A DNA stretch of 64,000 nucleotides from an uncultured Candidatus Rokubacteria bacterium (lineage in GTDB: Bacteria; Methylomirabilota; Methylomirabilia; Rokubacteriales; DASRDR01). The stretch is taken from NCBI GenBank assembly GCA_963708025.1, contig CAVPSB010000019.1, positions 96,001 through 160,000 on the forward strand, read 5' to 3'. Each line of letters opens with the position of its first letter. Position 1 is the stretch's first letter. The translations under genes were made by a program, and so were the position numbers. The notes beneath the pieces were generated by a model. That model was not told where the DNA came from, did no database searches, and saw nothing but the letters and a program-made list of their open reading frames with translations. This document shows, in pieces, positions 1 through 64,000 of this stretch.

Positions 1-268
1 CCGTCACGCCGCGCTCCCGGAGAAGCGCGGTCGATCGCTCCAGATCGGCTTCGACGACGACGAACGCGAGGTGCTGGGTCGGCCAGTCGGTCCGGTCCTC
101 CTGGAGCACGATCATCCCGGCCTGGCCTCCCGCCCGGAGGAACAGCCACTTCCGCTTCTCGTCGCGCAGGCCCACCGCCAGGCCGAGGACGTCACGGTAG
201 AAGGCCTCGGCCGTCGGGAGATGCTTCACCCGGATCGCGACCTCGTAGAGACCACGAATCGGGATCAT
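1..268 (-). CDS. VOC/glyoxalase family protein (3' end runs off the window)
   Basis: Manual translation MIPIRGLYEVAIRVKHLPTAEAFYRDVLGL...QHLAFVV...LRERGV; typical VOC motifs; not in the ORF track because it is truncated. Confidence 0.8.
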   Translation of the reverse strand, partial: MIPIRGLYEVAIRVKHLPTAEAFYRDVLGLAVGLRDEKRKWLFLRAGGQAGMIVLQEDRTDWPTQHLAFVVVEADLERSTALLRERGVT

Positions 269-276
269 CGGACCCG

Positions 277-1380
277 TCACCGTGGGCCCCAGACCTTGCG
301 GGCCGTGTCCACCACCAGCTCCAGCTTGCGCCACTGCTCGTCGTGCGACAGCAGGTTGCCGGCCGCCACCGAGGCGAAGCCGCACTGCGGGCTCAGGGCC
401 AGGTCCTCCAGCGGCACGTGGCGAGCCGCCTCGTCGATGCGCCGCCGCAGCTCGTCCTGGGGCTCGAGCCGGGGCTCCTTGGTGGTGACCAGGCCCAGCA
501 CGACCGTCTTGCCCCGCGGCACCAGCCGCAACGGCTCGAACCCGCCCGCGCGCTCGCTGTCGTACTCGAGCAGGAAGGCGTCGACGTCCAGCGTCCCGAA
601 GAGCCGGTCGGCGACGGCGTCGTAGGCTCCCTCGGTGTACCAGCGGCTCCGGTTGTTCCCGCGGCAGACGTGGAGCGCCCGCGTGAGGCTGCCGCGCCCC
701 GCGGTCCCGAAGACCGCGTTGTCCCCGGCGATCGCCTCGTCGAGCGCCCGGTCCGGATCGACGCCGGCCTGCCGCATCCGCTCGCGCGCCCGGGGGTCCA
801 GGTAGTGCGAGTAGTACGGCGCGTCGAGCTGGACGTACGCCACGCCCTCGTCGGCGAGCCACTCGATCTCGTCGCGGACGATCGCCACGAGGTCCGCGAG
901 CAGCTCGCCGCGGGTCGGGTAGACGCGGTCGGTGACCCCGGCCTTGTAGCTGGACACCAGGAAGTTTGACGGCGCCGGCAGCGTGACCTTGAACGGCCCC
1001 CGCGCGTGCGCTTTCAGAAAGGGCAGCTCGTGGCCCACCAGTCGCCGGAGCTTCCGCAGCCGGGCGCCGGCCACCTGGGCCGTGCTCGCCTCCACGCCGC
1101 CGCCCGGCCCCCGCCACTCGAACGGCACCCGATCGGGGACGAAGCCCTCCACGGCCTCCGCCATGTCGGTGAGCCACGAGCCGCGACGCATCTCGCCGTC
1201 CGTGTCGACGTCGATCCCCACCCGGCGCTGCCGCTCGAGGGCGTCGAGGATGGCGCGGTCCTCCGCCGCGCGCAGCTCATCCAGCGTGAGCCGGCCCTCG
1301 GCGTGAAGGGCCCGGGCCTTCAGCAGTTCGGGCGGCCGCAGCAAGCTGCCCACCTGCTCGGCGCGATACCGGGTGGCCAT
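277..1380 (-). CDS. Cobalamin-independent methionine synthase II-like (MetE C-terminal domain only) protein
   Basis: AEQVGSLLRP, TDGEMRR, zinc ligands HVCRGN...EYD...SPQCGF. Confidence 0.9.
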   Translation of the reverse strand: MATRYRAEQVGSLLRPPELLKARALHAEGRLTLDELRAAEDRAILDALERQRRVGIDVDTDGEMRRGSWLTDMAEAVEGFVPDRVPFEWRGPGGGVEASTAQVAGARLRKLRRLVGHELPFLKAHARGPFKVTLPAPSNFLVSSYKAGVTDRVYPTRGELLADLVAIVRDEIEWLADEGVAYVQLDAPYYSHYLDPRARERMRQAGVDPDRALDEAIAGDNAVFGTAGRGSLTRALHVCRGNNRSRWYTEGAYDAVADRLFGTLDVDAFLLEYDSERAGGFEPLRLVPRGKTVVLGLVTTKEPRLEPQDELRRRIDEAARHVPLEDLALSPQCGFASVAAGNLLSHDEQWRKLELVVDTARKVWGPR

Positions 1381-1387
1381 GGACGCT

Positions 1388-1473
1388 ACCGTAACGAAGC
1401 GGCCGAAGGGGCGTCAAGGGGGCTCATCGGCGGGGCGACCTCGGTTGACAGGATGGGATTCTCCCGCTACTAA
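1388..1473. promoter_or_regulatory. Divergent sigma70-like promoters
   Basis: Minus: TTGACG(1417-1412)-N18-TACGGT(1393-1388). Plus: TTGACA(1445-1450)-N17-TACTAA(1468-1473). Confidence 0.45.
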
Positions 1474-1480
1474 AGGGTTC

Positions 1481-2470
1481 ATGCACAAGCTGCCCCTGAC
1501 CCTCGCCATCAGCGACTACGACCAGGTCCGCGACCTGACCTCGGGCGCGATCGCGCCGGAGGGGATCGAGCTGACCTGGCTCAACCTGACGATCGAGGAG
1601 ATCTTCTACCGCTTCGTGAGCTTTCAGGAGTGGCACGTCTCGGAGCTGTCGATGGCCAAGTACGTCTCGCTGGTCTCCCAGGGCGGCGGCTCGCTGGCGG
1701 CCATTCCGGTCTTCCCGTCACGGATCTTCCGGCACTCGGCGATCTACGTCCGTCGCGACGGCGGGCTGCGCGAGCCGACCGACCTCGCCGGCCGCCGGGT
1801 CGGGGTGCCCGAATGGGCGCAGACGGCCGGCATCTACGTCCGGGGAGCCCTGGTGCACCAGTACGGGGTCCGCCTCGAGGACATCGACTGGTACCAGGCC
1901 GGCGTCAACCAGCCGGGCCGCGAGGAGAAGGTCGCTCTCGAGCTGCCGCCGGGCGTGCGGCTCACCTCGGTGCCCGACCGCACCCTCGACGAGATGCTTC
2001 TCTCCGGCGAGCTGGCCGCGATCATCACCGCGCACCCGCCGACGAGCTTCAAGGCCCGGCACCCGGACATCACCCAGCTCTTCCCGGACGTCATCGCGGT
2101 CGAGGAGGCGTACTGGCGGGCCACCGGCATCTTCCCGATCATGCACGTGGTGGCCATCCGGCGGGACGTGCTGGCCGCGCACCCCTGGGTGGCCATGAAC
2201 CTCTACCGGGCGTTCGAGGAGGCGAAGCGTCGGAGCCTCGCCCGGGCCCTCGACTGGAGCGCGCCGCGGTTCCCGGTCCCCTGGGTGAGCGAGCGCGCGG
2301 CGCGGGCCCGCGCGCTGTTCGGCGAGGACTTCTGGCCGTACGGGGTGGACGCCAACCGGCCGACGCTGGAGGCCTTCCTCGGGTTCGCCTACGAGCAGGG
2401 CGTCACCCACCGGCCGGTCGGCGTGGACGAGATGTTCCCGCCCGAGGTGCAGCGCACCTTCCGCGTATAG
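1481..2470 (+). CDS. 4,5-dihydroxyphthalate decarboxylase-like / PBP2-fold protein
   Basis: LTLAISDYD, EIFYRF, SELSM, IPVFPSRIFRHS, GVPEWAQTA, GIFPIMH, DFWPYGV motifs; ATG at 1481. Confidence 0.8.
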   Translation: MHKLPLTLAISDYDQVRDLTSGAIAPEGIELTWLNLTIEEIFYRFVSFQEWHVSELSMAKYVSLVSQGGGSLAAIPVFPSRIFRHSAIYVRRDGGLREPTDLAGRRVGVPEWAQTAGIYVRGALVHQYGVRLEDIDWYQAGVNQPGREEKVALELPPGVRLTSVPDRTLDEMLLSGELAAIITAHPPTSFKARHPDITQLFPDVIAVEEAYWRATGIFPIMHVVAIRRDVLAAHPWVAMNLYRAFEEAKRRSLARALDWSAPRFPVPWVSERAARARALFGEDFWPYGVDANRPTLEAFLGFAYEQGVTHRPVGVDEMFPPEVQRTFRV

Positions 2471-2473
2471 ATC

Positions 2474-2542
2474 CTTCGGGGGGGTCTCGGAAGACCCCCC
2501 CGATTCCCCCCCTCGGTTACGGCGGCGGAGCCGCTGCTCGGA
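2474..2542 (+). repeat. Palindromic repeat family A, copy 1
   Basis: GGGGGGG-TCTCGGAAGA-CCCCCCC hairpin + GATTCCCCCCCTCGG; matches 20961-21055 and (reverse) 35541-35618. Confidence 0.8.
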
Positions 2543-2614
2543 CGCTCACGTTGTACGGCCTGCGATTACGGCATACTCGGACGGACTCTTCGGCTAGCTC
2601 GCAGCTTCAAGGCC

Positions 2615-3154
2615 TCACTCGCAGGTGGTGTAGAGGTACCGCCCCGACGGATGCGTCTCGCAGACTATCCGGGGTCGTCGGAGCGGCGGCGGGTAGGCTG
2701 GGTAGCGGGGTTGGAAGCTGTTGACGATGCGGTCCCACAGCGCTTGCTCGGCCTCGGGACTGTCGAGGCCCACCTGGAGCCCGAGGCGCCGGGTCTCCAC
2801 GCTCAGATAAGCCTGGAACTGCTCGATGAAGGACGCCGCCTCCGCCTTCGTCAGCTCGCCGCGGTCCACCCGGCGATAGGCGGCGACGGCGTACGAGTAG
2901 ACCGTGTCCCGAGGCCGGCTCGACCGCCCGTACTTGCGATCGACCTCTCGAACACGCTCCTGACATTCGGCGAACGCGGCAGCCAGCTGGCCGGTCGGGG
3001 CCGCGATCGTCTTGCACCACCGGTTGAACGTCTCGTCACGCTCTTGCTGCCAGAGCTGCGACGAGCTCGGGGCGCAGGCGGCGAGGGACACCGCGACGAG
3101 CCCGATCAGAGGCCACTTCGAGAGCACGGGGATCTTCGTCGCCGCCGCTGGCAT
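2615..3154 (-). CDS. Hypothetical lipoprotein
   Basis: Probable start MPAAATKIP; hydrophobic stretch followed by lipobox LAAC. Confidence 0.6.
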   Translation of the reverse strand: MPAAATKIPVLSKWPLIGLVAVSLAACAPSSSQLWQQERDETFNRWCKTIAAPTGQLAAAFAECQERVREVDRKYGRSSRPRDTVYSYAVAAYRRVDRGELTKAEAASFIEQFQAYLSVETRRLGLQVGLDSPEAEQALWDRIVNSFQPRYPAYPPPLRRPRIVCETHPSGRYLYTTCE

Positions 3155-3236
3155 TCCCCGGCGATGCCGGAGGCGTGGGCCCGTCAGGTCGTGGATCTCG
3201 ACATCCGGGACGTCGGGAGTGCCGGCGCGGGTCGAG

Positions 3237-6200
3237 TCATCGCACCTCGAGCTCGGACGGGGCGCCCCGCGGCGGGTCGCCGTCCGCGCCGGGCGTGACG
3301 AGGACGGGTCCGTTGTGTGGACCGCCGGCGCCGTGCAGAGCGACCGCCGCGGCGCCGGGCCGGCCGTCGGCCGGCCGCAGCCCGGCGGCGACCCGCCGGC
3401 CGCCACGCGCCAGTCTCCGCCAGCGGAGCAGCCCGAAGAGGTCATCGAAGAGCATGTAGGCCACCGGCGTGACCAGCAGGGTCAGCAGCAGCGAGAGGGT
3501 CTGGCCGCCGATGACCACCACCGCGATGGCCCGCCGCTCCTCGGCGCCGGGGCCGGTCCCGAGCCAGAGCGGCAGCATGCCCCCGACCAGCGCCAGCGTC
3601 GTCATGAGGATCGGCCGCAGCCGGTTCCGGTTGCCGAGCAGGATGGCGGTGTGCCGGTCGATACCCGGCCGTCCGCAGCGTGTTCATGTGGTCGATCTGG
3701 AGGATCGCGTTCTTCTTGACGACGCCGAACAGGACGAGGATGCCGAGAGCCGAGTAGAGGTTGAGCGTGTTCCCCGTGGACCACAGCGAGAGCAGCGCGA
3801 ACGGCGTCGCCAGCGGGAGCGAGAGCAGGATGGTCAACGGGTGGACGAGGCTCTCGAACTGGGACGCCAGGATCATGTACATGAAGATGACCGCCAGCAT
3901 GAAGACCCACAGGAACTCCACGAACGTCTTCTCGAACTCCCGCGCCCGCCCCGAGACGACCGTGGTGTAGCCGGCGGGGAGGTTCAGCTCGGCGGTGGCC
4001 CGGCGCAGCGCGTCGATCCGGTCGGCCTGCCCGAAGCCGGGGGCGATGACCCCGCGCAGCCGGTTCTCCCGCTGGCGCTCCGAGCGATCGATCCGGGACG
4101 CCGTCTCGGCCGGCGCGATCTTGACGACGTTGTCGAGGCGGACGAGCCCGCCCCCGGGCGCCAGCCCGACCTGGGCGGCGGCGCCGAGCGAGGTGCTCGC
4201 GGCGGTGGAGGAGCGGGAGACGTAGAGCCGCTCGATGGTCCGCGGGTCGCGCCGGTCGGCCTCGCTCAGGCGGAGCTGGACGTCGTAGTCCTCGTTGACG
4301 TACGGGTCGTGGAAGCGGGAGACTTCCTGGTCGCCGCCCACCATCAGCCGCAGGGCGGTGGCGATCTGCTCGGTGTCCACGCGGAGGTCGCCGGCGCGCT
4401 CCCGGTCGATCTGCACCCGCAGCTCGGGCCGGTCCAGGCGGAGCGTCGTGGTGAGGTCGAGCATGCCGCCGATCTGCTGGGCGCGCTGGCGGAGCTGCTC
4501 GCCGTACCGCGCGAGGGCGGCGCAGGTCGGGTCCGCGCAGCACGTAGTCGATGTCGAAGTTGCCGCCGCCGATGTTGAAGCCGGCGATGTTGCGGATGGT
4601 GATGCGCAGGTCGCGGAACTTCCGGAGGCGCTGCCGGACCTCCTGCATCACCTCCCGCTGCGTGTAGTTCCCGCGGAAGGCGGCCAGCGGCTCGCCCCGC
4701 TGGAGCCCGTCCCACAGGCGGGTCAGCGTGACGGTGCGCTCGCCGTGGGGGGCGATCCGCACGTACCCGCCGCCCTGGTTGACGCGCCCGAGGAAGTTGC
4801 CGCCGGCGGTCAGCAGCACCAGCCGCACGCCGGGGACGGCCCGGATCTCCCGGTCCATGGCCTGCACCGCCTCGTCCATGGCCGCCAGGCTCATGCCCTC
4901 CGGGCCCTCGTAGAACATCTCGAACTCGGCCTCGTCCACGTCGGTCGGCACGTACTCCCGCTTGACCATCTGGAAGAGCGGCACCGACGAGGCGATCACG
5001 GCCACCGCGACGACCAGCACGACCACGCGGCCGGTCGGGGTGATCGCGCCCCGGAGCAGCCACGTGTAGAACCGGTCGATCCAGGCGTAGAAGCCCCGGC
5101 GCGAGCGGGCGGCCTCGTGCTCGCCGGCCGCCTCCTCGGCGCGCAGGAGGCGGGCGCTCATCATCGGCGTCAGCGTGAACGAGACCAGGAGGCTCACCAG
5201 GACGGCCACGGCGGCGGTGAGGCCGAACTGGTAGAGGAACCGGCCGGAGACGAGGACATGAAGGACACCGGCACGAAGATGACCACCAGGCGAGAACGTG
5301 GTGGCCATCACCGCGAGGCCGATGTCGGCGGTGGCCTCCCGCGCCGCCTCGAACGGCCCCATCTGCTTCTCCTCGACGAAGCGGAAGATGTTCTCGAGCA
5401 CCACGATGGCGTCGTCGATCACGATGCCGACCATGAGCACCAGGGCCAGCATGGTGACGCTGTTCAGCGTGAAGCCGAGCGCCCACATCATCCCGAAGGT
5501 CGAGATGACCGAGGCCGGGATGGCCACCGCGGCGATCAGCGTCGAGCGCCAGCTGCGCATGAACGCCAGCACCACCAGCGAGGCCAGGATGCTGCCCAGC
5601 ACCAGGTGGAGGTTGATCTCGTGGAGGGCCGCGTAGATGTAGCGCGACTGGTCGCGGATGATCTCCGCCCGCACGTCGGCCGGCAGGGTGAGTCTCAGCC
5701 GGGCCAGGTTCGCCTTGACCGCCTCGATCACCGCCACCGTGTTCTCGCCGGACTGGCGCCGGACCTCGAGGATCACGGTGGGCACGCCGTTCACGCGCAC
5801 CGCCGAGCGCTGCTCCTTGGTGCCGTCCTCGGCGCACCCGATGTCGCGGACGCGGATCGGCGCCCCGTTGATGGTGGCGACCACCAGGTCGTTGAAGGAG
5901 CGCGGGTCGACCACGCGCCCCATCGTCCGCAGCGACTGCTCGCGCGAGCCGGCGGTCACGTTGCCGCCGGGGAGGTCGGCGTTCTGGCGGACGATGGCCT
6001 CGCGGACGGCCGTGATCGGGATCTGGTAGGCGGCCAGCCGGTCGGCCTCGACCCAGATGTTGACGGCGCGCAAGAGGCCCCCGATCAGCCGCACCTCGCC
6101 GACGCCGAGCGCGCGCTCGAGGTCGACCTTCACCTTCTTGTCGGCGATCTCGGTCAGCTCGCGGAGGCTCCGGTTGCCGGACACGCGCCAGCGTCAGGAT

Positions 6201-6614
6201 CGGGGCCTGGTCGTTGTCGAGCTTGGAGATGATCGGGGCCCGGACGTCCCGGGGCAGGTTGCGGACCGCGATGGCGACCTTCTCGCGGACGTCCTGGGCC
6301 GCGGTGTCGACGTGGCCGGCTGAGCGCGAAGGTGACGCTGACGTTGCGGTGCCGGGGCCGGTGAGCGAGCGGAGCTCGTTGATGCCCTGGACGGTGTTGA
6401 CGGCCTCCTCGATCTTCTGGGTGACCTGGGTCTCCATCTCCTCGACGGAGGCGCCGGGGAGCTCGGTGCGGACCGACACGGTCGGCAGGTCGACGGACGG
6501 GAAGCGGTCGACGCCGAGGCGGAAGTAGCTGGCGGTGCCCACCACCACCAGCGCCATGACGATCATCGTGGCGAAGACCGGCCGGCGGATGCAGACCTCG
6601 GCGAGCTTCTGCAC
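3237..6614 (-). CDS. RND efflux permease (AcrB/HAE1 family), broken by several frameshifts
   Basis: [58 protein letters not shown] spread over ORFs 4344-6827, 3602-6184, 3442-4464 and 3237-3605. Confidence 0.85.
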
Positions 6615-7888
6615 TACTTCTCCAGAGCGACGGGCAGGCCGCCCGTGAGGTTGCCCGGCTGGACGACGACAGGCTCGCCGGCCTTCAGGCCCGGTGAGGA
6701 TCTCGACCCGGTCCCCGAGGCGCCGGCCGGTGGTGACCCGCAGCTCCGCGCTCTTGCCCTCCCGCACGACGAACACCTTCTCCACCCCGGCGAAGGTGAC
6801 GACGGCGGTGGCGGGCACCGTCACCACCCGGTCGTCCTCCCGGACGAGGACCTCCGCCTTCGCGAAGGCGCCGGGCCGCAGCGACCCCCGGTCGGTTGGG
6901 GACCTCGGCCTCGATGAGGAGGGTCCGGTTCTGCTCGGTGATCGCCGGCGACAGGCGCGCGACGGTCCCCGGGTAGACCGTCTGGTCGCCCTCGATGGTG
7001 ATCCGCACCGGCTGCCCGACGCGGACGCTCGTCGACTCGCGCTCCGGCACCGAGAACCGGAGCCGGAGCGGATGCAGCCGCACGAGCGTCACCACCGGCG
7101 CCCCGGCCGCCAGGTACTCGCCCACCGACGCATGGCGCTGGGCCACCGCGCCGTCGATGGGCGAGGCCAGCACGGTGTCGGCGAGCTGCTGGCGCGCGAG
7201 GTCGACCTCGGAGCGCCGCTGGGCCAGGACGGCCCGGCGGTTGTGCACTTCCTCGATCGCGTCCTGGTAGCGTCCCTCGGCCACCTCGTAGGCGGCCACC
7301 GCGGAGTCGACCTGGGACCGCGCCACGAGCTCCTGCTTCCAGAGCTGGGCCGTCCGGTCGCGGTTCAGCCGGGCCTCGTCGAGCACCGCCTTCGCCTGGC
7401 GCACCACCGCGGTCTCGGTCGGGATCCACGCGGTCGTCGGCCCCGTCGGGCGTCATCCCGAGGCGCGCGCGCGCCTGCTGGAGCGCGGCGATCGCCTGGT
7501 CCAGCCGATGCCGGTAGTCGGTCGGGTCGATGCGCGCCACCGGCTGCCCCTTGCGGACCGGGCTGCCGAGGTCAACGGAGATCTCCGACAGCCGGCCCAC
7601 GACCTTGGCGCCGAGCACCATCTGCTCGTCGGCGGCCAGCGTGCCGGTGGCGACCACGGTGCGCGCGACCGAAGCCTCCGTGGCCGGGGCGACGCGAACC
7701 GTGCGCGCGGCGGGCGCCGTGGCGGCGGGTTTCTGGGGCGCGGCCGTGGCCGGGGTCTCGCGCTGGCAGCCGGTCGCCAGCACGCCCGCGGCCGTGAGGC
7801 CACACAGCGCGCGCAGGAGGCTCCCGCGCCCGCCGCCGGGCTTCGGGCGGGGAGTGCTCCGGCGGACCTTGGCTCGAGGATCGATCAC
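6614..7888 (-). CDS. RND periplasmic adaptor (membrane fusion protein), frameshifted
   Basis: Lipoprotein-like LATGC, TGTLAADEQ, VDLGSPVRKGQ, LASPIDGAV, VTTGRRLGDRVEIL over several frames; stop overlaps the permease GTG; start approximate. Confidence 0.8.
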
Positions 7889-8171
7889 GTTACAGGTAAA
7901 GGATAGGCCATCCCGTCCGCCTTCGCCAGCCGAATTCCGCGCGCTCGCCGTCCCGCCATCGGCCCCCCCGGCCATCGGGCCCCCCCTGGTCAGGCGACGC
8001 CGGAGGCACTATGCTCGGGGCGAATCCGGCCCACCGCGGGTACGCACGAGGTGGACACGCGCGGCCTGCTGCAGGGGCGCACGTCGGCCCGCGGAACTCG
8101 CGCGGAGGACCGGAGCGTTCCTCCGACGGAGGCGAGAGCCTCGACGCGCTCGGAGAATGGAGGAGAGGAAA

Positions 8172-8708
8172 ATGAAAGCCCGAAGCATCTCGATCTACTG
8201 GGTCGGCTGCGTCCTCGTCCTGGCGGGGCTCCTGGGCTTGCCGACCGTGGGCCTTCCCGACGGCGGTGGGGGCGGCGGCGGTGGTGGCGGCGCCGATCCC
8301 CAGAGCTCGACCGCCCGGGAAGCTCCCGAGTACACGGCCGCGGTCAAGGCGATCAAGGCCGGCGACTTCCGGAAGGCCATCCCCCTGCTCGAGGGCGTGA
8401 CCGCCCGCGAGCCCAAGAACGCCGACGCGTTCAACTGGCTCGCCTACGCGACCCGGCGGAGCGGCGACCCCGTGCGCTCGATTCCGATCTACGAGAAGGC
8501 GCTGGCCATCGATCCCAAGCACAAGGGCGCCCACGAGTACATCGGCGAGGCCTACCTGACGCTCGACAACCTGGGCAAGGCGAAGGAATACCTCGCTCGA
8601 CTCGACAAGCTCTGCTTCTTCTCCTGCTCGGAGTACCGCGACCTCAAGAAGGCCGTGGACGCCTACGAGACGAGCGGGGGCCGGATCAAGCCGACCGCCT
8701 CCCGCTGA
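8172..8708 (+). CDS. Exported tetratricopeptide repeat protein
   Basis: RBS, signal peptide, Gly run, TPR motifs (NADAFNWLAY, YEKALAIDPKHKGAHEYIGEAY). Confidence 0.8.
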   Translation: MKARSISIYWVGCVLVLAGLLGLPTVGLPDGGGGGGGGGGADPQSSTAREAPEYTAAVKAIKAGDFRKAIPLLEGVTAREPKNADAFNWLAYATRRSGDPVRSIPIYEKALAIDPKHKGAHEYIGEAYLTLDNLGKAKEYLARLDKLCFFSCSEYRDLKKAVDAYETSGGRIKPTASR

Positions 8709-8979
8709 CCGCTCCGCACCGAGCGGAACGGCGCCGGGTGCGGCCGTGACGGCCCGCCGGCGCCGTTCCCCGGCCCCCGGCCCCGCCCCGGTGCCCCCAC
8801 CCCCCCGCCCCTGGCGGGGCGAGGCCGGATGGTCTATCCTCGCCGCAGGGTTTGCCGGGGCATCTGGGACCCCGGGCGAGGGGAGACGACCCGAACGGCC
8901 TGCCGGAGCCTGGGAAGCGCGTGAAGCTTGGGGAGAGTCGGCTCGCGCGCCACCGCCCGACGGCACAGGAGGCAACGAC

Positions 8980-11778
8980 GTGGAAGTCGCGCGACGGGTG
9001 GCAGCGGTGGAAGCGGCACTGGGGGGAGAGGACCTGGCCGGGGCACGGGCCGCGCTGGCCCGGCTCGCCGAGCTGGCACCCGAGCACGAACAGATCGGGT
9101 CGCTGCGCCGTCGGCTGGAGGAAACCGAGGCCCTGCTGGGGCGCCGAGGGCGATTGAGCGTGATCGCCGCCTCGGTGCGACAGCTCCTGAGTCGGGACGA
9201 CCTCGAGGCCGCCGGGCGGGCCGTCGAGGAGGCGCTCGGGCTCGACGGCGAGGACGCCGAGGCCCGGGCGTTGCTCGCGCGCGTCCAGGCCCGGCGTGAG
9301 GAGCGCGAGCGCGGAAACCGGGCGCAGCTCGAGCGCCGGGTGGCGCAGGCTCAGGCGCGGCTGGACTCGGGGGATCTGCTCGGGGCCATCGACCAGTTCG
9401 AGGGCGTGCTGGCCGAAGAGCCGGGCCACGAGGGGGCGACGCGAGGCCTCGCCGAGGCAGGGGCCCGGCGGGCCGCGCTCGATTCGCGGGAGGCGGCGGC
9501 GGCGCGTCAGGCCGCCATCGACGCCCTGGTGGCTGCCGGCAAACTGCGGCTCGCCGAGGGGGATCTCGTCGGCGGGATCGAGCGGTTCGAGGCGGCGCTC
9601 CGGGAGGACGGCAGCCACGCTGCGGCCCAGAAGGAGCTCGGAGAAGCGCAGAGACGGCGAGCAGCGCTGGACGACCAGGAGAAGGAGGCGGCGCGGCGAG
9701 CGGCCCTGGACGCGCAGGTGGCGGAGGGCCGTCTGCGGCTGTCCCAGGGTGACCTGATCGGCGCCATCCAGCAGTTCGAAGGGGTCCTGGCGGAGGAGGG
9801 GAGCCACGAGGAGGCGCGGCTGGCACTGGCAGAGGGCCGGCAGCGGCACGAGACGCTGGAACACCGGGTGGCCGCGGAGAGGCACCACGCGGCGCTCGAG
9901 GCGCGGGTGGCCGGGGGCCGGCTGCGGCTCTCGACCGGGGACGTGGCCGGCGCCATCGAGCACCTGGACGGGGTCCTGGCCGAAGACCACGGGCACGCCG
10001 AGGCGCGGCGGGCGCTGGCGGAGGCCCGGGAGCGACTGACGGCGATCGAGGGCCACGTCACGGCCGCATCGCAGAAGGCGGCGCTCGAGGCGCGGGTGGC
10101 GGCGGCGCAGGCGCGGCTCACCGCCGGGGACCTCGCCGGGGCCATCGAGCGATTCGAAGGGGTGGCTCGTGACGACGTGACCAACGCGGCGGCGCTGCGC
10201 GGACTCGACGAGGCGCGCGGGCAGCGCGTGGCCCGCGAGGCGAAGGAGCAAGAGACGGGGCGCCGGGCGGCGTTCGACGCGCGGGTGGCGGAGGCGCAGG
10301 CGCGGCTGGCGGCGGGGGACCTCGTCGGGGCGATCGAGCGGTTCGAGGCGATCCTCAAGGAGGACGGGGCGCATGCGGTGGCCCGGCGCGGGCTCGGGGA
10401 GGCCCGCGAGCGGTGGGCGGCGCTGGACGCGCGGGTGGCCGAAGCCCTGGCGGGGCTGACCAAGGGGAATCTCGCCGGGGTGATCGAGCGGCTCGAGAGC
10501 GTGCTCCGGGACGACGAGACCCACGCCGCGGCGCGCCAGGGGCTCGTCGAGGCGCGCCAGCGGCTGGCGGCCCAGCGGGCGCTGGAGGTGGAGGTCGGCA
10601 CCGCGCTGTCGGCCCTCGAAGGGGCGCTCGAACAGCCGGATCTCGACGCGGTCCAGGCCGCGTTCACGTGGGTGGTCGACCTCGCGCCCGACCACCCCCA
10701 GCGGGCCTCGCTCCAGGAGCGGATCGCGGAGCACCGGGAGCGCATCGAGGAGGACCGCGAGCAGACCGCGCGGGAAGGGCTGGCCGACGCCGGGCGGCTC
10801 ATCCGGGAGGGTCAGGTCGAGCGCGCGCTCGAGGTCCTGGCGCGAGTTCGCGCGCTCGTGCCGCAGCACCCGGATCTCCCGAAGCTGGAACGGCAGGCAC
10901 AGCGTCTCGTGGGGACGCGCGGCGAGCGGGTCGGGGGGCTGGTGGCCGCGGTGGGACAGGCGCTGGATCGGGGTGACCTGGACGCGGCGCAACGCGGGGT
11001 CCAGGAGGCGATGGCCATCGATGCGAAGCACCCCGGGGTCCTCGCCGCGCAGAAGCGCGTGCAGGAGCGCGTGCAAGCGAGCGCGAGCGAGCGGGTCGGG
11101 GGGCTGGTGGCCGTGGTGGGACAGGCGCTGGATCGGGATGACCTGGACGCGGCGCAACGCGGGGTCCAGGAGGCGATGGCCATCGATGCGAAGCATCCCG
11201 GGGTCCTGGCCGCGCAGGAGCGCCTGCAGGAGCGCATGCAGGCGCACGCGCGCGAGGTTGACCAGACGGGCCGGGCCGACGACCTGGCCGCCGAGGCCCG
11301 GCGGCTCCTCGAGGAGGGCAAGCTCGACGAGAGCGAAGCGCGGCAGGCGGAGCTGCGCGATCTGGCGCCGACGCACCCCCAACTCGGGCCCCTGAAGATC
11401 CGGCTCCAGGCTCGGCGCAACGACCCCGAGACCCTCGTCAAGAGCGGGTTGGACGAGGCAGCGAAGCTGATCCGCGAGGGGCGGCCCGAGCGGGTCGCGG
11501 CGGTGCTGGCCAAGGTGCGGGCGGCGGCTCCCCAGAATCCCCAGGTGGACAAGCTCGAGGCCCAGGCGCAGAAGGTGCTCGAGGCGCGCGACGTCCGGGG
11601 CCGTGTCCGGGATCTGCTGGACCGCTCCCGCAAGCTTCAGGCCAAGGGCGAGATCGCGGAGGCGCTGGCGCTGGCCGAAGAGGCGGTGAAGCTGACGCCG
11701 GACGACGGGCGGGCGCTGCGGCTGCGGGACGACCTGGCCGAGCAGCTCCAGGAGGCGCGGCGCCGCCGGAGCAAGTGA
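8980..11778 (+). CDS. Large TPR-like helical repeat protein
   Basis: 1010-aa ORF from 8746; probable GTG start at 8980 after AGGAGG; repeated ~60-aa unit (ARLAAGDLVGAIERFEGVL...H...ARRGL). Confidence 0.75.
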   Translation: MEVARRVAAVEAALGGEDLAGARAALARLAELAPEHEQIGSLRRRLEETEALLGRRGRLSVIAASVRQLLSRDDLEAAGRAVEEALGLDGEDAEARALLARVQARREERERGNRAQLERRVAQAQARLDSGDLLGAIDQFEGVLAEEPGHEGATRGLAEAGARRAALDSREAAAARQAAIDALVAAGKLRLAEGDLVGGIERFEAALREDGSHAAAQKELGEAQRRRAALDDQEKEAARRAALDAQVAEGRLRLSQGDLIGAIQQFEGVLAEEGSHEEARLALAEGRQRHETLEHRVAAERHHAALEARVAGGRLRLSTGDVAGAIEHLDGVLAEDHGHAEARRALAEARERLTAIEGHVTAASQKAALEARVAAAQARLTAGDLAGAIERFEGVARDDVTNAAALRGLDEARGQRVAREAKEQETGRRAAFDARVAEAQARLAAGDLVGAIERFEAILKEDGAHAVARRGLGEARERWAALDARVAEALAGLTKGNLAGVIERLESVLRDDETHAAARQGLVEARQRLAAQRALEVEVGTALSALEGALEQPDLDAVQAAFTWVVDLAPDHPQRASLQERIAEHRERIEEDREQTAREGLADAGRLIREGQVERALEVLARVRALVPQHPDLPKLERQAQRLVGTRGERVGGLVAAVGQALDRGDLDAAQRGVQEAMAIDAKHPGVLAAQKRVQERVQASASERVGGLVAVVGQALDRDDLDAAQRGVQEAMAIDAKHPGVLAAQERLQERMQAHAREVDQTGRADDLAAEARRLLEEGKLDESEARQAELRDLAPTHPQLGPLKIRLQARRNDPETLVKSGLDEAAKLIREGRPERVAAVLAKVRAAAPQNPQVDKLEAQAQKVLEARDVRGRVRDLLDRSRKLQAKGEIAEALALAEEAVKLTPDDGRALRLRDDLAEQLQEARRRRSK
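10924..11250 (+). repeat. Intragenic 165-bp near-identical tandem duplication
   Basis: GAGCGGGTCGGGGGGCTGGTGGCC starts at 10924 and again at 11089; encodes a 55-aa unit twice. Confidence 0.85.
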
Positions 11779-11850
11779 CGCGGCAGCGCGCCGAGGGCCG
11801 CTCCCACTCCGCTTCGTAGCAGGGGCGCGGGGGCGTCCGGCCGATCAGGG

Positions 11851-12879
11851 TCAGGACGCGCCGAACTCCGCGCGCAGGATCTTCGCGGCTGCCACCATGG
11901 CCCGCAGCTTGCCGGCGGCGACGTCGCGGGACAGGTACTTCATCCCGCAGTCTGGCGCGAGGATCACGTTCGCCGGCTCGACGTACGGCAGCGCCCGCTT
12001 GACGCGCGCGACGACCGTCTGCGGCGTCTCGATCGTGGGATCGCTGAGGTCGAGGCAGCCCACCATGATCTGCTTCCTCGGGAGCGTCGCCAGCACCGCG
12101 CAGTCGAGCTTCGACTGCGCCGTCTCGATCGAGACCTGGTGGACCGGGCACCCGGCCAGCTCGGGCAGGAAGGAGTAGCCCGAGGGGCGCTGGTGGATGA
12201 TCGCGGCGTAGCCGAAGCAGATGTGCACGGCCGTGGGGCCGGCGACACCCTCCAGCGCCCGGTTGAGCGCCTGCAGCCCGTACTGGCGCGCCTTGTCGGG
12301 CCGCGCCTGCATGTACGGCTCGTCGATCTGCACGACGTCGGCGCCGGCGGCGAAGAGGTCGCGGATCTCCTCGTTGACCGCGGCCGCGTAGTCCATCGCC
12401 GCCGCCTCCGGGCTCGGGTAGTAGTCGTTCTGGGCCTGCTGGCTCATCGTGAACGGGCCCGGCACGGTGATCCGGATCGGCCTCGCCGTGTGGGCGCGCA
12501 GGAAGCGCACGTCCTCGACCTCGACCGGCCGCGCGCGGCGGACCGGCCCGACGATGCGCGGCACCGGGTTCGGGTGGCCCGATCGGTCCAGGGCGGTGCC
12601 GGGGTTGTCGACGTCGACGCCCTCCAGCGCGGTGGCGAAGCGGTTCGAGTAGCTCTCGCGCCGGATCTCGCCGTCGGTGATGACGTCGAGCCCCGCCTCC
12701 TCCTGGGCGCGGATCGCCAGCAGCGTCGCGTCGTCCTGCGCGCCCTGGAGCCAGGGATCGGCGACGCGCCACAGCTCCCGCGCACGGACCCGGGGCGGGA
12801 AGCGGCCGGCCAGCTTCGGGCGGTCGATCAGCCAGTCCGGCTGCGGGTAGCTGCCGACGAGCGTGGTCGGGAACAGCAT
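11851..12879 (-). CDS. Second MetE-like catalytic-domain protein
   Basis: PTTLVGSYPQP, TDGEIRRE, HICFGY, IET, APDCG. Confidence 0.9.
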   Translation of the reverse strand: MLFPTTLVGSYPQPDWLIDRPKLAGRFPPRVRARELWRVADPWLQGAQDDATLLAIRAQEEAGLDVITDGEIRRESYSNRFATALEGVDVDNPGTALDRSGHPNPVPRIVGPVRRARPVEVEDVRFLRAHTARPIRITVPGPFTMSQQAQNDYYPSPEAAAMDYAAAVNEEIRDLFAAGADVVQIDEPYMQARPDKARQYGLQALNRALEGVAGPTAVHICFGYAAIIHQRPSGYSFLPELAGCPVHQVSIETAQSKLDCAVLATLPRKQIMVGCLDLSDPTIETPQTVVARVKRALPYVEPANVILAPDCGMKYLSRDVAAGKLRAMVAAAKILRAEFGAS

Positions 12880-12924
12880 CGCGAGTCCTCCTCGGGGGAA
12901 GAAGGGGCGGGAGCCGGTGAGACC

Positions 12925-13203
12925 CTAGGCCTCGGGAGCCGGCGGCCGCCGGTCCGGCGACGGCCCCATGCCGAACCGCTCGCGGAGCAGCTGCACCAGG
13001 GCCTCCGGCACCCGCTCGGTGGCGCCCAGGCAGGACTGGCAGATCAGCCGGACGTGCCGGGTCCCGAACTCCTCCCACAAGCCGACCTTGTGGAAGATCT
13101 CGAGGGTCCTGGTCGGCCCGTCCCAGGCCACGAGGTAGAGGTGACAGCTCGGGCAGATGAACTCGTGGGGACTCCGGCTCGACCGCGGAACCTCGGGCGC
13201 CAT
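12925..13203 (-). CDS. Small putative zinc-ribbon protein
   Basis: RBS GGAGGAG before ATG 13203; CPSC...CQSC. Confidence 0.6.
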   Translation of the reverse strand: MAPEVPRSSRSPHEFICPSCHLYLVAWDGPTRTLEIFHKVGLWEEFGTRHVRLICQSCLGATERVPEALVQLLRERFGMGPSPDRRPPAPEA

Positions 13204-13396
13204 GGCTCTCCTCCCCGTCGGCGCCGGCAGCGGCGCCGCTCCACTATACGGCATTCCGCCGGCAAGGGGGCTGGAGGGGGATCGTCACGACGGCAAGACC
13301 GGGCAGGCTGGTCCCGACCGGGATTTCGTGCTATGAACGGCGGGGCCCCGCCACCCCAGCTCGCTGGGAGATGCGCCGGCAAGTCACGCGGCACAA

Positions 13397-13548
13397 CTGA
13401 GAGGGTGTGAAGGAATGGGTCCTCCGGCTCCCCCCTCCCCCCCGGTGCCCACCGGAGGGACGGGACGTCGCGAGGGCCGTAGGCCCGAGCCGTCCCGGCG
13501 ATCCGATCAAGAGGGAGGGGGGTTGGGGGTGGGCGGGAGGTCCCGAAC
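13397..13548 (+). repeat. Palindromic repeat family C, copy 1
   Basis: TGAGAG..TGAA..GGGTCCTCCGGCTCCCCC ... GGGCGGGAGGTCCCGAAC; shared with 24012, 26945, 56391 and 62925. Confidence 0.8.
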
Positions 13549-13576
13549 TGACGGCATCGATGCCAGGAGGTGACCC

Positions 13577-14401
13577 ATGGAACGACGCGACTTCCTCAAG
13601 CTGACCGGGACCCTGACCCTGACGCTGGCCGCCGGGCCGGTCCGGGCGCAGACCGCCAAGGTCGAGGTGCAGTGGCTCGGCCAGGCGGCCACCCGGATCA
13701 CCACGCCCACCGGCAAGGTCATCGTCATCGACCCGTTCCTGACCAACAACCCGAAGACTCCGCCGGCCTACAAGAGCCTCGACGCGCTAGGCAAGGTCGA
13801 CGTCATCCTGGTCACCCACGGCCACGGCGACCACACGGGCGACGTGAAGGACCTGGCCGCCAAGACCGGCGCCAAGGTGTACGGGCCGGCCGGCTTGATC
13901 GCGACGATGATCGACCTGGGCTGGCTCACGGGCGAGCAGGGGGTCCGGTTCGGCAAGGGCGGCACCGTGACCCCCGCCGGCCCGCAGATCCGGGTCACCC
14001 AGGTGCGGGCCGAACACTCCTCGGAGGTCACCGTCACCGACCCCGCCACCAAGAAGACCACGACGTACCCCGGGGGCGAGCCGGCCGGCTTCATCATCGA
14101 GTTCGAGAACGGCTTCAAGCTCTACCACATGGGGGACACCGGGCTCTTCGGTGACATGCGGCTGATCGGCGAGTACTACAAGCCGGACCTGATCATGATC
14201 CCGATCGGCGGGCACTTCGTCATGGACCCGAAGGACGCCGCTTACGCCACCAAGGAGCTGATCCGACCGCGCGCGGCCATCCCGTTCCACTACGGGACCT
14301 TCCCGGTGCTTCGCGGCACGCCCCAGGAGTACATGGTCGCGCTCGGCTCCACGTTGACCCAGGTGTTTCCGATCAACCCCGGCGACAAGCTCGAGTTCTA
14401 G
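13577..14401 (+). CDS. Tat-exported metallo-beta-lactamase fold hydrolase (UPF0173-like)
   Basis: RRDFLK Tat signal; THGHGDH; YHMGDT; PIGG; IPFHY. Confidence 0.9.
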   Translation: MERRDFLKLTGTLTLTLAAGPVRAQTAKVEVQWLGQAATRITTPTGKVIVIDPFLTNNPKTPPAYKSLDALGKVDVILVTHGHGDHTGDVKDLAAKTGAKVYGPAGLIATMIDLGWLTGEQGVRFGKGGTVTPAGPQIRVTQVRAEHSSEVTVTDPATKKTTTYPGGEPAGFIIEFENGFKLYHMGDTGLFGDMRLIGEYYKPDLIMIPIGGHFVMDPKDAAYATKELIRPRAAIPFHYGTFPVLRGTPQEYMVALGSTLTQVFPINPGDKLEF

Positions 14402-14402
14402 C

Positions 14403-14547
14403 GGGCGGGGCCGATGAGCGTCGCATCGCGTCGTCCTCGGTCGTCGCCGATCCTCGGCGTACTCGGAGTACGCCTCCGGTCGGCGACTCCCTGCGTCCTT
14501 CGGACGGCCTTCGGCCTGGGGGCGCTGCTCGCTCCTCGGCCCCGCCC
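14403..14547 (+). repeat. Structured repeat family B, copy 1 (shorter)
   Basis: Terminal IR matching 17/18; core TCGTCGCCGATCCTCGGCGTACTCGGAGTACGCC shared with 47879-48086 and 61070-61263. Confidence 0.85.
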
Positions 14548-14647
14548 CTGAGTTGACTCATCTGCCATGACGTTAGCGCGTCAAGGAACCTAACGTCGTG
14601 CGGGGGTGGACTTTGCTCCCCACCCTCACTGGCCGGGGTATCCTCGG

Positions 14648-17073
14648 GTGACCGAGCACGCGCGGGCGGTCGTGGTCGGCGGCGGGGTCGTCGGCTGCAG
14701 CCTCGCCTACCACCTGACCGCGCGCGGCTGGCGCGACGTCGTGCTCCTGGAGCGAGCCGAGCTGACCAGCGGCTCCACGTTCCACGCCGCGGGCCTGGTG
14801 GGACAGCTCCGCTCGTCGGTCGCGCTCACGCGCCTCATGATGTGGAGCGTCGAGTGCTACCGGCGGCTCGCCGCCGAGACCGGCCGGGATCCGGGCTGGC
14901 ACGAGGTCGGCAGCCTGCGGCTCGCCTCCTCGACCGAGCGGATGGCCGAGCTCTCCCGGCAGGCGGGCTGGGCCAAGTCCTTCGGCCTGCCGCTGGAGGC
15001 GATCGGCGCCGAGGAGGCCCGAGCGCTCTTTCCCGTCCTCTCGCTCGAAGGGCTGCACGGGGCGGTCTACCTGCCGACCGACGGCCACGTGGACCCTGGC
15101 GGCCTGGCCGCGGCGCTGGCGGAGGGGGCGCGCCGGCGCGGCGCCGCGATCCGCACCGGCGTGCGGGTCACCGGGATCACGATGCAGGATGGCCGCGTCC
15201 ACGAGGTCCAGACCGACCACGGGGCGATTCGCACGGAGGTCGTCGTCAACGCCGCCGGGATGTGGGCCCCGGAGATCGGGCGGATGGTCGGCGTGACGGT
15301 CCCGCTGGTCCCGCTCCGTCACCAGTACCTGACCACCAAGCCGATCGACGGCGTCCACCCCCGGATACCCACCATGCGCGACCCGGACCTCCTCGACTAC
15401 TTCCGCGAGGAGGTCGGCGGGCTCGTCGTCGGCGGCTGGGAGCGGAACCCCGTCGCGTGGGGGCTCGAGGGCATCCCGGCCGACTTCAACCACCGACTCC
15501 TGCCTCCCGACTGGGAGCAGTTCGCCCCGCTCATGGAGAACGCCGTCCGCCGCATCCCGGCCCTCGCCACCGCCGAGGTCGTGCGGCTGGTTCACGGACC
15601 CGAGGCCTTCACGCCCGACGGCGAGTTCATCCTCGGCGAGGCGCCCGAGGCCGGCGGCTTCTTCGTGGCCGCCGGCTTCTGCGCCCACGGGATCGCGGGG
15701 GCGGGGGCGCCGGGCGCATCGTGGCCGACTGGATCGTGGACGGCGACCCGGGGCTCGACCTCTGGCACATGGACCTCCGGCGCTTCGGGGCCCAGTACCG
15801 CTCTCGCCGGCTCGTGACCGAGCGCGCCCGCGAGATCTACGGGAGCTACTACGACATCCGGTACCCGGGCCAGGAGCGCAGCGCGGGGCGCGGGCTGCGG
15901 CTGTCGCCCGTGCACGCGCGCCTCGCCGCGCTGGGGGCGGCGTTCGGCGAGAAGGCCGGCTGGGAGCGGCCGAACTGGGTCGAGGCGAACGCGACGGACG
16001 GGAGCGAGGCCCGCCGGCCCCGCGGCTTCGCCGGCCGTCACTGGTCCCCGGCGATCGAGGCCGAGCACGCCGCCACCCGCGAGCGGGCGGGGTTGTTCGA
16101 CGAGACGTCGTTCGCCAAGTTCGAGGTGGTCGGCCCCGGCGCCATCGCGCTCCTGCAGCGCCTGGCGGACAACGACGTCGACCGGCCCCCGGGCTCGGTC
16201 GTCTACACCGCGATGCTGAATGCCCGCGGCGGGATCGAGTGTGACTTCACGATCACGCGGCTGGCCGCCGACCGCTTCCGCATCGTCACCGGCTCGGCCT
16301 TCGGCACCCACGACCGGGGCTGGATCAGCCGCCATTTGCCGCGGGACGGCTCCGTCTCGCTGATCGACGTCACCGGCGCCTACGCCTGCGTCGGCCTGTT
16401 CGGGCCCCGGGCGCGCGACATCCTCGCGAGCGTGACCGACGCCGACGTCTCCAACGCCGGCTTCCCGTACCTGACGGCGCGGGAGCTGGCGGTGGGCCGG
16501 GCGCCGGCCCTGGCGGCGCGGGTGACCTACGTCGGCGAGCTGGGCTGGGAGCTGTACACGCCGAGCGAGTATGGGCTCGAGCTGTGGGACACGCTGTGGG
16601 AGGCCGGCCGTCCGCTCGGCCTCGTGGCCGCCGGCTACCGGGCCATCGACTCGCTCCGGCTCGAGAAGGGCTACCGCTACTGGAGCGCCGACATCACCCC
16701 CGACGACACGCCCTACGAGGCCGGGCTCGGCTTCGCCGTCCGGCTCGGGAAGGGCGACTTCATCGGGCGGGAGGCGCTGGTCCGTCAGAAGGCGGAGGGC
16801 GTGCGGCGGAAACTCTGCTGCCTGACGCTCGCCGATCCACTCGCGGTGGCGCTGGGCGGCGAGCCGGTGCGCATGGACGGGCGGGTCGTGGGCCGGGTCA
16901 CCAGCGGCGGCTTTGGCTACACGGTCGGCCTCAGCATCGCCTACGCGTACCTGCCGGTCGAGCTGGCCACGCCCGGCGTCGCGGTCGCGGTGGAGGTCTT
17001 CGGCGACTGGATCGCCGGCGCCGTCACCGCCGAGCCGCTGTGGGATCCCAAGGGCGAGCGCGTCCGGAGCTAG
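14648..17073 (+). CDS. GcvT-family FAD oxidoreductase (dimethylglycine/sarcosine dehydrogenase-like), one frameshift near 15705
   Basis: GGGVVG, TSGSTFHAAG, FTPDG, GWERP, SLRLEKGY; N- and C-terminal halves are in different frames. Confidence 0.85.
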
Positions 17074-17173
17074 GGTCCATCTCTGAAGCCGACGGAGCAG
17101 TGCGGCCCGCGGGTGTCATGAGCGCTGCCCGATCGGCGTTCGGTGGCATGATATCGTCTTAGCTCACAGGCCC

Positions 17174-17863
17174 ATGGTACACGGAGAGCTCCATCGCACT
17201 CGGCGGATCGGCTGGCTTCGCGCGGCCGTTCTCGGCGCCAACGACGGCCTCATCTCGACAGGGAGCCTCGTCGTTGGCGTCGCCTCCGCCCAGGCGGCCC
17301 GCGAGGACGTGTTGCTCGCCGCCGTCGCCGGGCTGGTGGCCGGCGCCTTCTCCATGGCCGCCGGCGAGTACGTGTCCGTCAGCTCCCAGGCCGACACCGA
17401 ACGCGCCGACCTCGCCCGGGAGCGGCACGAGCTTGCCACCGACCCGGCGAAGGAACGGGCCGAGCTGGCTGCGATCTACGTCGCCCGGGGTCTCAGCCCC
17501 GACCTCGCCGGTCAAGTCGCTGACCAGCTCATGGCCCACGATCCCCTCGGCGCCCATGCCCGCGACGAGCTCGGCATGTCGGAGAGCACTCGCGCCAGGC
17601 CCCTCGAGGCCGCTCTCGCTTCAGCGGTAGCCTTTGTGGCTGGAGCGCTTCCTCCCCTCGTGCTCGCCGCCGGAGCACCGACTCCGATTCTGCCCGCCCT
17701 CGTGGGTGGCACCGGCTTGATCCTCCTCGCCGTCCTCGGCGGAGTCGCGGCTCGCCTCGGCGGTGCCCCGATCTTGGCCGGGGCGGCTCGGGTCATATTC
17801 TGGGGGGCGGTCGCCATGGGCTGTACAGCCCTGGTCGGGAGGCTGTTCGCTGGCAGCGTGTAG
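17174..17863 (+). CDS. VIT1/CCC1 family Fe/Mn transporter
   Basis: WLRAAVLGANDG, SMAAGEYVSVSSQ, AHARDELG. Confidence 0.92.
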   Translation: MVHGELHRTRRIGWLRAAVLGANDGLISTGSLVVGVASAQAAREDVLLAAVAGLVAGAFSMAAGEYVSVSSQADTERADLARERHELATDPAKERAELAAIYVARGLSPDLAGQVADQLMAHDPLGAHARDELGMSESTRARPLEAALASAVAFVAGALPPLVLAAGAPTPILPALVGGTGLILLAVLGGVAARLGGAPILAGAARVIFWGAVAMGCTALVGRLFAGSV

Positions 17864-17901
17864 CCGACCGGCCTGCCGCGGTACCCTCGCTTGCCGCTGA
17901 A

Positions 17902-18435
17902 TCAGCCTTTCAGGATGCGGCCGACGGCGGGCAGGAACCGGGCCGTGAAGCGGGCGGTGTCCACCGCGGTGCAGACGGCGACGGGACCGCCCCGCGGTAA
18001 CCGGAGCCCGGCGCCGGTGCCGTCGGGGCGGACGTCGACGGTCTGGCCATAGGTCGTCTCGCCGCGCAGCTCCACGCCGACCTCCATTCGCTCCGTCGTC
18101 ACCATCGGGCGATCCAGCACGACGCCGACGGCCAGCGGGTCGTGGAGCCAGCAGCCCTCGAGGCCGCGCCGGGCGCCGACGAAGCGGATCCAGGGCGCGC
18201 ACACCTGCCGGACGAGGCGCGCGGCCGGGGTCCCCCCGGCCGTGAGGGCGTCGAGATCCTGCAGCGTGAGGCAGGTCAGGGTGGTGACGTCGAGTCCGAC
18301 CATCGGGAGCGGGGCCCCCGACCGGAAGACCACGTGGGCGGCCTCGGGGTCGTTGGCGAGGTCGTCGATGTCCGCGCCCGGGATGCCGGCGCTCGGGTCG
18401 GTGTCGATGATCACGCGGGTCGGAGTGGCTGACAC
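17902..18435 (-). pseudogene. Nucleoside hydrolase with an internal in-frame deletion
   Basis: N-terminal IIDTD...DIDD joined directly to NDPEAA, VGLDVT, LHDPLAV; only ~177 aa. Confidence 0.65.
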
Positions 18436-18574
18436 GGGTGGGGCACTCGCGGCCGAGTCTCGCACGGGGGCGAACGGTGGGTCAACGCGCGGCGTGGTCG
18501 TCGGGGCCGCGTTTCCAGGCTTTACAGCCGGTCACGCCTGGGCCGAGAATAGCCGAGGAGTCTCCCGCACCAGC

Positions 18575-20956
18575 ATGGACGACCCGACCCGTCACGACTC
18601 GGCGACCGCCCTCGCCCGCACGCCGCTCTTCTCGCACCTCGGGCGGCTCGACCTCGCCCGGCTGGCCGGCGAGCTCGAGGAGCTGACATTCGCCAAGGGC
18701 GACGCCATCGTCCGCGAGGGCGACCCGCCGGACGGCTTCTACGTCATCAACTCGGGTCGGGTCGTCGTGGTGACCCGGGCCCCGGCCGGGAACGGCAGCC
18801 CGCTCTCGTGGCTGTCTCCCGGGGAGTGCTTCGGCGAGATCGCCCTCCTGACCGATTCGCCGCGGACCGCCACGGTGATGGCGGAGGCCGACACCACGGT
18901 CTGGCGGCTCTCGCGGGCGCGCTTCGAGGCGCTGCTCGGCCAGGAGCGGAGCATCGCCCAGAGCATCGAGCGGTCCCTGAGCCTACGGCTGGCGGCGACG
19001 AGTCACGAGGCGGGCGCGCTGCGGGCGCTCGTGGAGACGTTGCTCGCCCGCACGCTGAGCCCGGCGGCCAGCCGCCTCATGGCGGGCCTCCTCCGGCGCG
19101 AGACGTGGCCCCGCGAGGCGGTCGTGAGGGCGTGCGCGCAGGCGGCGGCGTCCGAGGCGCTGGCCGAGCTGGAGGCGTACCCGGGCTTCCTCCGCTCGGA
19201 CGGGTCGCGGCTGGTCGTCGATCGGACCTTCGCCGTGGTGGCGGGCGAGGCGACGAGCGAACCGGACTCCGTCTGGTGCGAGGCGGCCGCCGCCGAGCTG
19301 GTGGCGGCGGGCGACCCGGCCGGGGCGCTCGATCTCGAGCTCGAGGTCGGCGCCTTCGAGCGCGCGGCCCGCCGGCTCGCCGAGAACGAGGCGGCCCTGG
19401 CGGCCGTCGCGACCTCGGCGGACGTCCAGCGCTGGCTCGCCGCGGTCGGAGACCGCGAGCCGACGCTGGCCGATCGGCTCCAGGCCCTGCGCCGGCGCCT
19501 CGATGGGGGCGCCGCGCCGCCCCCGGTGACCAGCTCCCGGTCGCCGGTGTGGTCGTGGCGGGGGGCGCCCGGGGCCCGGGTGGTCGGCTCGGTGGCGGCC
19601 CTGGTCGTCTTCGGCCTCGGCTGGCTCCTTCCGGTGCCGGACGGGCTGGATCGGGCGGGTTTCGCGGCCCTGGCGTCGATTCTCGCCACGGTGCCCCTGC
19701 TGGTGTGCGCGGTCTTCCCGGACTACGTCGTGATGCTGCTGCTCCTGCTCGCCCTCGTGGTGCCCGGCTCCGTCCCCGGGGCGACGGTTCTGGCCGGGTT
19801 CGCGACGCCGGCCTGGATCATGATCCTGACGCTCCTGGCGGTGGGGAGCGCGATCTCCCGGTCGGGTCTCATGTTCCGGCTCGTGCTGCTGTCGCTCGAG
19901 CGCCTGCCGCGGGGCTTCGTGCCGCAGAGCCTGGTCCTCTGTCTCACGGGTGTCCTTCTGACGGCCGGGCTGACGAGCGGGGCGACCCGCATCGCGCTCG
20001 GCGTGCCGATCGCGCGCGGCATCGCCGACGCCATGGGATTCAAGCCGCGGAGCCCGGGGTCGGCCGCCCTCGGGCTCCTCACGTTCTTCTCCTTCCTCCA
20101 GATGGGCGAGCTGTTCATGACCGGCACCTTCACCGGGCTCGTGGTGCACGATCTGCTTCCGGTCGCGGTGCGGCGGGGCATCACCTGGTGGCGCTGGTTT
20201 TTCGTTTTGCTGCCGGTCTTCGTCCTGGTCTTCGCGCTCAACTACGCGACCATCCTCGCCATCTTCAAGCCCCACCGCCAGGCGCGCGTCAACCTGCGGG
20301 CGATCCACTTCCAGCACGCCCTCCTCGGTGGCGTCACGCGGAACGAGGTGTTGAGCGCCGTGGTGCTGGTCGCGCTCGTGGTCGGCTTCGCGACCCGGGA
20401 GCTCCACGGCCTCGCTCCCGCCTGGCTCGCGGTCGCGGCCTTTCTCCTCCTCTTCGCGCTCGGCGCCCTCGACCAGAGCGCCCTGCAGGGCGGCGGGACG
20501 CTCGGGCTCCTGGTGTACTCCGGCGTGATCCTGAGCCTCGGGCCGGTCTTCGCCGACCTGCACATCGACGCCTGGCTGGCCTCGCTCGTCGAGAGCGGCA
20601 TGCCCGCGCTCATTCAGAACCCCTATGGCTTCGTCCTCGTCGTCGCGCTGGCCGCCTTCCTCCTGCACTTCTTCGTGCCGTGGATGACGGCGACCACCCT
20701 CCTCGCGCTGGTGACGATGCCGCTGGCCCAGGCCCTGGGCTTCCACCCGTTCATCCCCGTCCTGGTGGCGCTGGTGGCCGGCGACCACACCGTGCTGCCG
20801 TACGTCAATTCCGGCTACGCGATCGTCTACTTCGCGAGCGAGGGCGAGCTCTTCAGCCATGCCCAGGCCCGGTGGCCGCTGGTGCTGGAAGCGCTCTACC
20901 GGATCGTGGCGCTTCTGGCGAGCGTGCCCGTGTGGAAGCTGGCCGGGCTCATGTGA
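18575..20956 (+). CDS. cNMP-binding domain fused to an SLC13/DASS-like permease
   Basis: REGD...FGEIALL..SPRTATV; C-terminal multi-TM region with a helical linker. Confidence 0.8.
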   Translation: MDDPTRHDSATALARTPLFSHLGRLDLARLAGELEELTFAKGDAIVREGDPPDGFYVINSGRVVVVTRAPAGNGSPLSWLSPGECFGEIALLTDSPRTATVMAEADTTVWRLSRARFEALLGQERSIAQSIERSLSLRLAATSHEAGALRALVETLLARTLSPAASRLMAGLLRRETWPREAVVRACAQAAASEALAELEAYPGFLRSDGSRLVVDRTFAVVAGEATSEPDSVWCEAAAAELVAAGDPAGALDLELEVGAFERAARRLAENEAALAAVATSADVQRWLAAVGDREPTLADRLQALRRRLDGGAAPPPVTSSRSPVWSWRGAPGARVVGSVAALVVFGLGWLLPVPDGLDRAGFAALASILATVPLLVCAVFPDYVVMLLLLLALVVPGSVPGATVLAGFATPAWIMILTLLAVGSAISRSGLMFRLVLLSLERLPRGFVPQSLVLCLTGVLLTAGLTSGATRIALGVPIARGIADAMGFKPRSPGSAALGLLTFFSFLQMGELFMTGTFTGLVVHDLLPVAVRRGITWWRWFFVLLPVFVLVFALNYATILAIFKPHRQARVNLRAIHFQHALLGGVTRNEVLSAVVLVALVVGFATRELHGLAPAWLAVAAFLLLFALGALDQSALQGGGTLGLLVYSGVILSLGPVFADLHIDAWLASLVESGMPALIQNPYGFVLVVALAAFLLHFFVPWMTATTLLALVTMPLAQALGFHPFIPVLVALVAGDHTVLPYVNSGYAIVYFASEGELFSHAQARWPLVLEALYRIVALLASVPVWKLAGLM

Positions 20957-20960
20957 CGAT

Positions 20961-21055
20961 CTCGGGGGGTCTTCCGAGACCCCCCCGATGCCCCCCCCCT
21001 CGGAGGCCGCGACTGTTGGACGGCCTCGGCCGGGCCGCGGCTCGAAGTGGAACAC
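20961..21055 (+). repeat. Palindromic repeat family A, copy 2
   Basis: Same flanks as copy 1, but the hairpin core reads TCTTCCGAGA; carries a GTTGGACGGCCTCGGCC insert. Confidence 0.75.
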
Positions 21056-21144
21056 CACGGCCGCGCGGCCAAGTCCTCGCGCTACGAGAAACCAATGGGC
21101 GGCGGGAATCGGACGTTGCCCGAAGGCCGTCCGCTTCGATTCGG

Positions 21145-21804
21145 TCAGACGGGGGCGGAGCTGCGGGCGGAGGTGGGACGGCCCGAGCTGAGACCTCCGG
21201 GCGAGCGGGGGCGCGAGATGTAGGCGTTGCCCCGGATCCAGAAGCGGAGCGGCAGGTCGGTGGCCCGCGTGATCCCGATCCGGGGCCCGGTGGCCACGTC
21301 GAGGTCGGCGCCATCGCCGGCTGCCGTGATGGTCAGCGGCCCGCGAGTGAGGTCGGCGCCGTTCTCGCGGAGCGTGATGGCGAGGGCCCGGGTGAGCTTC
21401 GCCGGCCCGTTGGCCAGGGCGGGGGAGCCGGGCGGCAGGCCGCGCCGGCGGGCCATCAGCTCCTCCCCGGCCACCGGCTCCAGCGCCCGGATCAGCACGC
21501 AGCCCGGCGTTCCCCGTCGGCCGGTGATGGCGTTCAGGCAGACGTGCATCCCGTAGGCGAGGAAGACGTAGGCAACGCCGCCGGGACCGAAGAAGAGGGC
21601 GTGGGAGGAGGGGCGGAAGGCGGCGTGCGAGGCCGCGTCCTCCGAGCCGAGGTACGCCTCCGTTTCGACGATCCGGCCCGCGGTCAGGGCCCCACCGAGC
21701 CTGGAGCGCAGGACCGAGCCCAGGAGGGCCCGGGCCACCTCGGCCGCTGGCCGCAGGTAGAACCGGCGGGGGAGCGGGTCGGCGCGGGCGCGGCGGGCGG
21801 TCAG
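21145..21804 (-). CDS. mpg: DNA-3-methyladenine glycosylase (AAG/MPG family)
   Basis: LPRRFY, GRIVETEAY, YGMHVCLN, VLIRALEP, NGPAKL, GPRIGI; frame stays open to a CTG overlapping the upstream stop. Confidence 0.9.
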   Translation of the reverse strand: MTARRARADPLPRRFYLRPAAEVARALLGSVLRSRLGGALTAGRIVETEAYLGSEDAASHAAFRPSSHALFFGPGGVAYVFLAYGMHVCLNAITGRRGTPGCVLIRALEPVAGEELMARRRGLPPGSPALANGPAKLTRALAITLRENGADLTRGPLTITAAGDGADLDVATGPRIGITRATDLPLRFWIRGNAYISRPRSPGGLSSGRPTSARSSAPV

Positions 21805-22361
21805 GGCCTGAACCGGCGGAGCAGCGCCTCCAGTTCGCCGGCCGTGTCCAGCCGGTGGCGCTCCAGCGTCTCGTACCGCTCGCGCAGCTCGCGACTCGCG
21901 CCGAGCGCGCTCTCGTGCTCGCGCTGGAGGGCCTGGTGGGCCGAGCGGAGGTCGGCCAGGGCCTGCGCGGCCTCGGCGTGCTCGCGCTGGAGAGCCTGGT
22001 GGGCCGAGCGGAGCTCGGCGAGGGCCTGGGCGGCGCCGGCGTGCTCGCGCTGGAGGGCCTGGTGGGCCGAGCGCAGCTCGGCGAGGGCCTGCGCGGCGCC
22101 GGCGTGCTCGCGCTGGAGAGCCTCGTGGGCCGGGCGCAGCTCGGCCAGGGCCTGCGCGGCCTCGGCGTGCTCGCGCCTCAGTCGCTCGTGGTCTTGCTGG
22201 CGATCATGCAGCTCTCCCTGAAGGGACTCGCAGCGTCCCCGCAACTGCTCGTGCTCGCCGGTGAGCTGATCGACCTGACGGATGAAGCCATCCCAGTCCG
22301 TCACGATCGACCGGACCATGTTGACGACCTCCCGAAGCGGTCCGACCCGGATCTCCTCCAT
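21801..22361 (-). CDS. Coiled-coil hypothetical protein with 21-aa tandem repeats
   Basis: RBS GGAGGAGG; unit QALQREHA(E/G)AAQALAELRSAH. Confidence 0.7.
   Translation of the reverse strand: MEEIRVGPLREVVNMVRSIVTDWDGFIRQVDQLTGEHEQLRGRCESLQGELHDRQQDHERLRREHAEAAQALAELRPAHEALQREHAGAAQALAELRSAHQALQREHAGAAQALAELRSAHQALQREHAEAAQALADLRSAHQALQREHESALGASRELRERYETLERHRLDTAGELEALLRRFRP
21915..22176. repeat. 63-bp tandem repeat, ~4 copies
   Basis: GTGCTCGCGC at 21915, 21978, 22041, 22104 and 22167. Confidence 0.9.
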
Positions 22362-22652
22362 CGCACCTCCTCCAGGGCTCGGGGAACGGGGCCGCCCGGA
22401 CCCGCCCGGGGCGGCGCGGCCATTGTACCCCGCGGCGCCGGGGCCCGGCGGCGCCGGTCGATTCGCGCTCACCCCCGGTCCGGGACCCGCGCCGCGCTCC
22501 CTCTCGCTCGGTCCTCCCGCAGCCGTCGAGGCACGGCGCTTGCTGAACAGGCCCGCCCGCCGGACGCGAACGCGAACTGGCGCGGGGCGTGGGACCGGAG
22601 GCGGCTACGGAGCGATACGCGACGTGCACGATCGGAGACGGGAGGAGGAGTC

Positions 22653-22952
22653 ATGCGGGCCATGCGTCGGGTGGTGACCGGGTGGGTGGCGGGGCTGCTC
22701 CTGGTTGGCGCGGCCGGGGCGGACCTGGCGGCCGCCGCGCTGCCGGGGACGGAGCGACGGGAGCCGGCTGGACTGGACGCCAAGGCGGCGCGGCGGCGCT
22801 GGGCGCTGGCCAGGATGGACGAGATGGACAACGAGCGTCTCCGCTGCCGGGCTCGCTTCACCAAGAAGCACGAGGTCGAGGCCTGCGAGGCGGACTACAC
22901 GCGCCGCTTCCGCCAGTACAACGAGATCTACCTGGAGGGTCTCCGCGACTGA
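22653..22952 (+). CDS. Small secreted hypothetical protein (two Cys)
   Basis: RBS GGAGGAGG; signal peptide; 99 aa. Confidence 0.65.
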   Translation: MRAMRRVVTGWVAGLLLVGAAGADLAAAALPGTERREPAGLDAKAARRRWALARMDEMDNERLRCRARFTKKHEVEACEADYTRRFRQYNEIYLEGLRD

Positions 22953-22956
22953 CGAT

Positions 22957-23985
22957 CTAGGTCAGGTCGACGAGGATCTTCATCACCGGCCCGCCGCCGA
23001 GCGCCTGCTCCATGCCGTCCTGAAGCCCCTCCAGCGGGATGCAGCGGCTGACGAGGGGCGCCAGCGGGACCGCGCCGGAGGCCCCGAGGCGGATCGCCTC
23101 CTCCCAGTCTTCCCGGGCGTAGAGCCGGCTGCCGTGCATGGACAGCTCGCGCGCGAACATGCGGTAGAGGTTCACCGGCACCGGCTCGGCGTGGATGGCG
23201 ACCAGGCTCACGGTTCCCCACACCCGGACGACCTCGGTCATCGCCCGGACGGCCGCCGGGTTGCCGGTGACCTCGAAGGCCACGTCCACACCCGCTCCGT
23301 CGGTCCAGTCCTCGGCGAAGCGGACCACGTCGGCGCCCGGGCCCACGGTCTGGAGCCCGAGCTTCTGGAGCATCTCCACGCGGAACGGGTTCACCTCGGC
23401 GACGGCCACCCGGGCGCCGCGGTGGCGGCCGACGAGCGCGATCAGCGTGCCGATCGGGCCGCCGCCGAACACCAGCACGGCGTCCCCGGCCTTCACTCCG
23501 GCGCGGCGGACGTCGTGGGTGGCGACAGCGAGGGGCTCGATGAGCGCTGCGTGATCATCGGAGAGGGCGTCGGGGATGCGGAGGAGCCGCTCCCCCGGCA
23601 CGGCCCAGTACTCCTGCAGCCCGCCCGGGAGGTCCACGCCGAGGACCTTCAGCTCGTAGCAGATGTAGGAGGCGCCCATCCGGCAGGCCCGGCATTTGCC
23701 GCAGAACTGGAGCGGCTCGACGACGACCCGGTCGCCGGCCTTGAAGTCGCTGTAGGCCGGGGCCTGGATCACCTCGGCGAACGTCTCGTGGCCGAGAATG
23801 CCGCCCTTCGGCACCCGGTGGTCCAGGTGGCCCTGGAAGATGTGGAGATCGGTGCCGCAGATGCCCACGCGGCGGACGCGGAGCAGCGCCTCCCGCTGGC
23901 CCGGCACCGGCACCGGCGCCGTCCCCGACTTGAAGCTCCGGGCGCCCTGGTAGAACGCCGCCCGCATCGTGCTCGATCGTGGCAT
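22957..23985 (-). CDS. Zinc-dependent (MDR) alcohol/sugar-acid dehydrogenase
   Basis: GICGTD, GHE, CGKCRAC...C, IEPLAV, GGGPIG. Confidence 0.92.
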   Translation of the reverse strand: MPRSSTMRAAFYQGARSFKSGTAPVPVPGQREALLRVRRVGICGTDLHIFQGHLDHRVPKGGILGHETFAEVIQAPAYSDFKAGDRVVVEPLQFCGKCRACRMGASYICYELKVLGVDLPGGLQEYWAVPGERLLRIPDALSDDHAALIEPLAVATHDVRRAGVKAGDAVLVFGGGPIGTLIALVGRHRGARVAVAEVNPFRVEMLQKLGLQTVGPGADVVRFAEDWTDGAGVDVAFEVTGNPAAVRAMTEVVRVWGTVSLVAIHAEPVPVNLYRMFARELSMHGSRLYAREDWEEAIRLGASGAVPLAPLVSRCIPLEGLQDGMEQALGGGPVMKILVDLT

Positions 23986-24011
23986 GTCCGGTCCTCCCGC
24001 TCGGGCAGATT

Positions 24012-24109
24012 GTTTGGGACCTCCCTGCCACCCCCCAGCCCCCCTCCCCAACCCGTTGGATGGCCTTCGGCCTTTGGCCGGGGGGAGGGGGGTGCCGGAG
24101 CGGCCGAGA
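24012..24109 (-). repeat. Repeat family C, copy 2
   Basis: Reverse match to 56391-56504, including the GGCCTTCGGCC hairpin. Confidence 0.75.
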
Positions 24110-24133
24110 GGCTGCCTGGAGGCATTCGTTCGG

Positions 24134-25168
24134 TCAGCCGACGCCCAGCTCCTTGCGCACCAGGCGGGCGCCGGCGGCCAGCGCGGCGATCTTGCCGTTG
24201 CACATCGCGCGCGGGCTCCAGCCGAAGCCGCAGTCGGGATTGACGACCAGCCGCTCGGCTGGCCACACCTTCAGCACCCGGCGAATCCGGTCGGCCACGT
24301 CCTCCGGCGTCTCGGGGTAGAAGCCCTTGACGTCGATGACCCCGGCGCCCAGCTCGCGCCCCTCGTTCGCGTAGGGCGCCCATAGGTCGAGCTCGGCCAT
24401 CTCGCGCCCGGCGAACTCGATGACGAACTGGTCCGCGTGCGCCTGGAGGAGACCGGGCAGGTACGGGCGGTAGCTGCGGTCGAAGCGCGAGCGGCCGAAG
24501 CGGTTCCCGAAGCAGACATGGAAGGCGAGCTTGGCCTTCACGCCCTCGGTCGCCTTGTTGTAGAGTCGCGCCATCTCCGGGCCGGTGACGTTCCCGCGGG
24601 CCGGCTCGTCGAGCTGGATGAGGTTGGCGCCGGCCGCGACCAGCCCCTTGAGCTCGTGATTGATGACTTCGGCGAAGCGCTCGGCCACGTGGACCACACC
24701 CTTGTAGATCTTGCCGGGGTGGATGCGGGAGCCGAAGGTGAGCGGGCCGGCGCAGGTCGCCTTGGTGGCCCGGGTCGTGTGGGCCTGGAGATACTGGAAC
24801 TCCTTGACGATCCCCAGTCCGCCCTCCGGCGTCTCGATGGGGCCGACCGCCTCGTAGCGGGTCTGCTGGTCGTAGCCCCAGGGCCCCACCTTCCGCCGGA
24901 CTGGGATGGCCTGGATCCCCTTGATGATGGCGTAGTAGGAGTCCACGTATCCGTCGAGCCGCCGCACCTCGCCGTCGGTGATGATGTCGAGGCCGGCCCG
25001 CTCCATGTCCCGGATGGCGGTGTCGGCCGCGTCGTCGAGCATCTCATCGAGGTCGGCCGGACCCAGATCGCCGGCCTCCCAGGCCTTGATGGCAACGTAC
25101 CACCAGCCGGGCTTCCCGTGGGAGCCGACGACGGTCGAGGGGATGAGGGGCCGCGGCGTCGCGGTCAT
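24134..25168 (-). CDS. Third MetE-like catalytic-domain protein
   Basis: STVVGSH, TDGEVRR, HVCFGN, IEF, NPDCG. Confidence 0.88.
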   Translation of the reverse strand: MTATPRPLIPSTVVGSHGKPGWWYVAIKAWEAGDLGPADLDEMLDDAADTAIRDMERAGLDIITDGEVRRLDGYVDSYYAIIKGIQAIPVRRKVGPWGYDQQTRYEAVGPIETPEGGLGIVKEFQYLQAHTTRATKATCAGPLTFGSRIHPGKIYKGVVHVAERFAEVINHELKGLVAAGANLIQLDEPARGNVTGPEMARLYNKATEGVKAKLAFHVCFGNRFGRSRFDRSYRPYLPGLLQAHADQFVIEFAGREMAELDLWAPYANEGRELGAGVIDVKGFYPETPEDVADRIRRVLKVWPAERLVVNPDCGFGWSPRAMCNGKIAALAAGARLVRKELGVG

Positions 25169-25216
25169 CGAGGGCTCTCCTTTGCGGGGTTCCGGGTTCG
25201 CGGTGGCGCGCGCTCG

Positions 25217-26050
25217 TTACTTGAATCGCTCGATGCCGGTGCCTCGGTAGAGGATCCGCGCCGAGCGCTCCATGATGGCCGCGTGGTAGGCGAAGGCCTC
25301 GGGGGAGGCGTCGGCGGCTGGGCGGCGCTCCGGCTCGAAGTGGCCGAACTCGTCCACCCCGCGGACCAGCATGGCGCTGTCGCCCTCCCCGGCCACCTGC
25401 CGGACGTGGGTCGGGAGGTAGCGGATGGCGAAGCCGATGCGCCGGTCGTCCGAGCGGTTCGGCAGCGAGCCGTGGAACATGCGCACGTGGTGCAGCGAGC
25501 TCTCGCCGGCCCGCAGCACGACGTCGACGGCCTGCGCCTCGTCGACCTCCACGGCGATCTCCTGGCCGCGGCTCAGCAGGTTGTGGGGCGCGAAGGTGTC
25601 GCGATGCGGCACCTGCTCGCGATGGGTCCCTGGGATCATGCGCATCGCGCCGCTCTCGACGGTGCTGTCGGTGATCGCGACCCAGGCGGTGACGACGTCG
25701 GGCTCGGAGAGCCCCCAGTACGTCGCGTCCTGGTGCCAGGAGACGTAGGCGGCGTCGCGCGGCTCCTTGACGAAGAAGCTCGAGCTCCAGACCAGGAGGT
25801 TGGGGCCGAGGATGTCCTCGACCGTGTCGAGGATGACCGGGTGGCGCACCAGCGCGTCGAGCCAGGTGAAGATGAGGTGCGGCTTGTGACGGAGCTCACC
25901 GCCGAGCGCCCCTCGCTGCTGCGTCGCCTCGAAGGCCTCGAGCCTCCGCCGGCACTCGCGGGCCTCGTCGGTGGAGAGCACCCGGACCGGGAAGTAGAAG
26001 CCGTCGCGGTGGTACCGCTCGACCGCGGCGGGGGACAGGCGCTTCGGCAC
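25217..26050 (-). CDS. Phytanoyl-CoA dioxygenase (PhyH) family Fe(II)/2OG dioxygenase
   Basis: WHQD, GAMRMIPGTH, FHGS..N.SDDRR. Confidence 0.9.
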   Translation of the reverse strand: MPKRLSPAAVERYHRDGFYFPVRVLSTDEARECRRRLEAFEATQQRGALGGELRHKPHLIFTWLDALVRHPVILDTVEDILGPNLLVWSSSFFVKEPRDAAYVSWHQDATYWGLSEPDVVTAWVAITDSTVESGAMRMIPGTHREQVPHRDTFAPHNLLSRGQEIAVEVDEAQAVDVVLRAGESSLHHVRMFHGSLPNRSDDRRIGFAIRYLPTHVRQVAGEGDSAMLVRGVDEFGHFEPERRPAADASPEAFAYHAAIMERSARILYRGTGIERFK

Positions 26051-26077
26051 GGTGGGCCTCCGTGTATGTGGTGGCGT

Positions 26078-26184
26078 CTAGTGCCGTTCCAACTTGTTCC
26101 AGCTAGTGCTTTCGAGCCATACGGCAAGGCCGTGCTTCAAGTATCGCTTGCCCATTGTGGCTCATGTATTTGGAACGGCACTAG
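26078..26184. mobile_element. MITE with perfect 15-bp terminal inverted repeats
   Basis: CTAGTGCCGTTCCAA ... TTGGAACGGCACTAG; 107 bp; AT-richer interior; no ORF. Confidence 0.8.
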
Positions 26185-26185
26185 C

Positions 26186-26941
26186 TTAGGAAGCGGGATC
26201 GTCCGGTGTCAAGCGGGCGGAGCGATCGGGCGGGGCGATGTCGCCTCCGATCACCCGGAGCACTGCCGGCTGGCCCGTGACCTCGCCGGGAGCGCCGTCG
26301 TAGATGACCTCACCGCGCTCGATGACGTAGAGGCGGCTGGCCTGGGCCGGCACGTGGTGGATGTTGGACTCCGCCAGGAGGATGCCGCAGCCGAGCCTGG
26401 CGATGGCCGCGATGCTCTCGCCGATGCGGGGGATGATCGCGGGCGACAGCCCCTCGAACGGCTCGTCGAGGAGCAGGAGGTCGGGATCCAGGGCCAGCGC
26501 CCGGGCGATCGACAGCATCTTGCGCTCGCCGCCCGACAGCCGCATCCCGCCCCGGCTGGCGTAGCCGCGAAGCTCGGGGAAAACGCCGTAGGCTCGCTCG
26601 ATCCGCTCCGGCGCCGGGCGCGCCGTCGGGCGCGTCCAGGTGGCGATCTCGATGTTCTCGGCCACCGACAGGTCGCCGAACACCCCACCGTCCTCTGGGG
26701 CGAAGGCGATGCCGAGCCGGGCGATCTCGTGGGTCCGCCGGCCGCCCAGCGGGCGCCCGCGGAACTCGATCCGTCCCGACGCTGGCCGGAGATAGCCCAT
26801 GATCGTGCGGAGCGTCGTCGTCTTGCCGGCGCCGTTCCGCCCGACCAGGCACACGAGGCGGCCGGGCTCGACCGCGAGCGTCACGTCGCGCAGGATGTGG
26901 CTCTGCTCGATGAAGACGTTGACGGACTCGAGGCGCAGCAT
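26186..26941 (-). CDS. Branched-chain-type ABC ATPase (LivF-like)
   Basis: GRNGAGKTT, LSGGE, LLLDEP. Confidence 0.9.
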   Translation of the reverse strand: MLRLESVNVFIEQSHILRDVTLAVEPGRLVCLVGRNGAGKTTTLRTIMGYLRPASGRIEFRGRPLGGRRTHEIARLGIAFAPEDGGVFGDLSVAENIEIATWTRPTARPAPERIERAYGVFPELRGYASRGGMRLSGGERKMLSIARALALDPDLLLLDEPFEGLSPAIIPRIGESIAAIARLGCGILLAESNIHHVPAQASRLYVIERGEVIYDGAPGEVTGQPAVLRVIGGDIAPPDRSARLTPDDPAS

Positions 26942-26960
26942 TCGATTCGGGTCCTCCCGC

Positions 26961-27812
<852 letters not shown>

Positions 27813-27839
27813 TGTAGGCGACCTCTGGCAACGGCAGGT

Positions 27840-28787
27840 TCAGGGCGCTGACCTCCGCTCCCGGACGGCCAGCCCGGCGAGTCCCCCCGGGGCCCAGATG
27901 ACCAGGACGGCCAGGATCGCCCCGAAGATGAGGCGCCAGTACGGCACGATCGACATGATCGTGTCCTGGAGGAAGATGAACACGAACGCCCCGAGCACCG
28001 GGCCGAAGAAGTGCCCGAAGCCGCCGAGGAGCGTCATGAACACGATGTTGCCGGAGTGGGTCCAGTAGGCGAGGGTCGGGTCCACGTTGCCGGTCGGCGG
28101 ACCGAGGAGCCCGCCGCCGACGGCCGCGTACACGGCCGAGATCAGGAAGGCGTACCAGCGGTAGCGGGTCACCGTGATGCCCAGGCTCTCGGCCTTGGCC
28201 GGGTTGTCGCGGACGGCGCGCAGGCAGAGCCCGAAGGGGGAGTGGACGATCCGCCACATCGCCAGGGCGGCCACCGCGAGGACGGCCAGCGAGTAGTAGT
28301 AGTAGGGGCCGATCAGCCAGGCGACCTTCGGCATGTCGTCCAGGCTCTGGCCGAGGAGCCACGGGCGGAGCACGCGCATTCCCTCGTCCCCACCGGTCAG
28401 CCGGTAGAACTTGAGCAGGAACGTGTAGAAGACCATGCCGAAGGCGAGGGTCAGCATGCCGAAGTAGATCTTGACGTAGCGGACGCAGAGGGCGCCCACC
28501 GGCGCCGCCAGCGCGGCGCCCAGGACGGCCGCCACGACCAGCATCACCTCGAAGGAGCGCACCGGGGTGTGGGTGGTGAGGACGGCGCCCGTGTAGGCGC
28601 CGATTCCGATGAAGAGCGCGTGGCCGAACGAGACGAGGCCCGTGTAGCCGAAGAGCAGGTTGAGCCCGAGGAGGATCACGGCGTACGCCATGAAGGGGAG
28701 CATGAGCGTCAGGTGGTACGCCGGGGCGACCAGCGGGAGGCCCACGAGGGTGGCCACGGCCCCGCCCAGGACGAGCGGACCCTTCAC
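27840..28787 (-). CDS. ABC permease (LivM-like)
   Basis: GYTGLVSFGH, LTGGDEG, SPFG..LRAVRDN. Confidence 0.9.
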   Translation of the reverse strand: MKGPLVLGGAVATLVGLPLVAPAYHLTLMLPFMAYAVILLGLNLLFGYTGLVSFGHALFIGIGAYTGAVLTTHTPVRSFEVMLVVAAVLGAALAAPVGALCVRYVKIYFGMLTLAFGMVFYTFLLKFYRLTGGDEGMRVLRPWLLGQSLDDMPKVAWLIGPYYYYSLAVLAVAALAMWRIVHSPFGLCLRAVRDNPAKAESLGITVTRYRWYAFLISAVYAAVGGGLLGPPTGNVDPTLAYWTHSGNIVFMTLLGGFGHFFGPVLGAFVFIFLQDTIMSIVPYWRLIFGAILAVLVIWAPGGLAGLAVRERRSAP

Positions 28788-29671
28788 ACCGCCACCTGGC
28801 CGAACAGGCCACGCGGCCTCATCACGAGCACCCCGATCACGATCAGGTAGATGAGGAGCATCTCCAGCTCCGGGTAGACCGCGATGGCGACCGAGCGCAG
28901 GATGCCGACGACCAGGGCGCCGACGAAAGCGCCCCGCATGCTGCCGAGTCCGCCGATCACGACGACCGCGAAGGCCTCGACGATCAGCTCGATCCCCATC
29001 TCGCTCATGGCCGCGGTCGCCGGGATGACGAGGGCGCCGCCGAGGGTCCCGAGCGCGGTGCCGAGGGTGAAGACCCGGGCGTACAGGGATCCCATGTTCA
29101 CGCCCAGCGCCTCCGCCATCTCCCGGTTCTCGGCGGTCGCTCGCAGGATGCGGCCGAAGGCGGTGCGGGTCAGCAGCCAGCCGATGGTGCCGGCGATCAC
29201 CAGGCTGGCCGCGATGACGATCAGGTTGTAGACGGGCACGGTAGCGCCAAGCAGCCGCACCTGGCCGTAGACCAGATAGAGGCCGCCAGTGGACCGGGGG
29301 GCCGTCCCCCAGGTGAGGCGGATGACGTCCTCCAGCATGAGGACCAGGGCGAAGGTGAGGAGGAGCTGGAACGTCTCGTCGCGGTCGTAGACGAAGCGGA
29401 GGAGGCCGCGCTCGACGGCGATGCCCACCGCGCCGACCAGGAGGCCGCCGGCGGCCAGCGGGACGATGAAGAGCGCGGGCGGGCCGCCGGCATCCGTGAA
29501 GGCCTGGACCGCCGAGACGCCCACGTAGGCGCCGAGGGCGTAGAAGGAGCCGCAGGCGAGGTTGAAGATCTTCTGGACGCCGAAGACGACCTGCAGCCCG
29601 GCGGCCACCAGGAACAGGATGGCGGCGTGGAAGACGCCGCTCAGCAGCAGGTTGACGACGCCGGCGATCAT
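28784..29671 (-). CDS. ABC permease (LivH-like)
   Basis: GLQVVFG, VVVIGGLGS, RPRGLFG; overlaps the LivM-like start. Confidence 0.9.
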   Translation of the reverse strand: MIAGVVNLLLSGVFHAAILFLVAAGLQVVFGVQKIFNLACGSFYALGAYVGVSAVQAFTDAGGPPALFIVPLAAGGLLVGAVGIAVERGLLRFVYDRDETFQLLLTFALVLMLEDVIRLTWGTAPRSTGGLYLVYGQVRLLGATVPVYNLIVIAASLVIAGTIGWLLTRTAFGRILRATAENREMAEALGVNMGSLYARVFTLGTALGTLGGALVIPATAAMSEMGIELIVEAFAVVVIGGLGSMRGAFVGALVVGILRSVAIAVYPELEMLLIYLIVIGVLVMRPRGLFGQVAV

Positions 29672-29672
29672 C

Positions 29673-29860
29673 GGGCCCCTTCCTCTCCCCCGTCAGGGGG
29701 AGAGGGCCGGGGTGATGGGTCCGGGGCTCAGTCGGGCCGGGGGGGAGCTACGCGCTCCTCCGGCTCGCCGCGGCGCCTCGGTCCTGCGGCCCTCGGTGCG
29801 CCGCGCCCCTCCGGACGCCCCGGCCCCCCCCTCCGGGTTGCCCGATGCTCGCGCATCCCC
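29673..29860. repeat. GC-rich palindromic intergenic elements (CCTCTCCCC..GGGGAGAGG hairpin plus a nested palindrome)
   Basis: Hairpin plus GGGTGA(T/G)GG tail resembles 61306-61360. Confidence 0.55.
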
Positions 29861-29880
29861 GGCGATTCCTTCACAGCTTC

Positions 29881-31161
29881 TCAGACCTTCCAGGAATTGA
29901 TCCAGTCGAAGAGCTTGCTCCCCGCCGGCTTCATCGCCTGCTTGGTCGACAGGATCTCGATCGGGTCGATGGTGACGAAGTCGTAGGCGTTCTTGTGGGT
30001 CGTGATCCCCTGGTAGAAGTTGCACATCTGGACGTGGTCCTCGCGCCACGTCCGCTTGCCCGAGAGCGACTCCACCTCGATTCCCTCGAGGGCCTTGACC
30101 ACCTGCGCTTTGGTCGGCCATTGCTTGGCGCTGGCGTACGCCTTCTCGACGGCGACCCGGTACGACTCGGCGCAGAAGTAGGCGTGGTCGCACTCGTAAG
30201 GCGGGTACTCGTTGTATTTCGCCTTGTACTCGCGGGCGAACTGCTTGAGGAGCGGGCTCCCCTTGGGGTCGTCGAAGTACATGGAGTTGTAGCCGAGGAG
30301 GAAGCCCTCGGGCGTGAACTCCTTCTTGAGCGAGTCGTGGACGCCGCCGGCCGTCGTGAAGACGCCCTTCATCGTCTTGAACAGTCCCACCGCCGCCGCC
30401 TGCTTCATGATGATGGTGGCGTCGCCGGACCAGAAGGAGCACATGAGGAGGTCGGCCTTGGACTGCTGGATGGACGCGATGTGCGAGGTGAAGTCGGTGG
30501 CCCCCAGCTTGGGGAACAGCTCCAGCACGAACTTCACGTCGGGCAGGTAGCGCTTGAGGACCGCCTGGTAGGACTCCCAGCAGTCGTGGCCGTAGGAGTA
30601 GTCGTTCCCGATCCCGGCTACCGTTTTGATGCCCTTGAAATACTTGGCCGTCAGGATGGCGGCGACGATGGCCTCCACCTCGTTGTCCACGCTGCGGAAG
30701 GCCCACTTCGGGCTCGGCATCGTCTCCTCGACGCCCTTCTGGGTGGTGCCGTCCCACGAGAGCCATGGGCTGCCCAGGTCCTCGGCCACGGGCCCGAGGG
30801 CCAGCGTGACGCCAGTCGAGATGCCGCCGACCACGACCTCGACCCGGTCCTGGAGGATCAGCTTGCGGTAGCGCTCCACGGTGTCCTTCGGGGTGGACTC
30901 CTCCTCGACCACGAGCTGCACCGGCCGCCCCAGGATGCCGCCGGCCTTGTTCACACGCTCGGCCCACCATTCGGTGCCGCGCAGGCCGGCGGTGCCCACC
31001 GGCGCCGCGATCCCCGCCCGGATGGCCAGCACCCCGATCTTGACCGGCTCCGCCGGCACGCCCGGCCGCGCCTGGGTCCACGCCGAGCGCGGAGTGGCGA
31101 TCGCTCCCGCCGCGGCCGTCGCGCTCACGCCCTTCAAGAACTCGCGCCTGCTCGTCCTCAT
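29881..31161 (-). CDS. Tat-exported ABC substrate-binding protein (LivJ/PBP1 fold)
   Basis: SRREFLK; NKAGGILGRPV; DFTSHI. Confidence 0.9.
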   Translation of the reverse strand: MRTSRREFLKGVSATAAAGAIATPRSAWTQARPGVPAEPVKIGVLAIRAGIAAPVGTAGLRGTEWWAERVNKAGGILGRPVQLVVEEESTPKDTVERYRKLILQDRVEVVVGGISTGVTLALGPVAEDLGSPWLSWDGTTQKGVEETMPSPKWAFRSVDNEVEAIVAAILTAKYFKGIKTVAGIGNDYSYGHDCWESYQAVLKRYLPDVKFVLELFPKLGATDFTSHIASIQQSKADLLMCSFWSGDATIIMKQAAAVGLFKTMKGVFTTAGGVHDSLKKEFTPEGFLLGYNSMYFDDPKGSPLLKQFAREYKAKYNEYPPYECDHAYFCAESYRVAVEKAYASAKQWPTKAQVVKALEGIEVESLSGKRTWREDHVQMCNFYQGITTHKNAYDFVTIDPIEILSTKQAMKPAGSKLFDWINSWKV

Positions 31162-31192
31162 CGTCCCCTCCCTCTGGCTTGTCGGGATCTGC

Positions 31193-32293
31193 TCACGGCA
31201 CCCGGACGAAGCCTTCCATGAGGCGTCGCGCCGTCCGGTAGACGGTGACGCGCTCGGCCCACGGCTCGCCGGCCCGGCTCGACACCGTCGCCGCGATCGG
31301 CAGGACCCCGGAGGGGTGCCCGAGGCGGACGTCGGCGCCCTCCGACGCGACCGAGGCTTCGTGGACCACGGTCCCGCGGATCCGGGCGGCCACCGCCAGG
31401 CACATGGCCGCGGTCAGCGCGAAGGCCCGGTGGCAGTTTCCCATCGACATGACGCGGGCCACCAGGTCGGCCTGCTCGGCCCCGTGCGCCGTCCCGTCGA
31501 GGGCGGTGAAGGCGCGTGGCGGGGCGACGGCGGCGATCTTCGGCGTGGCGACGCTCCCCGGGATGCCCATGAGCCCGGCGGCGGCGACGCGGATCGCCTC
31601 CAGACGCGCCGTGAGCGCCCGATCGGCGTCGATGGCGGCTGGCGACTCGGTCCCGGCCAGGCCGAGGTCCGAGGCCCGGACGAAGACCATCGGATTCGTC
31701 GCGTCCACGAGCGAGGCGGGCAGCCCGTCGAGCACGTCCCGGGGCCGCCCGGTGGGCAAGAGCCTGCCAGTGCCGGCGCCGCCCGGGTCCAGGAAGTCGA
31801 GCGCGATGCGCGCGCCCCGCCCGGCGACGCCGGGCAGCTCGAAGTCGCCGCTGGTCGCCGCCTCCCCGCCGGCGACCGGCACGTGGGCGACGATGAGCTT
31901 CTTGGTGTTCGTGTTGTGGATGCGGACGACCGTGTCGCCCTCGACCGCCGGCACCAGGCGCTCGTCGATCGCGAACGGCCCCACCGCCGCCGAGCAGTTG
32001 CCGCAGTTGCCGGAGTAGTCGACGATCGGCTCCCGCACGTGGACCTGGGCGAACGTGTAGTCCACGTCCGCGTCGGGGTGCGTGGAGGGACCGATGAGAC
32101 AGGACTTGGAGAGCGAGGAGATCCCGCCGCCGAGACCGTCGAGCTGCCGGCCGTAGGGGTCGGGGCTGCCGAGCGCGGCCAGGATGACCTGGTCGCGCGC
32201 GTCGCCCGGCGAGGGGAGGTCGGCCTCGTGGAAGAAGAGCGCGCGACTGGTGCCGCCGCGCATGAAGACCGCCCGGATGCGCCGCTGGGTCAT
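31193..32293 (-). CDS. prpF: PrpF-family aconitate/methylaconitate isomerase
   Basis: MRGGTSR, GSPDPYGRQLDGLGG, GNCGN, HPSG, RTARRLMEG. Confidence 0.88.
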   Translation of the reverse strand: MTQRRIRAVFMRGGTSRALFFHEADLPSPGDARDQVILAALGSPDPYGRQLDGLGGGISSLSKSCLIGPSTHPDADVDYTFAQVHVREPIVDYSGNCGNCSAAVGPFAIDERLVPAVEGDTVVRIHNTNTKKLIVAHVPVAGGEAATSGDFELPGVAGRGARIALDFLDPGGAGTGRLLPTGRPRDVLDGLPASLVDATNPMVFVRASDLGLAGTESPAAIDADRALTARLEAIRVAAAGLMGIPGSVATPKIAAVAPPRAFTALDGTAHGAEQADLVARVMSMGNCHRAFALTAAMCLAVAARIRGTVVHEASVASEGADVRLGHPSGVLPIAATVSSRAGEPWAERVTVYRTARRLMEGFVRVP

Positions 32294-34224
32294 GCTGGGG
32301 AAGACGAGCCACTCCGCGTGTGGCGCAGCCGGCCGCCGGCCAGCAGGATCTCGCGCTCCCGAGGCGTCAGGACACAGCGGACCGGGATCCGGCGCCCCGT
32401 CGTCTCGTCCTCCACCGTCAAGGCCCCCGCCGCCAGCCCGTCCGCGATCCCGCGGATCGCCAGCCGGTCGCCGAGGCCGATCGCGTCGTAGTCGGACGGC
32501 TCCGCGAACTCGAGCGGCAGCATGCCCCAGTTGATCAGGTTGGCCCGATGGATGCGGGCGAAGGTCTTGGCCAGGACGCCCCGCACGCCGAGATACATGG
32601 GCGCGATGGCCGCCGCCTCGCGGGAGGAGCCCTGGCCGTACGTCTGGGCCGCCACGATGAAGCCGCCGCCGGCGGCCCTGGCCCGGGCGACGAACTCCGG
32701 GTCGAGGTTCTTGAACGTGTACTCGGCGATGGCGGGGACGTTCGAGCGGAAGACCAGCACCTGGGCGCCGGAGGGCGAGATGTCGTCGGTCGAGACCTTG
32801 TCGCCGGCCTTGAGCAGGACCGGCCCGGTCAGCTCGTCGCCGGGCGGCCGGCCGATCGGGACCTCGCGGATGTTCGGCCCCTTGACGATCTCCGCCGTCC
32901 CGCCGTTCCCGGCCGGCTGGATCAGGCCGGCGGTCGTCCGGGTGAAGCGCGGCGGAAAGACGACCTCGGGCGCGGGGCCGAGCGTCCGCGGATCGGTGAT
33001 GACGCCGCGGAGGGCGGAGACGCAGGCGGTCTGGGAGGACGAGAGGTAGATCTGGTCGTCCTTGACCCCGCTGCGGCCGGGGAAGTTCCGGTTGAACGCG
33101 CGCAGGCTCTTCGACCCCGACGCCGGCACGTGGCCGATGCCCGGGCACGCCCCGCAGGTGGACTCGGACACCACGGCGCCGGCCGCCAGCAGGTCGGCGA
33201 CCAGACCCTGCCGGGCCATCGTCTCCAGGATCTGCTGGCTCGCCGGGAACAGGACGAAGGAGACGTCCGGGTGGACCTGCCGGCCGCGGAGGATCTCGGC
33301 GACCACGAACATGTCTTCCCAGGAGCCGTTGGTGCAGGAGCCGACCAGCACCTGCTCGATCGGCGTGCCCTCGACCTCGGTGACCGGCACCACGTGGTCG
33401 GGGGAGCCGGGGAGCGCCACCAGCGGCACGAGGCTCCCCAGGTCCAGCTCCATCGTGTCGTCGTAGGCGGCGTCGGCGTCGGCCGCCAGCGGCCGCCACT
33501 CGCCGTCCCGGCCGAGGCGGGCCAGGTAGCTGCGGGTCACCTCGTCGGACGGGAACACCGACGTCGTGAGCCCCAGCTCGGCCCCCATGTTGGCGATCGT
33601 CGCCCGCTGGGGGACGGTGAGGCGACCCACGCCGTCGCCCGCGTACTCGAAGATCTTGCCGAAGCCGCCCCGCACGGTGAGACGCCGGAGCAGCTCGAGG
33701 ATCACGTCCTTGGCCGAGACCCAGGGGTGGAGGCGCCCGGTCAGGACCACCCGCACGACCTGCGGCATCGGAAAGAAGTACGGGGCGCCGCCCATGGCGC
33801 AGGCCACGTCGAGCCCGCCGGCGCCGATGGCCAGCATGCCGAGGGCGCCGCACAGCGGCGTGTGGCTGTCCGAGCCGAGGAGCACGAGCCCCGGCGCGCC
33901 GAAGGCCTCGATCTGGACCTGATGGCAGATGCCGTTGCCCGGCTTCGAGTACCAGCCGCCGTAGCGCCGCGACGCCGTCGCCAGGTAGCGGTGGTCGTCG
34001 GTGTTGCGCGAGTCGAACTGGTAGACCTGGTGGTCGGCGTAGGTGACGACGGTGGGCACCTGGACGCGGGGGAATCCCATCGCCTCGAACTGGAGCCAGG
34101 CCATCGTCCCGTTGGTGTCGGTGAGCAGCACCTGGTCCACGCGGATCCCGACCTCGCGGCCGCCGGCCGGCTCGCCGGCGACGAGGTGACTGCCGATGAG
34201 CTTCTGGACGAGGCTCTGGCCCAT
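32290..34224 (-). CDS. Aconitate hydratase (short ~640-aa type)
   Basis: GNGICHQ, GSDSHT, GSCTN, CGACPG, FNRNF, STDDISP, YGQGSSRE. Confidence 0.9.
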   Translation of the reverse strand: MGQSLVQKLIGSHLVAGEPAGGREVGIRVDQVLLTDTNGTMAWLQFEAMGFPRVQVPTVVTYADHQVYQFDSRNTDDHRYLATASRRYGGWYSKPGNGICHQVQIEAFGAPGLVLLGSDSHTPLCGALGMLAIGAGGLDVACAMGGAPYFFPMPQVVRVVLTGRLHPWVSAKDVILELLRRLTVRGGFGKIFEYAGDGVGRLTVPQRATIANMGAELGLTTSVFPSDEVTRSYLARLGRDGEWRPLAADADAAYDDTMELDLGSLVPLVALPGSPDHVVPVTEVEGTPIEQVLVGSCTNGSWEDMFVVAEILRGRQVHPDVSFVLFPASQQILETMARQGLVADLLAAGAVVSESTCGACPGIGHVPASGSKSLRAFNRNFPGRSGVKDDQIYLSSSQTACVSALRGVITDPRTLGPAPEVVFPPRFTRTTAGLIQPAGNGGTAEIVKGPNIREVPIGRPPGDELTGPVLLKAGDKVSTDDISPSGAQVLVFRSNVPAIAEYTFKNLDPEFVARARAAGGGFIVAAQTYGQGSSREAAAIAPMYLGVRGVLAKTFARIHRANLINWGMLPLEFAEPSDYDAIGLGDRLAIRGIADGLAAGALTVEDETTGRRIPVRCVLTPREREILLAGGRLRHTRSGSSSPA

Positions 34225-34230
34225 TCTCGA

Positions 34231-35364
34231 TTACGCCCGCCCGGCGAGGGGCCGGAACGGCCGGTGGGCGGGGCCGACGTACTCGGCCCGCGGGCGGATC
34301 AGCCGGTTGTCGGCGTGCTGCTCGAGGAGGTGGGCCGTCCAGCCGGCGATCCGCGACACCGCGATGACCGGGACGAAGAGGTCCACCGGGAGCCCCAGCG
34401 CGTAGAAGAGCGGCGCCGAGTAGAAGTCCACGTTGGGGATGAGCCCCTTCTCGCGATTCACCGCCTCGTGGAGCCGCACCGCGGTGTCGAACCACACGGC
34501 CTCGCCCGACCGGCGGCAGGCCTTCTCGGCCAGCTCCCGGAGGATGCGGGCCCGGGGGTCCCCCGCCTTGTAGACGCGGTGGCCGAAGCCCATGAGCCGC
34601 CGCTTCTCGGCCAGGGCCCGCCGGGTGAAGGCCTCCGCCTGGTCCGGCTGCCCGATCTCCTGGAGCGTCCGCATGACCGCCTCGCCGGCCCCGCCGTGGA
34701 GCGGGCCCTTGAGCGCGCCCAGCGCGCCGGAGACGGCCGAATGCATGTCGGAGAGGGTGGAGGCGATGGTGCGCGCGGTGAACGTCGAGGCGTTCAGCTC
34801 GTGCTCGGCATAGAGGACCAGCGCGGCGTCGAAGGCGCGGACCTGGACCGCCGTCGCCTTCCGGCCGGCCACGGTGTGCAGGAAGCTGGCCGCGTGCCCC
34901 AGCTCGGGCCGCGCCGTGACCGGGCGCTTCCCCTGCCGCACGCGGTGGAAGCCCGCGGTGAGGGTCGCCATCTGGGCGACGAGGCGCACCGCCTTCCGCC
35001 GGTTCGCCTCGGCCGAGTTATCCTCGGCGTCGGGATCGAGTGCGCCCAGGAGCGCGATCGCCGTCTGGAGGACGCGCATCGGGTGCATCTCGCGCGGGAC
35101 GAGCTTGAGCGCCTTCAGCATGAGCGGCGGAAGCGGTCGCGCGTCGGTCAGCTCCGTCCGGAAGCCCTCCAGCTCGGCCGGCCGCGGCAGCTCCCCGTGC
35201 CAGAGGAGCCACACCACTTCCTCGAACGACGCTCGCCGCGCGAGGTCGTCGATGTCGTAGCCCTGGTAGGCGAGACGGCCCTGGACGCCGTCGAGATTGC
35301 ACAGGCGGGTGGTCGCCGCCACGACGCCCTCGAGGCCCTTGATCGGTTCGGCTTCGGTCGGCAT
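34231..35364 (-). CDS. Citrate/2-methylcitrate synthase
   Basis: KGLEGV, EHELNAST, GPLHGGA, MGFGHRVYK, PNVDFY. Confidence 0.92.
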   Translation of the reverse strand: MPTEAEPIKGLEGVVAATTRLCNLDGVQGRLAYQGYDIDDLARRASFEEVVWLLWHGELPRPAELEGFRTELTDARPLPPLMLKALKLVPREMHPMRVLQTAIALLGALDPDAEDNSAEANRRKAVRLVAQMATLTAGFHRVRQGKRPVTARPELGHAASFLHTVAGRKATAVQVRAFDAALVLYAEHELNASTFTARTIASTLSDMHSAVSGALGALKGPLHGGAGEAVMRTLQEIGQPDQAEAFTRRALAEKRRLMGFGHRVYKAGDPRARILRELAEKACRRSGEAVWFDTAVRLHEAVNREKGLIPNVDFYSAPLFYALGLPVDLFVPVIAVSRIAGWTAHLLEQHADNRLIRPRAEYVGPAHRPFRPLAGRA

Positions 35365-35455
35365 CGGACGGCTCCTCTTAGGTCACGGGATCCGGGCGGG
35401 GTCGGGACGGGAGAGCACGGGATGCCGGCGCCGACCGGACCCCGGCCGCCCTCCT

Positions 35456-35484
35456 GTGATACCAAGCCGGCCGGGCCGGGTCAA
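35456..35484 (-). promoter_or_regulatory. sigma70-like promoter for the citrate synthase operon
   Basis: TTGACC-N17-TATCAC on the minus strand. Confidence 0.4.
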
Positions 35485-35540
35485 GCACGCCGCGCGCCGG
35501 CTGGCTTCTCGCGACGCGCTGGCCTTGGCCCCGCGGTAGG

Positions 35541-35618
35541 GTGTTCCAACTCCGAGCCGCGCCTTCGCCGCGGCCTCCGAGGGGGGGAATCGGGGGGTCT
35601 TCCGAGACCCCCCCGAAG
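35541..35618 (-). repeat. Repeat family A, copy 3
   Basis: Reverse complement of the 2474 element. Confidence 0.8.
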
Positions 35619-35622
35619 TCGC

Positions 35623-36177
35623 TCAGGCGCCGACGATGACGCCGACGACCTTCTGGAGCTGGCTGATGTCGATCGGCTTGTTGAGCATCGTGAACGGCCC
35701 GGTCTCCAGGGCGCGGGACATCAGATCCGAGTCGGGGTAGCCGGTCACGATCACCACCGGCAGCTCGGGCCGGATCGCATGGAGCTGGCGGAAGGTCTCC
35801 ACGCCGCTGATGCCGGGCATGATGAGGTCGAGCAGGACGAGGTCGAGATCGTTCTGCTTGGCGATCTCCAGGGCTTCCTCGCCGCTGGCGGCCGTGAAGA
35901 TCTGGCGCTGGCCGGTCTGGAGCGCGGAGACGATGAACTGGCGCGTCACCTCTTCGTCGTCCACCACCAGGAGATTCACGCGCAGGGTGGCGGCGTGCTG
36001 CCGGAACCAGTCATCGAGGATGGACTTGTGAAAGCGCCACTGGCGGCCGACCTTGTGGCCCGGCAGCTCCCGGCGCTCGGCGAGGCGATAGACGGTGGAA
36101 ACGGGAAGCTTGAGATACGCGGCCACGTCGCGGATTGTCAGGATCTCGGCGTCTCCGGCCCGTCGCCGCTCGACCAT
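35623..36177 (-). CDS. Excisionase-type HTH + receiver domain response regulator
   Basis: ILTIRDVAAYLKL..STVY...KVGRQWRF, then LVVDD..LLD..MP..NKP; possible longer start at 36402. Confidence 0.85.
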   Translation of the reverse strand: MVERRRAGDAEILTIRDVAAYLKLPVSTVYRLAERRELPGHKVGRQWRFHKSILDDWFRQHAATLRVNLLVVDDEEVTRQFIVSALQTGQRQIFTAASGEEALEIAKQNDLDLVLLDLIMPGISGVETFRQLHAIRPELPVVIVTGYPDSDLMSRALETGPFTMLNKPIDISQLQKVVGVIVGA

Positions 36178-36705
36178 GGTTTGTCCTTCCGTCTGCTTCC
36201 CCGCCTGCTTGTCAGCCCCCGGCCTTCCACCGCGTGACCGCTGCGACGCCTTCCCATCTCTCAACGCTGTTGGGGTTAATTCCGGGTAGGCCGACATAGT
36301 TCCATTCGTTCGGGTGGGTGTCAAGGGAAAAGGGTTTGGCTCGATGGACAGTCCCTCGACGTCTCCGGCTGAAACGCTGGGTTTCCGGGGTTTTCGCGCC
36401 ATGTCCTGGTCTCCCTCCCCATCGGCTCCTGGTGGTCCCCTGGGCCTTCGGGGTCGGCGGTGAGGAGTGCAACGGCAGTACCAAGAAACGCCCGCTCCCG
36501 CTAAGCCATGGCCGGGAAAGAGTACCCCAAGGCGGTCGCGGCCGACCGTGGGCAATTCCTGCTCGCACTTCCCAGCCAGTCGAGCCTGTTTCTAACCAGG
36601 CTCCCGCATGGGACTGGCGACTTGCCGGTCACTCGACCGAATTCGCCTGCAGTGAGGCTGCCTTGACACCCGATCCGGCGCTGGGGTACGGTGGGGGCGC
36701 CCCCG

Positions 36706-36948
36706 ATGCACACCCAGCTCCAGGCCGACCGGGTTCTCGACTGTCTCGGGCTATTCTGCCCGATGCCGATCGTCAAGACCCGGGAGGCGATGAAGACCAT
36801 GACCGCCGGCCAGGTGCTCGAGATGCGCTCCGACGACCCCGCCAGCGAACCCGACATGAAGAGCTGGGCTCAGCGGACCGGGAATGAGCTCGTTGCGGTT
36901 ACGAAGGACGGCCCGATCTACCGATTCCTGGTCCGAAAGACCCGATAG
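36706..36948 (+). CDS. tusA: TusA-family sulfur carrier
   Basis: LDCLGLFCPMP, SDDP; upstream TTGACA(36663)-N18-TACGGT. Confidence 0.9.
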   Translation: MHTQLQADRVLDCLGLFCPMPIVKTREAMKTMTAGQVLEMRSDDPASEPDMKSWAQRTGNELVAVTKDGPIYRFLVRKTR

Positions 36949-38116
36949 GTCGGGGCTGCCGCGCCCCGGACGCCGGGTCTACGTCGACTACGCCGGGTTT
37001 GTGCCTGTCGATCCCCGGGTGCTGGCCGTGATGACCCCGTTCCTGGAGGGCTGGGTGGGGAACCCCTCCGCGCTCCATGCGCTCGGCCAGGAGGCGCGTG
37101 ACTCGCTCGATGCCGCTCGCGCCAAGATCGGCCGCCTGGTGGGGGCGCGTCCGGATGCGGTCCTCTTCACGAGCGGCGCCACCGAGGCCAACAACCTGGC
37201 GATCAGGGGCATCGCCCTCCGGAGCGGCAAGCGTCACATCCTGACCACCGCGATCGAGCACGCCTCCGTCCTCACGCCGTGCCGCGATCTCATGAAGGCG
37301 GGCTTCGAGGTGACCTACCTGCCCGTCGACCGTGAGGGCCGGGTCACGCCGGCGGACGTGCGCACGGCGCTCCGGGCCGACACCTGTCTGGTCTCCATCG
37401 GCGCGGCCAACGCCGAGATCGGCACGATCCAGCCGTGGCGCGGCATCGCCGCGATCACGCAGGAGGCCGGCGTCCCTCTCCACGTCGACGGCGTCGGCGC
37501 GGTGGGCCGGGTGGCGCTGGCGGTCGAGGCCGACGGGATCGACCTCCTCACGATCGCGGCCAACGACCTCCACGGCCCGCCGGGCGTCGGGGCCCTCTGG
37601 GTGCGGCCCGGGCTCACGCTGGTCCCGCAGGTCCTGGGCGGGGGCCAGCAGGACGGTCTCCGCTCGGGCACGGAGAACCTCGCCGGGGTGGTGGGGCTCG
37701 GCGTCGCCGCCGAGCTGGCGCTCCGGGAGGGCCCCGGCGAGCGCGAGCGCGTGATGGCCTTGCGGGACCGGCTCATCGAGGGCCTGGCCCTCGCCTGTCC
37801 GCAAGCGCGGCTGACGGGGCCGCGGGTCGGCCGGCTGCCGCACCACGTGAGCCTGGCGGTGACCGGGGTCAAGGGGGAGAGCCTGATCCTGGCGCTGGAC
37901 CTGGTGGGGATCTCGGCCTCCACGGGCTCCGCGTGCGCCACCCTGACCGGCGAGCCCTCGCGCGTGCTGCGTGCCATCGGGCTCGACCCCCTGGCCGCCG
38001 CCGGCTCGCTCTGCGTGACCTTGGGGCGGTGGAGCCGGCCCGAGGACGTCCAGGCGCTCCTCGCGGAGCTGCCGCCGATCGTCGACCGCCTGCGCGCCCT
38101 CTCGCCGATCCACTGA
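36884..38116 (+). CDS. IscS/NifS-like cysteine desulfurase homologue with the PLP Lys replaced by Asp
   Basis: GNPS, FTSGATEANN, IEH, RSGTEN, STGSAC; AANDLHGP in place of SxHKxxGP; start uncertain. Confidence 0.85.
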   Translation: MSSLRLRRTARSTDSWSERPDRSGLPRPGRRVYVDYAGFVPVDPRVLAVMTPFLEGWVGNPSALHALGQEARDSLDAARAKIGRLVGARPDAVLFTSGATEANNLAIRGIALRSGKRHILTTAIEHASVLTPCRDLMKAGFEVTYLPVDREGRVTPADVRTALRADTCLVSIGAANAEIGTIQPWRGIAAITQEAGVPLHVDGVGAVGRVALAVEADGIDLLTIAANDLHGPPGVGALWVRPGLTLVPQVLGGGQQDGLRSGTENLAGVVGLGVAAELALREGPGERERVMALRDRLIEGLALACPQARLTGPRVGRLPHHVSLAVTGVKGESLILALDLVGISASTGSACATLTGEPSRVLRAIGLDPLAAAGSLCVTLGRWSRPEDVQALLAELPPIVDRLRALSPIH

Positions 38117-38123
38117 TCGACGC

Positions 38124-38825
38124 ATGCGTCTCGTCCTCTTCGACATCGACGGGACGCTGCTGTCGGCGGGCGGCGCGGGCCGGCGCGCGCTCGGTCGCGC
38201 CCTGATGGACGTCTACGGCACCGCGGGGCCTATCGACACCTACGACTTCCGTGGCGGCACGGACCCTCAGATCGTCCGCGATCTCCTCGGGGCGGCCGGG
38301 CTGCCGCCCGCGGACATCGCGGCGCGCGAGATGGAGCTTTACGGGCGCTACCTCGAGCACCTCGAGGAGGAGATCGGGGACGGACACGGCGTCCGGCTGC
38401 TCCCGGGCGTGACCGCGTTGGTGGAGGCGCTGGCGGCCCATCCCGCCTGCGTCGTCGGGCTCCTTACCGGGAACATCGAGGCGGGCGCGCGGGTGAAGCT
38501 GCGGAGGACCGGCCTCTGGCCCCGGTTCCGGCTCGGGGCCTACGGCTCCGACGACGGGGACCGCACCCGGCTACCCGCGGTGGCGGCGCGGCGCGCCGAG
38601 GCCCTCGTCGGGCACGTGTTCCGCGGCCGCGACCTGGTCGTCATCGGCGACACGCCGCGCGACGTCGGCTGCGGGCGGGCCTTCGGGGCGGTGTGCGTGG
38701 CCGTGGCCACCGGCTGGCACGCGGTCGCCGAGCTCTCGGGCTGCGGGCCCGACCACGTCTTCGCCGATCTCAGCGAGACCGACCGGGTCATCGCGGCGAT
38801 CTTCGACAGCCACCCCGGAGGCTGA
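38124..38825 (+). CDS. HAD-family hydrolase/phosphatase
   Basis: FDIDGTL, LTGN, IGDTPRD. Confidence 0.9.
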   Translation: MRLVLFDIDGTLLSAGGAGRRALGRALMDVYGTAGPIDTYDFRGGTDPQIVRDLLGAAGLPPADIAAREMELYGRYLEHLEEEIGDGHGVRLLPGVTALVEALAAHPACVVGLLTGNIEAGARVKLRRTGLWPRFRLGAYGSDDGDRTRLPAVAARRAEALVGHVFRGRDLVVIGDTPRDVGCGRAFGAVCVAVATGWHAVAELSGCGPDHVFADLSETDRVIAAIFDSHPGG

Positions 38826-38832
38826 CGGTCCA

Positions 38833-39261
38833 GTGGAGCGGATCGTCGTCGTCTGGCTCCACCTGCTGGCGGCGTCGGCCTGGGTCGGAGCCTTCCTCTT
38901 CGTGAGCCACCTGGTGGTCCCGGCCCTCGCCCGCGGCGAGCGCCCCTACCTGGGACTCCTCGAGCGCGCCCGCGTCGTGGCGTGGGCGGCGATCGGGCTC
39001 CTGCTCGTGACCGGCCTCGACAACCTCCGCCGGGTGCGGCTGGACAGCCCGTGGCTGATCGCGAAGCTCCTCCTCGTCCTCGTCCTCCTCGCGCTGGCCG
39101 CCCACCGGGACTTCGCCCTCGTCCCACGGGCGATCCGCATGATCGCGCGGGGTGGCAGTCCGGCGGTCGCGCTCGGCGGGCTCCGCTGGCTCGACCGCGT
39201 TCTGCTGATCGTCGCCATGGTCGTGTTCTTCCTTGGGGTCGGTGTCGCCCGGGGCCGCTGA
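38833..39261 (+). CDS. CopD/DUF4149-like 4-TM membrane protein
   Basis: WLHLLAASAWVG, LLVTG, hydrophobic helices. Confidence 0.7.
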   Translation: MERIVVVWLHLLAASAWVGAFLFVSHLVVPALARGERPYLGLLERARVVAWAAIGLLLVTGLDNLRRVRLDSPWLIAKLLLVLVLLALAAHRDFALVPRAIRMIARGGSPAVALGGLRWLDRVLLIVAMVVFFLGVGVARGR

Positions 39262-40424
39262 TGGCCGTGACGACGGTCGTGGTCGGCGGTGGGATCGGCG
39301 GACTGTCCGTCGCCCGTGAGCTGACGCTCCGTGGTCTCCCGGTCGTCGTCCTCGAGAAGGCGCCGAAGCTGGCGCCGGTGGGCGCCGGCATCATCATGAA
39401 CCCCAACGCGATGCGGGTCCTGGAGCGGAACGGGCTCGCCGCCGCGCTGCGGGAGCGGGGGTGGCCGTACCTCGCCCGCGATTCTTGCGATCACCGGGGC
39501 CGGCTCCTCGCGCGGCGGGACTACCGCCCGCTCTACGCGGCCGGCACGCTCGCGGTCGGCACGCTCGTTCACCGCGCCCACCTCCACCACGCGCTCTACG
39601 ACAGCCTGCCGGCCGGGACCGTGCGTTTCGGCGCCCCGGTGGTGGACCTCGAGGTCCGCCCGGACCGGGTGGGCGTGGAGCTCGAAGGCGGGGAGCGCCT
39701 GGAGGCCGACCTCCTGGTCGGCGCCGACGGGATTCGCTCCCTGGTCCGCGAGGCGGTCTTCGGCGCCGCCGTCCCTGTCTACCTGGGCTACCGCTCGCAC
39801 CGCCTCGTCGTTGACAATCGCGACCGGATCGAGGACTTCACCGAGTTCCTCGGACGGGGTAAGCGGGTCGGCCTGGTGCCGATCTCGCGCGACTCCCTCT
39901 ACGTGTGGACGACGTTCAACTCGCCGCCGGAGTCCACCGACCACGCCCTCGCCAGCGTGGCCGAGTTCCGGGCCCGCTTCGCGGAGTTCACCGACCCCCG
40001 GGTCCGCGGCGCGCTGGCGCAGCTCGAGTCGACCGATGGGATCCTCTGCACCGACGTCGAGGAGGTCCATCAGGAGTCGTGGGTCGCGGGTCGAGTCGTG
40101 CTCCTCGGCGATGCCGCCCACGCGCTCACACCCAACATGGGGCAGGGAGCCGGCATGGCGATGGAAGACGCGGCCGTGCTGGCCGAGACGCTGGACACGG
40201 TTCGGGTGGGCGCCCGGCCGCTCCCGGCGGCGCTGACGTCCTACGTGGAGCGGCGCCGCCCACGCGTCGCCACGGTCGTGCGGCTCTCACGGGAGGTGGG
40301 GGCGGACGGCCAGCGGATCGGCCGGCTCGCCTGCTGGCTCCGCAATCGTCGGATCCGCCGTGACGGCCGGGATGTCCGCCGGGTACACGACGGGCTCGAG
40401 CGGCTGCTGGCCTATCCGATCTAG
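39261..40424 (+). CDS. FAD-dependent monooxygenase (group A)
   Basis: GGGIGG, GADGIRS, LGDAAH..PNMGQGAGMAMEDA. Confidence 0.9.
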   Translation: MAVTTVVVGGGIGGLSVARELTLRGLPVVVLEKAPKLAPVGAGIIMNPNAMRVLERNGLAAALRERGWPYLARDSCDHRGRLLARRDYRPLYAAGTLAVGTLVHRAHLHHALYDSLPAGTVRFGAPVVDLEVRPDRVGVELEGGERLEADLLVGADGIRSLVREAVFGAAVPVYLGYRSHRLVVDNRDRIEDFTEFLGRGKRVGLVPISRDSLYVWTTFNSPPESTDHALASVAEFRARFAEFTDPRVRGALAQLESTDGILCTDVEEVHQESWVAGRVVLLGDAAHALTPNMGQGAGMAMEDAAVLAETLDTVRVGARPLPAALTSYVERRRPRVATVVRLSREVGADGQRIGRLACWLRNRRIRRDGRDVRRVHDGLERLLAYPI

Positions 40425-40501
40425 GATTTCGGGGGGGTTACGCGCTGAGCGGCCGGCCATGTCCTCCAGCGCCTCGGGGCGGACGACCAGCGGGTCACCG
40501 C

Positions 40502-41167
40502 TCACGCTGGCCCTCGGGTGTCGATGCCGGTGATCTTGATGGCCGCGGCCTTGGATTTGTAGCGCCGGTTGAGCCGCACCATCACCGCGGTCAGACCCTC
40601 GAGGATCGCCGCCATCGTGAGCGGCCCGGCGTCGAGGGCACGGACCCCGAGGTCTTCGATCAACCGCATGGCCGCCGCTTTCGCCGCGGCGTCGTCCCCG
40701 CAGACCAGCACGTCGGCATCCAGCGGGTGGTCCAGGCTCGACAGCTCGTGGGCGGCCAGGGCGTGGAGCCCGGCCACCACTCGCGCCTCGGCTCCGAGGA
40801 TCGCCTGGGCCTCCTCGGCCGCCGAGCCCGCCGGGGGGGGCGCGTAGAGCCGCGGGCCCTTGAAGTCGAGCGGCACGACGGTCTCCAGGACGATCTTGCC
40901 CGCGAGCACCGGGCGGAGCGTGGCGAGGAGCGCCCCGTGGCTCTCGTACGGCACCGCGACCACGACCAGCTCGCCCTCGCGGCTGGCCGCCTCGTTCGTC
41001 CGGCCGTCGAACAGGCCGCCGGGCACGAGGCGCGCCAGTTCGCGGGCCCGCTCGAAGGCGCGCTCCGCGCTCCGGGACCCGATGAGGACCTCGTGGCCGG
41101 CGCGCGCCCAGCGAAGCGCGAGCCCGGTGCCCTCCTTGCCGGTTCCACCGAGGATCGCCACGATCAC
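40502..41167 (-). CDS. npdG: F420H2:NADP+ oxidoreductase
   Basis: ILGGTGKEG.GLA.RWA, IGSRS, GSAAE, DVLVCGDD, LN.RYK. Confidence 0.88.
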   Translation of the reverse strand: MIVAILGGTGKEGTGLALRWARAGHEVLIGSRSAERAFERARELARLVPGGLFDGRTNEAASREGELVVVAVPYESHGALLATLRPVLAGKIVLETVVPLDFKGPRLYAPPPAGSAAEEAQAILGAEARVVAGLHALAAHELSSLDHPLDADVLVCGDDAAAKAAAMRLIEDLGVRALDAGPLTMAAILEGLTAVMVRLNRRYKSKAAAIKITGIDTRGPA

Positions 41168-42093
41168 GGGCGTCTCCCCCTCGATGCCCACCACGCGGTC
41201 AACCCCAGCCCGGCCGCCGTGGCGACGGCGACCGGCCAGAAGTTGGTGTGGAGGACCGGGATCGCGGAGAACGCCGAGCGGCGCTGCGCCGGGCGGAGCC
41301 GACCGTCGAGGATCGCGTCCACGACGGCCATGGCCTCGGTGAGGAGGACCCCCAGGATCGCCTTGGCGAAGGCGGGATCGGCCAGCGCGGGATGGCCCAC
41401 GTAGCCCTGTCCGCCGTCCCGGAGGGGGTAGTTGGGACGGAGCCGGGCCATCAGCGAGTAGCGCGCCGGCGGCAGCGTCCGGTAGGCCGGGTTGACCAGC
41501 TCGGGGTGGAGTGCGAGCATGACCGACGTCTCCAGCAGGCCGCCGTGGGCGTCGTCGGCGAGGGCCGCCCGCTCCTCGGCCGAGAGGGTCCGCCCGAGCG
41601 CGGCTTCGATCTTGTCGGTGTACCGGCCCCGGAGAAATTCCCAGGCCAGGTGGCCGGTGAACGAGGCCATGGTGACGCCGTAGCGTCGGGACACGATGGC
41701 GGCTGCCTCTTCGAGCGCCACCAGGTGGCCGGGCCCGGCGTGACCGCTCGCCACCAGGATGGCGCGGAAGCCCGCCCGCGCCAGCGAGCTGCCGTAGTCC
41801 ACCAGGACGTCCCGTACCACGCGCTGGCGCATCGAGACCGTGCCGGGCGCCTCGAAGGCGAAGCAGCCGAGATGGAGGGGCGGGGCCAGGACGGCGGTCC
41901 AGCCGGGCCGGGTGGTCGTGAGGCGCTCCGCGACCGCTTCTGCGAGCTGCCGGGCCGTGAAGGCGTCTACGCCGAGGGGGAGGTGCGGGCCGTGCTCCTC
42001 GAGCGGGCTCACCGTGAGGAGGATGACGGTGCGGTCGCGGTCCAGGGCGTCGAGCGCCGGCGAGGAGAGCTCCTCGAGGCGATGCGTGCTCAT
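41164..42093 (-). CDS. Creatininase-family amidohydrolase with a C-terminal hydrophobic tail
   Basis: PLEEHGPHLPLGVD, SGH, DAHGG..ETS. Confidence 0.85.
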   Translation of the reverse strand: MSTHRLEELSSPALDALDRDRTVILLTVSPLEEHGPHLPLGVDAFTARQLAEAVAERLTTTRPGWTAVLAPPLHLGCFAFEAPGTVSMRQRVVRDVLVDYGSSLARAGFRAILVASGHAGPGHLVALEEAAAIVSRRYGVTMASFTGHLAWEFLRGRYTDKIEAALGRTLSAEERAALADDAHGGLLETSVMLALHPELVNPAYRTLPPARYSLMARLRPNYPLRDGGQGYVGHPALADPAFAKAILGVLLTEAMAVVDAILDGRLRPAQRRSAFSAIPVLHTNFWPVAVATAAGLGLTAWWASRGRRP

Positions 42094-43544
42094 GCAAAGC
42101 TGCTCGTGGTCGCCTTCAGGTAATCCTCCTTGGCGCGCTCGAGCTCCGCGATGATCGCCTCCCGTTCGGCCAGGAGGCGCGAGGCGCCGTGGTGCCGGGT
42201 CAGGACGAGCGCCGCGAAACGGAGCCGGTTCCGCAGCCGGCCGAGGCCGGCCCAGTAGTGGTAGGCCACGACACCGCTCAGCGGGAGCGACGCCGCGAAG
42301 ACCGCCGCCCAGCGGAGGCCGGCCCACCGCCAGACGAGCCACGTCTCGATTCCCCAGATCAGCGGGAAGGCGACGATGCTGGTCAGGAGCCGCACCGTGG
42401 CATAGTCCGTCTCCTTTCGGGCGAGGCGGCGGGAGAGCCAGCGCGGCAGGAAGTATGGCAGCGCATTGACGACGACGCCGTACGCGAAAATCGGCAGCCC
42501 CAGCACCGCGACGCCCGAGGTGCGGAGCCGGCTCCGGGGCCGGCTCCCCGGGGCCCCCCCGAGCCGAGCCTGGACCGCCTGATCGCGGATCCGGTACTCG
42601 GCCAGCATGGCGCGGTAGCCCTGGATGCGCTGCCACAGCCGCTCCACGCGCTCGGGCTCGCGCGCCTTGAAATGCGTGACGGCGTCCCCGATGGCGCGGG
42701 AGAGGCGGAGGGGGTCGATCTCGCCGCGCTGGAGACCGCGGTCCGCCTGGAGCTGACGCACCAGCTCGCTCCGGTACAGCTCCTCCACGGCCCGCGCCAG
42801 CTCGGCGGCGTCGATCCGGTCGGCGTGGATGACCTGGGCTTCCATCGCCCACTGGAGCCGCGTCGTCAACGCGTCCACCGCCTTGGCCGGGTCCTCGCGG
42901 TAGATGGCCCGGTGCGGAGCGACCGGCACCGGCGCGCCGAAGGCGATCAGCACGCGGCCCCGGAACGACTTGCGAGCCTCGAAGGACAGCCCGACGGGGA
43001 TCACCGCCAGCTCGTCTCCGCCCCGGCCGGGGCGGTCGGCCTCGTAGGCCAGCGCGATGCGCGCCGCGCCGGTCTTGATCCGCTGGACTCGCCCCTCGGC
43101 GTGGGTGGTTCCCTCCGGGTAGATGCCGATCAACCGGCCCTCGCGGAGCGCCTCCAGGCAGGCGGCGAACATCTCGACGTTCCGGTCCATCTTGTCCGGG
43201 TCGTCCTGACGCCGGTAGACAGGGATGGCGCCACAGCGACGGAGGAACATCGCCATCAGCGGATGGCGGAACAGGGCGGCCGTGGCCAGGTAGTGGACCT
43301 TGCGCGGTATGGCGACCCCGACCAGCAGCGAGTCGATCAGGTTGTTGGGGTGGTTGATGCAGAGGAGCACGGGCCCCCGGTCGGGCACCCGCTCGGGATG
43401 CCGGACCTCCACGGCCTTGAAGAAGAACCAGACCCAGAAGCGCCCGAGCAGCCGGACGGCGGTGTAGAAGCGATCCCTGCGCTCCGGCGAGGCTGGCGAT
43501 CCGGGGGACTCGGGCGCTCCAGCGGCCGCCCCGCGCGAGCTCAC
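42090..43544 (-). CDS. Lysophospholipid/glycerol-phosphate acyltransferase
   Basis: NHPNNLID (HX4D), YPEG, KTGAAR; C-terminal TM helices. Confidence 0.88.
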   Translation of the reverse strand: MSSRGAAAGAPESPGSPASPERRDRFYTAVRLLGRFWVWFFFKAVEVRHPERVPDRGPVLLCINHPNNLIDSLLVGVAIPRKVHYLATAALFRHPLMAMFLRRCGAIPVYRRQDDPDKMDRNVEMFAACLEALREGRLIGIYPEGTTHAEGRVQRIKTGAARIALAYEADRPGRGGDELAVIPVGLSFEARKSFRGRVLIAFGAPVPVAPHRAIYREDPAKAVDALTTRLQWAMEAQVIHADRIDAAELARAVEELYRSELVRQLQADRGLQRGEIDPLRLSRAIGDAVTHFKAREPERVERLWQRIQGYRAMLAEYRIRDQAVQARLGGAPGSRPRSRLRTSGVAVLGLPIFAYGVVVNALPYFLPRWLSRRLARKETDYATVRLLTSIVAFPLIWGIETWLVWRWAGLRWAAVFAASLPLSGVVAYHYWAGLGRLRNRLRFAALVLTRHHGASRLLAEREAIIAELERAKEDYLKATTSSFA

Positions 43545-43840
43545 GTCCGGAACCGGCGCCAGAACAGCAGGAATCGCGCGGACTTCAGCGTCATCGCGCC
43601 CCAGTGTAGGAAACGCGGGACGCGCGTGTCAAGGATGGGACGGGCGCCGACGATGCACGATCGCGTGATGACTCGACACTTCTGTCTTGACACCGTGGCG
43701 GCTCTGCAGTTCAGTAGGAGGTGACGCGAGGATGAGGCGCCGTCCCGCGTCGCGGCAGGAACCCTCAAGGAGGCTGGTGATGGAGACTCCACCGGACCTG
43801 CCAGGCGCGCCATCGGGGCTGGCTGCCTGATGGCGCGCGG

Positions 43841-43958
43841 CTTCGACTGAAGGACACGTCATCCCGGCTCCTGCCGGGACGCGCAGCGAGCCTGCGCAAG
43901 ACCACGAAGTCCCGGGGACGGTCGCGGTGCACCGCCGACGTCCCCGGGCTTGTTTTTT
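43841..43958 (+). ncRNA. Candidate riboswitch aptamer plus intrinsic terminator
   Basis: Stem CTTCG/CGAAG encloses two hairpins; followed by CCCGGGGACG..CGTCCCCGGG-CTTGTTTTTT just before the RBS. Confidence 0.45.
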
Positions 43959-43972
43959 CGCGAGGAGGTAGC

Positions 43973-44314
43973 GTGATCACCAAGGAGACCGAGCGTTCCA
44001 CCTATCTCGACGTCCACGGCATGGCGTGGGAGCCGAGCCCGTACCCGGGCATCGAGAACAAGGTCCTGTACGCGGAGCCGGCCGGCCGGCGCACCGTCCT
44101 CACGCGCTTCGCGCCCGGCGCCCGGCTGCCCCGCCACCGCCACGTCGGCCTGGAGCAGAGCTTCGCCCTGGAAGGCACGCTGGTGGACGACGACGGGGCG
44201 TGCACGGCAGGGAACTTCGTGTGGCGCCGGCCGGGCTCGGTCCACAGCGCCTGGTCCCCGGAGGGCTGCGTGGTCCTCGGCATCTTCGAAGCCCCCAACG
44301 AGTTCCTTCGCTGA
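43973..44314 (+). CDS. ChrR-like cupin domain protein
   Basis: W..SPYPGI, LPRHRH.GLEQ..LEG, RPGSVH. Confidence 0.85.
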   Translation: MITKETERSTYLDVHGMAWEPSPYPGIENKVLYAEPAGRRTVLTRFAPGARLPRHRHVGLEQSFALEGTLVDDDGACTAGNFVWRRPGSVHSAWSPEGCVVLGIFEAPNEFLR

Positions 44315-44725
44315 CCGGAGCCCTCGAGGTCTCGCGGCCGAGCGAGCCGGCTGAGCCTCGGCCCGCCTGACCCGGTCGAGGCCGCACCACTTCCGCCCGC
44401 TCCCCTGACCACTCGGGGACCACACGCACGGTGGCCCCCGCAGCGGTGGGGATGCCGTGAACCGGCCTCGAAGCGCCAGCCCGCTCAGTTCCTGACCGTG
44501 ACTGCGGTCACGGTCTAGCCATTCTGTCACTTCCGCCCGGGCCCCCGGGAGACGCCGGCAGCTGGAAGCGCCCGTGTCTCAAGGGGTCTACCATTAGGTG
44601 TTACCGTGGCATCATATTTGCTGGAAAACCCTGAGCCTGATGCCGGTCGCTGATCGCTAGAATCGCCGCCACCACACCCGCCGACGGTCGGATCCACTCG
44701 AGTCGGTAGTAGGGGAGGGGGGACC

Positions 44726-45478
44726 ATGCCTCGCACGCTCGCGTTCCTTGCCTGCCTGCCGCTGATCCTGGTCGCCTGGCAGAGTCCGGCGACGGCCCAG
44801 GACAGCGTTCTGTACGAGGTGGTCGAGAACCTCGACGTGTCTCGGCTCGAGGAGGGCGTCCGCGTGTCGTACTGGACCGCGCAGGGCCGGGCCCGGGCCG
44901 GGTCGCCGTTTTGCCCGGAGGAGGCGCTGGCCCGCATCAGGTCGAAGGCGAAGTCGTGCTCGGTGACCGCCTTCGGGACGGATTCGATCGATCTCCTCAC
45001 TCTGCACGGCACCGTGTGGGCCAACATCGCTTCGGTCGTGAACTGCGACAACGTCGTGGACGCCCCCGAGTGCGTCGTCCTGACCGGTCAGATGGAGGGG
45101 CTGGTCTCGCTGGTGCCGTTCGAGGGCGCTCCCGTCGTCCCCGAGCTCGGCAAGCGCCGGCAGATCATCGGCCCGGCGGTTCCCCTGATCTATGTCGTCG
45201 GCACGTTCAGCCCGGACGACGAGGTCACGCTGCGCCAGTCGCCCCCCGACAAGCCGCCGCCGCCGGGGCCGATCCAGCTCCAGGCGACGTTCCGGCTCCC
45301 CTTCCAGATCTCCAAGAAGGGAAGGCCGGTGCCGGCCCAGCCGGACAAGGCCTTCTACCTCGACGACGACGGGAGCCTGATCAAGGTGCACCGGAACGAG
45401 TCCGCCCTGGGTGTGCCGGTTCTCCGCGCCGAGGTGACCTTCGAGCGCCCGCACCGACCGGGGAGGCACCACCGCTAG
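44726..45478 (+). CDS. Secreted hypothetical protein
   Basis: RBS, signal peptide (ATA-Q), 4 Cys, host-like codon usage. Confidence 0.7.
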   Translation: MPRTLAFLACLPLILVAWQSPATAQDSVLYEVVENLDVSRLEEGVRVSYWTAQGRARAGSPFCPEEALARIRSKAKSCSVTAFGTDSIDLLTLHGTVWANIASVVNCDNVVDAPECVVLTGQMEGLVSLVPFEGAPVVPELGKRRQIIGPAVPLIYVVGTFSPDDEVTLRQSPPDKPPPPGPIQLQATFRLPFQISKKGRPVPAQPDKAFYLDDDGSLIKVHRNESALGVPVLRAEVTFERPHRPGRHHR

Positions 45479-45512
45479 GAGGCGACCCGGCGGCCGCGGC
45501 CGGGTTCGAGCC

Positions 45513-46898
45513 TTACCGGAAGAGGTCCTGGGAGGGGTCGCGAAGGAGCTCGCGCGCCGAGCCGGCGCCGGGGGTGTAGGCGTAGCCGCGAACCAGGGCC
45601 ACCGGCACCGCGTCCAGCTTTCCCATCACCAGCTCGGCCGCGCTGGCCAGCTCGTCGGCGACGGCGAGCACCGTCGCCTGCAGGACGTAGCCGTGGATGT
45701 CCGGTACCCCCAGGTAGCTCCGGAGCGGCCGCATCCCGGCGACGCCGATGGCCACGTTCTGGAGGCCCTCGCGCCACGGACGGCCGAAGGTGTCGGCGAC
45801 GATGACCGCGACGTCGGCGCCGGCGAGCGCGCGGAAGCGCTCGACCAGCGCCCGGGCCGAGGCGTCGGGGTCTTCGGGGAGCAGGCTGACCCAGCCGGCG
45901 CCGGCGTTCGACTGATCCACCCCGGCGTTGGCGCAGACCTGGCCATGGCGGGTCTCGGTGATCAAGATACCCCGGTCCATGCGCACGACGCGCCGGGACT
46001 CGCGCAGGATCACCTCGACGAGTCGTGGATCCTTCTTGAGGCTCCCTCCCACCTCGATCGCGAAGGGGGACGGCGTGACTTCGGCCAGCCGCACCATGCG
46101 GCCCTCGGCCTTCGACACCACCTTCTGGCTCACCACGGTGACGTCGCCGGTCGCCAGCGGCGTGCCCTGGGCGGCCGCGGCGCCCAGGACCAGGGCGGCG
46201 AGGTCATCGCCCGGCCGGACCTCGGGGATGCCCCGGATGCCGAGCACCTCGAGGCGGGGCGCTGTCCCGTAGCCGAACGAGCGGAGCAGTCCCGCCGCGC
46301 GGGTGTGGGCGCCGAGGGCGAGGAGCGCCTCGAGGTCCTCCGGGGCGTCGATGTCGAGGCCGGCGCCGGGCAGCCCCAGGATCACCGGCTCGATGCCCCG
46401 GGCTCGGGCGGCGGCGACATGGTCGGCGAACGAGGGCTCGCCGAAGCGCAGCGGGAGGGCGTCGGGCGGGGCGAGGCAGGCGGCGTTGGTGCCGAGGCCG
46501 CTGTGCGACGGCACGAGGACGGCCGCCGGCGGCCGGCCGCAGGCCGCCAGCACGGCGCGCACCTCGCCGGCGGTCAAGCACGGGAGATCGCCGGGGACCG
46601 TGAGCATGACGGCCGCTCCCAGCTCCCGGCAGGCGTCCAGCCCTCGGGCCACCGCCGCCGTGTGCCCCTCGCTCTCGCGCTCCACGAGCACCGCGGCCCC
46701 TTGGGCCTCGGCGAGCGCGCGGACATCCGCGTCGGGCGTCACCACCACGATCCGGTCGAGGCCGCCGTCCCGGAGCGCCGCCAGCACGTCCTCCAGCATC
46801 GCGCGGGCCAGGGCCGAGCGGGCTTCTGCGGGGAGCGCCCGGGCCAGGCGCTGCTTGGCGCTCCCGAACTCCTTGGCGGGAACGACCGCCACCTTCAT
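45513..46898 (-). CDS. cofC-cofE: Fused CofC (guanylyltransferase)-CofE (F420-0:gamma-glutamyl ligase)
   Basis: VVPAK..AKQRL, PGDLP, GTNA, FG..SF..H, DIDAPEDL, then GIPEVRPGDDL, SQKVVSKAEG, ANAGVDQSN, DTFGRPWR, ADELAS. Confidence 0.9.
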   Translation of the reverse strand: MKVAVVPAKEFGSAKQRLARALPAEARSALARAMLEDVLAALRDGGLDRIVVVTPDADVRALAEAQGAAVLVERESEGHTAAVARGLDACRELGAAVMLTVPGDLPCLTAGEVRAVLAACGRPPAAVLVPSHSGLGTNAACLAPPDALPLRFGEPSFADHVAAARARGIEPVILGLPGAGLDIDAPEDLEALLALGAHTRAAGLLRSFGYGTAPRLEVLGIRGIPEVRPGDDLAALVLGAAAAQGTPLATGDVTVVSQKVVSKAEGRMVRLAEVTPSPFAIEVGGSLKKDPRLVEVILRESRRVVRMDRGILITETRHGQVCANAGVDQSNAGAGWVSLLPEDPDASARALVERFRALAGADVAVIVADTFGRPWREGLQNVAIGVAGMRPLRSYLGVPDIHGYVLQATVLAVADELASAAELVMGKLDAVPVALVRGYAYTPGAGSARELLRDPSQDLFR

Positions 46899-47851
46899 CG
46901 TGGGACACCCGCCGTGTCCAGGACCAGCCGGGCCAGGCGCGCCTCGCCTTCCGCCCCGGTCATCAGCGTGTCGCCGACGATGGGGCGGACGCCGCGCGCC
47001 GCCAGATCGGGGGCCAGCGCCGCGTCCCGGCGGTCCACGACGAGGGCGTCGAGCCACGGGGAGTAGAGCATGGCCACGCTCACGGCCGAGACCGGCAGCC
47101 CGCGGGCGGCGAGAAGCTTTCCGGCCGGTCCGCTCACCGGCGCGTCCCCGATGATCGGGCTCACCGCGACCACCGGGGCCGGGGTGGTCACGAGCGCCTC
47201 CATGATGCCGGGGACCGCCAGGACGGGGCCGATCGAGGTCACCGGATTGGAGCAGCAGACGATGACCGCCTCGGCGTGCCGGATCTCGTCGAGGAGCCCC
47301 GGCGCCGGTCGAGCAGCGCCGGCGCCTTCGTAGGCCACCCCCCGGATCTCGGGCTGGGCCTTCTCGCGGACGAAGAACTCCTGGAAGCCGAGCCAGCCGT
47401 CGCGGGTCAGGATGCGCGTGCGGACCCGGTCATCCGACATCGGACAGAGGCGCACCCGCACGCCCAGGGCGGCGGCGATCACGCGGGTCGCCTCGGAGAG
47501 CGAGGCTCCGCTCAGCAGGAGGTCGGTGCGGGCGAGGTGGGTCGCGAGATCGCGGTCGCCGAGACCGAACCACGTGTCCCGGCCGAGGCGGCCCATGCCG
47601 GCCCGGCAGTGGAAGGTGTCGTCCCGGACGCCCCAGCCCTTGACGGGATCGAGCAGACCGGCCAGCGCGTACATCACCGAGTCGAGGTCCGGCGAGACGT
47701 GGAGGCCCCAGCACTCGAGGTCGTCTCCGGTGTTGCCGACGACCAGGAGGCGCTCGGGATCGATGGCGCCGGCGAGGCCCCGGAGGAGCTTGGCGGCGCC
47801 CGTACCTCCAGCCAGCGCAACGATCATCTCGGGCACATCCATCTCGGGCAC
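46895..47851 (-). CDS. cofD: 2-phospho-L-lactate transferase
   Basis: ALAGGTGAAK, NTGDD, SPDLDS, LGDRDLATH, SNP..SIGP, SGPA. Confidence 0.93.
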   Translation of the reverse strand: MPEMDVPEMIVALAGGTGAAKLLRGLAGAIDPERLLVVGNTGDDLECWGLHVSPDLDSVMYALAGLLDPVKGWGVRDDTFHCRAGMGRLGRDTWFGLGDRDLATHLARTDLLLSGASLSEATRVIAAALGVRVRLCPMSDDRVRTRILTRDGWLGFQEFFVREKAQPEIRGVAYEGAGAARPAPGLLDEIRHAEAVIVCCSNPVTSIGPVLAVPGIMEALVTTPAPVVAVSPIIGDAPVSGPAGKLLAARGLPVSAVSVAMLYSPWLDALVVDRRDAALAPDLAARGVRPIVGDTLMTGAEGEARLARLVLDTAGVPR

Positions 47852-47878
47852 ATCGTTCAGTCGGAACTAGACTGACCC

Positions 47879-48086
47879 GCGCCGGGTTGAGAAGCGAGCA
47901 GCCCTAGGACGCAGGGAGTCGCCGACCGCAGGCGTACTCCGAGTACGCCGAGGATCGGCGACGACCGAAGGCCGTCCGAACGACGACCATAGGCCGGGAC
48001 GGACGCGAGGCCGAAAGCCGTCCGATCGACGTAGGCCGAGCGCGTCACGGCCGAGATGGACGCTGCGAAGCTTATCGACCCGGCGC
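47879..48086 (-). repeat. Structured repeat family B, copy 2
   Basis: Reverse match to 61070-61263; terminal IR matching 15/17. Confidence 0.85.
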
Positions 48087-48635
48087 TCAGCGGCCGCGGC
48101 GCCCGCGCTCTATCTCCGGCAACGCGATCGTGTAGCTCCCTGGCCGGCGCCAGGCGTGAAGCCCCGTCCCCGGGCGGCCGCGCAGCGAAGCGGGGAGTGA
48201 CGCCTCGGGGACGGGGATGAAGCCGAACCGCACCCACAGGCGGTCGAGGCCCTGGGGTCGCGTGAACAGGGTGTTGATCCCGAGTTGGGCGGCCTGACCG
48301 AGGAGGGGTGCCACGAGCTGCGCCGCCACCTCGAGCGACTCGCCTCCGGCCGGGGGTGCGACCACGACCGGCCCATGGACGAACCCGTGCTCCGCGTGGC
48401 GCTCGACCAGCACCCCACCCACGAGCCGGTCGTTCTCCACCACCGCTTCCCATCCGAGCTCGACCGGGCCTGGCGGCGGTGCCCACGCTCCTGCGAAGTC
48501 GAAGAGCTGCCGGATCTTGCCCGCCCCGGCCTGGCTCGGGCGGTAGAGAACGCCCTGCCAGGTGCGGGGTGGGGGAACCGCGGCCGCCGGCTCGGCCGCC
48601 GGGGGGCTAACCGGCCGCCGGGCCGACCGCGGCAT
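48087..48635 (-). CDS. GNAT-like hypothetical protein
   Basis: VVENDRLVGGV...LFT...WVRFGF pattern. Confidence 0.55.
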   Translation of the reverse strand: MPRSARRPVSPPAAEPAAAVPPPRTWQGVLYRPSQAGAGKIRQLFDFAGAWAPPPGPVELGWEAVVENDRLVGGVLVERHAEHGFVHGPVVVAPPAGGESLEVAAQLVAPLLGQAAQLGINTLFTRPQGLDRLWVRFGFIPVPEASLPASLRGRPGTGLHAWRRPGSYTIALPEIERGRRGR

Positions 48636-48642
48636 GGCGCGC

Positions 48643-48937
48643 CTACTTCTTGCCGCCGAGGACCGCGTCCTTCATGGCCTTGGCCACGCGGAACTTCACC
48701 ACGCGCTTGGCCGCGATCTTGATCGGCTCCCCGGTCTGCGGATTGCGCCCCATCCGGGCCTTCCGGTTCGAGAGCACCAGCTTGCCGAAGCCAGGAACGA
48801 CGAAGCCGTTCTTCTTGGCCTCCTTGACGGCCAGCGCCTGGAACTCGTCCAACAGGCCGACCACCTGCTTCTTGGTGAGGGTCGAACTTGTCGGCCAGGT
48901 GCGAGATCACCGAGGACTTGGTCATCATCTTTGCCAT
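48643..48937 (-). CDS. hup: HU-family DNA-binding protein (single frameshift near 48880)
   Basis: MAKMMTKSSVISHLA joined to GFGK...RMGRNPQTGE.IKI..KFR. Confidence 0.88.
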
Positions 48938-49024
48938 CGACACGCTCCTTTCAGGGGTGTGTGGGTCATGCCACCCGGGCCGGGTGGCGAGCGGGGCGTG
49001 TTGCCCTCCGCATGGTTTCCTGCC

Positions 49025-50326
49025 TCACGTGCACCTCGGGCCGGACGGCCGTCCGGCGGCGACCGGCGCCGCCATCGGATGTGCGAACCGAAAGTCCTTG
49101 GACTCCGCCAGGCGCCGGTAGGAGCCGAAGCGCGCCTCCGGGTCGTCCACCGTATCGAGCGGCTCGGGCTCGTCCTCCATCGGGTCGGCGTAAAGCTTCA
49201 GGATCTCGTAGGTGGTGCTCCGCTGCGCTGGGATCCGGCCGAGGTCCCGCGCCAGCCGGCGCAGCTCAGCCGGTGGCACGAGCTGCCCGTAGGGTGCCCC
49301 GGCCGAAGTGGAGATGCTCTCGTTGATCAGGGTGCCGCCGACGTCGTTGGCTCCGGCGGCCAGCAGCATCTGGGCGAGCTTGGGTCCCTCCTTGACCCAC
49401 GAGCTCTGGATGTTCCGGAACGTGGCACCCAGCATCAACCGGGCCAGCGCGTGGACGCGCACCACCTCGGCCCCGGTGGCGCCGGGCCGGACGCCAGCCA
49501 CCAGGCGCCGCTGGTACATCGGCGCTTCCTGGTGGATGAGGGACAGCGGGACGAACTCCGTGAAGCCGCCGGTATCCCGCTGGACATCACGGAGCAGTGC
49601 CAGGTGGCGCACCCAGTGGGCCGGCGTCTCGATGTGTCCGTACATCATGGTCGACGTCGTGCGGATCCCCAGCCCGTGGGCGGTGGTGATCACCTCGAGC
49701 CACTGTCGGGTCGAGATCCGCCCCTTCGCGATCACGTCGCGGATCTCGTCGTCCAGGATCTCGGCCGAGGTGCCCGGCAGCGTGCCGAGCCCGGCGGCCC
49801 GCAGCTCGGTCAGGTACTCCCGGATCGAGAGACCCGACCGCGTGACCCCGTACAGGACCTCTTCCGGCGAGAACGCATGGATGTGGAGGTCGGGCAGCTC
49901 GCGCGCGATCGTCCCGCACAGCTCGATGTAGAACCGGCCGTCGAGCTTCGGCGGGAGCCCGGCCTGGATGCACACCTCGGTGGCGCCCAGCTCCCGCGCC
50001 TCCCGGGCCCGCCGGACGATCTCCTCCATCGGGAGGAGGTAGCCCTCCTCTTCCCGGTGGTCCCGGCTGAAGGCGCAGAACGTGCAATGCTTGATGCAGA
50101 CGTTGGTGAAATTGATGTTGCGGTTGACGACGTAGGTCACGACGTCCCCCGCCTGGCGGGATCGTAGCTCGTCGGCCACCAGGGCCAGGGCCTGGAGCTC
50201 GCGCCCGGTGGCCTCGCAGAGGGCGAGCCCGTCGGCCACCGACGCCTCGCCGCCCTCCAGCGCCCGGTCCAGGGCGGCCCGCGCGCCGCGGCCAATGCCG
50301 TCGAACAGGGCGCCGAGCTGACTCAT
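49025..50326 (-). CDS. cofH: FO synthase subunit 2 (radical SAM)
   Basis: VVNRNINFTNVCIKHCTFC, LPGTSAEILDD, NIQSSWVK.G, GTLINESIS. Confidence 0.93.
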   Translation of the reverse strand: MSQLGALFDGIGRGARAALDRALEGGEASVADGLALCEATGRELQALALVADELRSRQAGDVVTYVVNRNINFTNVCIKHCTFCAFSRDHREEEGYLLPMEEIVRRAREARELGATEVCIQAGLPPKLDGRFYIELCGTIARELPDLHIHAFSPEEVLYGVTRSGLSIREYLTELRAAGLGTLPGTSAEILDDEIRDVIAKGRISTRQWLEVITTAHGLGIRTTSTMMYGHIETPAHWVRHLALLRDVQRDTGGFTEFVPLSLIHQEAPMYQRRLVAGVRPGATGAEVVRVHALARLMLGATFRNIQSSWVKEGPKLAQMLLAAGANDVGGTLINESISTSAGAPYGQLVPPAELRRLARDLGRIPAQRSTTYEILKLYADPMEDEPEPLDTVDDPEARFGSYRRLAESKDFRFAHPMAAPVAAGRPSGPRCT

Positions 50327-51543
50327 GCCGCGCCTCCAACCTGGACCGCCTCGTCCGGCACCAGATGGCTCGCGTCCACCAGGCCGGCCACCCGCGATCG
50401 CAGTGACTCGGGCACGAACCCCGGCCGGGCGATGAACTCGGGGTAGATCGCCAGCCGCTCCCGAAGCCGGCCCCCCGCCGCCGCCGTCGCCCGGACGAGC
50501 GCGGTCAGGTGGGGCCAGGGCGCCTCCGGGTTGATGTAGTCGATGGTCAGCGGTGAGATGCCGCCCCAGTCGTTCAGCCCGGCGGCGATCAGGCCCGGGT
50601 AGGTGCCGGGCGAGAGGTTGGGCGGGGCCTGGACGTTCATCGCGGGCCCGAGCAGGAGCCGCGCCACGGCGATCGTCCGGCGCAGCTCCCCGAGATCCGG
50701 CTCGGGGTGTCGCGCCATGGGGATGTCCGGCTTCACCCGGAAGTTCTGGACGATCACCTCCTGGACGTGGCCGTGGCGCGCGTGCACGTCACGGATGGCG
50801 AGGAGGGCCTCGACGCGTTCGCCCCGCGTCTCGCCGATGCCGATCAGGATGCCGGTCGTGAAGGCGATCCCGACCCGGCCGGCCGCTTCCAGGGTCTGGA
50901 GCCGCCGGCGGGGGAGCTTGTCGGGCGCCTGCTCGTGCGGCCCGCCGGGTCCTGCGAGCCGGTCGGCGACCGTCTCCAGCATGAGCCCGACGCTGACGTT
51001 GCTGTCCCGGAGCGCCCGGAGGTCCCGCTCGCTCATGAGCCCGGGGTTGGCGTGCGGCAGGAGCGGGGTGTGGCGGACGATCGCCTCCGAGGCGGCTCGC
51101 ACGTAATCCAGCGTGGTGCGATATCCGTGCCGGCGCAGCCAGTCCCGATGCTCCGGGAAGCGCGCCTCCGGCTTGTCGCCCAGGGAGAGGAGGGCCTCCT
51201 TGCAGCCGAGCCGGGCGCCGGCCTCGCACACGGCCAGCACTTCGTCGAGGCTCATCGTGTGGGCGCCGGGCTGGCCGGGGTCGCGCTTGAACGTGCAGTA
51301 GCCGCAGTCGTCCCGACAGAGGTTGGTCAGCGGGAGGAAGACCTTCCGGGAATACGTGACCGTCCGTCCCTTGCCGGCATCGCGGACGGCGGCGGCCGCG
51401 GACAACACGGCGGGCAGCTCGGCGGCCGATGCCTCGATCAGCGCCATCCCGGCGTCCCGGTCGAGCAGCCGCCCGGCCCGGGCCCGCTCCAGGGCGGCAT
51501 CGACGGCCGGGGACAGCCGTCCGTCCGTCACGCGGCGCTCCAT
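50323..51543 (-). CDS. cofG: FO synthase subunit 1 (radical SAM)
   Basis: TYSRKVFLPLTNLCRDDCGYC, LPHANPG, FTTGILIGIGE, QAPPNL, DWGGISP. Confidence 0.93.
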   Translation of the reverse strand: MERRVTDGRLSPAVDAALERARAGRLLDRDAGMALIEASAAELPAVLSAAAAVRDAGKGRTVTYSRKVFLPLTNLCRDDCGYCTFKRDPGQPGAHTMSLDEVLAVCEAGARLGCKEALLSLGDKPEARFPEHRDWLRRHGYRTTLDYVRAASEAIVRHTPLLPHANPGLMSERDLRALRDSNVSVGLMLETVADRLAGPGGPHEQAPDKLPRRRLQTLEAAGRVGIAFTTGILIGIGETRGERVEALLAIRDVHARHGHVQEVIVQNFRVKPDIPMARHPEPDLGELRRTIAVARLLLGPAMNVQAPPNLSPGTYPGLIAAGLNDWGGISPLTIDYINPEAPWPHLTALVRATAAAGGRLRERLAIYPEFIARPGFVPESLRSRVAGLVDASHLVPDEAVQVGGAA

Positions 51544-51956
51544 TCGATGACCCGCTCGGGTGTGATCTTGATCATCGGCGCCCGGGGGGCGAGGGGGGTC
51601 GTCGCGTGGTATTGCGGGTACTTCGCCAGGAGCAGGCCCCGTGCCGCCTCCCACTCGGGCCCCGGCTCGAGGAGCTCGGCCTGGCCCTGGACCATGACGT
51701 AGCGGAGCTGGCGCCAGTCCTCCGCGTAATGGTCGAAGAGGAGCGCGACCCGCGGGTTCGCGCGGATGTTCCGCACCCGTCGCAGCCGTTCCGGCGGGAG
51801 CCGCTTCGGCTTGGCGTCGAGCGCCGAGTAGTAGGCCTGGCCGTCGGTGGCATAGCAGACCGGCACCAGGTGAGGGTACCCCGTCTCGTCGACGGTGGCG
51901 AGCCGGGCGACCCGGCTCTCGGCAGCGAGTGCCCCTCGCGCGCCGGACCCCGACAT
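51528..51956 (-). CDS. PPOX-class (split-barrel) putative F420-dependent protein
   Basis: RVARLAT..PHLVPV, D.KPK, NIRANPRV, DHY.EDW. Confidence 0.85.
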   Translation of the reverse strand: MSGSGARGALAAESRVARLATVDETGYPHLVPVCYATDGQAYYSALDAKPKRLPPERLRRVRNIRANPRVALLFDHYAEDWRQLRYVMVQGQAELLEPGPEWEAARGLLLAKYPQYHATTPLAPRAPMIKITPERVIEWSAA

Positions 51957-52945
51957 CACCGCGCCCGGGTCACCTTCGGCCGGACTTCCGTGGCGAAGCG
52001 CTCCATGGTCTCCACCATGGCGCTGGGGTCCTGCTCGGTGAAGTCGAAGACGAAGAACTGGACGCCGGCCCGTCGGTAGGCCCGGATGTCCCCCGCGACC
52101 TTCTCGGCCGGTCCGCGAAGGGGATTGCCCTGGAGCATCGGCCCCCCCGCTGCCGCCGCCGCCTTGCGCGAGCGGCGCCGGCCGGGCCAGATCTCGAGCG
52201 GGGCGCGCAGGGTGAGGCGGATGGCTTCGGAGCGCCGTCCCGCCCGGGCGGCGTGGGCCCGGAGCTGCTGGGCTTTCTCGGTGTACTCGGCCGGGGTGAG
52301 CCCGGCCGGCGGCCGGAGCCCGATCGGATGCCACCCGTCGCCCAGTTCGGCCGCCCGTCGGATCGCCGCTGGCCCGTGACCCCCGATCCAGATGGGGGGG
52401 TGGGGCTTCTGGAGCGGCTTCGGGAAGAGGGTGACGTCGCGTACCTGGTAGTACTTGCCGGCGAAGGCCGGCTCGTCGAGCGTCCACAGCTCCTTCATCA
52501 GGCGGATGTACTCGTCGGTCACCGCGCCTCGCTCGGCGAAGGGCGGGGCGGCCAGCGCCTGGAACTCCTCGGGCCACCAGCCCACGCCGCAGCCGACGAT
52601 GACCCGGCCCCCGGAGCAGGCGTCGAGCGTCGCGAGCTGCTTGGCAGTCACGACCGGATTCCGATACGGCACCACGAGCACGCTGGTGCCCACCCTGATC
52701 CGCCGCGTCGCCGCCAGGAGCCAGCCCATGAGCACGAGGGGCTCGAGGTAGTCCTGCCGCGAGCCGCCCGGAAACTCCCCGGTCGGGCTGTAGGGATAGG
52801 GCGCCGAGCTCCGCGTGGGTAGCACGACGTGATCGGAGATCGTGACGCACGAGTACCCGAGGGCCTCCGCCTTCCGGGCGAGTCGGATCAGGATCGAGGG
52901 CTTGGCCAGAGGCCCGCGACTGGGGAGGGAGAAGCCGAACTCCAC
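51956..52945 (-). CDS. LLM-class putative F420-dependent oxidoreductase
   Basis: SDHVVLP, GTSVLVVPYRNP, LATLD..SGGR, PKPLQKPHPPIWIGG. Confidence 0.9.
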   Translation of the reverse strand: MEFGFSLPSRGPLAKPSILIRLARKAEALGYSCVTISDHVVLPTRSSAPYPYSPTGEFPGGSRQDYLEPLVLMGWLLAATRRIRVGTSVLVVPYRNPVVTAKQLATLDACSGGRVIVGCGVGWWPEEFQALAAPPFAERGAVTDEYIRLMKELWTLDEPAFAGKYYQVRDVTLFPKPLQKPHPPIWIGGHGPAAIRRAAELGDGWHPIGLRPPAGLTPAEYTEKAQQLRAHAARAGRRSEAIRLTLRAPLEIWPGRRRSRKAAAAAGGPMLQGNPLRGPAEKVAGDIRAYRRAGVQFFVFDFTEQDPSAMVETMERFATEVRPKVTRAR

Positions 52946-53244
52946 GGGCTGACCTCCGCTCGCTGCACGCCGGCCCTGCTTCACAGCGACCGATCGTATG
53001 CCGATTCTCGCCGCAACGCAAGGGGCGAAAAATCCGGAAGCCCTCGCGCGCCCGCGTGGAATGCGCCCGGAACGCGCCTCGCCTCCGGGCGGCACCGGTC
53101 TGGCCTCCACCGGCGGCCTCCGCCACCGGACGCGGCCGCTCGCCGGCTGAGGACCGGCTGAGGAATTGTTTGACAAGCCCGCGGCTCTCGTACGACCCTG
53201 ACTTTCTCGCGGCCACGGGTCGTGGAGTGTCGGGGAGGACGGAT

Positions 53245-56200
53245 GTGAACGAGCGCCTTAGCGCCGAGCCGGCCGATCGCCTCACGCCCGCCGAGTCTCT
53301 CCTGGCGATCGCGAGCACCATCGGCTCGACCCTGGACCTGGCCGAGGCCCTGCGCCGGATCTGTCGCGAGCTGGCCCGCCTGACCGGCGCCGACGCGGTC
53401 GGCGCCTACCTCTACGACCGGGACCGCGACCTGCTCCTCCCGACGGCCGCCTACCGGGTTCCGAAGGAGCACCTGGCGACGCTGGCCGCGGCCGCCATTC
53501 CCCTTCGCCAGCAGGGCTTTCATCTCCCGCTGTGGACAACCCGCCGTCCCGTCCACACGGAAGACGTGGCGCACGACGAGCGGTTCAGCCACGCGATGTT
53601 CCGGGAGATCCCCCACCAGTCCGGTCTCGTCCTACCCCTCGTGCTCGACGACGAGGTGGCCGGAGCCTTCTACCTGGTCTGGTTCAAGGTGCGCCGGACC
53701 TTCACCGAGTCGGAGCTGGCGCTCCTCGAGCAGGTGAGTGGCCAGGTGGGGCTGCTGCTGCGCAACGTCCGGCTGTACGAGCAGGCCGACCGGGACCGCC
53801 GGCGGCTCGAGGCCCTCTACGAGCTCTCCGGCCGGCTGGCGGCGCTGCATGACACCGACGAGATGCTCGGCCTCATCCTGGATGAGGCGACCCGGGTCGT
53901 CGGCGGCGACGGCGCGGCCATCCGACTCCTGGACCGTGGCGAGCTGGTGATGGCCGCCCAGACGGAGGGAAACCGGGCGCTGGGGACGCGGCCGCGGTTG
54001 AAGGTCGGGGAGAGCCTGACCGGCCTGGTGGTGGCGACCGGCGAGCCGCTCGTGGTGAACGACATCGCGTCGGATCCCCGCTGCGACGCGGCGGTCCGGG
54101 TCGCGGTGCTCGCCCAGGGCTTGAAGTCCTTCGTCGGCGTCCCGCTGCGCAGCCACGGACTGCCGCTGGGCACCCTGACCATCCACCGGAAGACCGATCG
54201 CCGGTTCACCCCGGACGAGGTCGGCTTGCTGACGGCGCTCGCCGACCACGCCTCCCTCGCGCTGGAGAAGAGCCGCCTGCTCCGCGGGGCCGAGCAGGGC
54301 CGGCAGTTGCTCGAGCGGCTGTACGAGGTGGCCCTCTCGATGCAGGCCTCGTGGGAGCGGGAGGACCGGCTCCGCGCCTTCGTCCGCGGCGCGGCCGAGG
54401 TGGTCGGCTTCGACCGGGTCGACGTGCGGCTCGTCACGCCGGACGGCGCCGCCCTCGAGCTGGTGGCGATGCACGGCGAAGGCCCAAACCCGCCGCCGGG
54501 TCGTCTGCCGCTCACTCCCGAGGCCGGACCCTACTACCAGGCGTTCACCACCCGCCGGACGGTGGCGATGCTTTCCGACGCCGGCCTCGCGACCGTCCTG
54601 CCGCTGGCTCCCGCGTATCGCGCCCTCCCGGTGTTCCGGACGCGGCGGTTCGTGGTCGCGCCGATCGTGGTGGGCGAGCGGGCCCTGGGGGTCGTGAGCG
54701 CCGACAACAAGCCGAGCCGTCGTCCGATCAGCGCCGCCGCGCTCGAGCCGTTCCGCCTCCTCTGCCAGCAGCTCGCCATGGCGCTGGAGGAGGCCCGACT
54801 CTACGCCGAGGCCCAGGCCCGGGAGCAGGAGGCGATGAAGCTCGCGACCGGGCTCACCCTCCTCAACCAGGCCAGCCGGGCCCTCTACCGCACCCTCGAT
54901 GTCGACGGCGTGCTCCGGGGTGCGCTCGACGAGCTAGCCCAGGCGTTCGGCGCCGGCGCCGTGCTCGTGGTTCAGCTCGACGAGAACGGGGAGGTCATCC
55001 GGCGCATCGGACGCTGGCTCTCCGACGAGCACGGCCGCGATGTCGTCACCCGACAGCGCGGGCTCACCCAGCTCGTGCGGGACGCCCGGAAGCCGATCGT
55101 CCTCCACGACGTGTGGAAGCACTCCGACATCGTTCAGCCGGCCCACCTGAAGCACGGGGTCCGGTCGCTGGTGGCGGTCCCCCTCGTGGGTCAGGGGGAC
55201 CGGGTGCTCGGCGTGCTCTACCTCTACTACACGCAGCCCCAGGCCTTTCCCGGAAGCGAGGTGTCGCTCCTCACCGCCTACGCCGGACAGCTCGCCACCG
55301 CGCTGGAGAACGCGCAGCTCTACGAGGAGGCCCAGAGCCAGCGGACCCGCCTCCGCCTGATCTTCGACTCCACCTCGGACGGCATCATCCTGCTCGGCCG
55401 CGACGGTCGGGTGGAGGCCGCCAACCGGCGGGCCGCCGAGCTGCTGGGGTTCGACCACGAGACGGTGGCCGGCGCCAGCCTGATCGAGCTGCTGGCCGGG
55501 CGCTTCCGGACCCCGGCCGAGTCCCTCCGGGTCGGGACCGCCTTCCGGGCGCTGCTCGAGACCCCCGAGCCGGGCGGGCACGGCGATCTCGAGATCGTGG
55601 AGCCCACGCGGCGCGTGCTCCACTGGGTCGGCCAGCCGACCCGGAACGCGGGCGGCGCCACCATCAGCCTCACGCTGACCTTCCAGGACGTCACCGAGGA
55701 GCGCGAGGTCAGCCAGATGAAGTCCGACTTCGTCTCGTTCGTCACCCACCAGCTCCGCACGCCGCTGGCGGGGATCAAGTGGCTGCTGGAGCTGACGGTC
55801 CAGGGCAGCGAGGTGCCGGAGGTGACGCGCTCGTACATCCAGGACGCCCGCGAGGCGAACGAGCGTCTCATCGGGCTCGTCAACGACCTGCTCAACGTCT
55901 CGCACCTGGAGAGCGGCAAGATCAGCCTGGCGCCGAAGGCGACCGATATCGTGGCGCTCACCGCCGACGTCGTCAACGAGCTCGGCCCGCTCCTCCGCGA
56001 CAAGGGGCACCGGTGGTCGGTTGACGTGGGCGAGCGTCTGCCCTCGGTGATGGTCGATCCGCGGCTCCTGCGCCAGGTGGTGCTGAACCTGATCTCGAAC
56101 GCGGTGAAGTACACGAAGCCCGGGGGTGAGATCGCCGTCCGCATCAGCCGGGACGTCGGCACGCTTCACTGGCTCGTCCGCGACAGCGGCATCGGGATTC

Positions 56201-56394
56201 CGAGGGAGGCGCAGGGGCGGCTGTTCGAGAAGTTCTTCCGGGCCGAGAACGTGCTGACGCTGGAAACCGAGGGGACCGGCCTCGGGCTCTATCTGGTCCG
56301 GCTGATCCTGGAGCAGTTCGGGGGCCGGATCGCTTGCCAATCCGAGGAGGGCCGGGGCTCGACGTTCGTCTTCACCCTGCCGCTGGCGGACTGA
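53245..56394 (+). CDS. Multi-GAF/PAS sensor histidine kinase
   Basis: Four GAF-like repeats, a PAS-like segment, THQLRTPL, NAVKY, DSGIG, GTGLGL. Confidence 0.92.
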   Translation: MNERLSAEPADRLTPAESLLAIASTIGSTLDLAEALRRICRELARLTGADAVGAYLYDRDRDLLLPTAAYRVPKEHLATLAAAAIPLRQQGFHLPLWTTRRPVHTEDVAHDERFSHAMFREIPHQSGLVLPLVLDDEVAGAFYLVWFKVRRTFTESELALLEQVSGQVGLLLRNVRLYEQADRDRRRLEALYELSGRLAALHDTDEMLGLILDEATRVVGGDGAAIRLLDRGELVMAAQTEGNRALGTRPRLKVGESLTGLVVATGEPLVVNDIASDPRCDAAVRVAVLAQGLKSFVGVPLRSHGLPLGTLTIHRKTDRRFTPDEVGLLTALADHASLALEKSRLLRGAEQGRQLLERLYEVALSMQASWEREDRLRAFVRGAAEVVGFDRVDVRLVTPDGAALELVAMHGEGPNPPPGRLPLTPEAGPYYQAFTTRRTVAMLSDAGLATVLPLAPAYRALPVFRTRRFVVAPIVVGERALGVVSADNKPSRRPISAAALEPFRLLCQQLAMALEEARLYAEAQAREQEAMKLATGLTLLNQASRALYRTLDVDGVLRGALDELAQAFGAGAVLVVQLDENGEVIRRIGRWLSDEHGRDVVTRQRGLTQLVRDARKPIVLHDVWKHSDIVQPAHLKHGVRSLVAVPLVGQGDRVLGVLYLYYTQPQAFPGSEVSLLTAYAGQLATALENAQLYEEAQSQRTRLRLIFDSTSDGIILLGRDGRVEAANRRAAELLGFDHETVAGASLIELLAGRFRTPAESLRVGTAFRALLETPEPGGHGDLEIVEPTRRVLHWVGQPTRNAGGATISLTLTFQDVTEEREVSQMKSDFVSFVTHQLRTPLAGIKWLLELTVQGSEVPEVTRSYIQDAREANERLIGLVNDLLNVSHLESGKISLAPKATDIVALTADVVNELGPLLRDKGHRWSVDVGERLPSVMVDPRLLRQVVLNLISNAVKYTKPGGEIAVRISRDVGTLHWLVRDSGIGIPREAQGRLFEKFFRAENVLTLETEGTGLGLYLVRLILEQFGGRIACQSEEGRGSTFVFTLPLAD

Positions 56395-56504
56395 GAGGAA
56401 GTGAATCAATCGGGTCCTCCGGCCCCCCCTCCCCCCAGCCAAAGGCCGAAGGCCGTCGAACGGTGGGCGAGGGGGGTTGGGGGGGAGGGCGGGGGGTCCC
56501 GAAC
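56391..56504 (+). repeat. Repeat family C, copy 4
   Basis: Begins at the kinase stop codon (TGAGAG), ends GGGGTCCCGAAC. Confidence 0.8.
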
Positions 56505-56515
56505 TGAGGAGGGCC

Positions 56516-56899
56516 ATGGGAACGGCGGGAAAGCGCCTACTGCTCGTGGAGGATGACCGCTTCCTGCGGCGGGCCTGCGAGGCCAGCCTGCGTCAACGCG
56601 GTTACGACGTGCTGACGGCGGCCGACGGGGAGGAGGGCCTCCGGCTGGCCCGGGCCGAGACGCCCGACCTCGTCCTGCTCGATCTCCTCTTGCCCAAGCT
56701 GAGCGGGCTCGAGGTCCTGCGGAGCCTCCGGAGCGATGCGGCGACCCGGGACCTGCCGGTGCTGATTCTCTCGAATTCGTCGCGGGAGCAGGACGTCTCG
56801 GAGATCACCCGGCTGGGCGTCGAGGGCTACCTGGTCAAGGCCGATCTCTCGCTCAAGGCGCTCGGGGATCGAGTGGCCCGGATCCTGGAGGGCGCCTGA
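56516..56899 (+). CDS. Single-domain response regulator
   Basis: LVEDD, LLD, LSN, YLVK. Confidence 0.9.
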   Translation: MGTAGKRLLLVEDDRFLRRACEASLRQRGYDVLTAADGEEGLRLARAETPDLVLLDLLLPKLSGLEVLRSLRSDAATRDLPVLILSNSSREQDVSEITRLGVEGYLVKADLSLKALGDRVARILEGA

Positions 56900-56977
56900 T
56901 GGCGCCGCCGCGGCGGATCCGGCCGCCCGCGACCGACCGGCGCCGACAGCGGCGATCTGATCCGCGGCGGCAGTGAC

Positions 56978-57346
56978 ATGGAGCAGCTACCGAGCAACCC
57001 GATCGACGTCCGACGCCTTCGCGACTCGCTGGCCGAGGCCGGAGTCCCCGCGGTCTTCCGGGAGCTGGTTACCGTGTTCCTGCACGAGACGCCAGAGCGG
57101 CTCGCCGCGCTCCGGCAGGCCGTGGTCGCCGGGGACCGGCGGACGATGAAGTTCGTCGCGCACACCCTGAAGGGGACGTCCGGCTACCTGGGGGCCCGGG
57201 GCCTCTCGCAGATCTGCCTGGAGCTGGAGGGGGTGAGCGCGACCGCCTCGCCCGGGGCGGGCCTGCCGCTCCTGGACGCGCTGGAGGCGGAGTTCGGCCG
57301 GGTTCGAGCCGCGCTCGAGCGCGAGCTCGGGGAGGGCCCCCGATGA
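56978..57346 (+). CDS. Stand-alone Hpt phosphotransfer protein
   Basis: AHTLKGTSGYLGA. Confidence 0.88.
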   Translation: MEQLPSNPIDVRRLRDSLAEAGVPAVFRELVTVFLHETPERLAALRQAVVAGDRRTMKFVAHTLKGTSGYLGARGLSQICLELEGVSATASPGAGLPLLDALEAEFGRVRAALERELGEGPR

Positions 57347-57915
57347 GGATCCTCGTCGCCGAGGACGACAGCGTCTCCCGCCGCCTCCTCACCGTCACGC
57401 TCGAGGGGCTCGGGCACGAGGTGACGGGGGCGCCCGACGGGCGGGAGGCCTGGGGCGAGTTCGAGCGGAGTCCGTTCCCGGTGGTGATCTCGGACTGGAT
57501 GATGCCCGAGCTGGACGGGCTCGAGCTGTGCCGGCGCATTCGCGCCGCCGATCACACGAAGTACACCTACATCATCCTGCTCACCGCCCTGGGGGGCAAA
57601 GGCCACTACCTCCAGGGGATGGACGCCGGCGCCGACGACTTCCTCATGAAGCCTCTCGACCCGGCCGAGCTGCGGGTCCGGCTGCGGGTCGCCGAGCGAC
57701 TGCTCGGGCTCCAGGCGGAGGTCCGCCAGCTCGAGGGCCTCCTGCCGATCTGCTCGTACTGCAAGCGGATCCGGGACGAGAAGAACGAGTGGACTCGCAT
57801 CGAGACGTACATCGCGAGTCGGACCGACGCGACGTTCACCCACGGGGTCTGCGCCGAATGCAAGGAGAAGGTCCTCCAGCCGGAGCTCGACCGGCTGAAG
57901 CGCCGGTTCTCCTAG
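57343..57915 (+). CDS. Response regulator with a C-terminal Cys/His zinc-ribbon-like domain
   Basis: AEDD, SDWMMP, KP; PICSYCKRIR...THGVCAEC. Confidence 0.88.
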   Translation: MRILVAEDDSVSRRLLTVTLEGLGHEVTGAPDGREAWGEFERSPFPVVISDWMMPELDGLELCRRIRAADHTKYTYIILLTALGGKGHYLQGMDAGADDFLMKPLDPAELRVRLRVAERLLGLQAEVRQLEGLLPICSYCKRIRDEKNEWTRIETYIASRTDATFTHGVCAECKEKVLQPELDRLKRRFS

Positions 57916-57929
57916 TTTCTTGGGGGGAG

Positions 57930-59252
57930 TCAGCGCATGGCGCGCAGGGCGTCCTCCATGACGTCGAGGGTCCAGTCGATGTCGGCCTCGGTGTGGGCGA
58001 GCGAGATGTAGAGCTTCGTGTTCGGGATCACGAAGAGACCGCGGGCCAGGAGCTCCAGGCCGAAGCGGTTCGCGCGCTTGGCGTCGGCGGCACGGAGGGC
58101 CCGCTCGGAGGAGAGGTCGGCCTGGGGCGCGATGAAGAAGACCTGCGCGATCGGGCCGTCACCGAGCGCGCGGAGCCCGATGCCCAGCCCGGCCGCCCGC
58201 TTTTCCACCCCCTGGCGCAGCCGCTCGCCGAGCGCGTGCAGGCGCGGGTAGACCATGGGACGGCGCAGCTCGCCGAGCGCGGCCCGGCCGGCCGCGCACG
58301 CCAGGGCGTTCCCGCTCAGCGTCCCCGAGAGACAGGCGTACTCGAGGGTTCCCTTGCGGGCCGGGTCGGCGGTGGCCATGACGTCGGCCCGGCCGGCGAT
58401 GGCGGCCAGCGCGAAGCCCGCCGTGAGCGCCTTGCCGTACACGGCGAGGTCCGGCACGACGCCGTAGTGTTCCTGGGCGCCGCCGTAAGCGAGCCGGAAA
58501 CCGGTGACCACCTCGTCGAAGATCAAGAGGGCGCCGTGGCGATGGGCCAGCTCGCGGAGGCCGGCCAGGAAGCCGGGGACCGGTCGGATCGCGCGCTGGA
58601 GCGGCTCGACGATGATCGCCGCCAGGTCGTCGGCGTGGGTCGACACGATCCCGGCGGTGGCCTCCAGGTCGTTGAAGGGCGCGACCAGCACGCTCTGGAG
58701 CGCGCCCCGGGGGATCCCGCCGATGTCCGGGGGCGGGCTGGGGTAGGGTTGCTCTGAGGGGATTCGCCAGTTGCCCACCATCGCGTAGTCGTGGAGGCCG
58801 TGCCAGCCGCCCTCGAACTTCAGGATCTTCTCCCGCCGGGTGAAGGTGCGGGCCATCCGGCAGGCGAACATGGTCGCCTCGGTTCCGGTCGAGACGAACC
58901 GCACCTGCTCGGCACCGGGGACGGCCTGCACCACCTCTTCGGCGAGCCGGACGGACGGCTCGCTCAGCCAGAAGAAGGTGGAGCCGCGGGCGACCTGCTC
59001 CTGGACGGCCTTGACGATCGCCGGGTGCGCATGACCGAGGAGCAAGGGACCGGAGCCCAGCACGTAGTCGAGGTACGTGCGGCCGCGCAGGTCGAAGAGC
59101 CGGGGCCCCTCTCCGCGCTCGACCACGAACGACAGCTCGGGCGGCAGGGCGTTCTGCCCCAGACAGGCGCCGGGGAGGTAGCGGGTGGCGGCTTCCAGCA
59201 GCTCCCGGGAGAGGTTTTCCGCGGCGTCGATCGACTGGACCGGGCTGGGCAT
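57930..59252 (-). CDS. Class III aminotransferase (GSA-aminomutase-like)
   Basis: YLDY.LG.GP..LGH, STGTEA, GGWHG, FDEVVTGFR, GKA. Confidence 0.88.
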   Translation of the reverse strand: MPSPVQSIDAAENLSRELLEAATRYLPGACLGQNALPPELSFVVERGEGPRLFDLRGRTYLDYVLGSGPLLLGHAHPAIVKAVQEQVARGSTFFWLSEPSVRLAEEVVQAVPGAEQVRFVSTGTEATMFACRMARTFTRREKILKFEGGWHGLHDYAMVGNWRIPSEQPYPSPPPDIGGIPRGALQSVLVAPFNDLEATAGIVSTHADDLAAIIVEPLQRAIRPVPGFLAGLRELAHRHGALLIFDEVVTGFRLAYGGAQEHYGVVPDLAVYGKALTAGFALAAIAGRADVMATADPARKGTLEYACLSGTLSGNALACAAGRAALGELRRPMVYPRLHALGERLRQGVEKRAAGLGIGLRALGDGPIAQVFFIAPQADLSSERALRAADAKRANRFGLELLARGLFVIPNTKLYISLAHTEADIDWTLDVMEDALRAMR

Positions 59253-59340
59253 GGCGGCTCCTTTGGGCAATGGGTGCGCTCCCACCTTATGAGAAGGAAC
59301 CGGAGCGGCGCAAGAGCCACCACCCGGGGCGCGGCCGGAG

Positions 59341-59566
59341 GCTGCCCGGCGTCTGCCCGGCGTCTGCCCGGCGTCTGCCCGCGTCCTGGGCAGCTGCCCA
59401 TGAAAGCGGCACGCCGCCGCCGCCTCCAAGATGCCCGGCCCCGCCATCAGCCCGATTTTCCGGGCCGCCGCTCCACGGCGCTCGGGGCACGCCCCTTGCT
59501 TGACTAGACACGGCCCGCTCGCGCGGCGGTCGCTCGATTGAATTGCCGTCGGTGGTCGGCTAGAAT
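59341..59566 (+). promoter_or_regulatory. glnA control region: enhancer-like palindromes, sigma54 and sigma70 promoters
   Basis: TGCCC-N7-GGGCA (59376-59392), TGCCC-N7-CGGCA (59395-59411), GGCACGCCCCTTGCT (59486-59500), TTGAAT-N17-TAGAAT (59538-59566). Confidence 0.65.
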
Positions 59567-59643
59567 CGGCGGCTGTAGCGACCCCGCCCCGCGGGTTTCG
59601 GCGCGAGAGTCAACCCCCCACCCCGCATGAACGGAGGAGCGGC

Positions 59644-61071
59644 ATGACGCCCAAGGACGTGCTCAAGCTCGCCAAGGACAAGGGTGCGAAGATCGTCGAC
59701 CTTCGCTTCATCGACGTGCCCGGTCTCTGGCAGCACTTCTCGATCCCGGTCGCCGAGCTCACCGAGGAGCTCTTCGCCGAGGGCATCGGCTTCGACGGCT
59801 CGTCGATCCGGGGCTACCAGACGATCGACGAGTCCGACATGCTCCTCATACCGGACCCGACGACGGCGCAGATGGACCCCTTCACCGCGGTCCCGACCCT
59901 GGTCCTCATCTGCAACGTCAAGGACCCGGTGACGATGGAGGCATACACGCGCGATCCGCGCTACATCGCGCAGAAGGCCGAGCTCTTCCTGAAGCAGACC
60001 GGGATCGCGGACACCGTGTACATCGGGCCCGAGCTGGAATTCTTCATCCTCGATTCGGTGAAGTTCGACCAGGGCTACAACTACGGCTTCTACCAGATCG
60101 ATTCCGACGCCGGCTTCTGGAACGCCGGCAAGGACACCTCGCTGAGCGGCGGGCCCAACCTGGGTTACAAGCCCCGCTACAAGCAGGGTTACTTCCCGGT
60201 ACCGCCAATGGACCACTTCCAGGACATCCGGTCGGAGATGGTCCTGAACCTCGAGTCGGTCGGCGTGAAGGTCGAGGTGCACCACCACGAGGTGGCGACC
60301 GCCGGCCAGACCGAGATCGACATCCGGTTCAACACGCTGACCACGATGGCTGACCGCGTGATGTGGTACAAGTACGTCACCAAGAACACCGCCCGCAAGC
60401 ACGGGAAAACCGCGACGTTCATGCCGAAGCCGATCTTCCAGGACAACGGCTCCGGCATGCACACTCACCAGTCGCTCTGGAAGAACGGCAAGAACCTCTT
60501 CTACGAGGTGGGGGGATACGCGGACATCTCGAAGACGTGCCTCCACTACATCGGGGGCATTCTCAAGCACGCCCCGGCGCTGCTGGCGTTCATCGCGCCC
60601 ACGACCAACTCCTATCGCCGCCTGGTCCCCGGCTACGAGGCGCCGATCAACCTCGTCTACAGCCAGCGGAACCGCTCGGCCTGCGTCCGCATCCCGATGT
60701 ACTCGCGCTCCGAGAAGGCCAAGCGGATCGAGTTCCGGACGCCGGATCCCTCCTGCAACCCGTACCTGTCGTTCGCGGCTTGCCTGATGGCCGGCCTGGA
60801 CGGCGTGGTGAACAAGATCGACCCTGGGGCGCCGATCGACAAGGACCTCTACGAGCTGCCGCCGGACGAGGCGAAGGCCGTCAAGCAGCTCCCCGGCTCG
60901 CTCGACGTCGTGCTCGACAACCTGGAGAAGAATCACGACTTCCTCCTCAAGGGCGACGTCTTCACCCCGGACCTCATCGAGACCTGGCTCGAGTACAAGC
61001 GGAAGAACGAGGTGGACGCGATCCGGCTCAGGCCGCATCCCTACGAGTTCTCCCTGTACTTCGACATCTAG
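59644..61071 (+). CDS. glnA: Type I glutamine synthetase
   Basis: [47 protein letters not shown] (adenylylation Tyr). Confidence 0.97.
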
Positions 61072-61263
61072 CGGGCGTGGCCGATGAGCTTCGCAACGTT
61101 CATCTCGGTCGGGACGCGCTCGGCCTCCGGCCTCGCGTCCGTCCCGACCTATGGTCGTCCTCGGTCGTCGCCGATCCTCGGCGTACTCGGAGTACGCCTG
61201 CGGTCGGCGACTCCCTGCGTCCTTGAGGCGGCGGGCGCTGCTCGCTCCTCGGCCCCGCCCGCT
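61070..61263 (+). repeat. Structured repeat family B, copy 3
   Basis: Terminal IR matching 18/20; begins in the glnA stop codon. Confidence 0.85.
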
Positions 61264-61363
61264 GACTCTGGCCTTTCGAGGCATCTGAGGTCGCGGCGCC
61301 CTCGACTCCTTCCCTCTCCCTCCCGTCTCGGGAGGGAGAGGGCAGGGTGAGGGTGGGCCTCCC

Positions 61364-61846
61364 GTGACGCGGTCCCTAGGTCCGAGCCTTCCGGACGCCC
61401 TGCTGGCGCGGCTCATGGCCCCCGATCCGGCCGAGCGGCCGGGCGAGGCGATCGTGCTGATCACCCTCGATCCTTACGGCCGCCCGCACCCCGGGCTCCT
61501 GTCCTACGCCGAGCTGCTCGCGCTCGATCCCGCCCGCCTCCGGCTCGCTCTCCACGCCGGCACCCGGGCGACCACGCACCTGCACGAGTCCGGGCGCGCC
61601 ACGCTGGTCGTCGCCGACGCCGAGCTGCTCACTTACGTGAAGACCGACGCGGTGCCGATCGGCCCGGCGCCGGTGCATCCGCGCCTGGCGCGCTTCGAGC
61701 TTCAGGTGCGGGAGGTGCTGGAGGACCGGGCGGAGGGGGAGGAGGCGGGCTCGTTCCTGACGGGCGGCATCACCTTCGCCTGGCCGGGCGGGCCGGAGGC
61801 CTGGGCCCGCCACGCGGCGCGGGTGCGGGAAGCCCTCAGAGCCTAA
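61364..61846 (+). CDS. Pyridoxamine 5'-phosphate oxidase-like split-barrel protein
   Basis: LITLDPYGRPH..LLS..E, GTRAT..L...GRATL. Confidence 0.7.
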   Translation: MTRSLGPSLPDALLARLMAPDPAERPGEAIVLITLDPYGRPHPGLLSYAELLALDPARLRLALHAGTRATTHLHESGRATLVVADAELLTYVKTDAVPIGPAPVHPRLARFELQVREVLEDRAEGEEAGSFLTGGITFAWPGGPEAWARHAARVREALRA

Positions 61847-61899
61847 CCGGGGCTGCGCGCTGGAGATGTCGATGTCACGGCAAGCAGCTTCGCTGGTCG

Positions 61900-62092
61900 A
61901 GTCAAGGACTCGCCTCGTGGCTACCTGTTCCGCAGCCTGCGCACCCTGCAGCCTCTCCTCATTGCCCGGGCGGGCCGCCTGACCTGGCGCGAGGGCCGGA
62001 ACGTCCTGCACCTCACCGAGAACCCAGCAACCGAGAGGCTCTATGGGCAGGCCGCTCAACGCCTGGCAGCCTGATTCATTTGCCGATTGGGG
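61900..62092 (+). mobile_element. Probable IS transposase 3' remnant (IS1380-like)
   Basis: Lower-GC stretch; startless frame YLFRSLRTLQPLLIARAGRLT...RLAA* (61922-62074), then TGCCGATTGGGG; family assignment is from recollection. Confidence 0.45.
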
Positions 62093-62908
62093 TCAGTGCA
62101 TCTCGATGCCGCCGGCGACGTTGAGGGCGACGCCGCTCACGTTGTCAGCGCGGCAGAGGTAGACCACCGCCTCCCCGATGTCGGCCGGTGTCTGCTCGCG
62201 GCCGAGCGGCGTGTTCCGGCGGACGAACTCGTCGAACGCCTGCTCGGGCGGAACGCCGAGCGACGCCGCCCGGGCCGGTCCCACCACGTCGAGCCACATG
62301 GACGTCCGGAGCAAGCCCGGGCAGACGGCGTTGACGCGGATGTTGGCCGGACCCAGCTCCTGGGCCAGGGCCTGGGTGAGGCCGACGACCGCGAACTTCG
62401 TGGCGGCGTAGGCGGCGGTGAAGGCGCGGCCCGTCTTGCCCGAGATCGACGCGATGTTGACGATCGCGCCCTCGCCCCGCGCCCGGAGGTGCGGCAGCGC
62501 GGCGCGGGTGCAGAGGAAGACCCCTTTCACGTTGACGTCCATCAGGCGGTCCCACTGGGCCTCGGTCAGGGCTTCGAGGGGACCTGCCACGATCACGCCC
62601 GCGTTGTTGACGAGGATGTCGAGGCTCCCGAGCTGCCGTGCGACCTCGCTCACCAGCGTCTCGACGTCGGCGGCCCGGGTCACGTCGGCCACCAGCGGCA
62701 GCGCCTTGACGCCGCGGGCCGCCGCCAGGCGGACCGTCTCGTCGAGGTCGGCGGAGCGGCCGAGACGATAGGGCAGGGCAGGGTCCTCGGCGACGCCGAG
62801 GTCGGCCAGGGCGAGGTGGACACCCTCGGCGGCGAGGGCGAGGGCGATGCCGCGGCCGATGCCGCGGGCGGCCCCGGTGACGAGCGCGACCTTGCCGGTG
62901 AGCTTCAC
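62093..62908 (-). CDS. SDR-family oxidoreductase
   Basis: TGAARGIG, VNNAG, YAATK, NAVCPG. Confidence 0.92.
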   Translation of the reverse strand: MKLTGKVALVTGAARGIGRGIALALAAEGVHLALADLGVAEDPALPYRLGRSADLDETVRLAAARGVKALPLVADVTRAADVETLVSEVARQLGSLDILVNNAGVIVAGPLEALTEAQWDRLMDVNVKGVFLCTRAALPHLRARGEGAIVNIASISGKTGRAFTAAYAATKFAVVGLTQALAQELGPANIRVNAVCPGLLRTSMWLDVVGPARAASLGVPPEQAFDEFVRRNTPLGREQTPADIGEAVVYLCRADNVSGVALNVAGGIEMH

Positions 62909-62924
62909 GGCGGCTTCCTCCTCT

Positions 62925-63040
62925 GTTCGGGACCTCCCGCCCACCCCCCCAACCCCCCTCCCCCACCGTTCGACGGCCTTCGGCCTTTGGCCGGGGGGAG
63001 GGGGGAGCCGGAGGACCCGATTGGTTCAAACGCTCTCAGC
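62925..63040 (-). repeat. Repeat family C, copy 5
   Basis: Closely matches (reverse) 56391-56504. Confidence 0.8.
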
Positions 63041-64000
63041 TCACAGGTCGTTCCCGGAGTACGTCAGGTTGAAGCTCTTGTTGCAGAGCGGGAAGTCGGG
63101 GACGATGTTCTTCAGGACGGCGTATTCCAGGGCGGGCCAGTTCACGAAGGACGGGTCCTTCACCTTGACCCGGACCAGCTCCCCGGCCGGACCCGTCGCG
63201 ACCCAGTGGAGGATCGGGCCCCGCCACGCCTCGCAGCGCCCGAAGGCGTGCTGCCGGGGCGGCAGCGCTCCGAGGGGCGCCGCGATGGGGCCGGGCTCGA
63301 GCCGCGCGGCGACCTCGCCGATCAGGCGCACCGCTTCCCGGGCTTCCTCGATCCGCACCATCGTGCGGGCCCAGACGTCGCCCTCCTGATGGACGGCGAC
63401 GCGCGGCGCCAGCTCCCCGTAGGCCGCGAAGGGCGTATCGCGCCGCGCGTCCGCATCGATCCCGCTCGCTCGGGCGACCAGGCCGACCACCTGCATCTCC
63501 GCCGCCGTGCGAAGAGAGAGCCGACCGGTCCCCTGGAGGCGCTCGAGCACCAGGGTGTTCCCCAGCGCGATCGTCGTGACCTCCTCGAAATCCGCCACGA
63601 TCCGGGCGATCGTCGCCGCGGCCTCGGCCACCGCCGGTCCCGGCAGGTCGAGGGTCACGCCGCCCGGCACGACCGCGCCGCGGAGGAGCCGGTGGCCGGT
63701 CAGGCGCTCGTCGAGCCGCAGCAGGTCCTCGCGGAGCCGACCGCAGTGGGCGTGGGCGAAGGCGAAGCCGGTGTCGTTGAGGATCGCGCCGACGTCGCCC
63801 ACGTGGTTGTAGAGCCGCTCCAGCTCGAGGAACAGGACCCGGAGCAGCGCCGCCCGGCGCGGGATCGGGACGCCGGCCAGCGCCTCCAGCGCCTGAGCGT
63901 AGGCCACGGCGTGGCCGACGCTCGTGTCGCCGGAGATCCGTTCGGCCAGCGCCGGCGTTCGCTCGAGCGGGAGCGTCTCGAAGAGTTTCTCGGTGCCCTT
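63041..64000 (-). CDS. Ehr-type (HycE/NuoD-like) large subunit lacking NiFe cysteines; 5' end outside the window
   Basis: KGTEKLFE, ERISGDTSVGH, LELERLYNH, EAWRG, DPSF.NW, DFPLCNKSFNLTYSGNDL. Confidence 0.88.
   Translation of the reverse strand, partial: KGTEKLFETLPLERTPALAERISGDTSVGHAVAYAQALEALAGVPIPRRAALLRVLFLELERLYNHVGDVGAILNDTGFAFAHAHCGRLREDLLRLDERLTGHRLLRGAVVPGGVTLDLPGPAVAEAAATIARIVADFEEVTTIALGNTLVLERLQGTGRLSLRTAAEMQVVGLVARASGIDADARRDTPFAAYGELAPRVAVHQEGDVWARTMVRIEEAREAVRLIGEVAARLEPGPIAAPLGALPPRQHAFGRCEAWRGPILHWVATGPAGELVRVKVKDPSFVNWPALEYAVLKNIVPDFPLCNKSFNLTYSGNDL

Follow-up and report, generated by a model that had tools for sequence, protein, structure and literature searches.

The window, by which we mean the whole 64-kb stretch of Rokubacterial DNA analysed here, carries a group of genes on the forward strand that begins with tusA (ATG 36706 to stop 36948) and a gene encoding an IscS-like protein (36884 or 36893 to 38116). 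These two genes form a translationally coupled pair; one product is a TusA with two cysteines, the other a paralogue of IscS that belongs to the Archaeoglobus fulgidus type. The pair is followed by the gene of a HAD-superfamily hydrolase (38124-38825, forward strand; PF00702, PF13419, PF13242), which belongs to the phosphoglycolate-phosphatase-like group. All of its listed NCBIfam matches stay below the cut-off, its Atlas clusters bear the name phosphoglycolate phosphatase family, and its best solved relative, 2hcf (E 4.1e-43), was deposited merely as a HAD-like hydrolase. The next gene (38833-39261, forward strand) encodes a CopD/DUF4149-like protein of 142 amino acids, whose score for PF05425 (32.1 bits) equals exactly the cut-off and whose Atlas clusters, annotated as CopD/DUF4149, are most frequent in Methylomirabilota; the members of this family are presumably membrane proteins. 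The start codon of an FAD-dependent monooxygenase gene (ATG 39261 to 40424, forward strand; PF01494, E 7.7e-33) overlaps the stop codon of the CopD-like gene by 1 nt in a TGATG junction, and the encoded protein does not reach the cut-off of NCBIfam PRK06847 (260 versus 372 bits). Two genes on the reverse strand flank the group: a divergent gene for a response regulator with HTH_17 and receiver domains (35623-36177, likely start ATG 36177; PF12728, PF00072), and the convergent npdG (40502-41194), which encodes an NADPH-dependent F420 reductase (TIGR01915, 189.9 bits, cut-off 149.8) and whose start is uncertain, with candidates at 41167, 41191 and 41194.

The conservation of these neighbors was assessed in 80 genome loci, 18 of which are Rokubacterial (L001-L018). 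The preliminary description of this DNA had listed the HAD phosphatase, the CopD-like protein and the monooxygenase as following the pair in a possible operon. A conserved link to the pair is seen for the HAD gene, which follows the iscS-like gene in all 18 Rokubacterial loci, and for the CopD-like gene, which follows HAD in 14 of them; two of the four loci without a CopD-like match end at most about 250 nt past HAD. It is not seen for the monooxygenase, for which tblastn gave no match in any of the 80 loci, including the 18 Rokubacterial ones. Thus, HAD and CopD-like are conserved neighbors, but nothing ties either of them to sulfur chemistry, and the monooxygenase is peculiar to the window and lies outside the conserved unit. 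An npdG match on the opposite strand is present downstream in 15 of the 18 loci, and orthologues of the response regulator (54-72% identity) are encoded divergently upstream in L001, L003 and L006 only.

TusA consists of 80 amino acids and is assigned to its family by PF01206 (87.4 bits, cut-off 28.6), the cysteine of the C18-P-M-P motif and the Asp pair. The NCBIfam equivalogs for TusA (56.9 versus a cut-off of 78) and YedF (55.5 versus 79) are not reached; the protein is a TusA-family member of undefined subtype, and a function as sulfur carrier is presumed from its family membership. Its two cysteines, C13 and C18 (DCLGLFCPMP), are invariant in an alignment of 16 sequences (A2), as are R26, D44 and D50. 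C18, R26, D44 and D50 align to C19, R27, D45 and D51 of E. coli TusA, and passages of PMC2854127 tie these four to docking on IscS or to the transfer of sulfur. In place of the first cysteine, E. coli TusA carries Ala. The IscS-like protein keeps counterparts of E. coli IscS E49 (as Asp) and R55; however, the TusA-docking residues W45, D52 and D65 of E. coli IscS are not conserved in its family, which counts against a sulfur relay between the two proteins.

The iscS-like gene starts at ATG 36884 or TTG 36893, which both lie within tusA (overlap of 56-65 nt) and are the sole in-frame ATG, GTG or TTG codons upstream of the conserved YVDY motif of this ORF. A sole canonical start within tusA is also found in 9 of the 18 Rokubacterial loci. 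The encoded protein has the class-V aminotransferase fold, as judged from PF00266 (E 1.9e-59, residues 32-392), an AF2 model (pLDDT 85.9; below 50 for residues 1-23) and Foldseek. None of the NCBIfam desulfurase equivalogs reaches its cut-off for this protein (NifS TIGR03402, 402.5 versus 530.75; IscS TIGR02006, 312.5 versus 643.2; PRK14012, 318.8 versus 548), and profile searches detected no canonical cysteine desulfurase within the 64-kb window.

The preliminary description had reported that the protein keeps the catalytic cysteine loop, while the lysine that forms the Schiff base with PLP is replaced by Asp, and the translated ORF bears this out in every detail. Counted from ATG 36884, the mobile-loop motif STGSAC begins at residue 346 (Cys codon 37934-37936) and corresponds to SSGSAC with C328 of E. 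coli IscS; SGATEAN, IEHAS and HVDGVG are also found. The Schiff-base motif SxHKxxGP, by contrast, reads AANDLHGP from residue 225, with Asp228 encoded by GAC at 37565-37567. Thus, Lys is changed to Asp, the preceding His to Asn, and the Gln of HxDAxQ to Gly (HVDGVG). These changes are substitutions rather than an indel, as had been stated: in ungapped alignments (HMMER, BLASTP), the Asp takes the place of Lys206 in E. coli IscS (SGHKIYGP) and, again without gaps, matches Asp199 of the A. fulgidus protein (SSNDIYGP). The protein contains only four lysines (K78, K113, K135 and K327, numbered from TTG 36893), all of which align to E. coli IscS positions that are not among the known PLP contacts. 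Without the Schiff-base lysine no internal PLP aldimine can form, and the protein thus does not qualify as a cysteine desulfurase of the conventional kind. By analogy with the inactive, PMP-holding A. fulgidus IscS, it would lack conventional cysteine desulfurase activity, and the name 'cysteine desulfurase' in public annotations of these proteins is probably wrong.

The substitution is not restricted to the window. Asn-Asp is found in all of the 120 best database matches and, without exception, in the 139 family members that were aligned, which come from Rokubacteria/Methylomirabilota, so that the isolated decay considered in the preliminary description does not apply. Pocket residues His123 (E. 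coli H104), Asp199 (E. coli D180), Asn224 and Asp225 (the latter being Asp228 when counted from ATG 36884) are invariant in all 139 sequences, and Thr97 (E. coli T76; 138/138) and Arg379 (E. coli R354; 137/137) are invariant wherever a residue is aligned; R354 of E. coli IscS is, as we assume, the residue that binds the substrate carboxylate. Of 138 family members, 125 retain the loop cysteine and 12 have lost it, some of the latter in clusters that comprise 61 and 23 sequences. With Asn-Asp and the pocket unvarying and the cysteine sometimes lost, the most constrained part of the protein is the cofactor or ligand pocket and not the persulfide loop. The earlier suggestion of a persulfide carrier, taken as acting via this loop, is weakened by the 12 relatives that have lost the cysteine.

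This pattern raises the possibility that the IscS-like protein binds PMP or PLP non-covalently and either catalyzes another reaction or senses an amino-acid-like ligand, with TusA serving as its substrate, as the carrier of its product or as its regulator, and with the cysteine loop being of secondary importance. The strong conservation of the pocket and the loss of the loop cysteine in 12 of 138 relatives speak for it. However, Gly replaces E. coli Q183 in 137 of 139 family members, the S203 position varies between Ser, Ala and Gly, and the N155 position is Ala in the window protein; three further residues that we take to be PLP contacts in E. coli IscS are thus gone or variable. Moreover, no Lys-to-Asp IscS is known to have any activity, and fold-type-I catalysis without the lysine would be unprecedented in this family. 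In its favor, PMP is held by A. fulgidus IscS, both as wild type and as D199K mutant, according to passages of PMC8918507. On balance, such a function is considered rather unlikely.

A functionless paralogue that decays while being carried along beside tusA could also have lost the catalytic lysine, further PLP contacts and, in some relatives, the loop cysteine, and would score below all desulfurase equivalog cut-offs. But 83 columns are invariant among 31 sequences of 57-84% identity (alignment A1), Asn-Asp is universal in the family, no ORF is broken, the predicted fold is of good confidence, and the synteny with tusA is held across bacteria and archaea. Decay was already disfavored and appears highly improbable.

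The preliminary description had suggested looking for tusA next to Lys-to-Asp iscS genes in other genomes, and the linkage proved to be strict. Of the Asn-Asp/Asn-Asn loci, 35 could be tested (L021, whose flank is too short, was left out), and all 35, like the window, have a gene for a two-cysteine TusA at most 1 kb upstream; none of the 44 loci with Lys-containing or other Lys-less iscS genes does. The Asn-Asp/Asn-Asn proteins occupy one side of a single branch (UFBoot 97 and SH-aLRT 96 with 52 of 81 rows; SH-aLRT 95 with all 81 rows) in trees that left out the A. fulgidus sequence. The pairing is common to an entire clade, which includes both bacteria and archaea. The gene order at the anaerobe loci is tusA, dsrE-like, iscS(Asn-Asp), iscU, and this uncharacterised module is defined here from loci L019-L039. 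A gene for a single-domain DsrE-like protein (PF02635) with a conserved cysteine lies between tusA and iscS in 16 of 18 anaerobe loci, and iscU directly follows iscS in 16 of the 18 (no match in L031 and L039); among the 62 loci other than L001-L018, an IscU match is directly downstream of iscS in 44. The window shares the tusA gene directly upstream of, and overlapping, iscS(Asn-Asp), but neither the intervening dsrE-like gene nor the downstream iscU. No IscU match was obtained by tblastn with three IscU queries in the window or in L001-L018 (0/19), and no dsrE-like gene was found in these loci. Hence, the partner is TusA rather than IscU, as had been proposed, in the Rokubacterial branch, but this does not extend to the anaerobe sister loci, which hold both together. 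TusA characterises the Asn-Asp clade as a whole, and what is new in the Rokubacterial branch is that iscU and dsrE have been lost.

The anaerobe loci bear on the idea that the IscS-like protein serves purely as a scaffold, the role suggested for its A. fulgidus counterpart, with the loop cysteine serving as ligand of an Fe-S cluster or metal on a partner encoded elsewhere and TusA delivering sulfur directly to this partner. The frequent iscU directly downstream in the anaerobes agrees with it, as does the structure of IscS-IscU(D35A) from A. fulgidus, in which an IscS cysteine ligates the [2Fe-2S] cluster according to passages of PMC13066941 and PMC7585200. On the other hand, iscU is missing from the window and all 18 Rokubacterial loci, the loop cysteine is lost in 12 of 138 relatives, and a scaffold leaves the invariant Asn-Asp and pocket unexplained. 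A scaffold function is therefore regarded as unlikely.

We favor, at slightly less than an even chance, a non-catalytic and cysteine-independent sulfur relay or adaptor, in which the dimeric IscS-like protein partners TusA. The absence of an IscU or DsrE-like acceptor from the window and the 18 related loci counts against it. In such a relay, TusA would receive sulfane sulfur at Cys18, with Cys13 perhaps taking part, from something that is not free cysteine. The sulfur would pass in one direction or the other between TusA and the mobile-loop cysteine of the IscS-like protein, which would present it to an acceptor encoded elsewhere. The pair may originate from the anaerobe module, in which the relay would supply sulfur for building Fe-S clusters on IscU and most loci include dsrE; the Rokubacterial lineage would then have dropped iscU and dsrE from the locus, where HAD (always) and CopD-like (usually) follow iscS. 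More speculatively, and with a probability well below even, the Asn-Asp IscS clade and its dedicated two-cysteine TusA, together with DsrE-like and IscU in anaerobes, might constitute a distinct cysteine-free route of sulfur mobilization. Sulfur would enter this route as a persulfide or thiosulfonate bound to TusA or DsrE, the IscS fold would act as relay hub, and the Rokubacterial hub, lacking IscU, would have been redirected to a new acceptor or to a pocket chemistry that does not need the loop cysteine.

The strict linkage makes TusA a testable candidate for the missing sulfur supply of Lys-to-Asp IscS. Since selection retains the pair even at loci that no longer include iscU, it has a function of its own, and the Rokubacterial form extends the Lys-to-Asp type to a widespread soil bacterial phylum. 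To our knowledge, the characterised Lys-to-Asp IscS proteins comprise one archaeal example. This protein, A. fulgidus IscS ('probable cysteine desulfurase 2'; PDB 4hvk, 4eb5, 4eb7; D199K mutant 4r5f), is the nearest solved relative both by sequence (4eb5, E 2.7e-106) and by fold (4hvk, top Foldseek match, TM 0.87/0.96, 46-47% identity; E. coli IscS 1p3w gives TM 0.88/0.93), which upholds the earlier assignment to this type. Both proteins have Asn-Asp for His-Lys, have lost the Gln of HxDAxQ and keep the Cys loop. However, the window protein has Gly, Ala and Ala at the positions of Gln183, Ser203 and Asn155, whereas A. fulgidus IscS keeps Ser and Asn-Asn. Passages of PMC8918507 and PMC7585200 agree with the preliminary account of the A. 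fulgidus protein as inactive and as providing a Cys ligand to the IscU cluster. It works with an adjacent IscU in an (IscS-IscU)2 complex, and this adjacent gene is missing at the window locus. Fe-S assembly without desulfurase activity is listed there as open in the 2022 review PMC8918507, in the passages concerned; a TusA/DsrE route, if true, would answer where the sulfur of the A. fulgidus-type IscS-IscU system originates.

Methanosarcina acetivorans IscS1 (MA0808), of the MIS-type pair MisS/MisU, is comparable by description: it lacks the PLP lysine, as does the window protein, but comes from an archaeon and is tied to IscU. Two Methanosarcinales loci, L028 and L032, carry tusA, dsrE-like, iscS(Asn-Asp) and iscU, and judging from these related loci, the 'unknown' genes at the M. 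acetivorans pair probably include tusA and dsrE. The E. coli IscS-TusA complex (PDB 3lvj) resembles the window pair in combining a dimer of the IscS fold with TusA, and the residues linked to docking or sulfur transfer are partly shared; however, the E. coli protein is catalytically active with PLP and draws on cysteine to load TusA, whereas the window protein lacks the lysine. Furthermore, the isc operon of E. coli contains iscS but has no tusA next to it, whereas the window genes overlap and their TusA has a second cysteine. The relays of sulfur oxidisers, DsrEFH and DsrE3-TusA, combine TusA with DsrE, as do the anaerobe sister loci, but feed dissimilatory sulfur oxidation; in contrast to these relays, the partners in window-type relatives are the IscS-like protein and, in anaerobes, IscU, and the Rokubacterial loci lack a DsrE-like gene. 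No report of a pairing between TusA and a Lys-to-Asp IscS was found in the open-access literature. The inactive IscS of the A. fulgidus type was already known, whereas the pairing of Lys-to-Asp IscS with TusA appears to be new.

The IscS-like protein of the window is a bacterial representative of the Archaeoglobus fulgidus-type Asn-Asp IscS clade and is coupled to the clade's own TusA. The corresponding genes lie on the plus strand in a head-to-tail series of five, which starts with tusA (36706-36948), continues with the IscS-like gene (36884, ATG, or 36893, TTG, to 38116; PF00266), a HAD hydrolase gene (38124-38825) and a CopD/DUF4149-like gene (38833-39261), and ends with an FAD monooxygenase gene (39261-40424). 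The spacers following the IscS-like gene are 7 nt and 7 nt long, and the last two genes share a 1-nt TGATG overlap. No ATG, GTG or TTG codon is present between the tusA stop codon (36946-36948) and the conserved YVDY of the IscS-like gene; the latter must therefore start 56 to 65 nt inside tusA, and the start is likewise forced into tusA in nine of 18 related loci. A divergent gene encoding a response regulator with HTH_17 and receiver domains is located upstream of the operon, and npdG is located downstream in convergent orientation. An Rfam scan of positions 35500-41500 with E-values up to 1 revealed no riboswitch or leader; the sole match was a chance-level snoRNA (23.6 bits versus a gathering score of 50). 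Promoter and terminator consensus sites were found nowhere between 36400 and 40700, which is weak evidence at a G+C content of 70-74%, but compatible with a single transcription unit. The G+C content of the window is 68-76%, and the names of its nearest protein matches point to Rokubacteria/Methylomirabilota.

The full-length IscS-like protein belongs to the class-V aminotransferases (PF00266, E 1.9e-59) and scores below the respective cut-off of every NCBIfam desulfurase equivalog. In an ungapped alignment with Escherichia coli IscS, the sequence of which was taken from the annotated K-12 locus, K206, H205, S203 and Q183 are replaced by D225, N224, A222 and G202, respectively (numbered from the TTG at 36893), and N155 is replaced by Ala. 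T76, H104, D180, T243, C328 and R354 are kept as T97, H123, D199, T260, C348 and R379. The preliminary description had noted an Asp at the PLP-lysine site together with an intact Cys loop, and the positions of D225 opposite K206 and C348 opposite C328 bear out both. The protein contains only four Lys residues, and none of them aligns with those positions of E. coli IscS that we take to be PLP contacts. The best solved relative by sequence is A. fulgidus IscS (4eb5, E 2.7e-106), of which the D199K mutant has also been solved (4r5f). An AlphaFold model of the protein, built with a 31-row alignment, reached a pLDDT of 85.9, with residues 1-23 being disordered (pLDDT <50).

A word-indexed search yielded 7677 proteins at E <=1e-20 among 8000 scored candidates, and all of the best 120 matches (61-97% identity) carry Asn-Asp. 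With lengths of 299-415 residues, these 120 matches include no longer form that could represent a TusA-IscS fusion. The window protein, the best 120 database matches and 18 genome loci were combined in a family alignment of 139 sequences, in which Asn224, Asp225, His123 and Asp199 are invariant (139/139); Thr97 is found in 138/138 and Arg379 in 137/137 aligned residues, and the position equivalent to Gln183 is Gly in 137/139. This invariance indicates that the replacement of Lys by Asp has become fixed and is under selection. Had the gene decayed in isolation, as the preliminary description considered, close orthologues would keep the Lys, and yet all 139 sequences have Asn-Asp. Isolated decay or a pseudogene is ruled out by the conservation seen in the 139-sequence alignment and in an alignment of 31 IscS-like sequences, and decay of the gene in any form is highly improbable. 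The loop Cys is kept in 125 of 138 family members; another sequence, a fragment, lacks the loop, and the truncated P0094 has an incomplete one. The Cys is missing due to substitution or short deletion in 12 full-length members, all Rokubacterial (P0047, P0062, P0069, P0070, P0074, P0087, P0102, P0112, P0114, P0117, P0118 and P0120), all of which have preserved Asn-Asp and the residues of the pocket. Some of these represent larger clusters, with 61 member sequences for P0062 and 23 for P0047. Judged from the alignment, the cofactor pocket is more tightly constrained than the persulfide loop. The main alternative to a sulfur relay, namely that the core role of the IscS-like protein would be the binding of a cofactor or ligand, draws on this invariant pocket and on a Cys that is dispensable in about 9% of the relatives; we regard it as rather unlikely.

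Loss of the Lys was also followed across the wider family. An exhaustive search among cluster representatives at 50% identity returned 11,299 proteins at E <=1e-30, and 129 of the best 150 keep the Lys (118 His-Lys, 9 Ser-Lys, 1 Gly-Lys, 1 Gln-Lys); the others comprise four with Asn-Asp, 16 with another non-Lys residue and one with a gap at the site. A scan of GTDB species genomes with the family alignment returned 80 loci, 36 of which have Asn-Asp, one Asn-Asn (L036), five His-Asn and one Ser-Val, while the Lys is kept in 38. The first 18 loci (L001-L018) derive from Rokubacteria/Methylomirabilota MAGs and show 57-66% identity; the hosts of L019-L039 include Thermoplasmatota, Methanothrix and other Methanosarcinales, Desulfobacterales, Stahlbacteria, Thermoleophilia and Bacillota. 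In a quick IQ-TREE analysis of 81 rows, the Asn-Asp and Asn-Asn rows fall on one side of a branch with an SH-aLRT of 95, and a clade of the 19 Rokubacterial rows (100) sits on a long stem of 0.71. A careful run with 200 bootstrap trees on 52 rows, selected by us from the 81, recovered the Asn-Asp group (97/96; present in 96% of the bootstrap trees) and the Rokubacterial rows (100/100), with poor support for the inner branch order of the Asn-Asp group (30/63). FastTree analysis of 148 of 151 rows (the window and 150 representatives of 50%-identity clusters, after removal of three fragments) suggests at least four to five separate Lys losses, most deep forks being without support, and does not unite all Asn-Asp rows, as the clade of the window is placed apart from P0129 (SSNDIYGP). 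Since the IQ-TREE phylogeny of the genome loci is better resolved, we relied on it for the Asn-Asp clade; all trees were built without the A. fulgidus IscS sequence. The Lys losses outside the Asn-Asp clade (His-Asn, Ser-Val and other types) are genuine and separate. They include a second Lys-less group with the motif SAHNFYGP (Lys to Asn; L038, L040, L042, L048 and L057) in Gemmatimonadota, Deferrimicrobiaceae and further bacteria, which belongs to the Lys-less side of the tree without being part of the Asn-Asp clade; IscU is encoded downstream at these loci, and TusA was not found there.

The proposed pairing of tusA with a Lys-to-Asp iscS held up when the window proteins were compared with all loci by tblastn. 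tusA is located immediately upstream in 18/18 Rokubacterial loci and within about 0.7 kb upstream in 17/18 other Asn-Asp/Asn-Asn loci, those of the anaerobes, the flank in L021 being only 170 nt long, and it has no match in the 44 remaining loci, a few of which have short flanks. In L001 (7837-8053) and L015 (7801-8017), tusA is matched in two different frames, and the HAD match is split in L016 (9178-9859), reflecting either frameshifts or MAG assembly errors. In 16 of 18 anaerobe loci, a protein of about 120 amino acids with a conserved Cys is encoded between tusA and iscS, and the five copies scanned with Pfam all have a match to DsrE (PF02635, E 4e-9 to 4.5e-20); in L027 and L039, tusA directly adjoins iscS. 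An IscU gene lies directly downstream in 44 of 62 non-Rokubacterial loci, and its product was identified as NifU_N (PF01592) downstream of Asn-Asp IscS in the eight loci scanned. IscU was not found by tblastn in the window or in L001-L018. Thus, the suggestion that the partner is TusA rather than IscU applies to the window and its Rokubacterial relatives, but not to the anaerobe loci, in which IscU is encoded beside TusA. Outgroups with the Lys or with His-Asn likewise have an IscU gene downstream, so that its adjacency represents the ancestral state and the loss in Rokubacteria a derived one. A function of the IscS-like protein as a pure Cys-ligand scaffold is improbable, as the IscU that it would serve is missing at the window locus.

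Anaerobic archaea and bacteria (L019-L037) carry a conserved four-gene module of tusA, dsrE-like, iscS(Asn-Asp) and iscU, for example at 7371-9550 in L022 and 7396-9642 in L033; no description of it was found in open-access papers and bioRxiv. Neighboring genes in the anaerobe loci frequently encode Fur, rubrerythrin, ferritin and desulfoferrodoxin. A Methanosarcinales contig (L032) has the set of tusA, dsrE-like and iscS(Asn-Asp) twice, in inverted orientation (5653-7471 and 11249-13073); for both iscS and the dsrE-like gene, the second copy is matched in two separate pieces and may be broken or misassembled. In Stahlbacteria (L034, 6743-9822), a long IscU ORF (275 amino acids as called) is directly followed by an HMA P-type ATPase gene, the second putative metal transporter gene adjoining the module besides the Rokubacterial CopD-like gene.

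The downstream part of the operon proposed in the preliminary description stood only in part: HAD is found in 18/18 and the CopD-like gene in 14/18 Rokubacterial loci, the FAD monooxygenase in 0/18 by tblastn. Two of the four loci lacking CopD end soon after HAD, L008 about 200 nt after it. HAD and the CopD-like gene are conserved neighbors of the IscS-like gene, and the FAD monooxygenase is a lineage-specific addition. The NCBIfam matches listed for HAD and the CopD-like protein are all below cut-offs, their Atlas clusters are generic ("phosphoglycolate phosphatase family" and "CopD/DUF4149", respectively), and the best PDB relative of HAD, 2hcf, has no more specific name than HAD-like hydrolase in its deposition. 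A role of HAD as a PLP/PMP phosphatase was considered and dropped, as no evidence pointed to it.

On the opposite strand, npdG accompanies the operon in 15/18 Rokubacterial loci. In the window, npdG (40502-41194, above the equivalog cut-off) is the operon-facing end of an F420-related gene set on the minus strand (40502-53257), which further comprises a creatininase-family gene (41164-42093), a CofC/CofE fusion (45516-47429), CofD (46898-47866), two radical-SAM genes, one matching the CofH C-terminal domain (49028-51969), and a luciferase-like oxidoreductase gene (51959-53257). Within 25 kb, the minus strand also contains three paralogous genes with a MetE-like catalytic domain (PF01717; 280-1413, 11854-12924 and 24137-25216). 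An AcrB-family match on this strand (PF00873, 3445-6827) is spread over two overlapping ORFs, which match profile positions 677-948 and 2-140; either the gene is frameshifted, or the split stems from the way in which ORFs were chosen in this G+C-rich DNA.

In an alignment of 16 TusA sequences, Rokubacterial TusA has two invariant Cys residues in DCxGLFCPxP, and R26, D44 and D50, which lie opposite E. coli R27, D45 and D51, are invariant as well. The additional Cys, located five positions before the CPxP Cys, is present in 16/16 Rokubacterial and 16/17 anaerobe copies, whereas E. coli TusA has Ala at this site; it could permit the formation of a di- or trisulfide or the binding of a metal. For the E. 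coli complex, PMC2854127 describes pairing of TusA R27 and R31 with IscS E49 and D52, and van der Waals contacts of IscS W45 and R55 to TusA. E49, D52, W45 and R55 correspond to Asp, Asp, Gln and Arg in the window protein, and only the E49 and R55 sites are conserved across the family. Complex prediction with the TusA alignment and residues 25-407 of the IscS-like alignment gave a score of 0.00 in two runs without controls, which speaks neither for nor against binding.

The best, still tentative, reading is a cysteine-independent relay or adaptor that would act with TusA and serve an acceptor encoded elsewhere. Sulfur would ride on TusA and be passed to or from the Cys loop of the IscS-like protein; such a relay would descend from an Fe-S module of tusA, (dsrE), iscS and iscU, and its present role would concern an acceptor without a gene nearby. 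Among open-access papers and bioRxiv, none was found in which a Lys-less IscS is connected with TusA or DsrE. According to PMC8918507, PMC7585200 and PMC13066941, A. fulgidus IscS has Asp199, carries PMP, lacks desulfurase activity and provides a Cys ligand of the IscU cluster; the sulfur source of such systems is called an open question in the review PMC8918507. The top structural match of the model of the window protein is A. fulgidus IscS (4hvk; TM 0.87/0.96, rmsd 1.5 Å, 46% identity), which has SSNDIYGP where the window protein has AANDLHGP.
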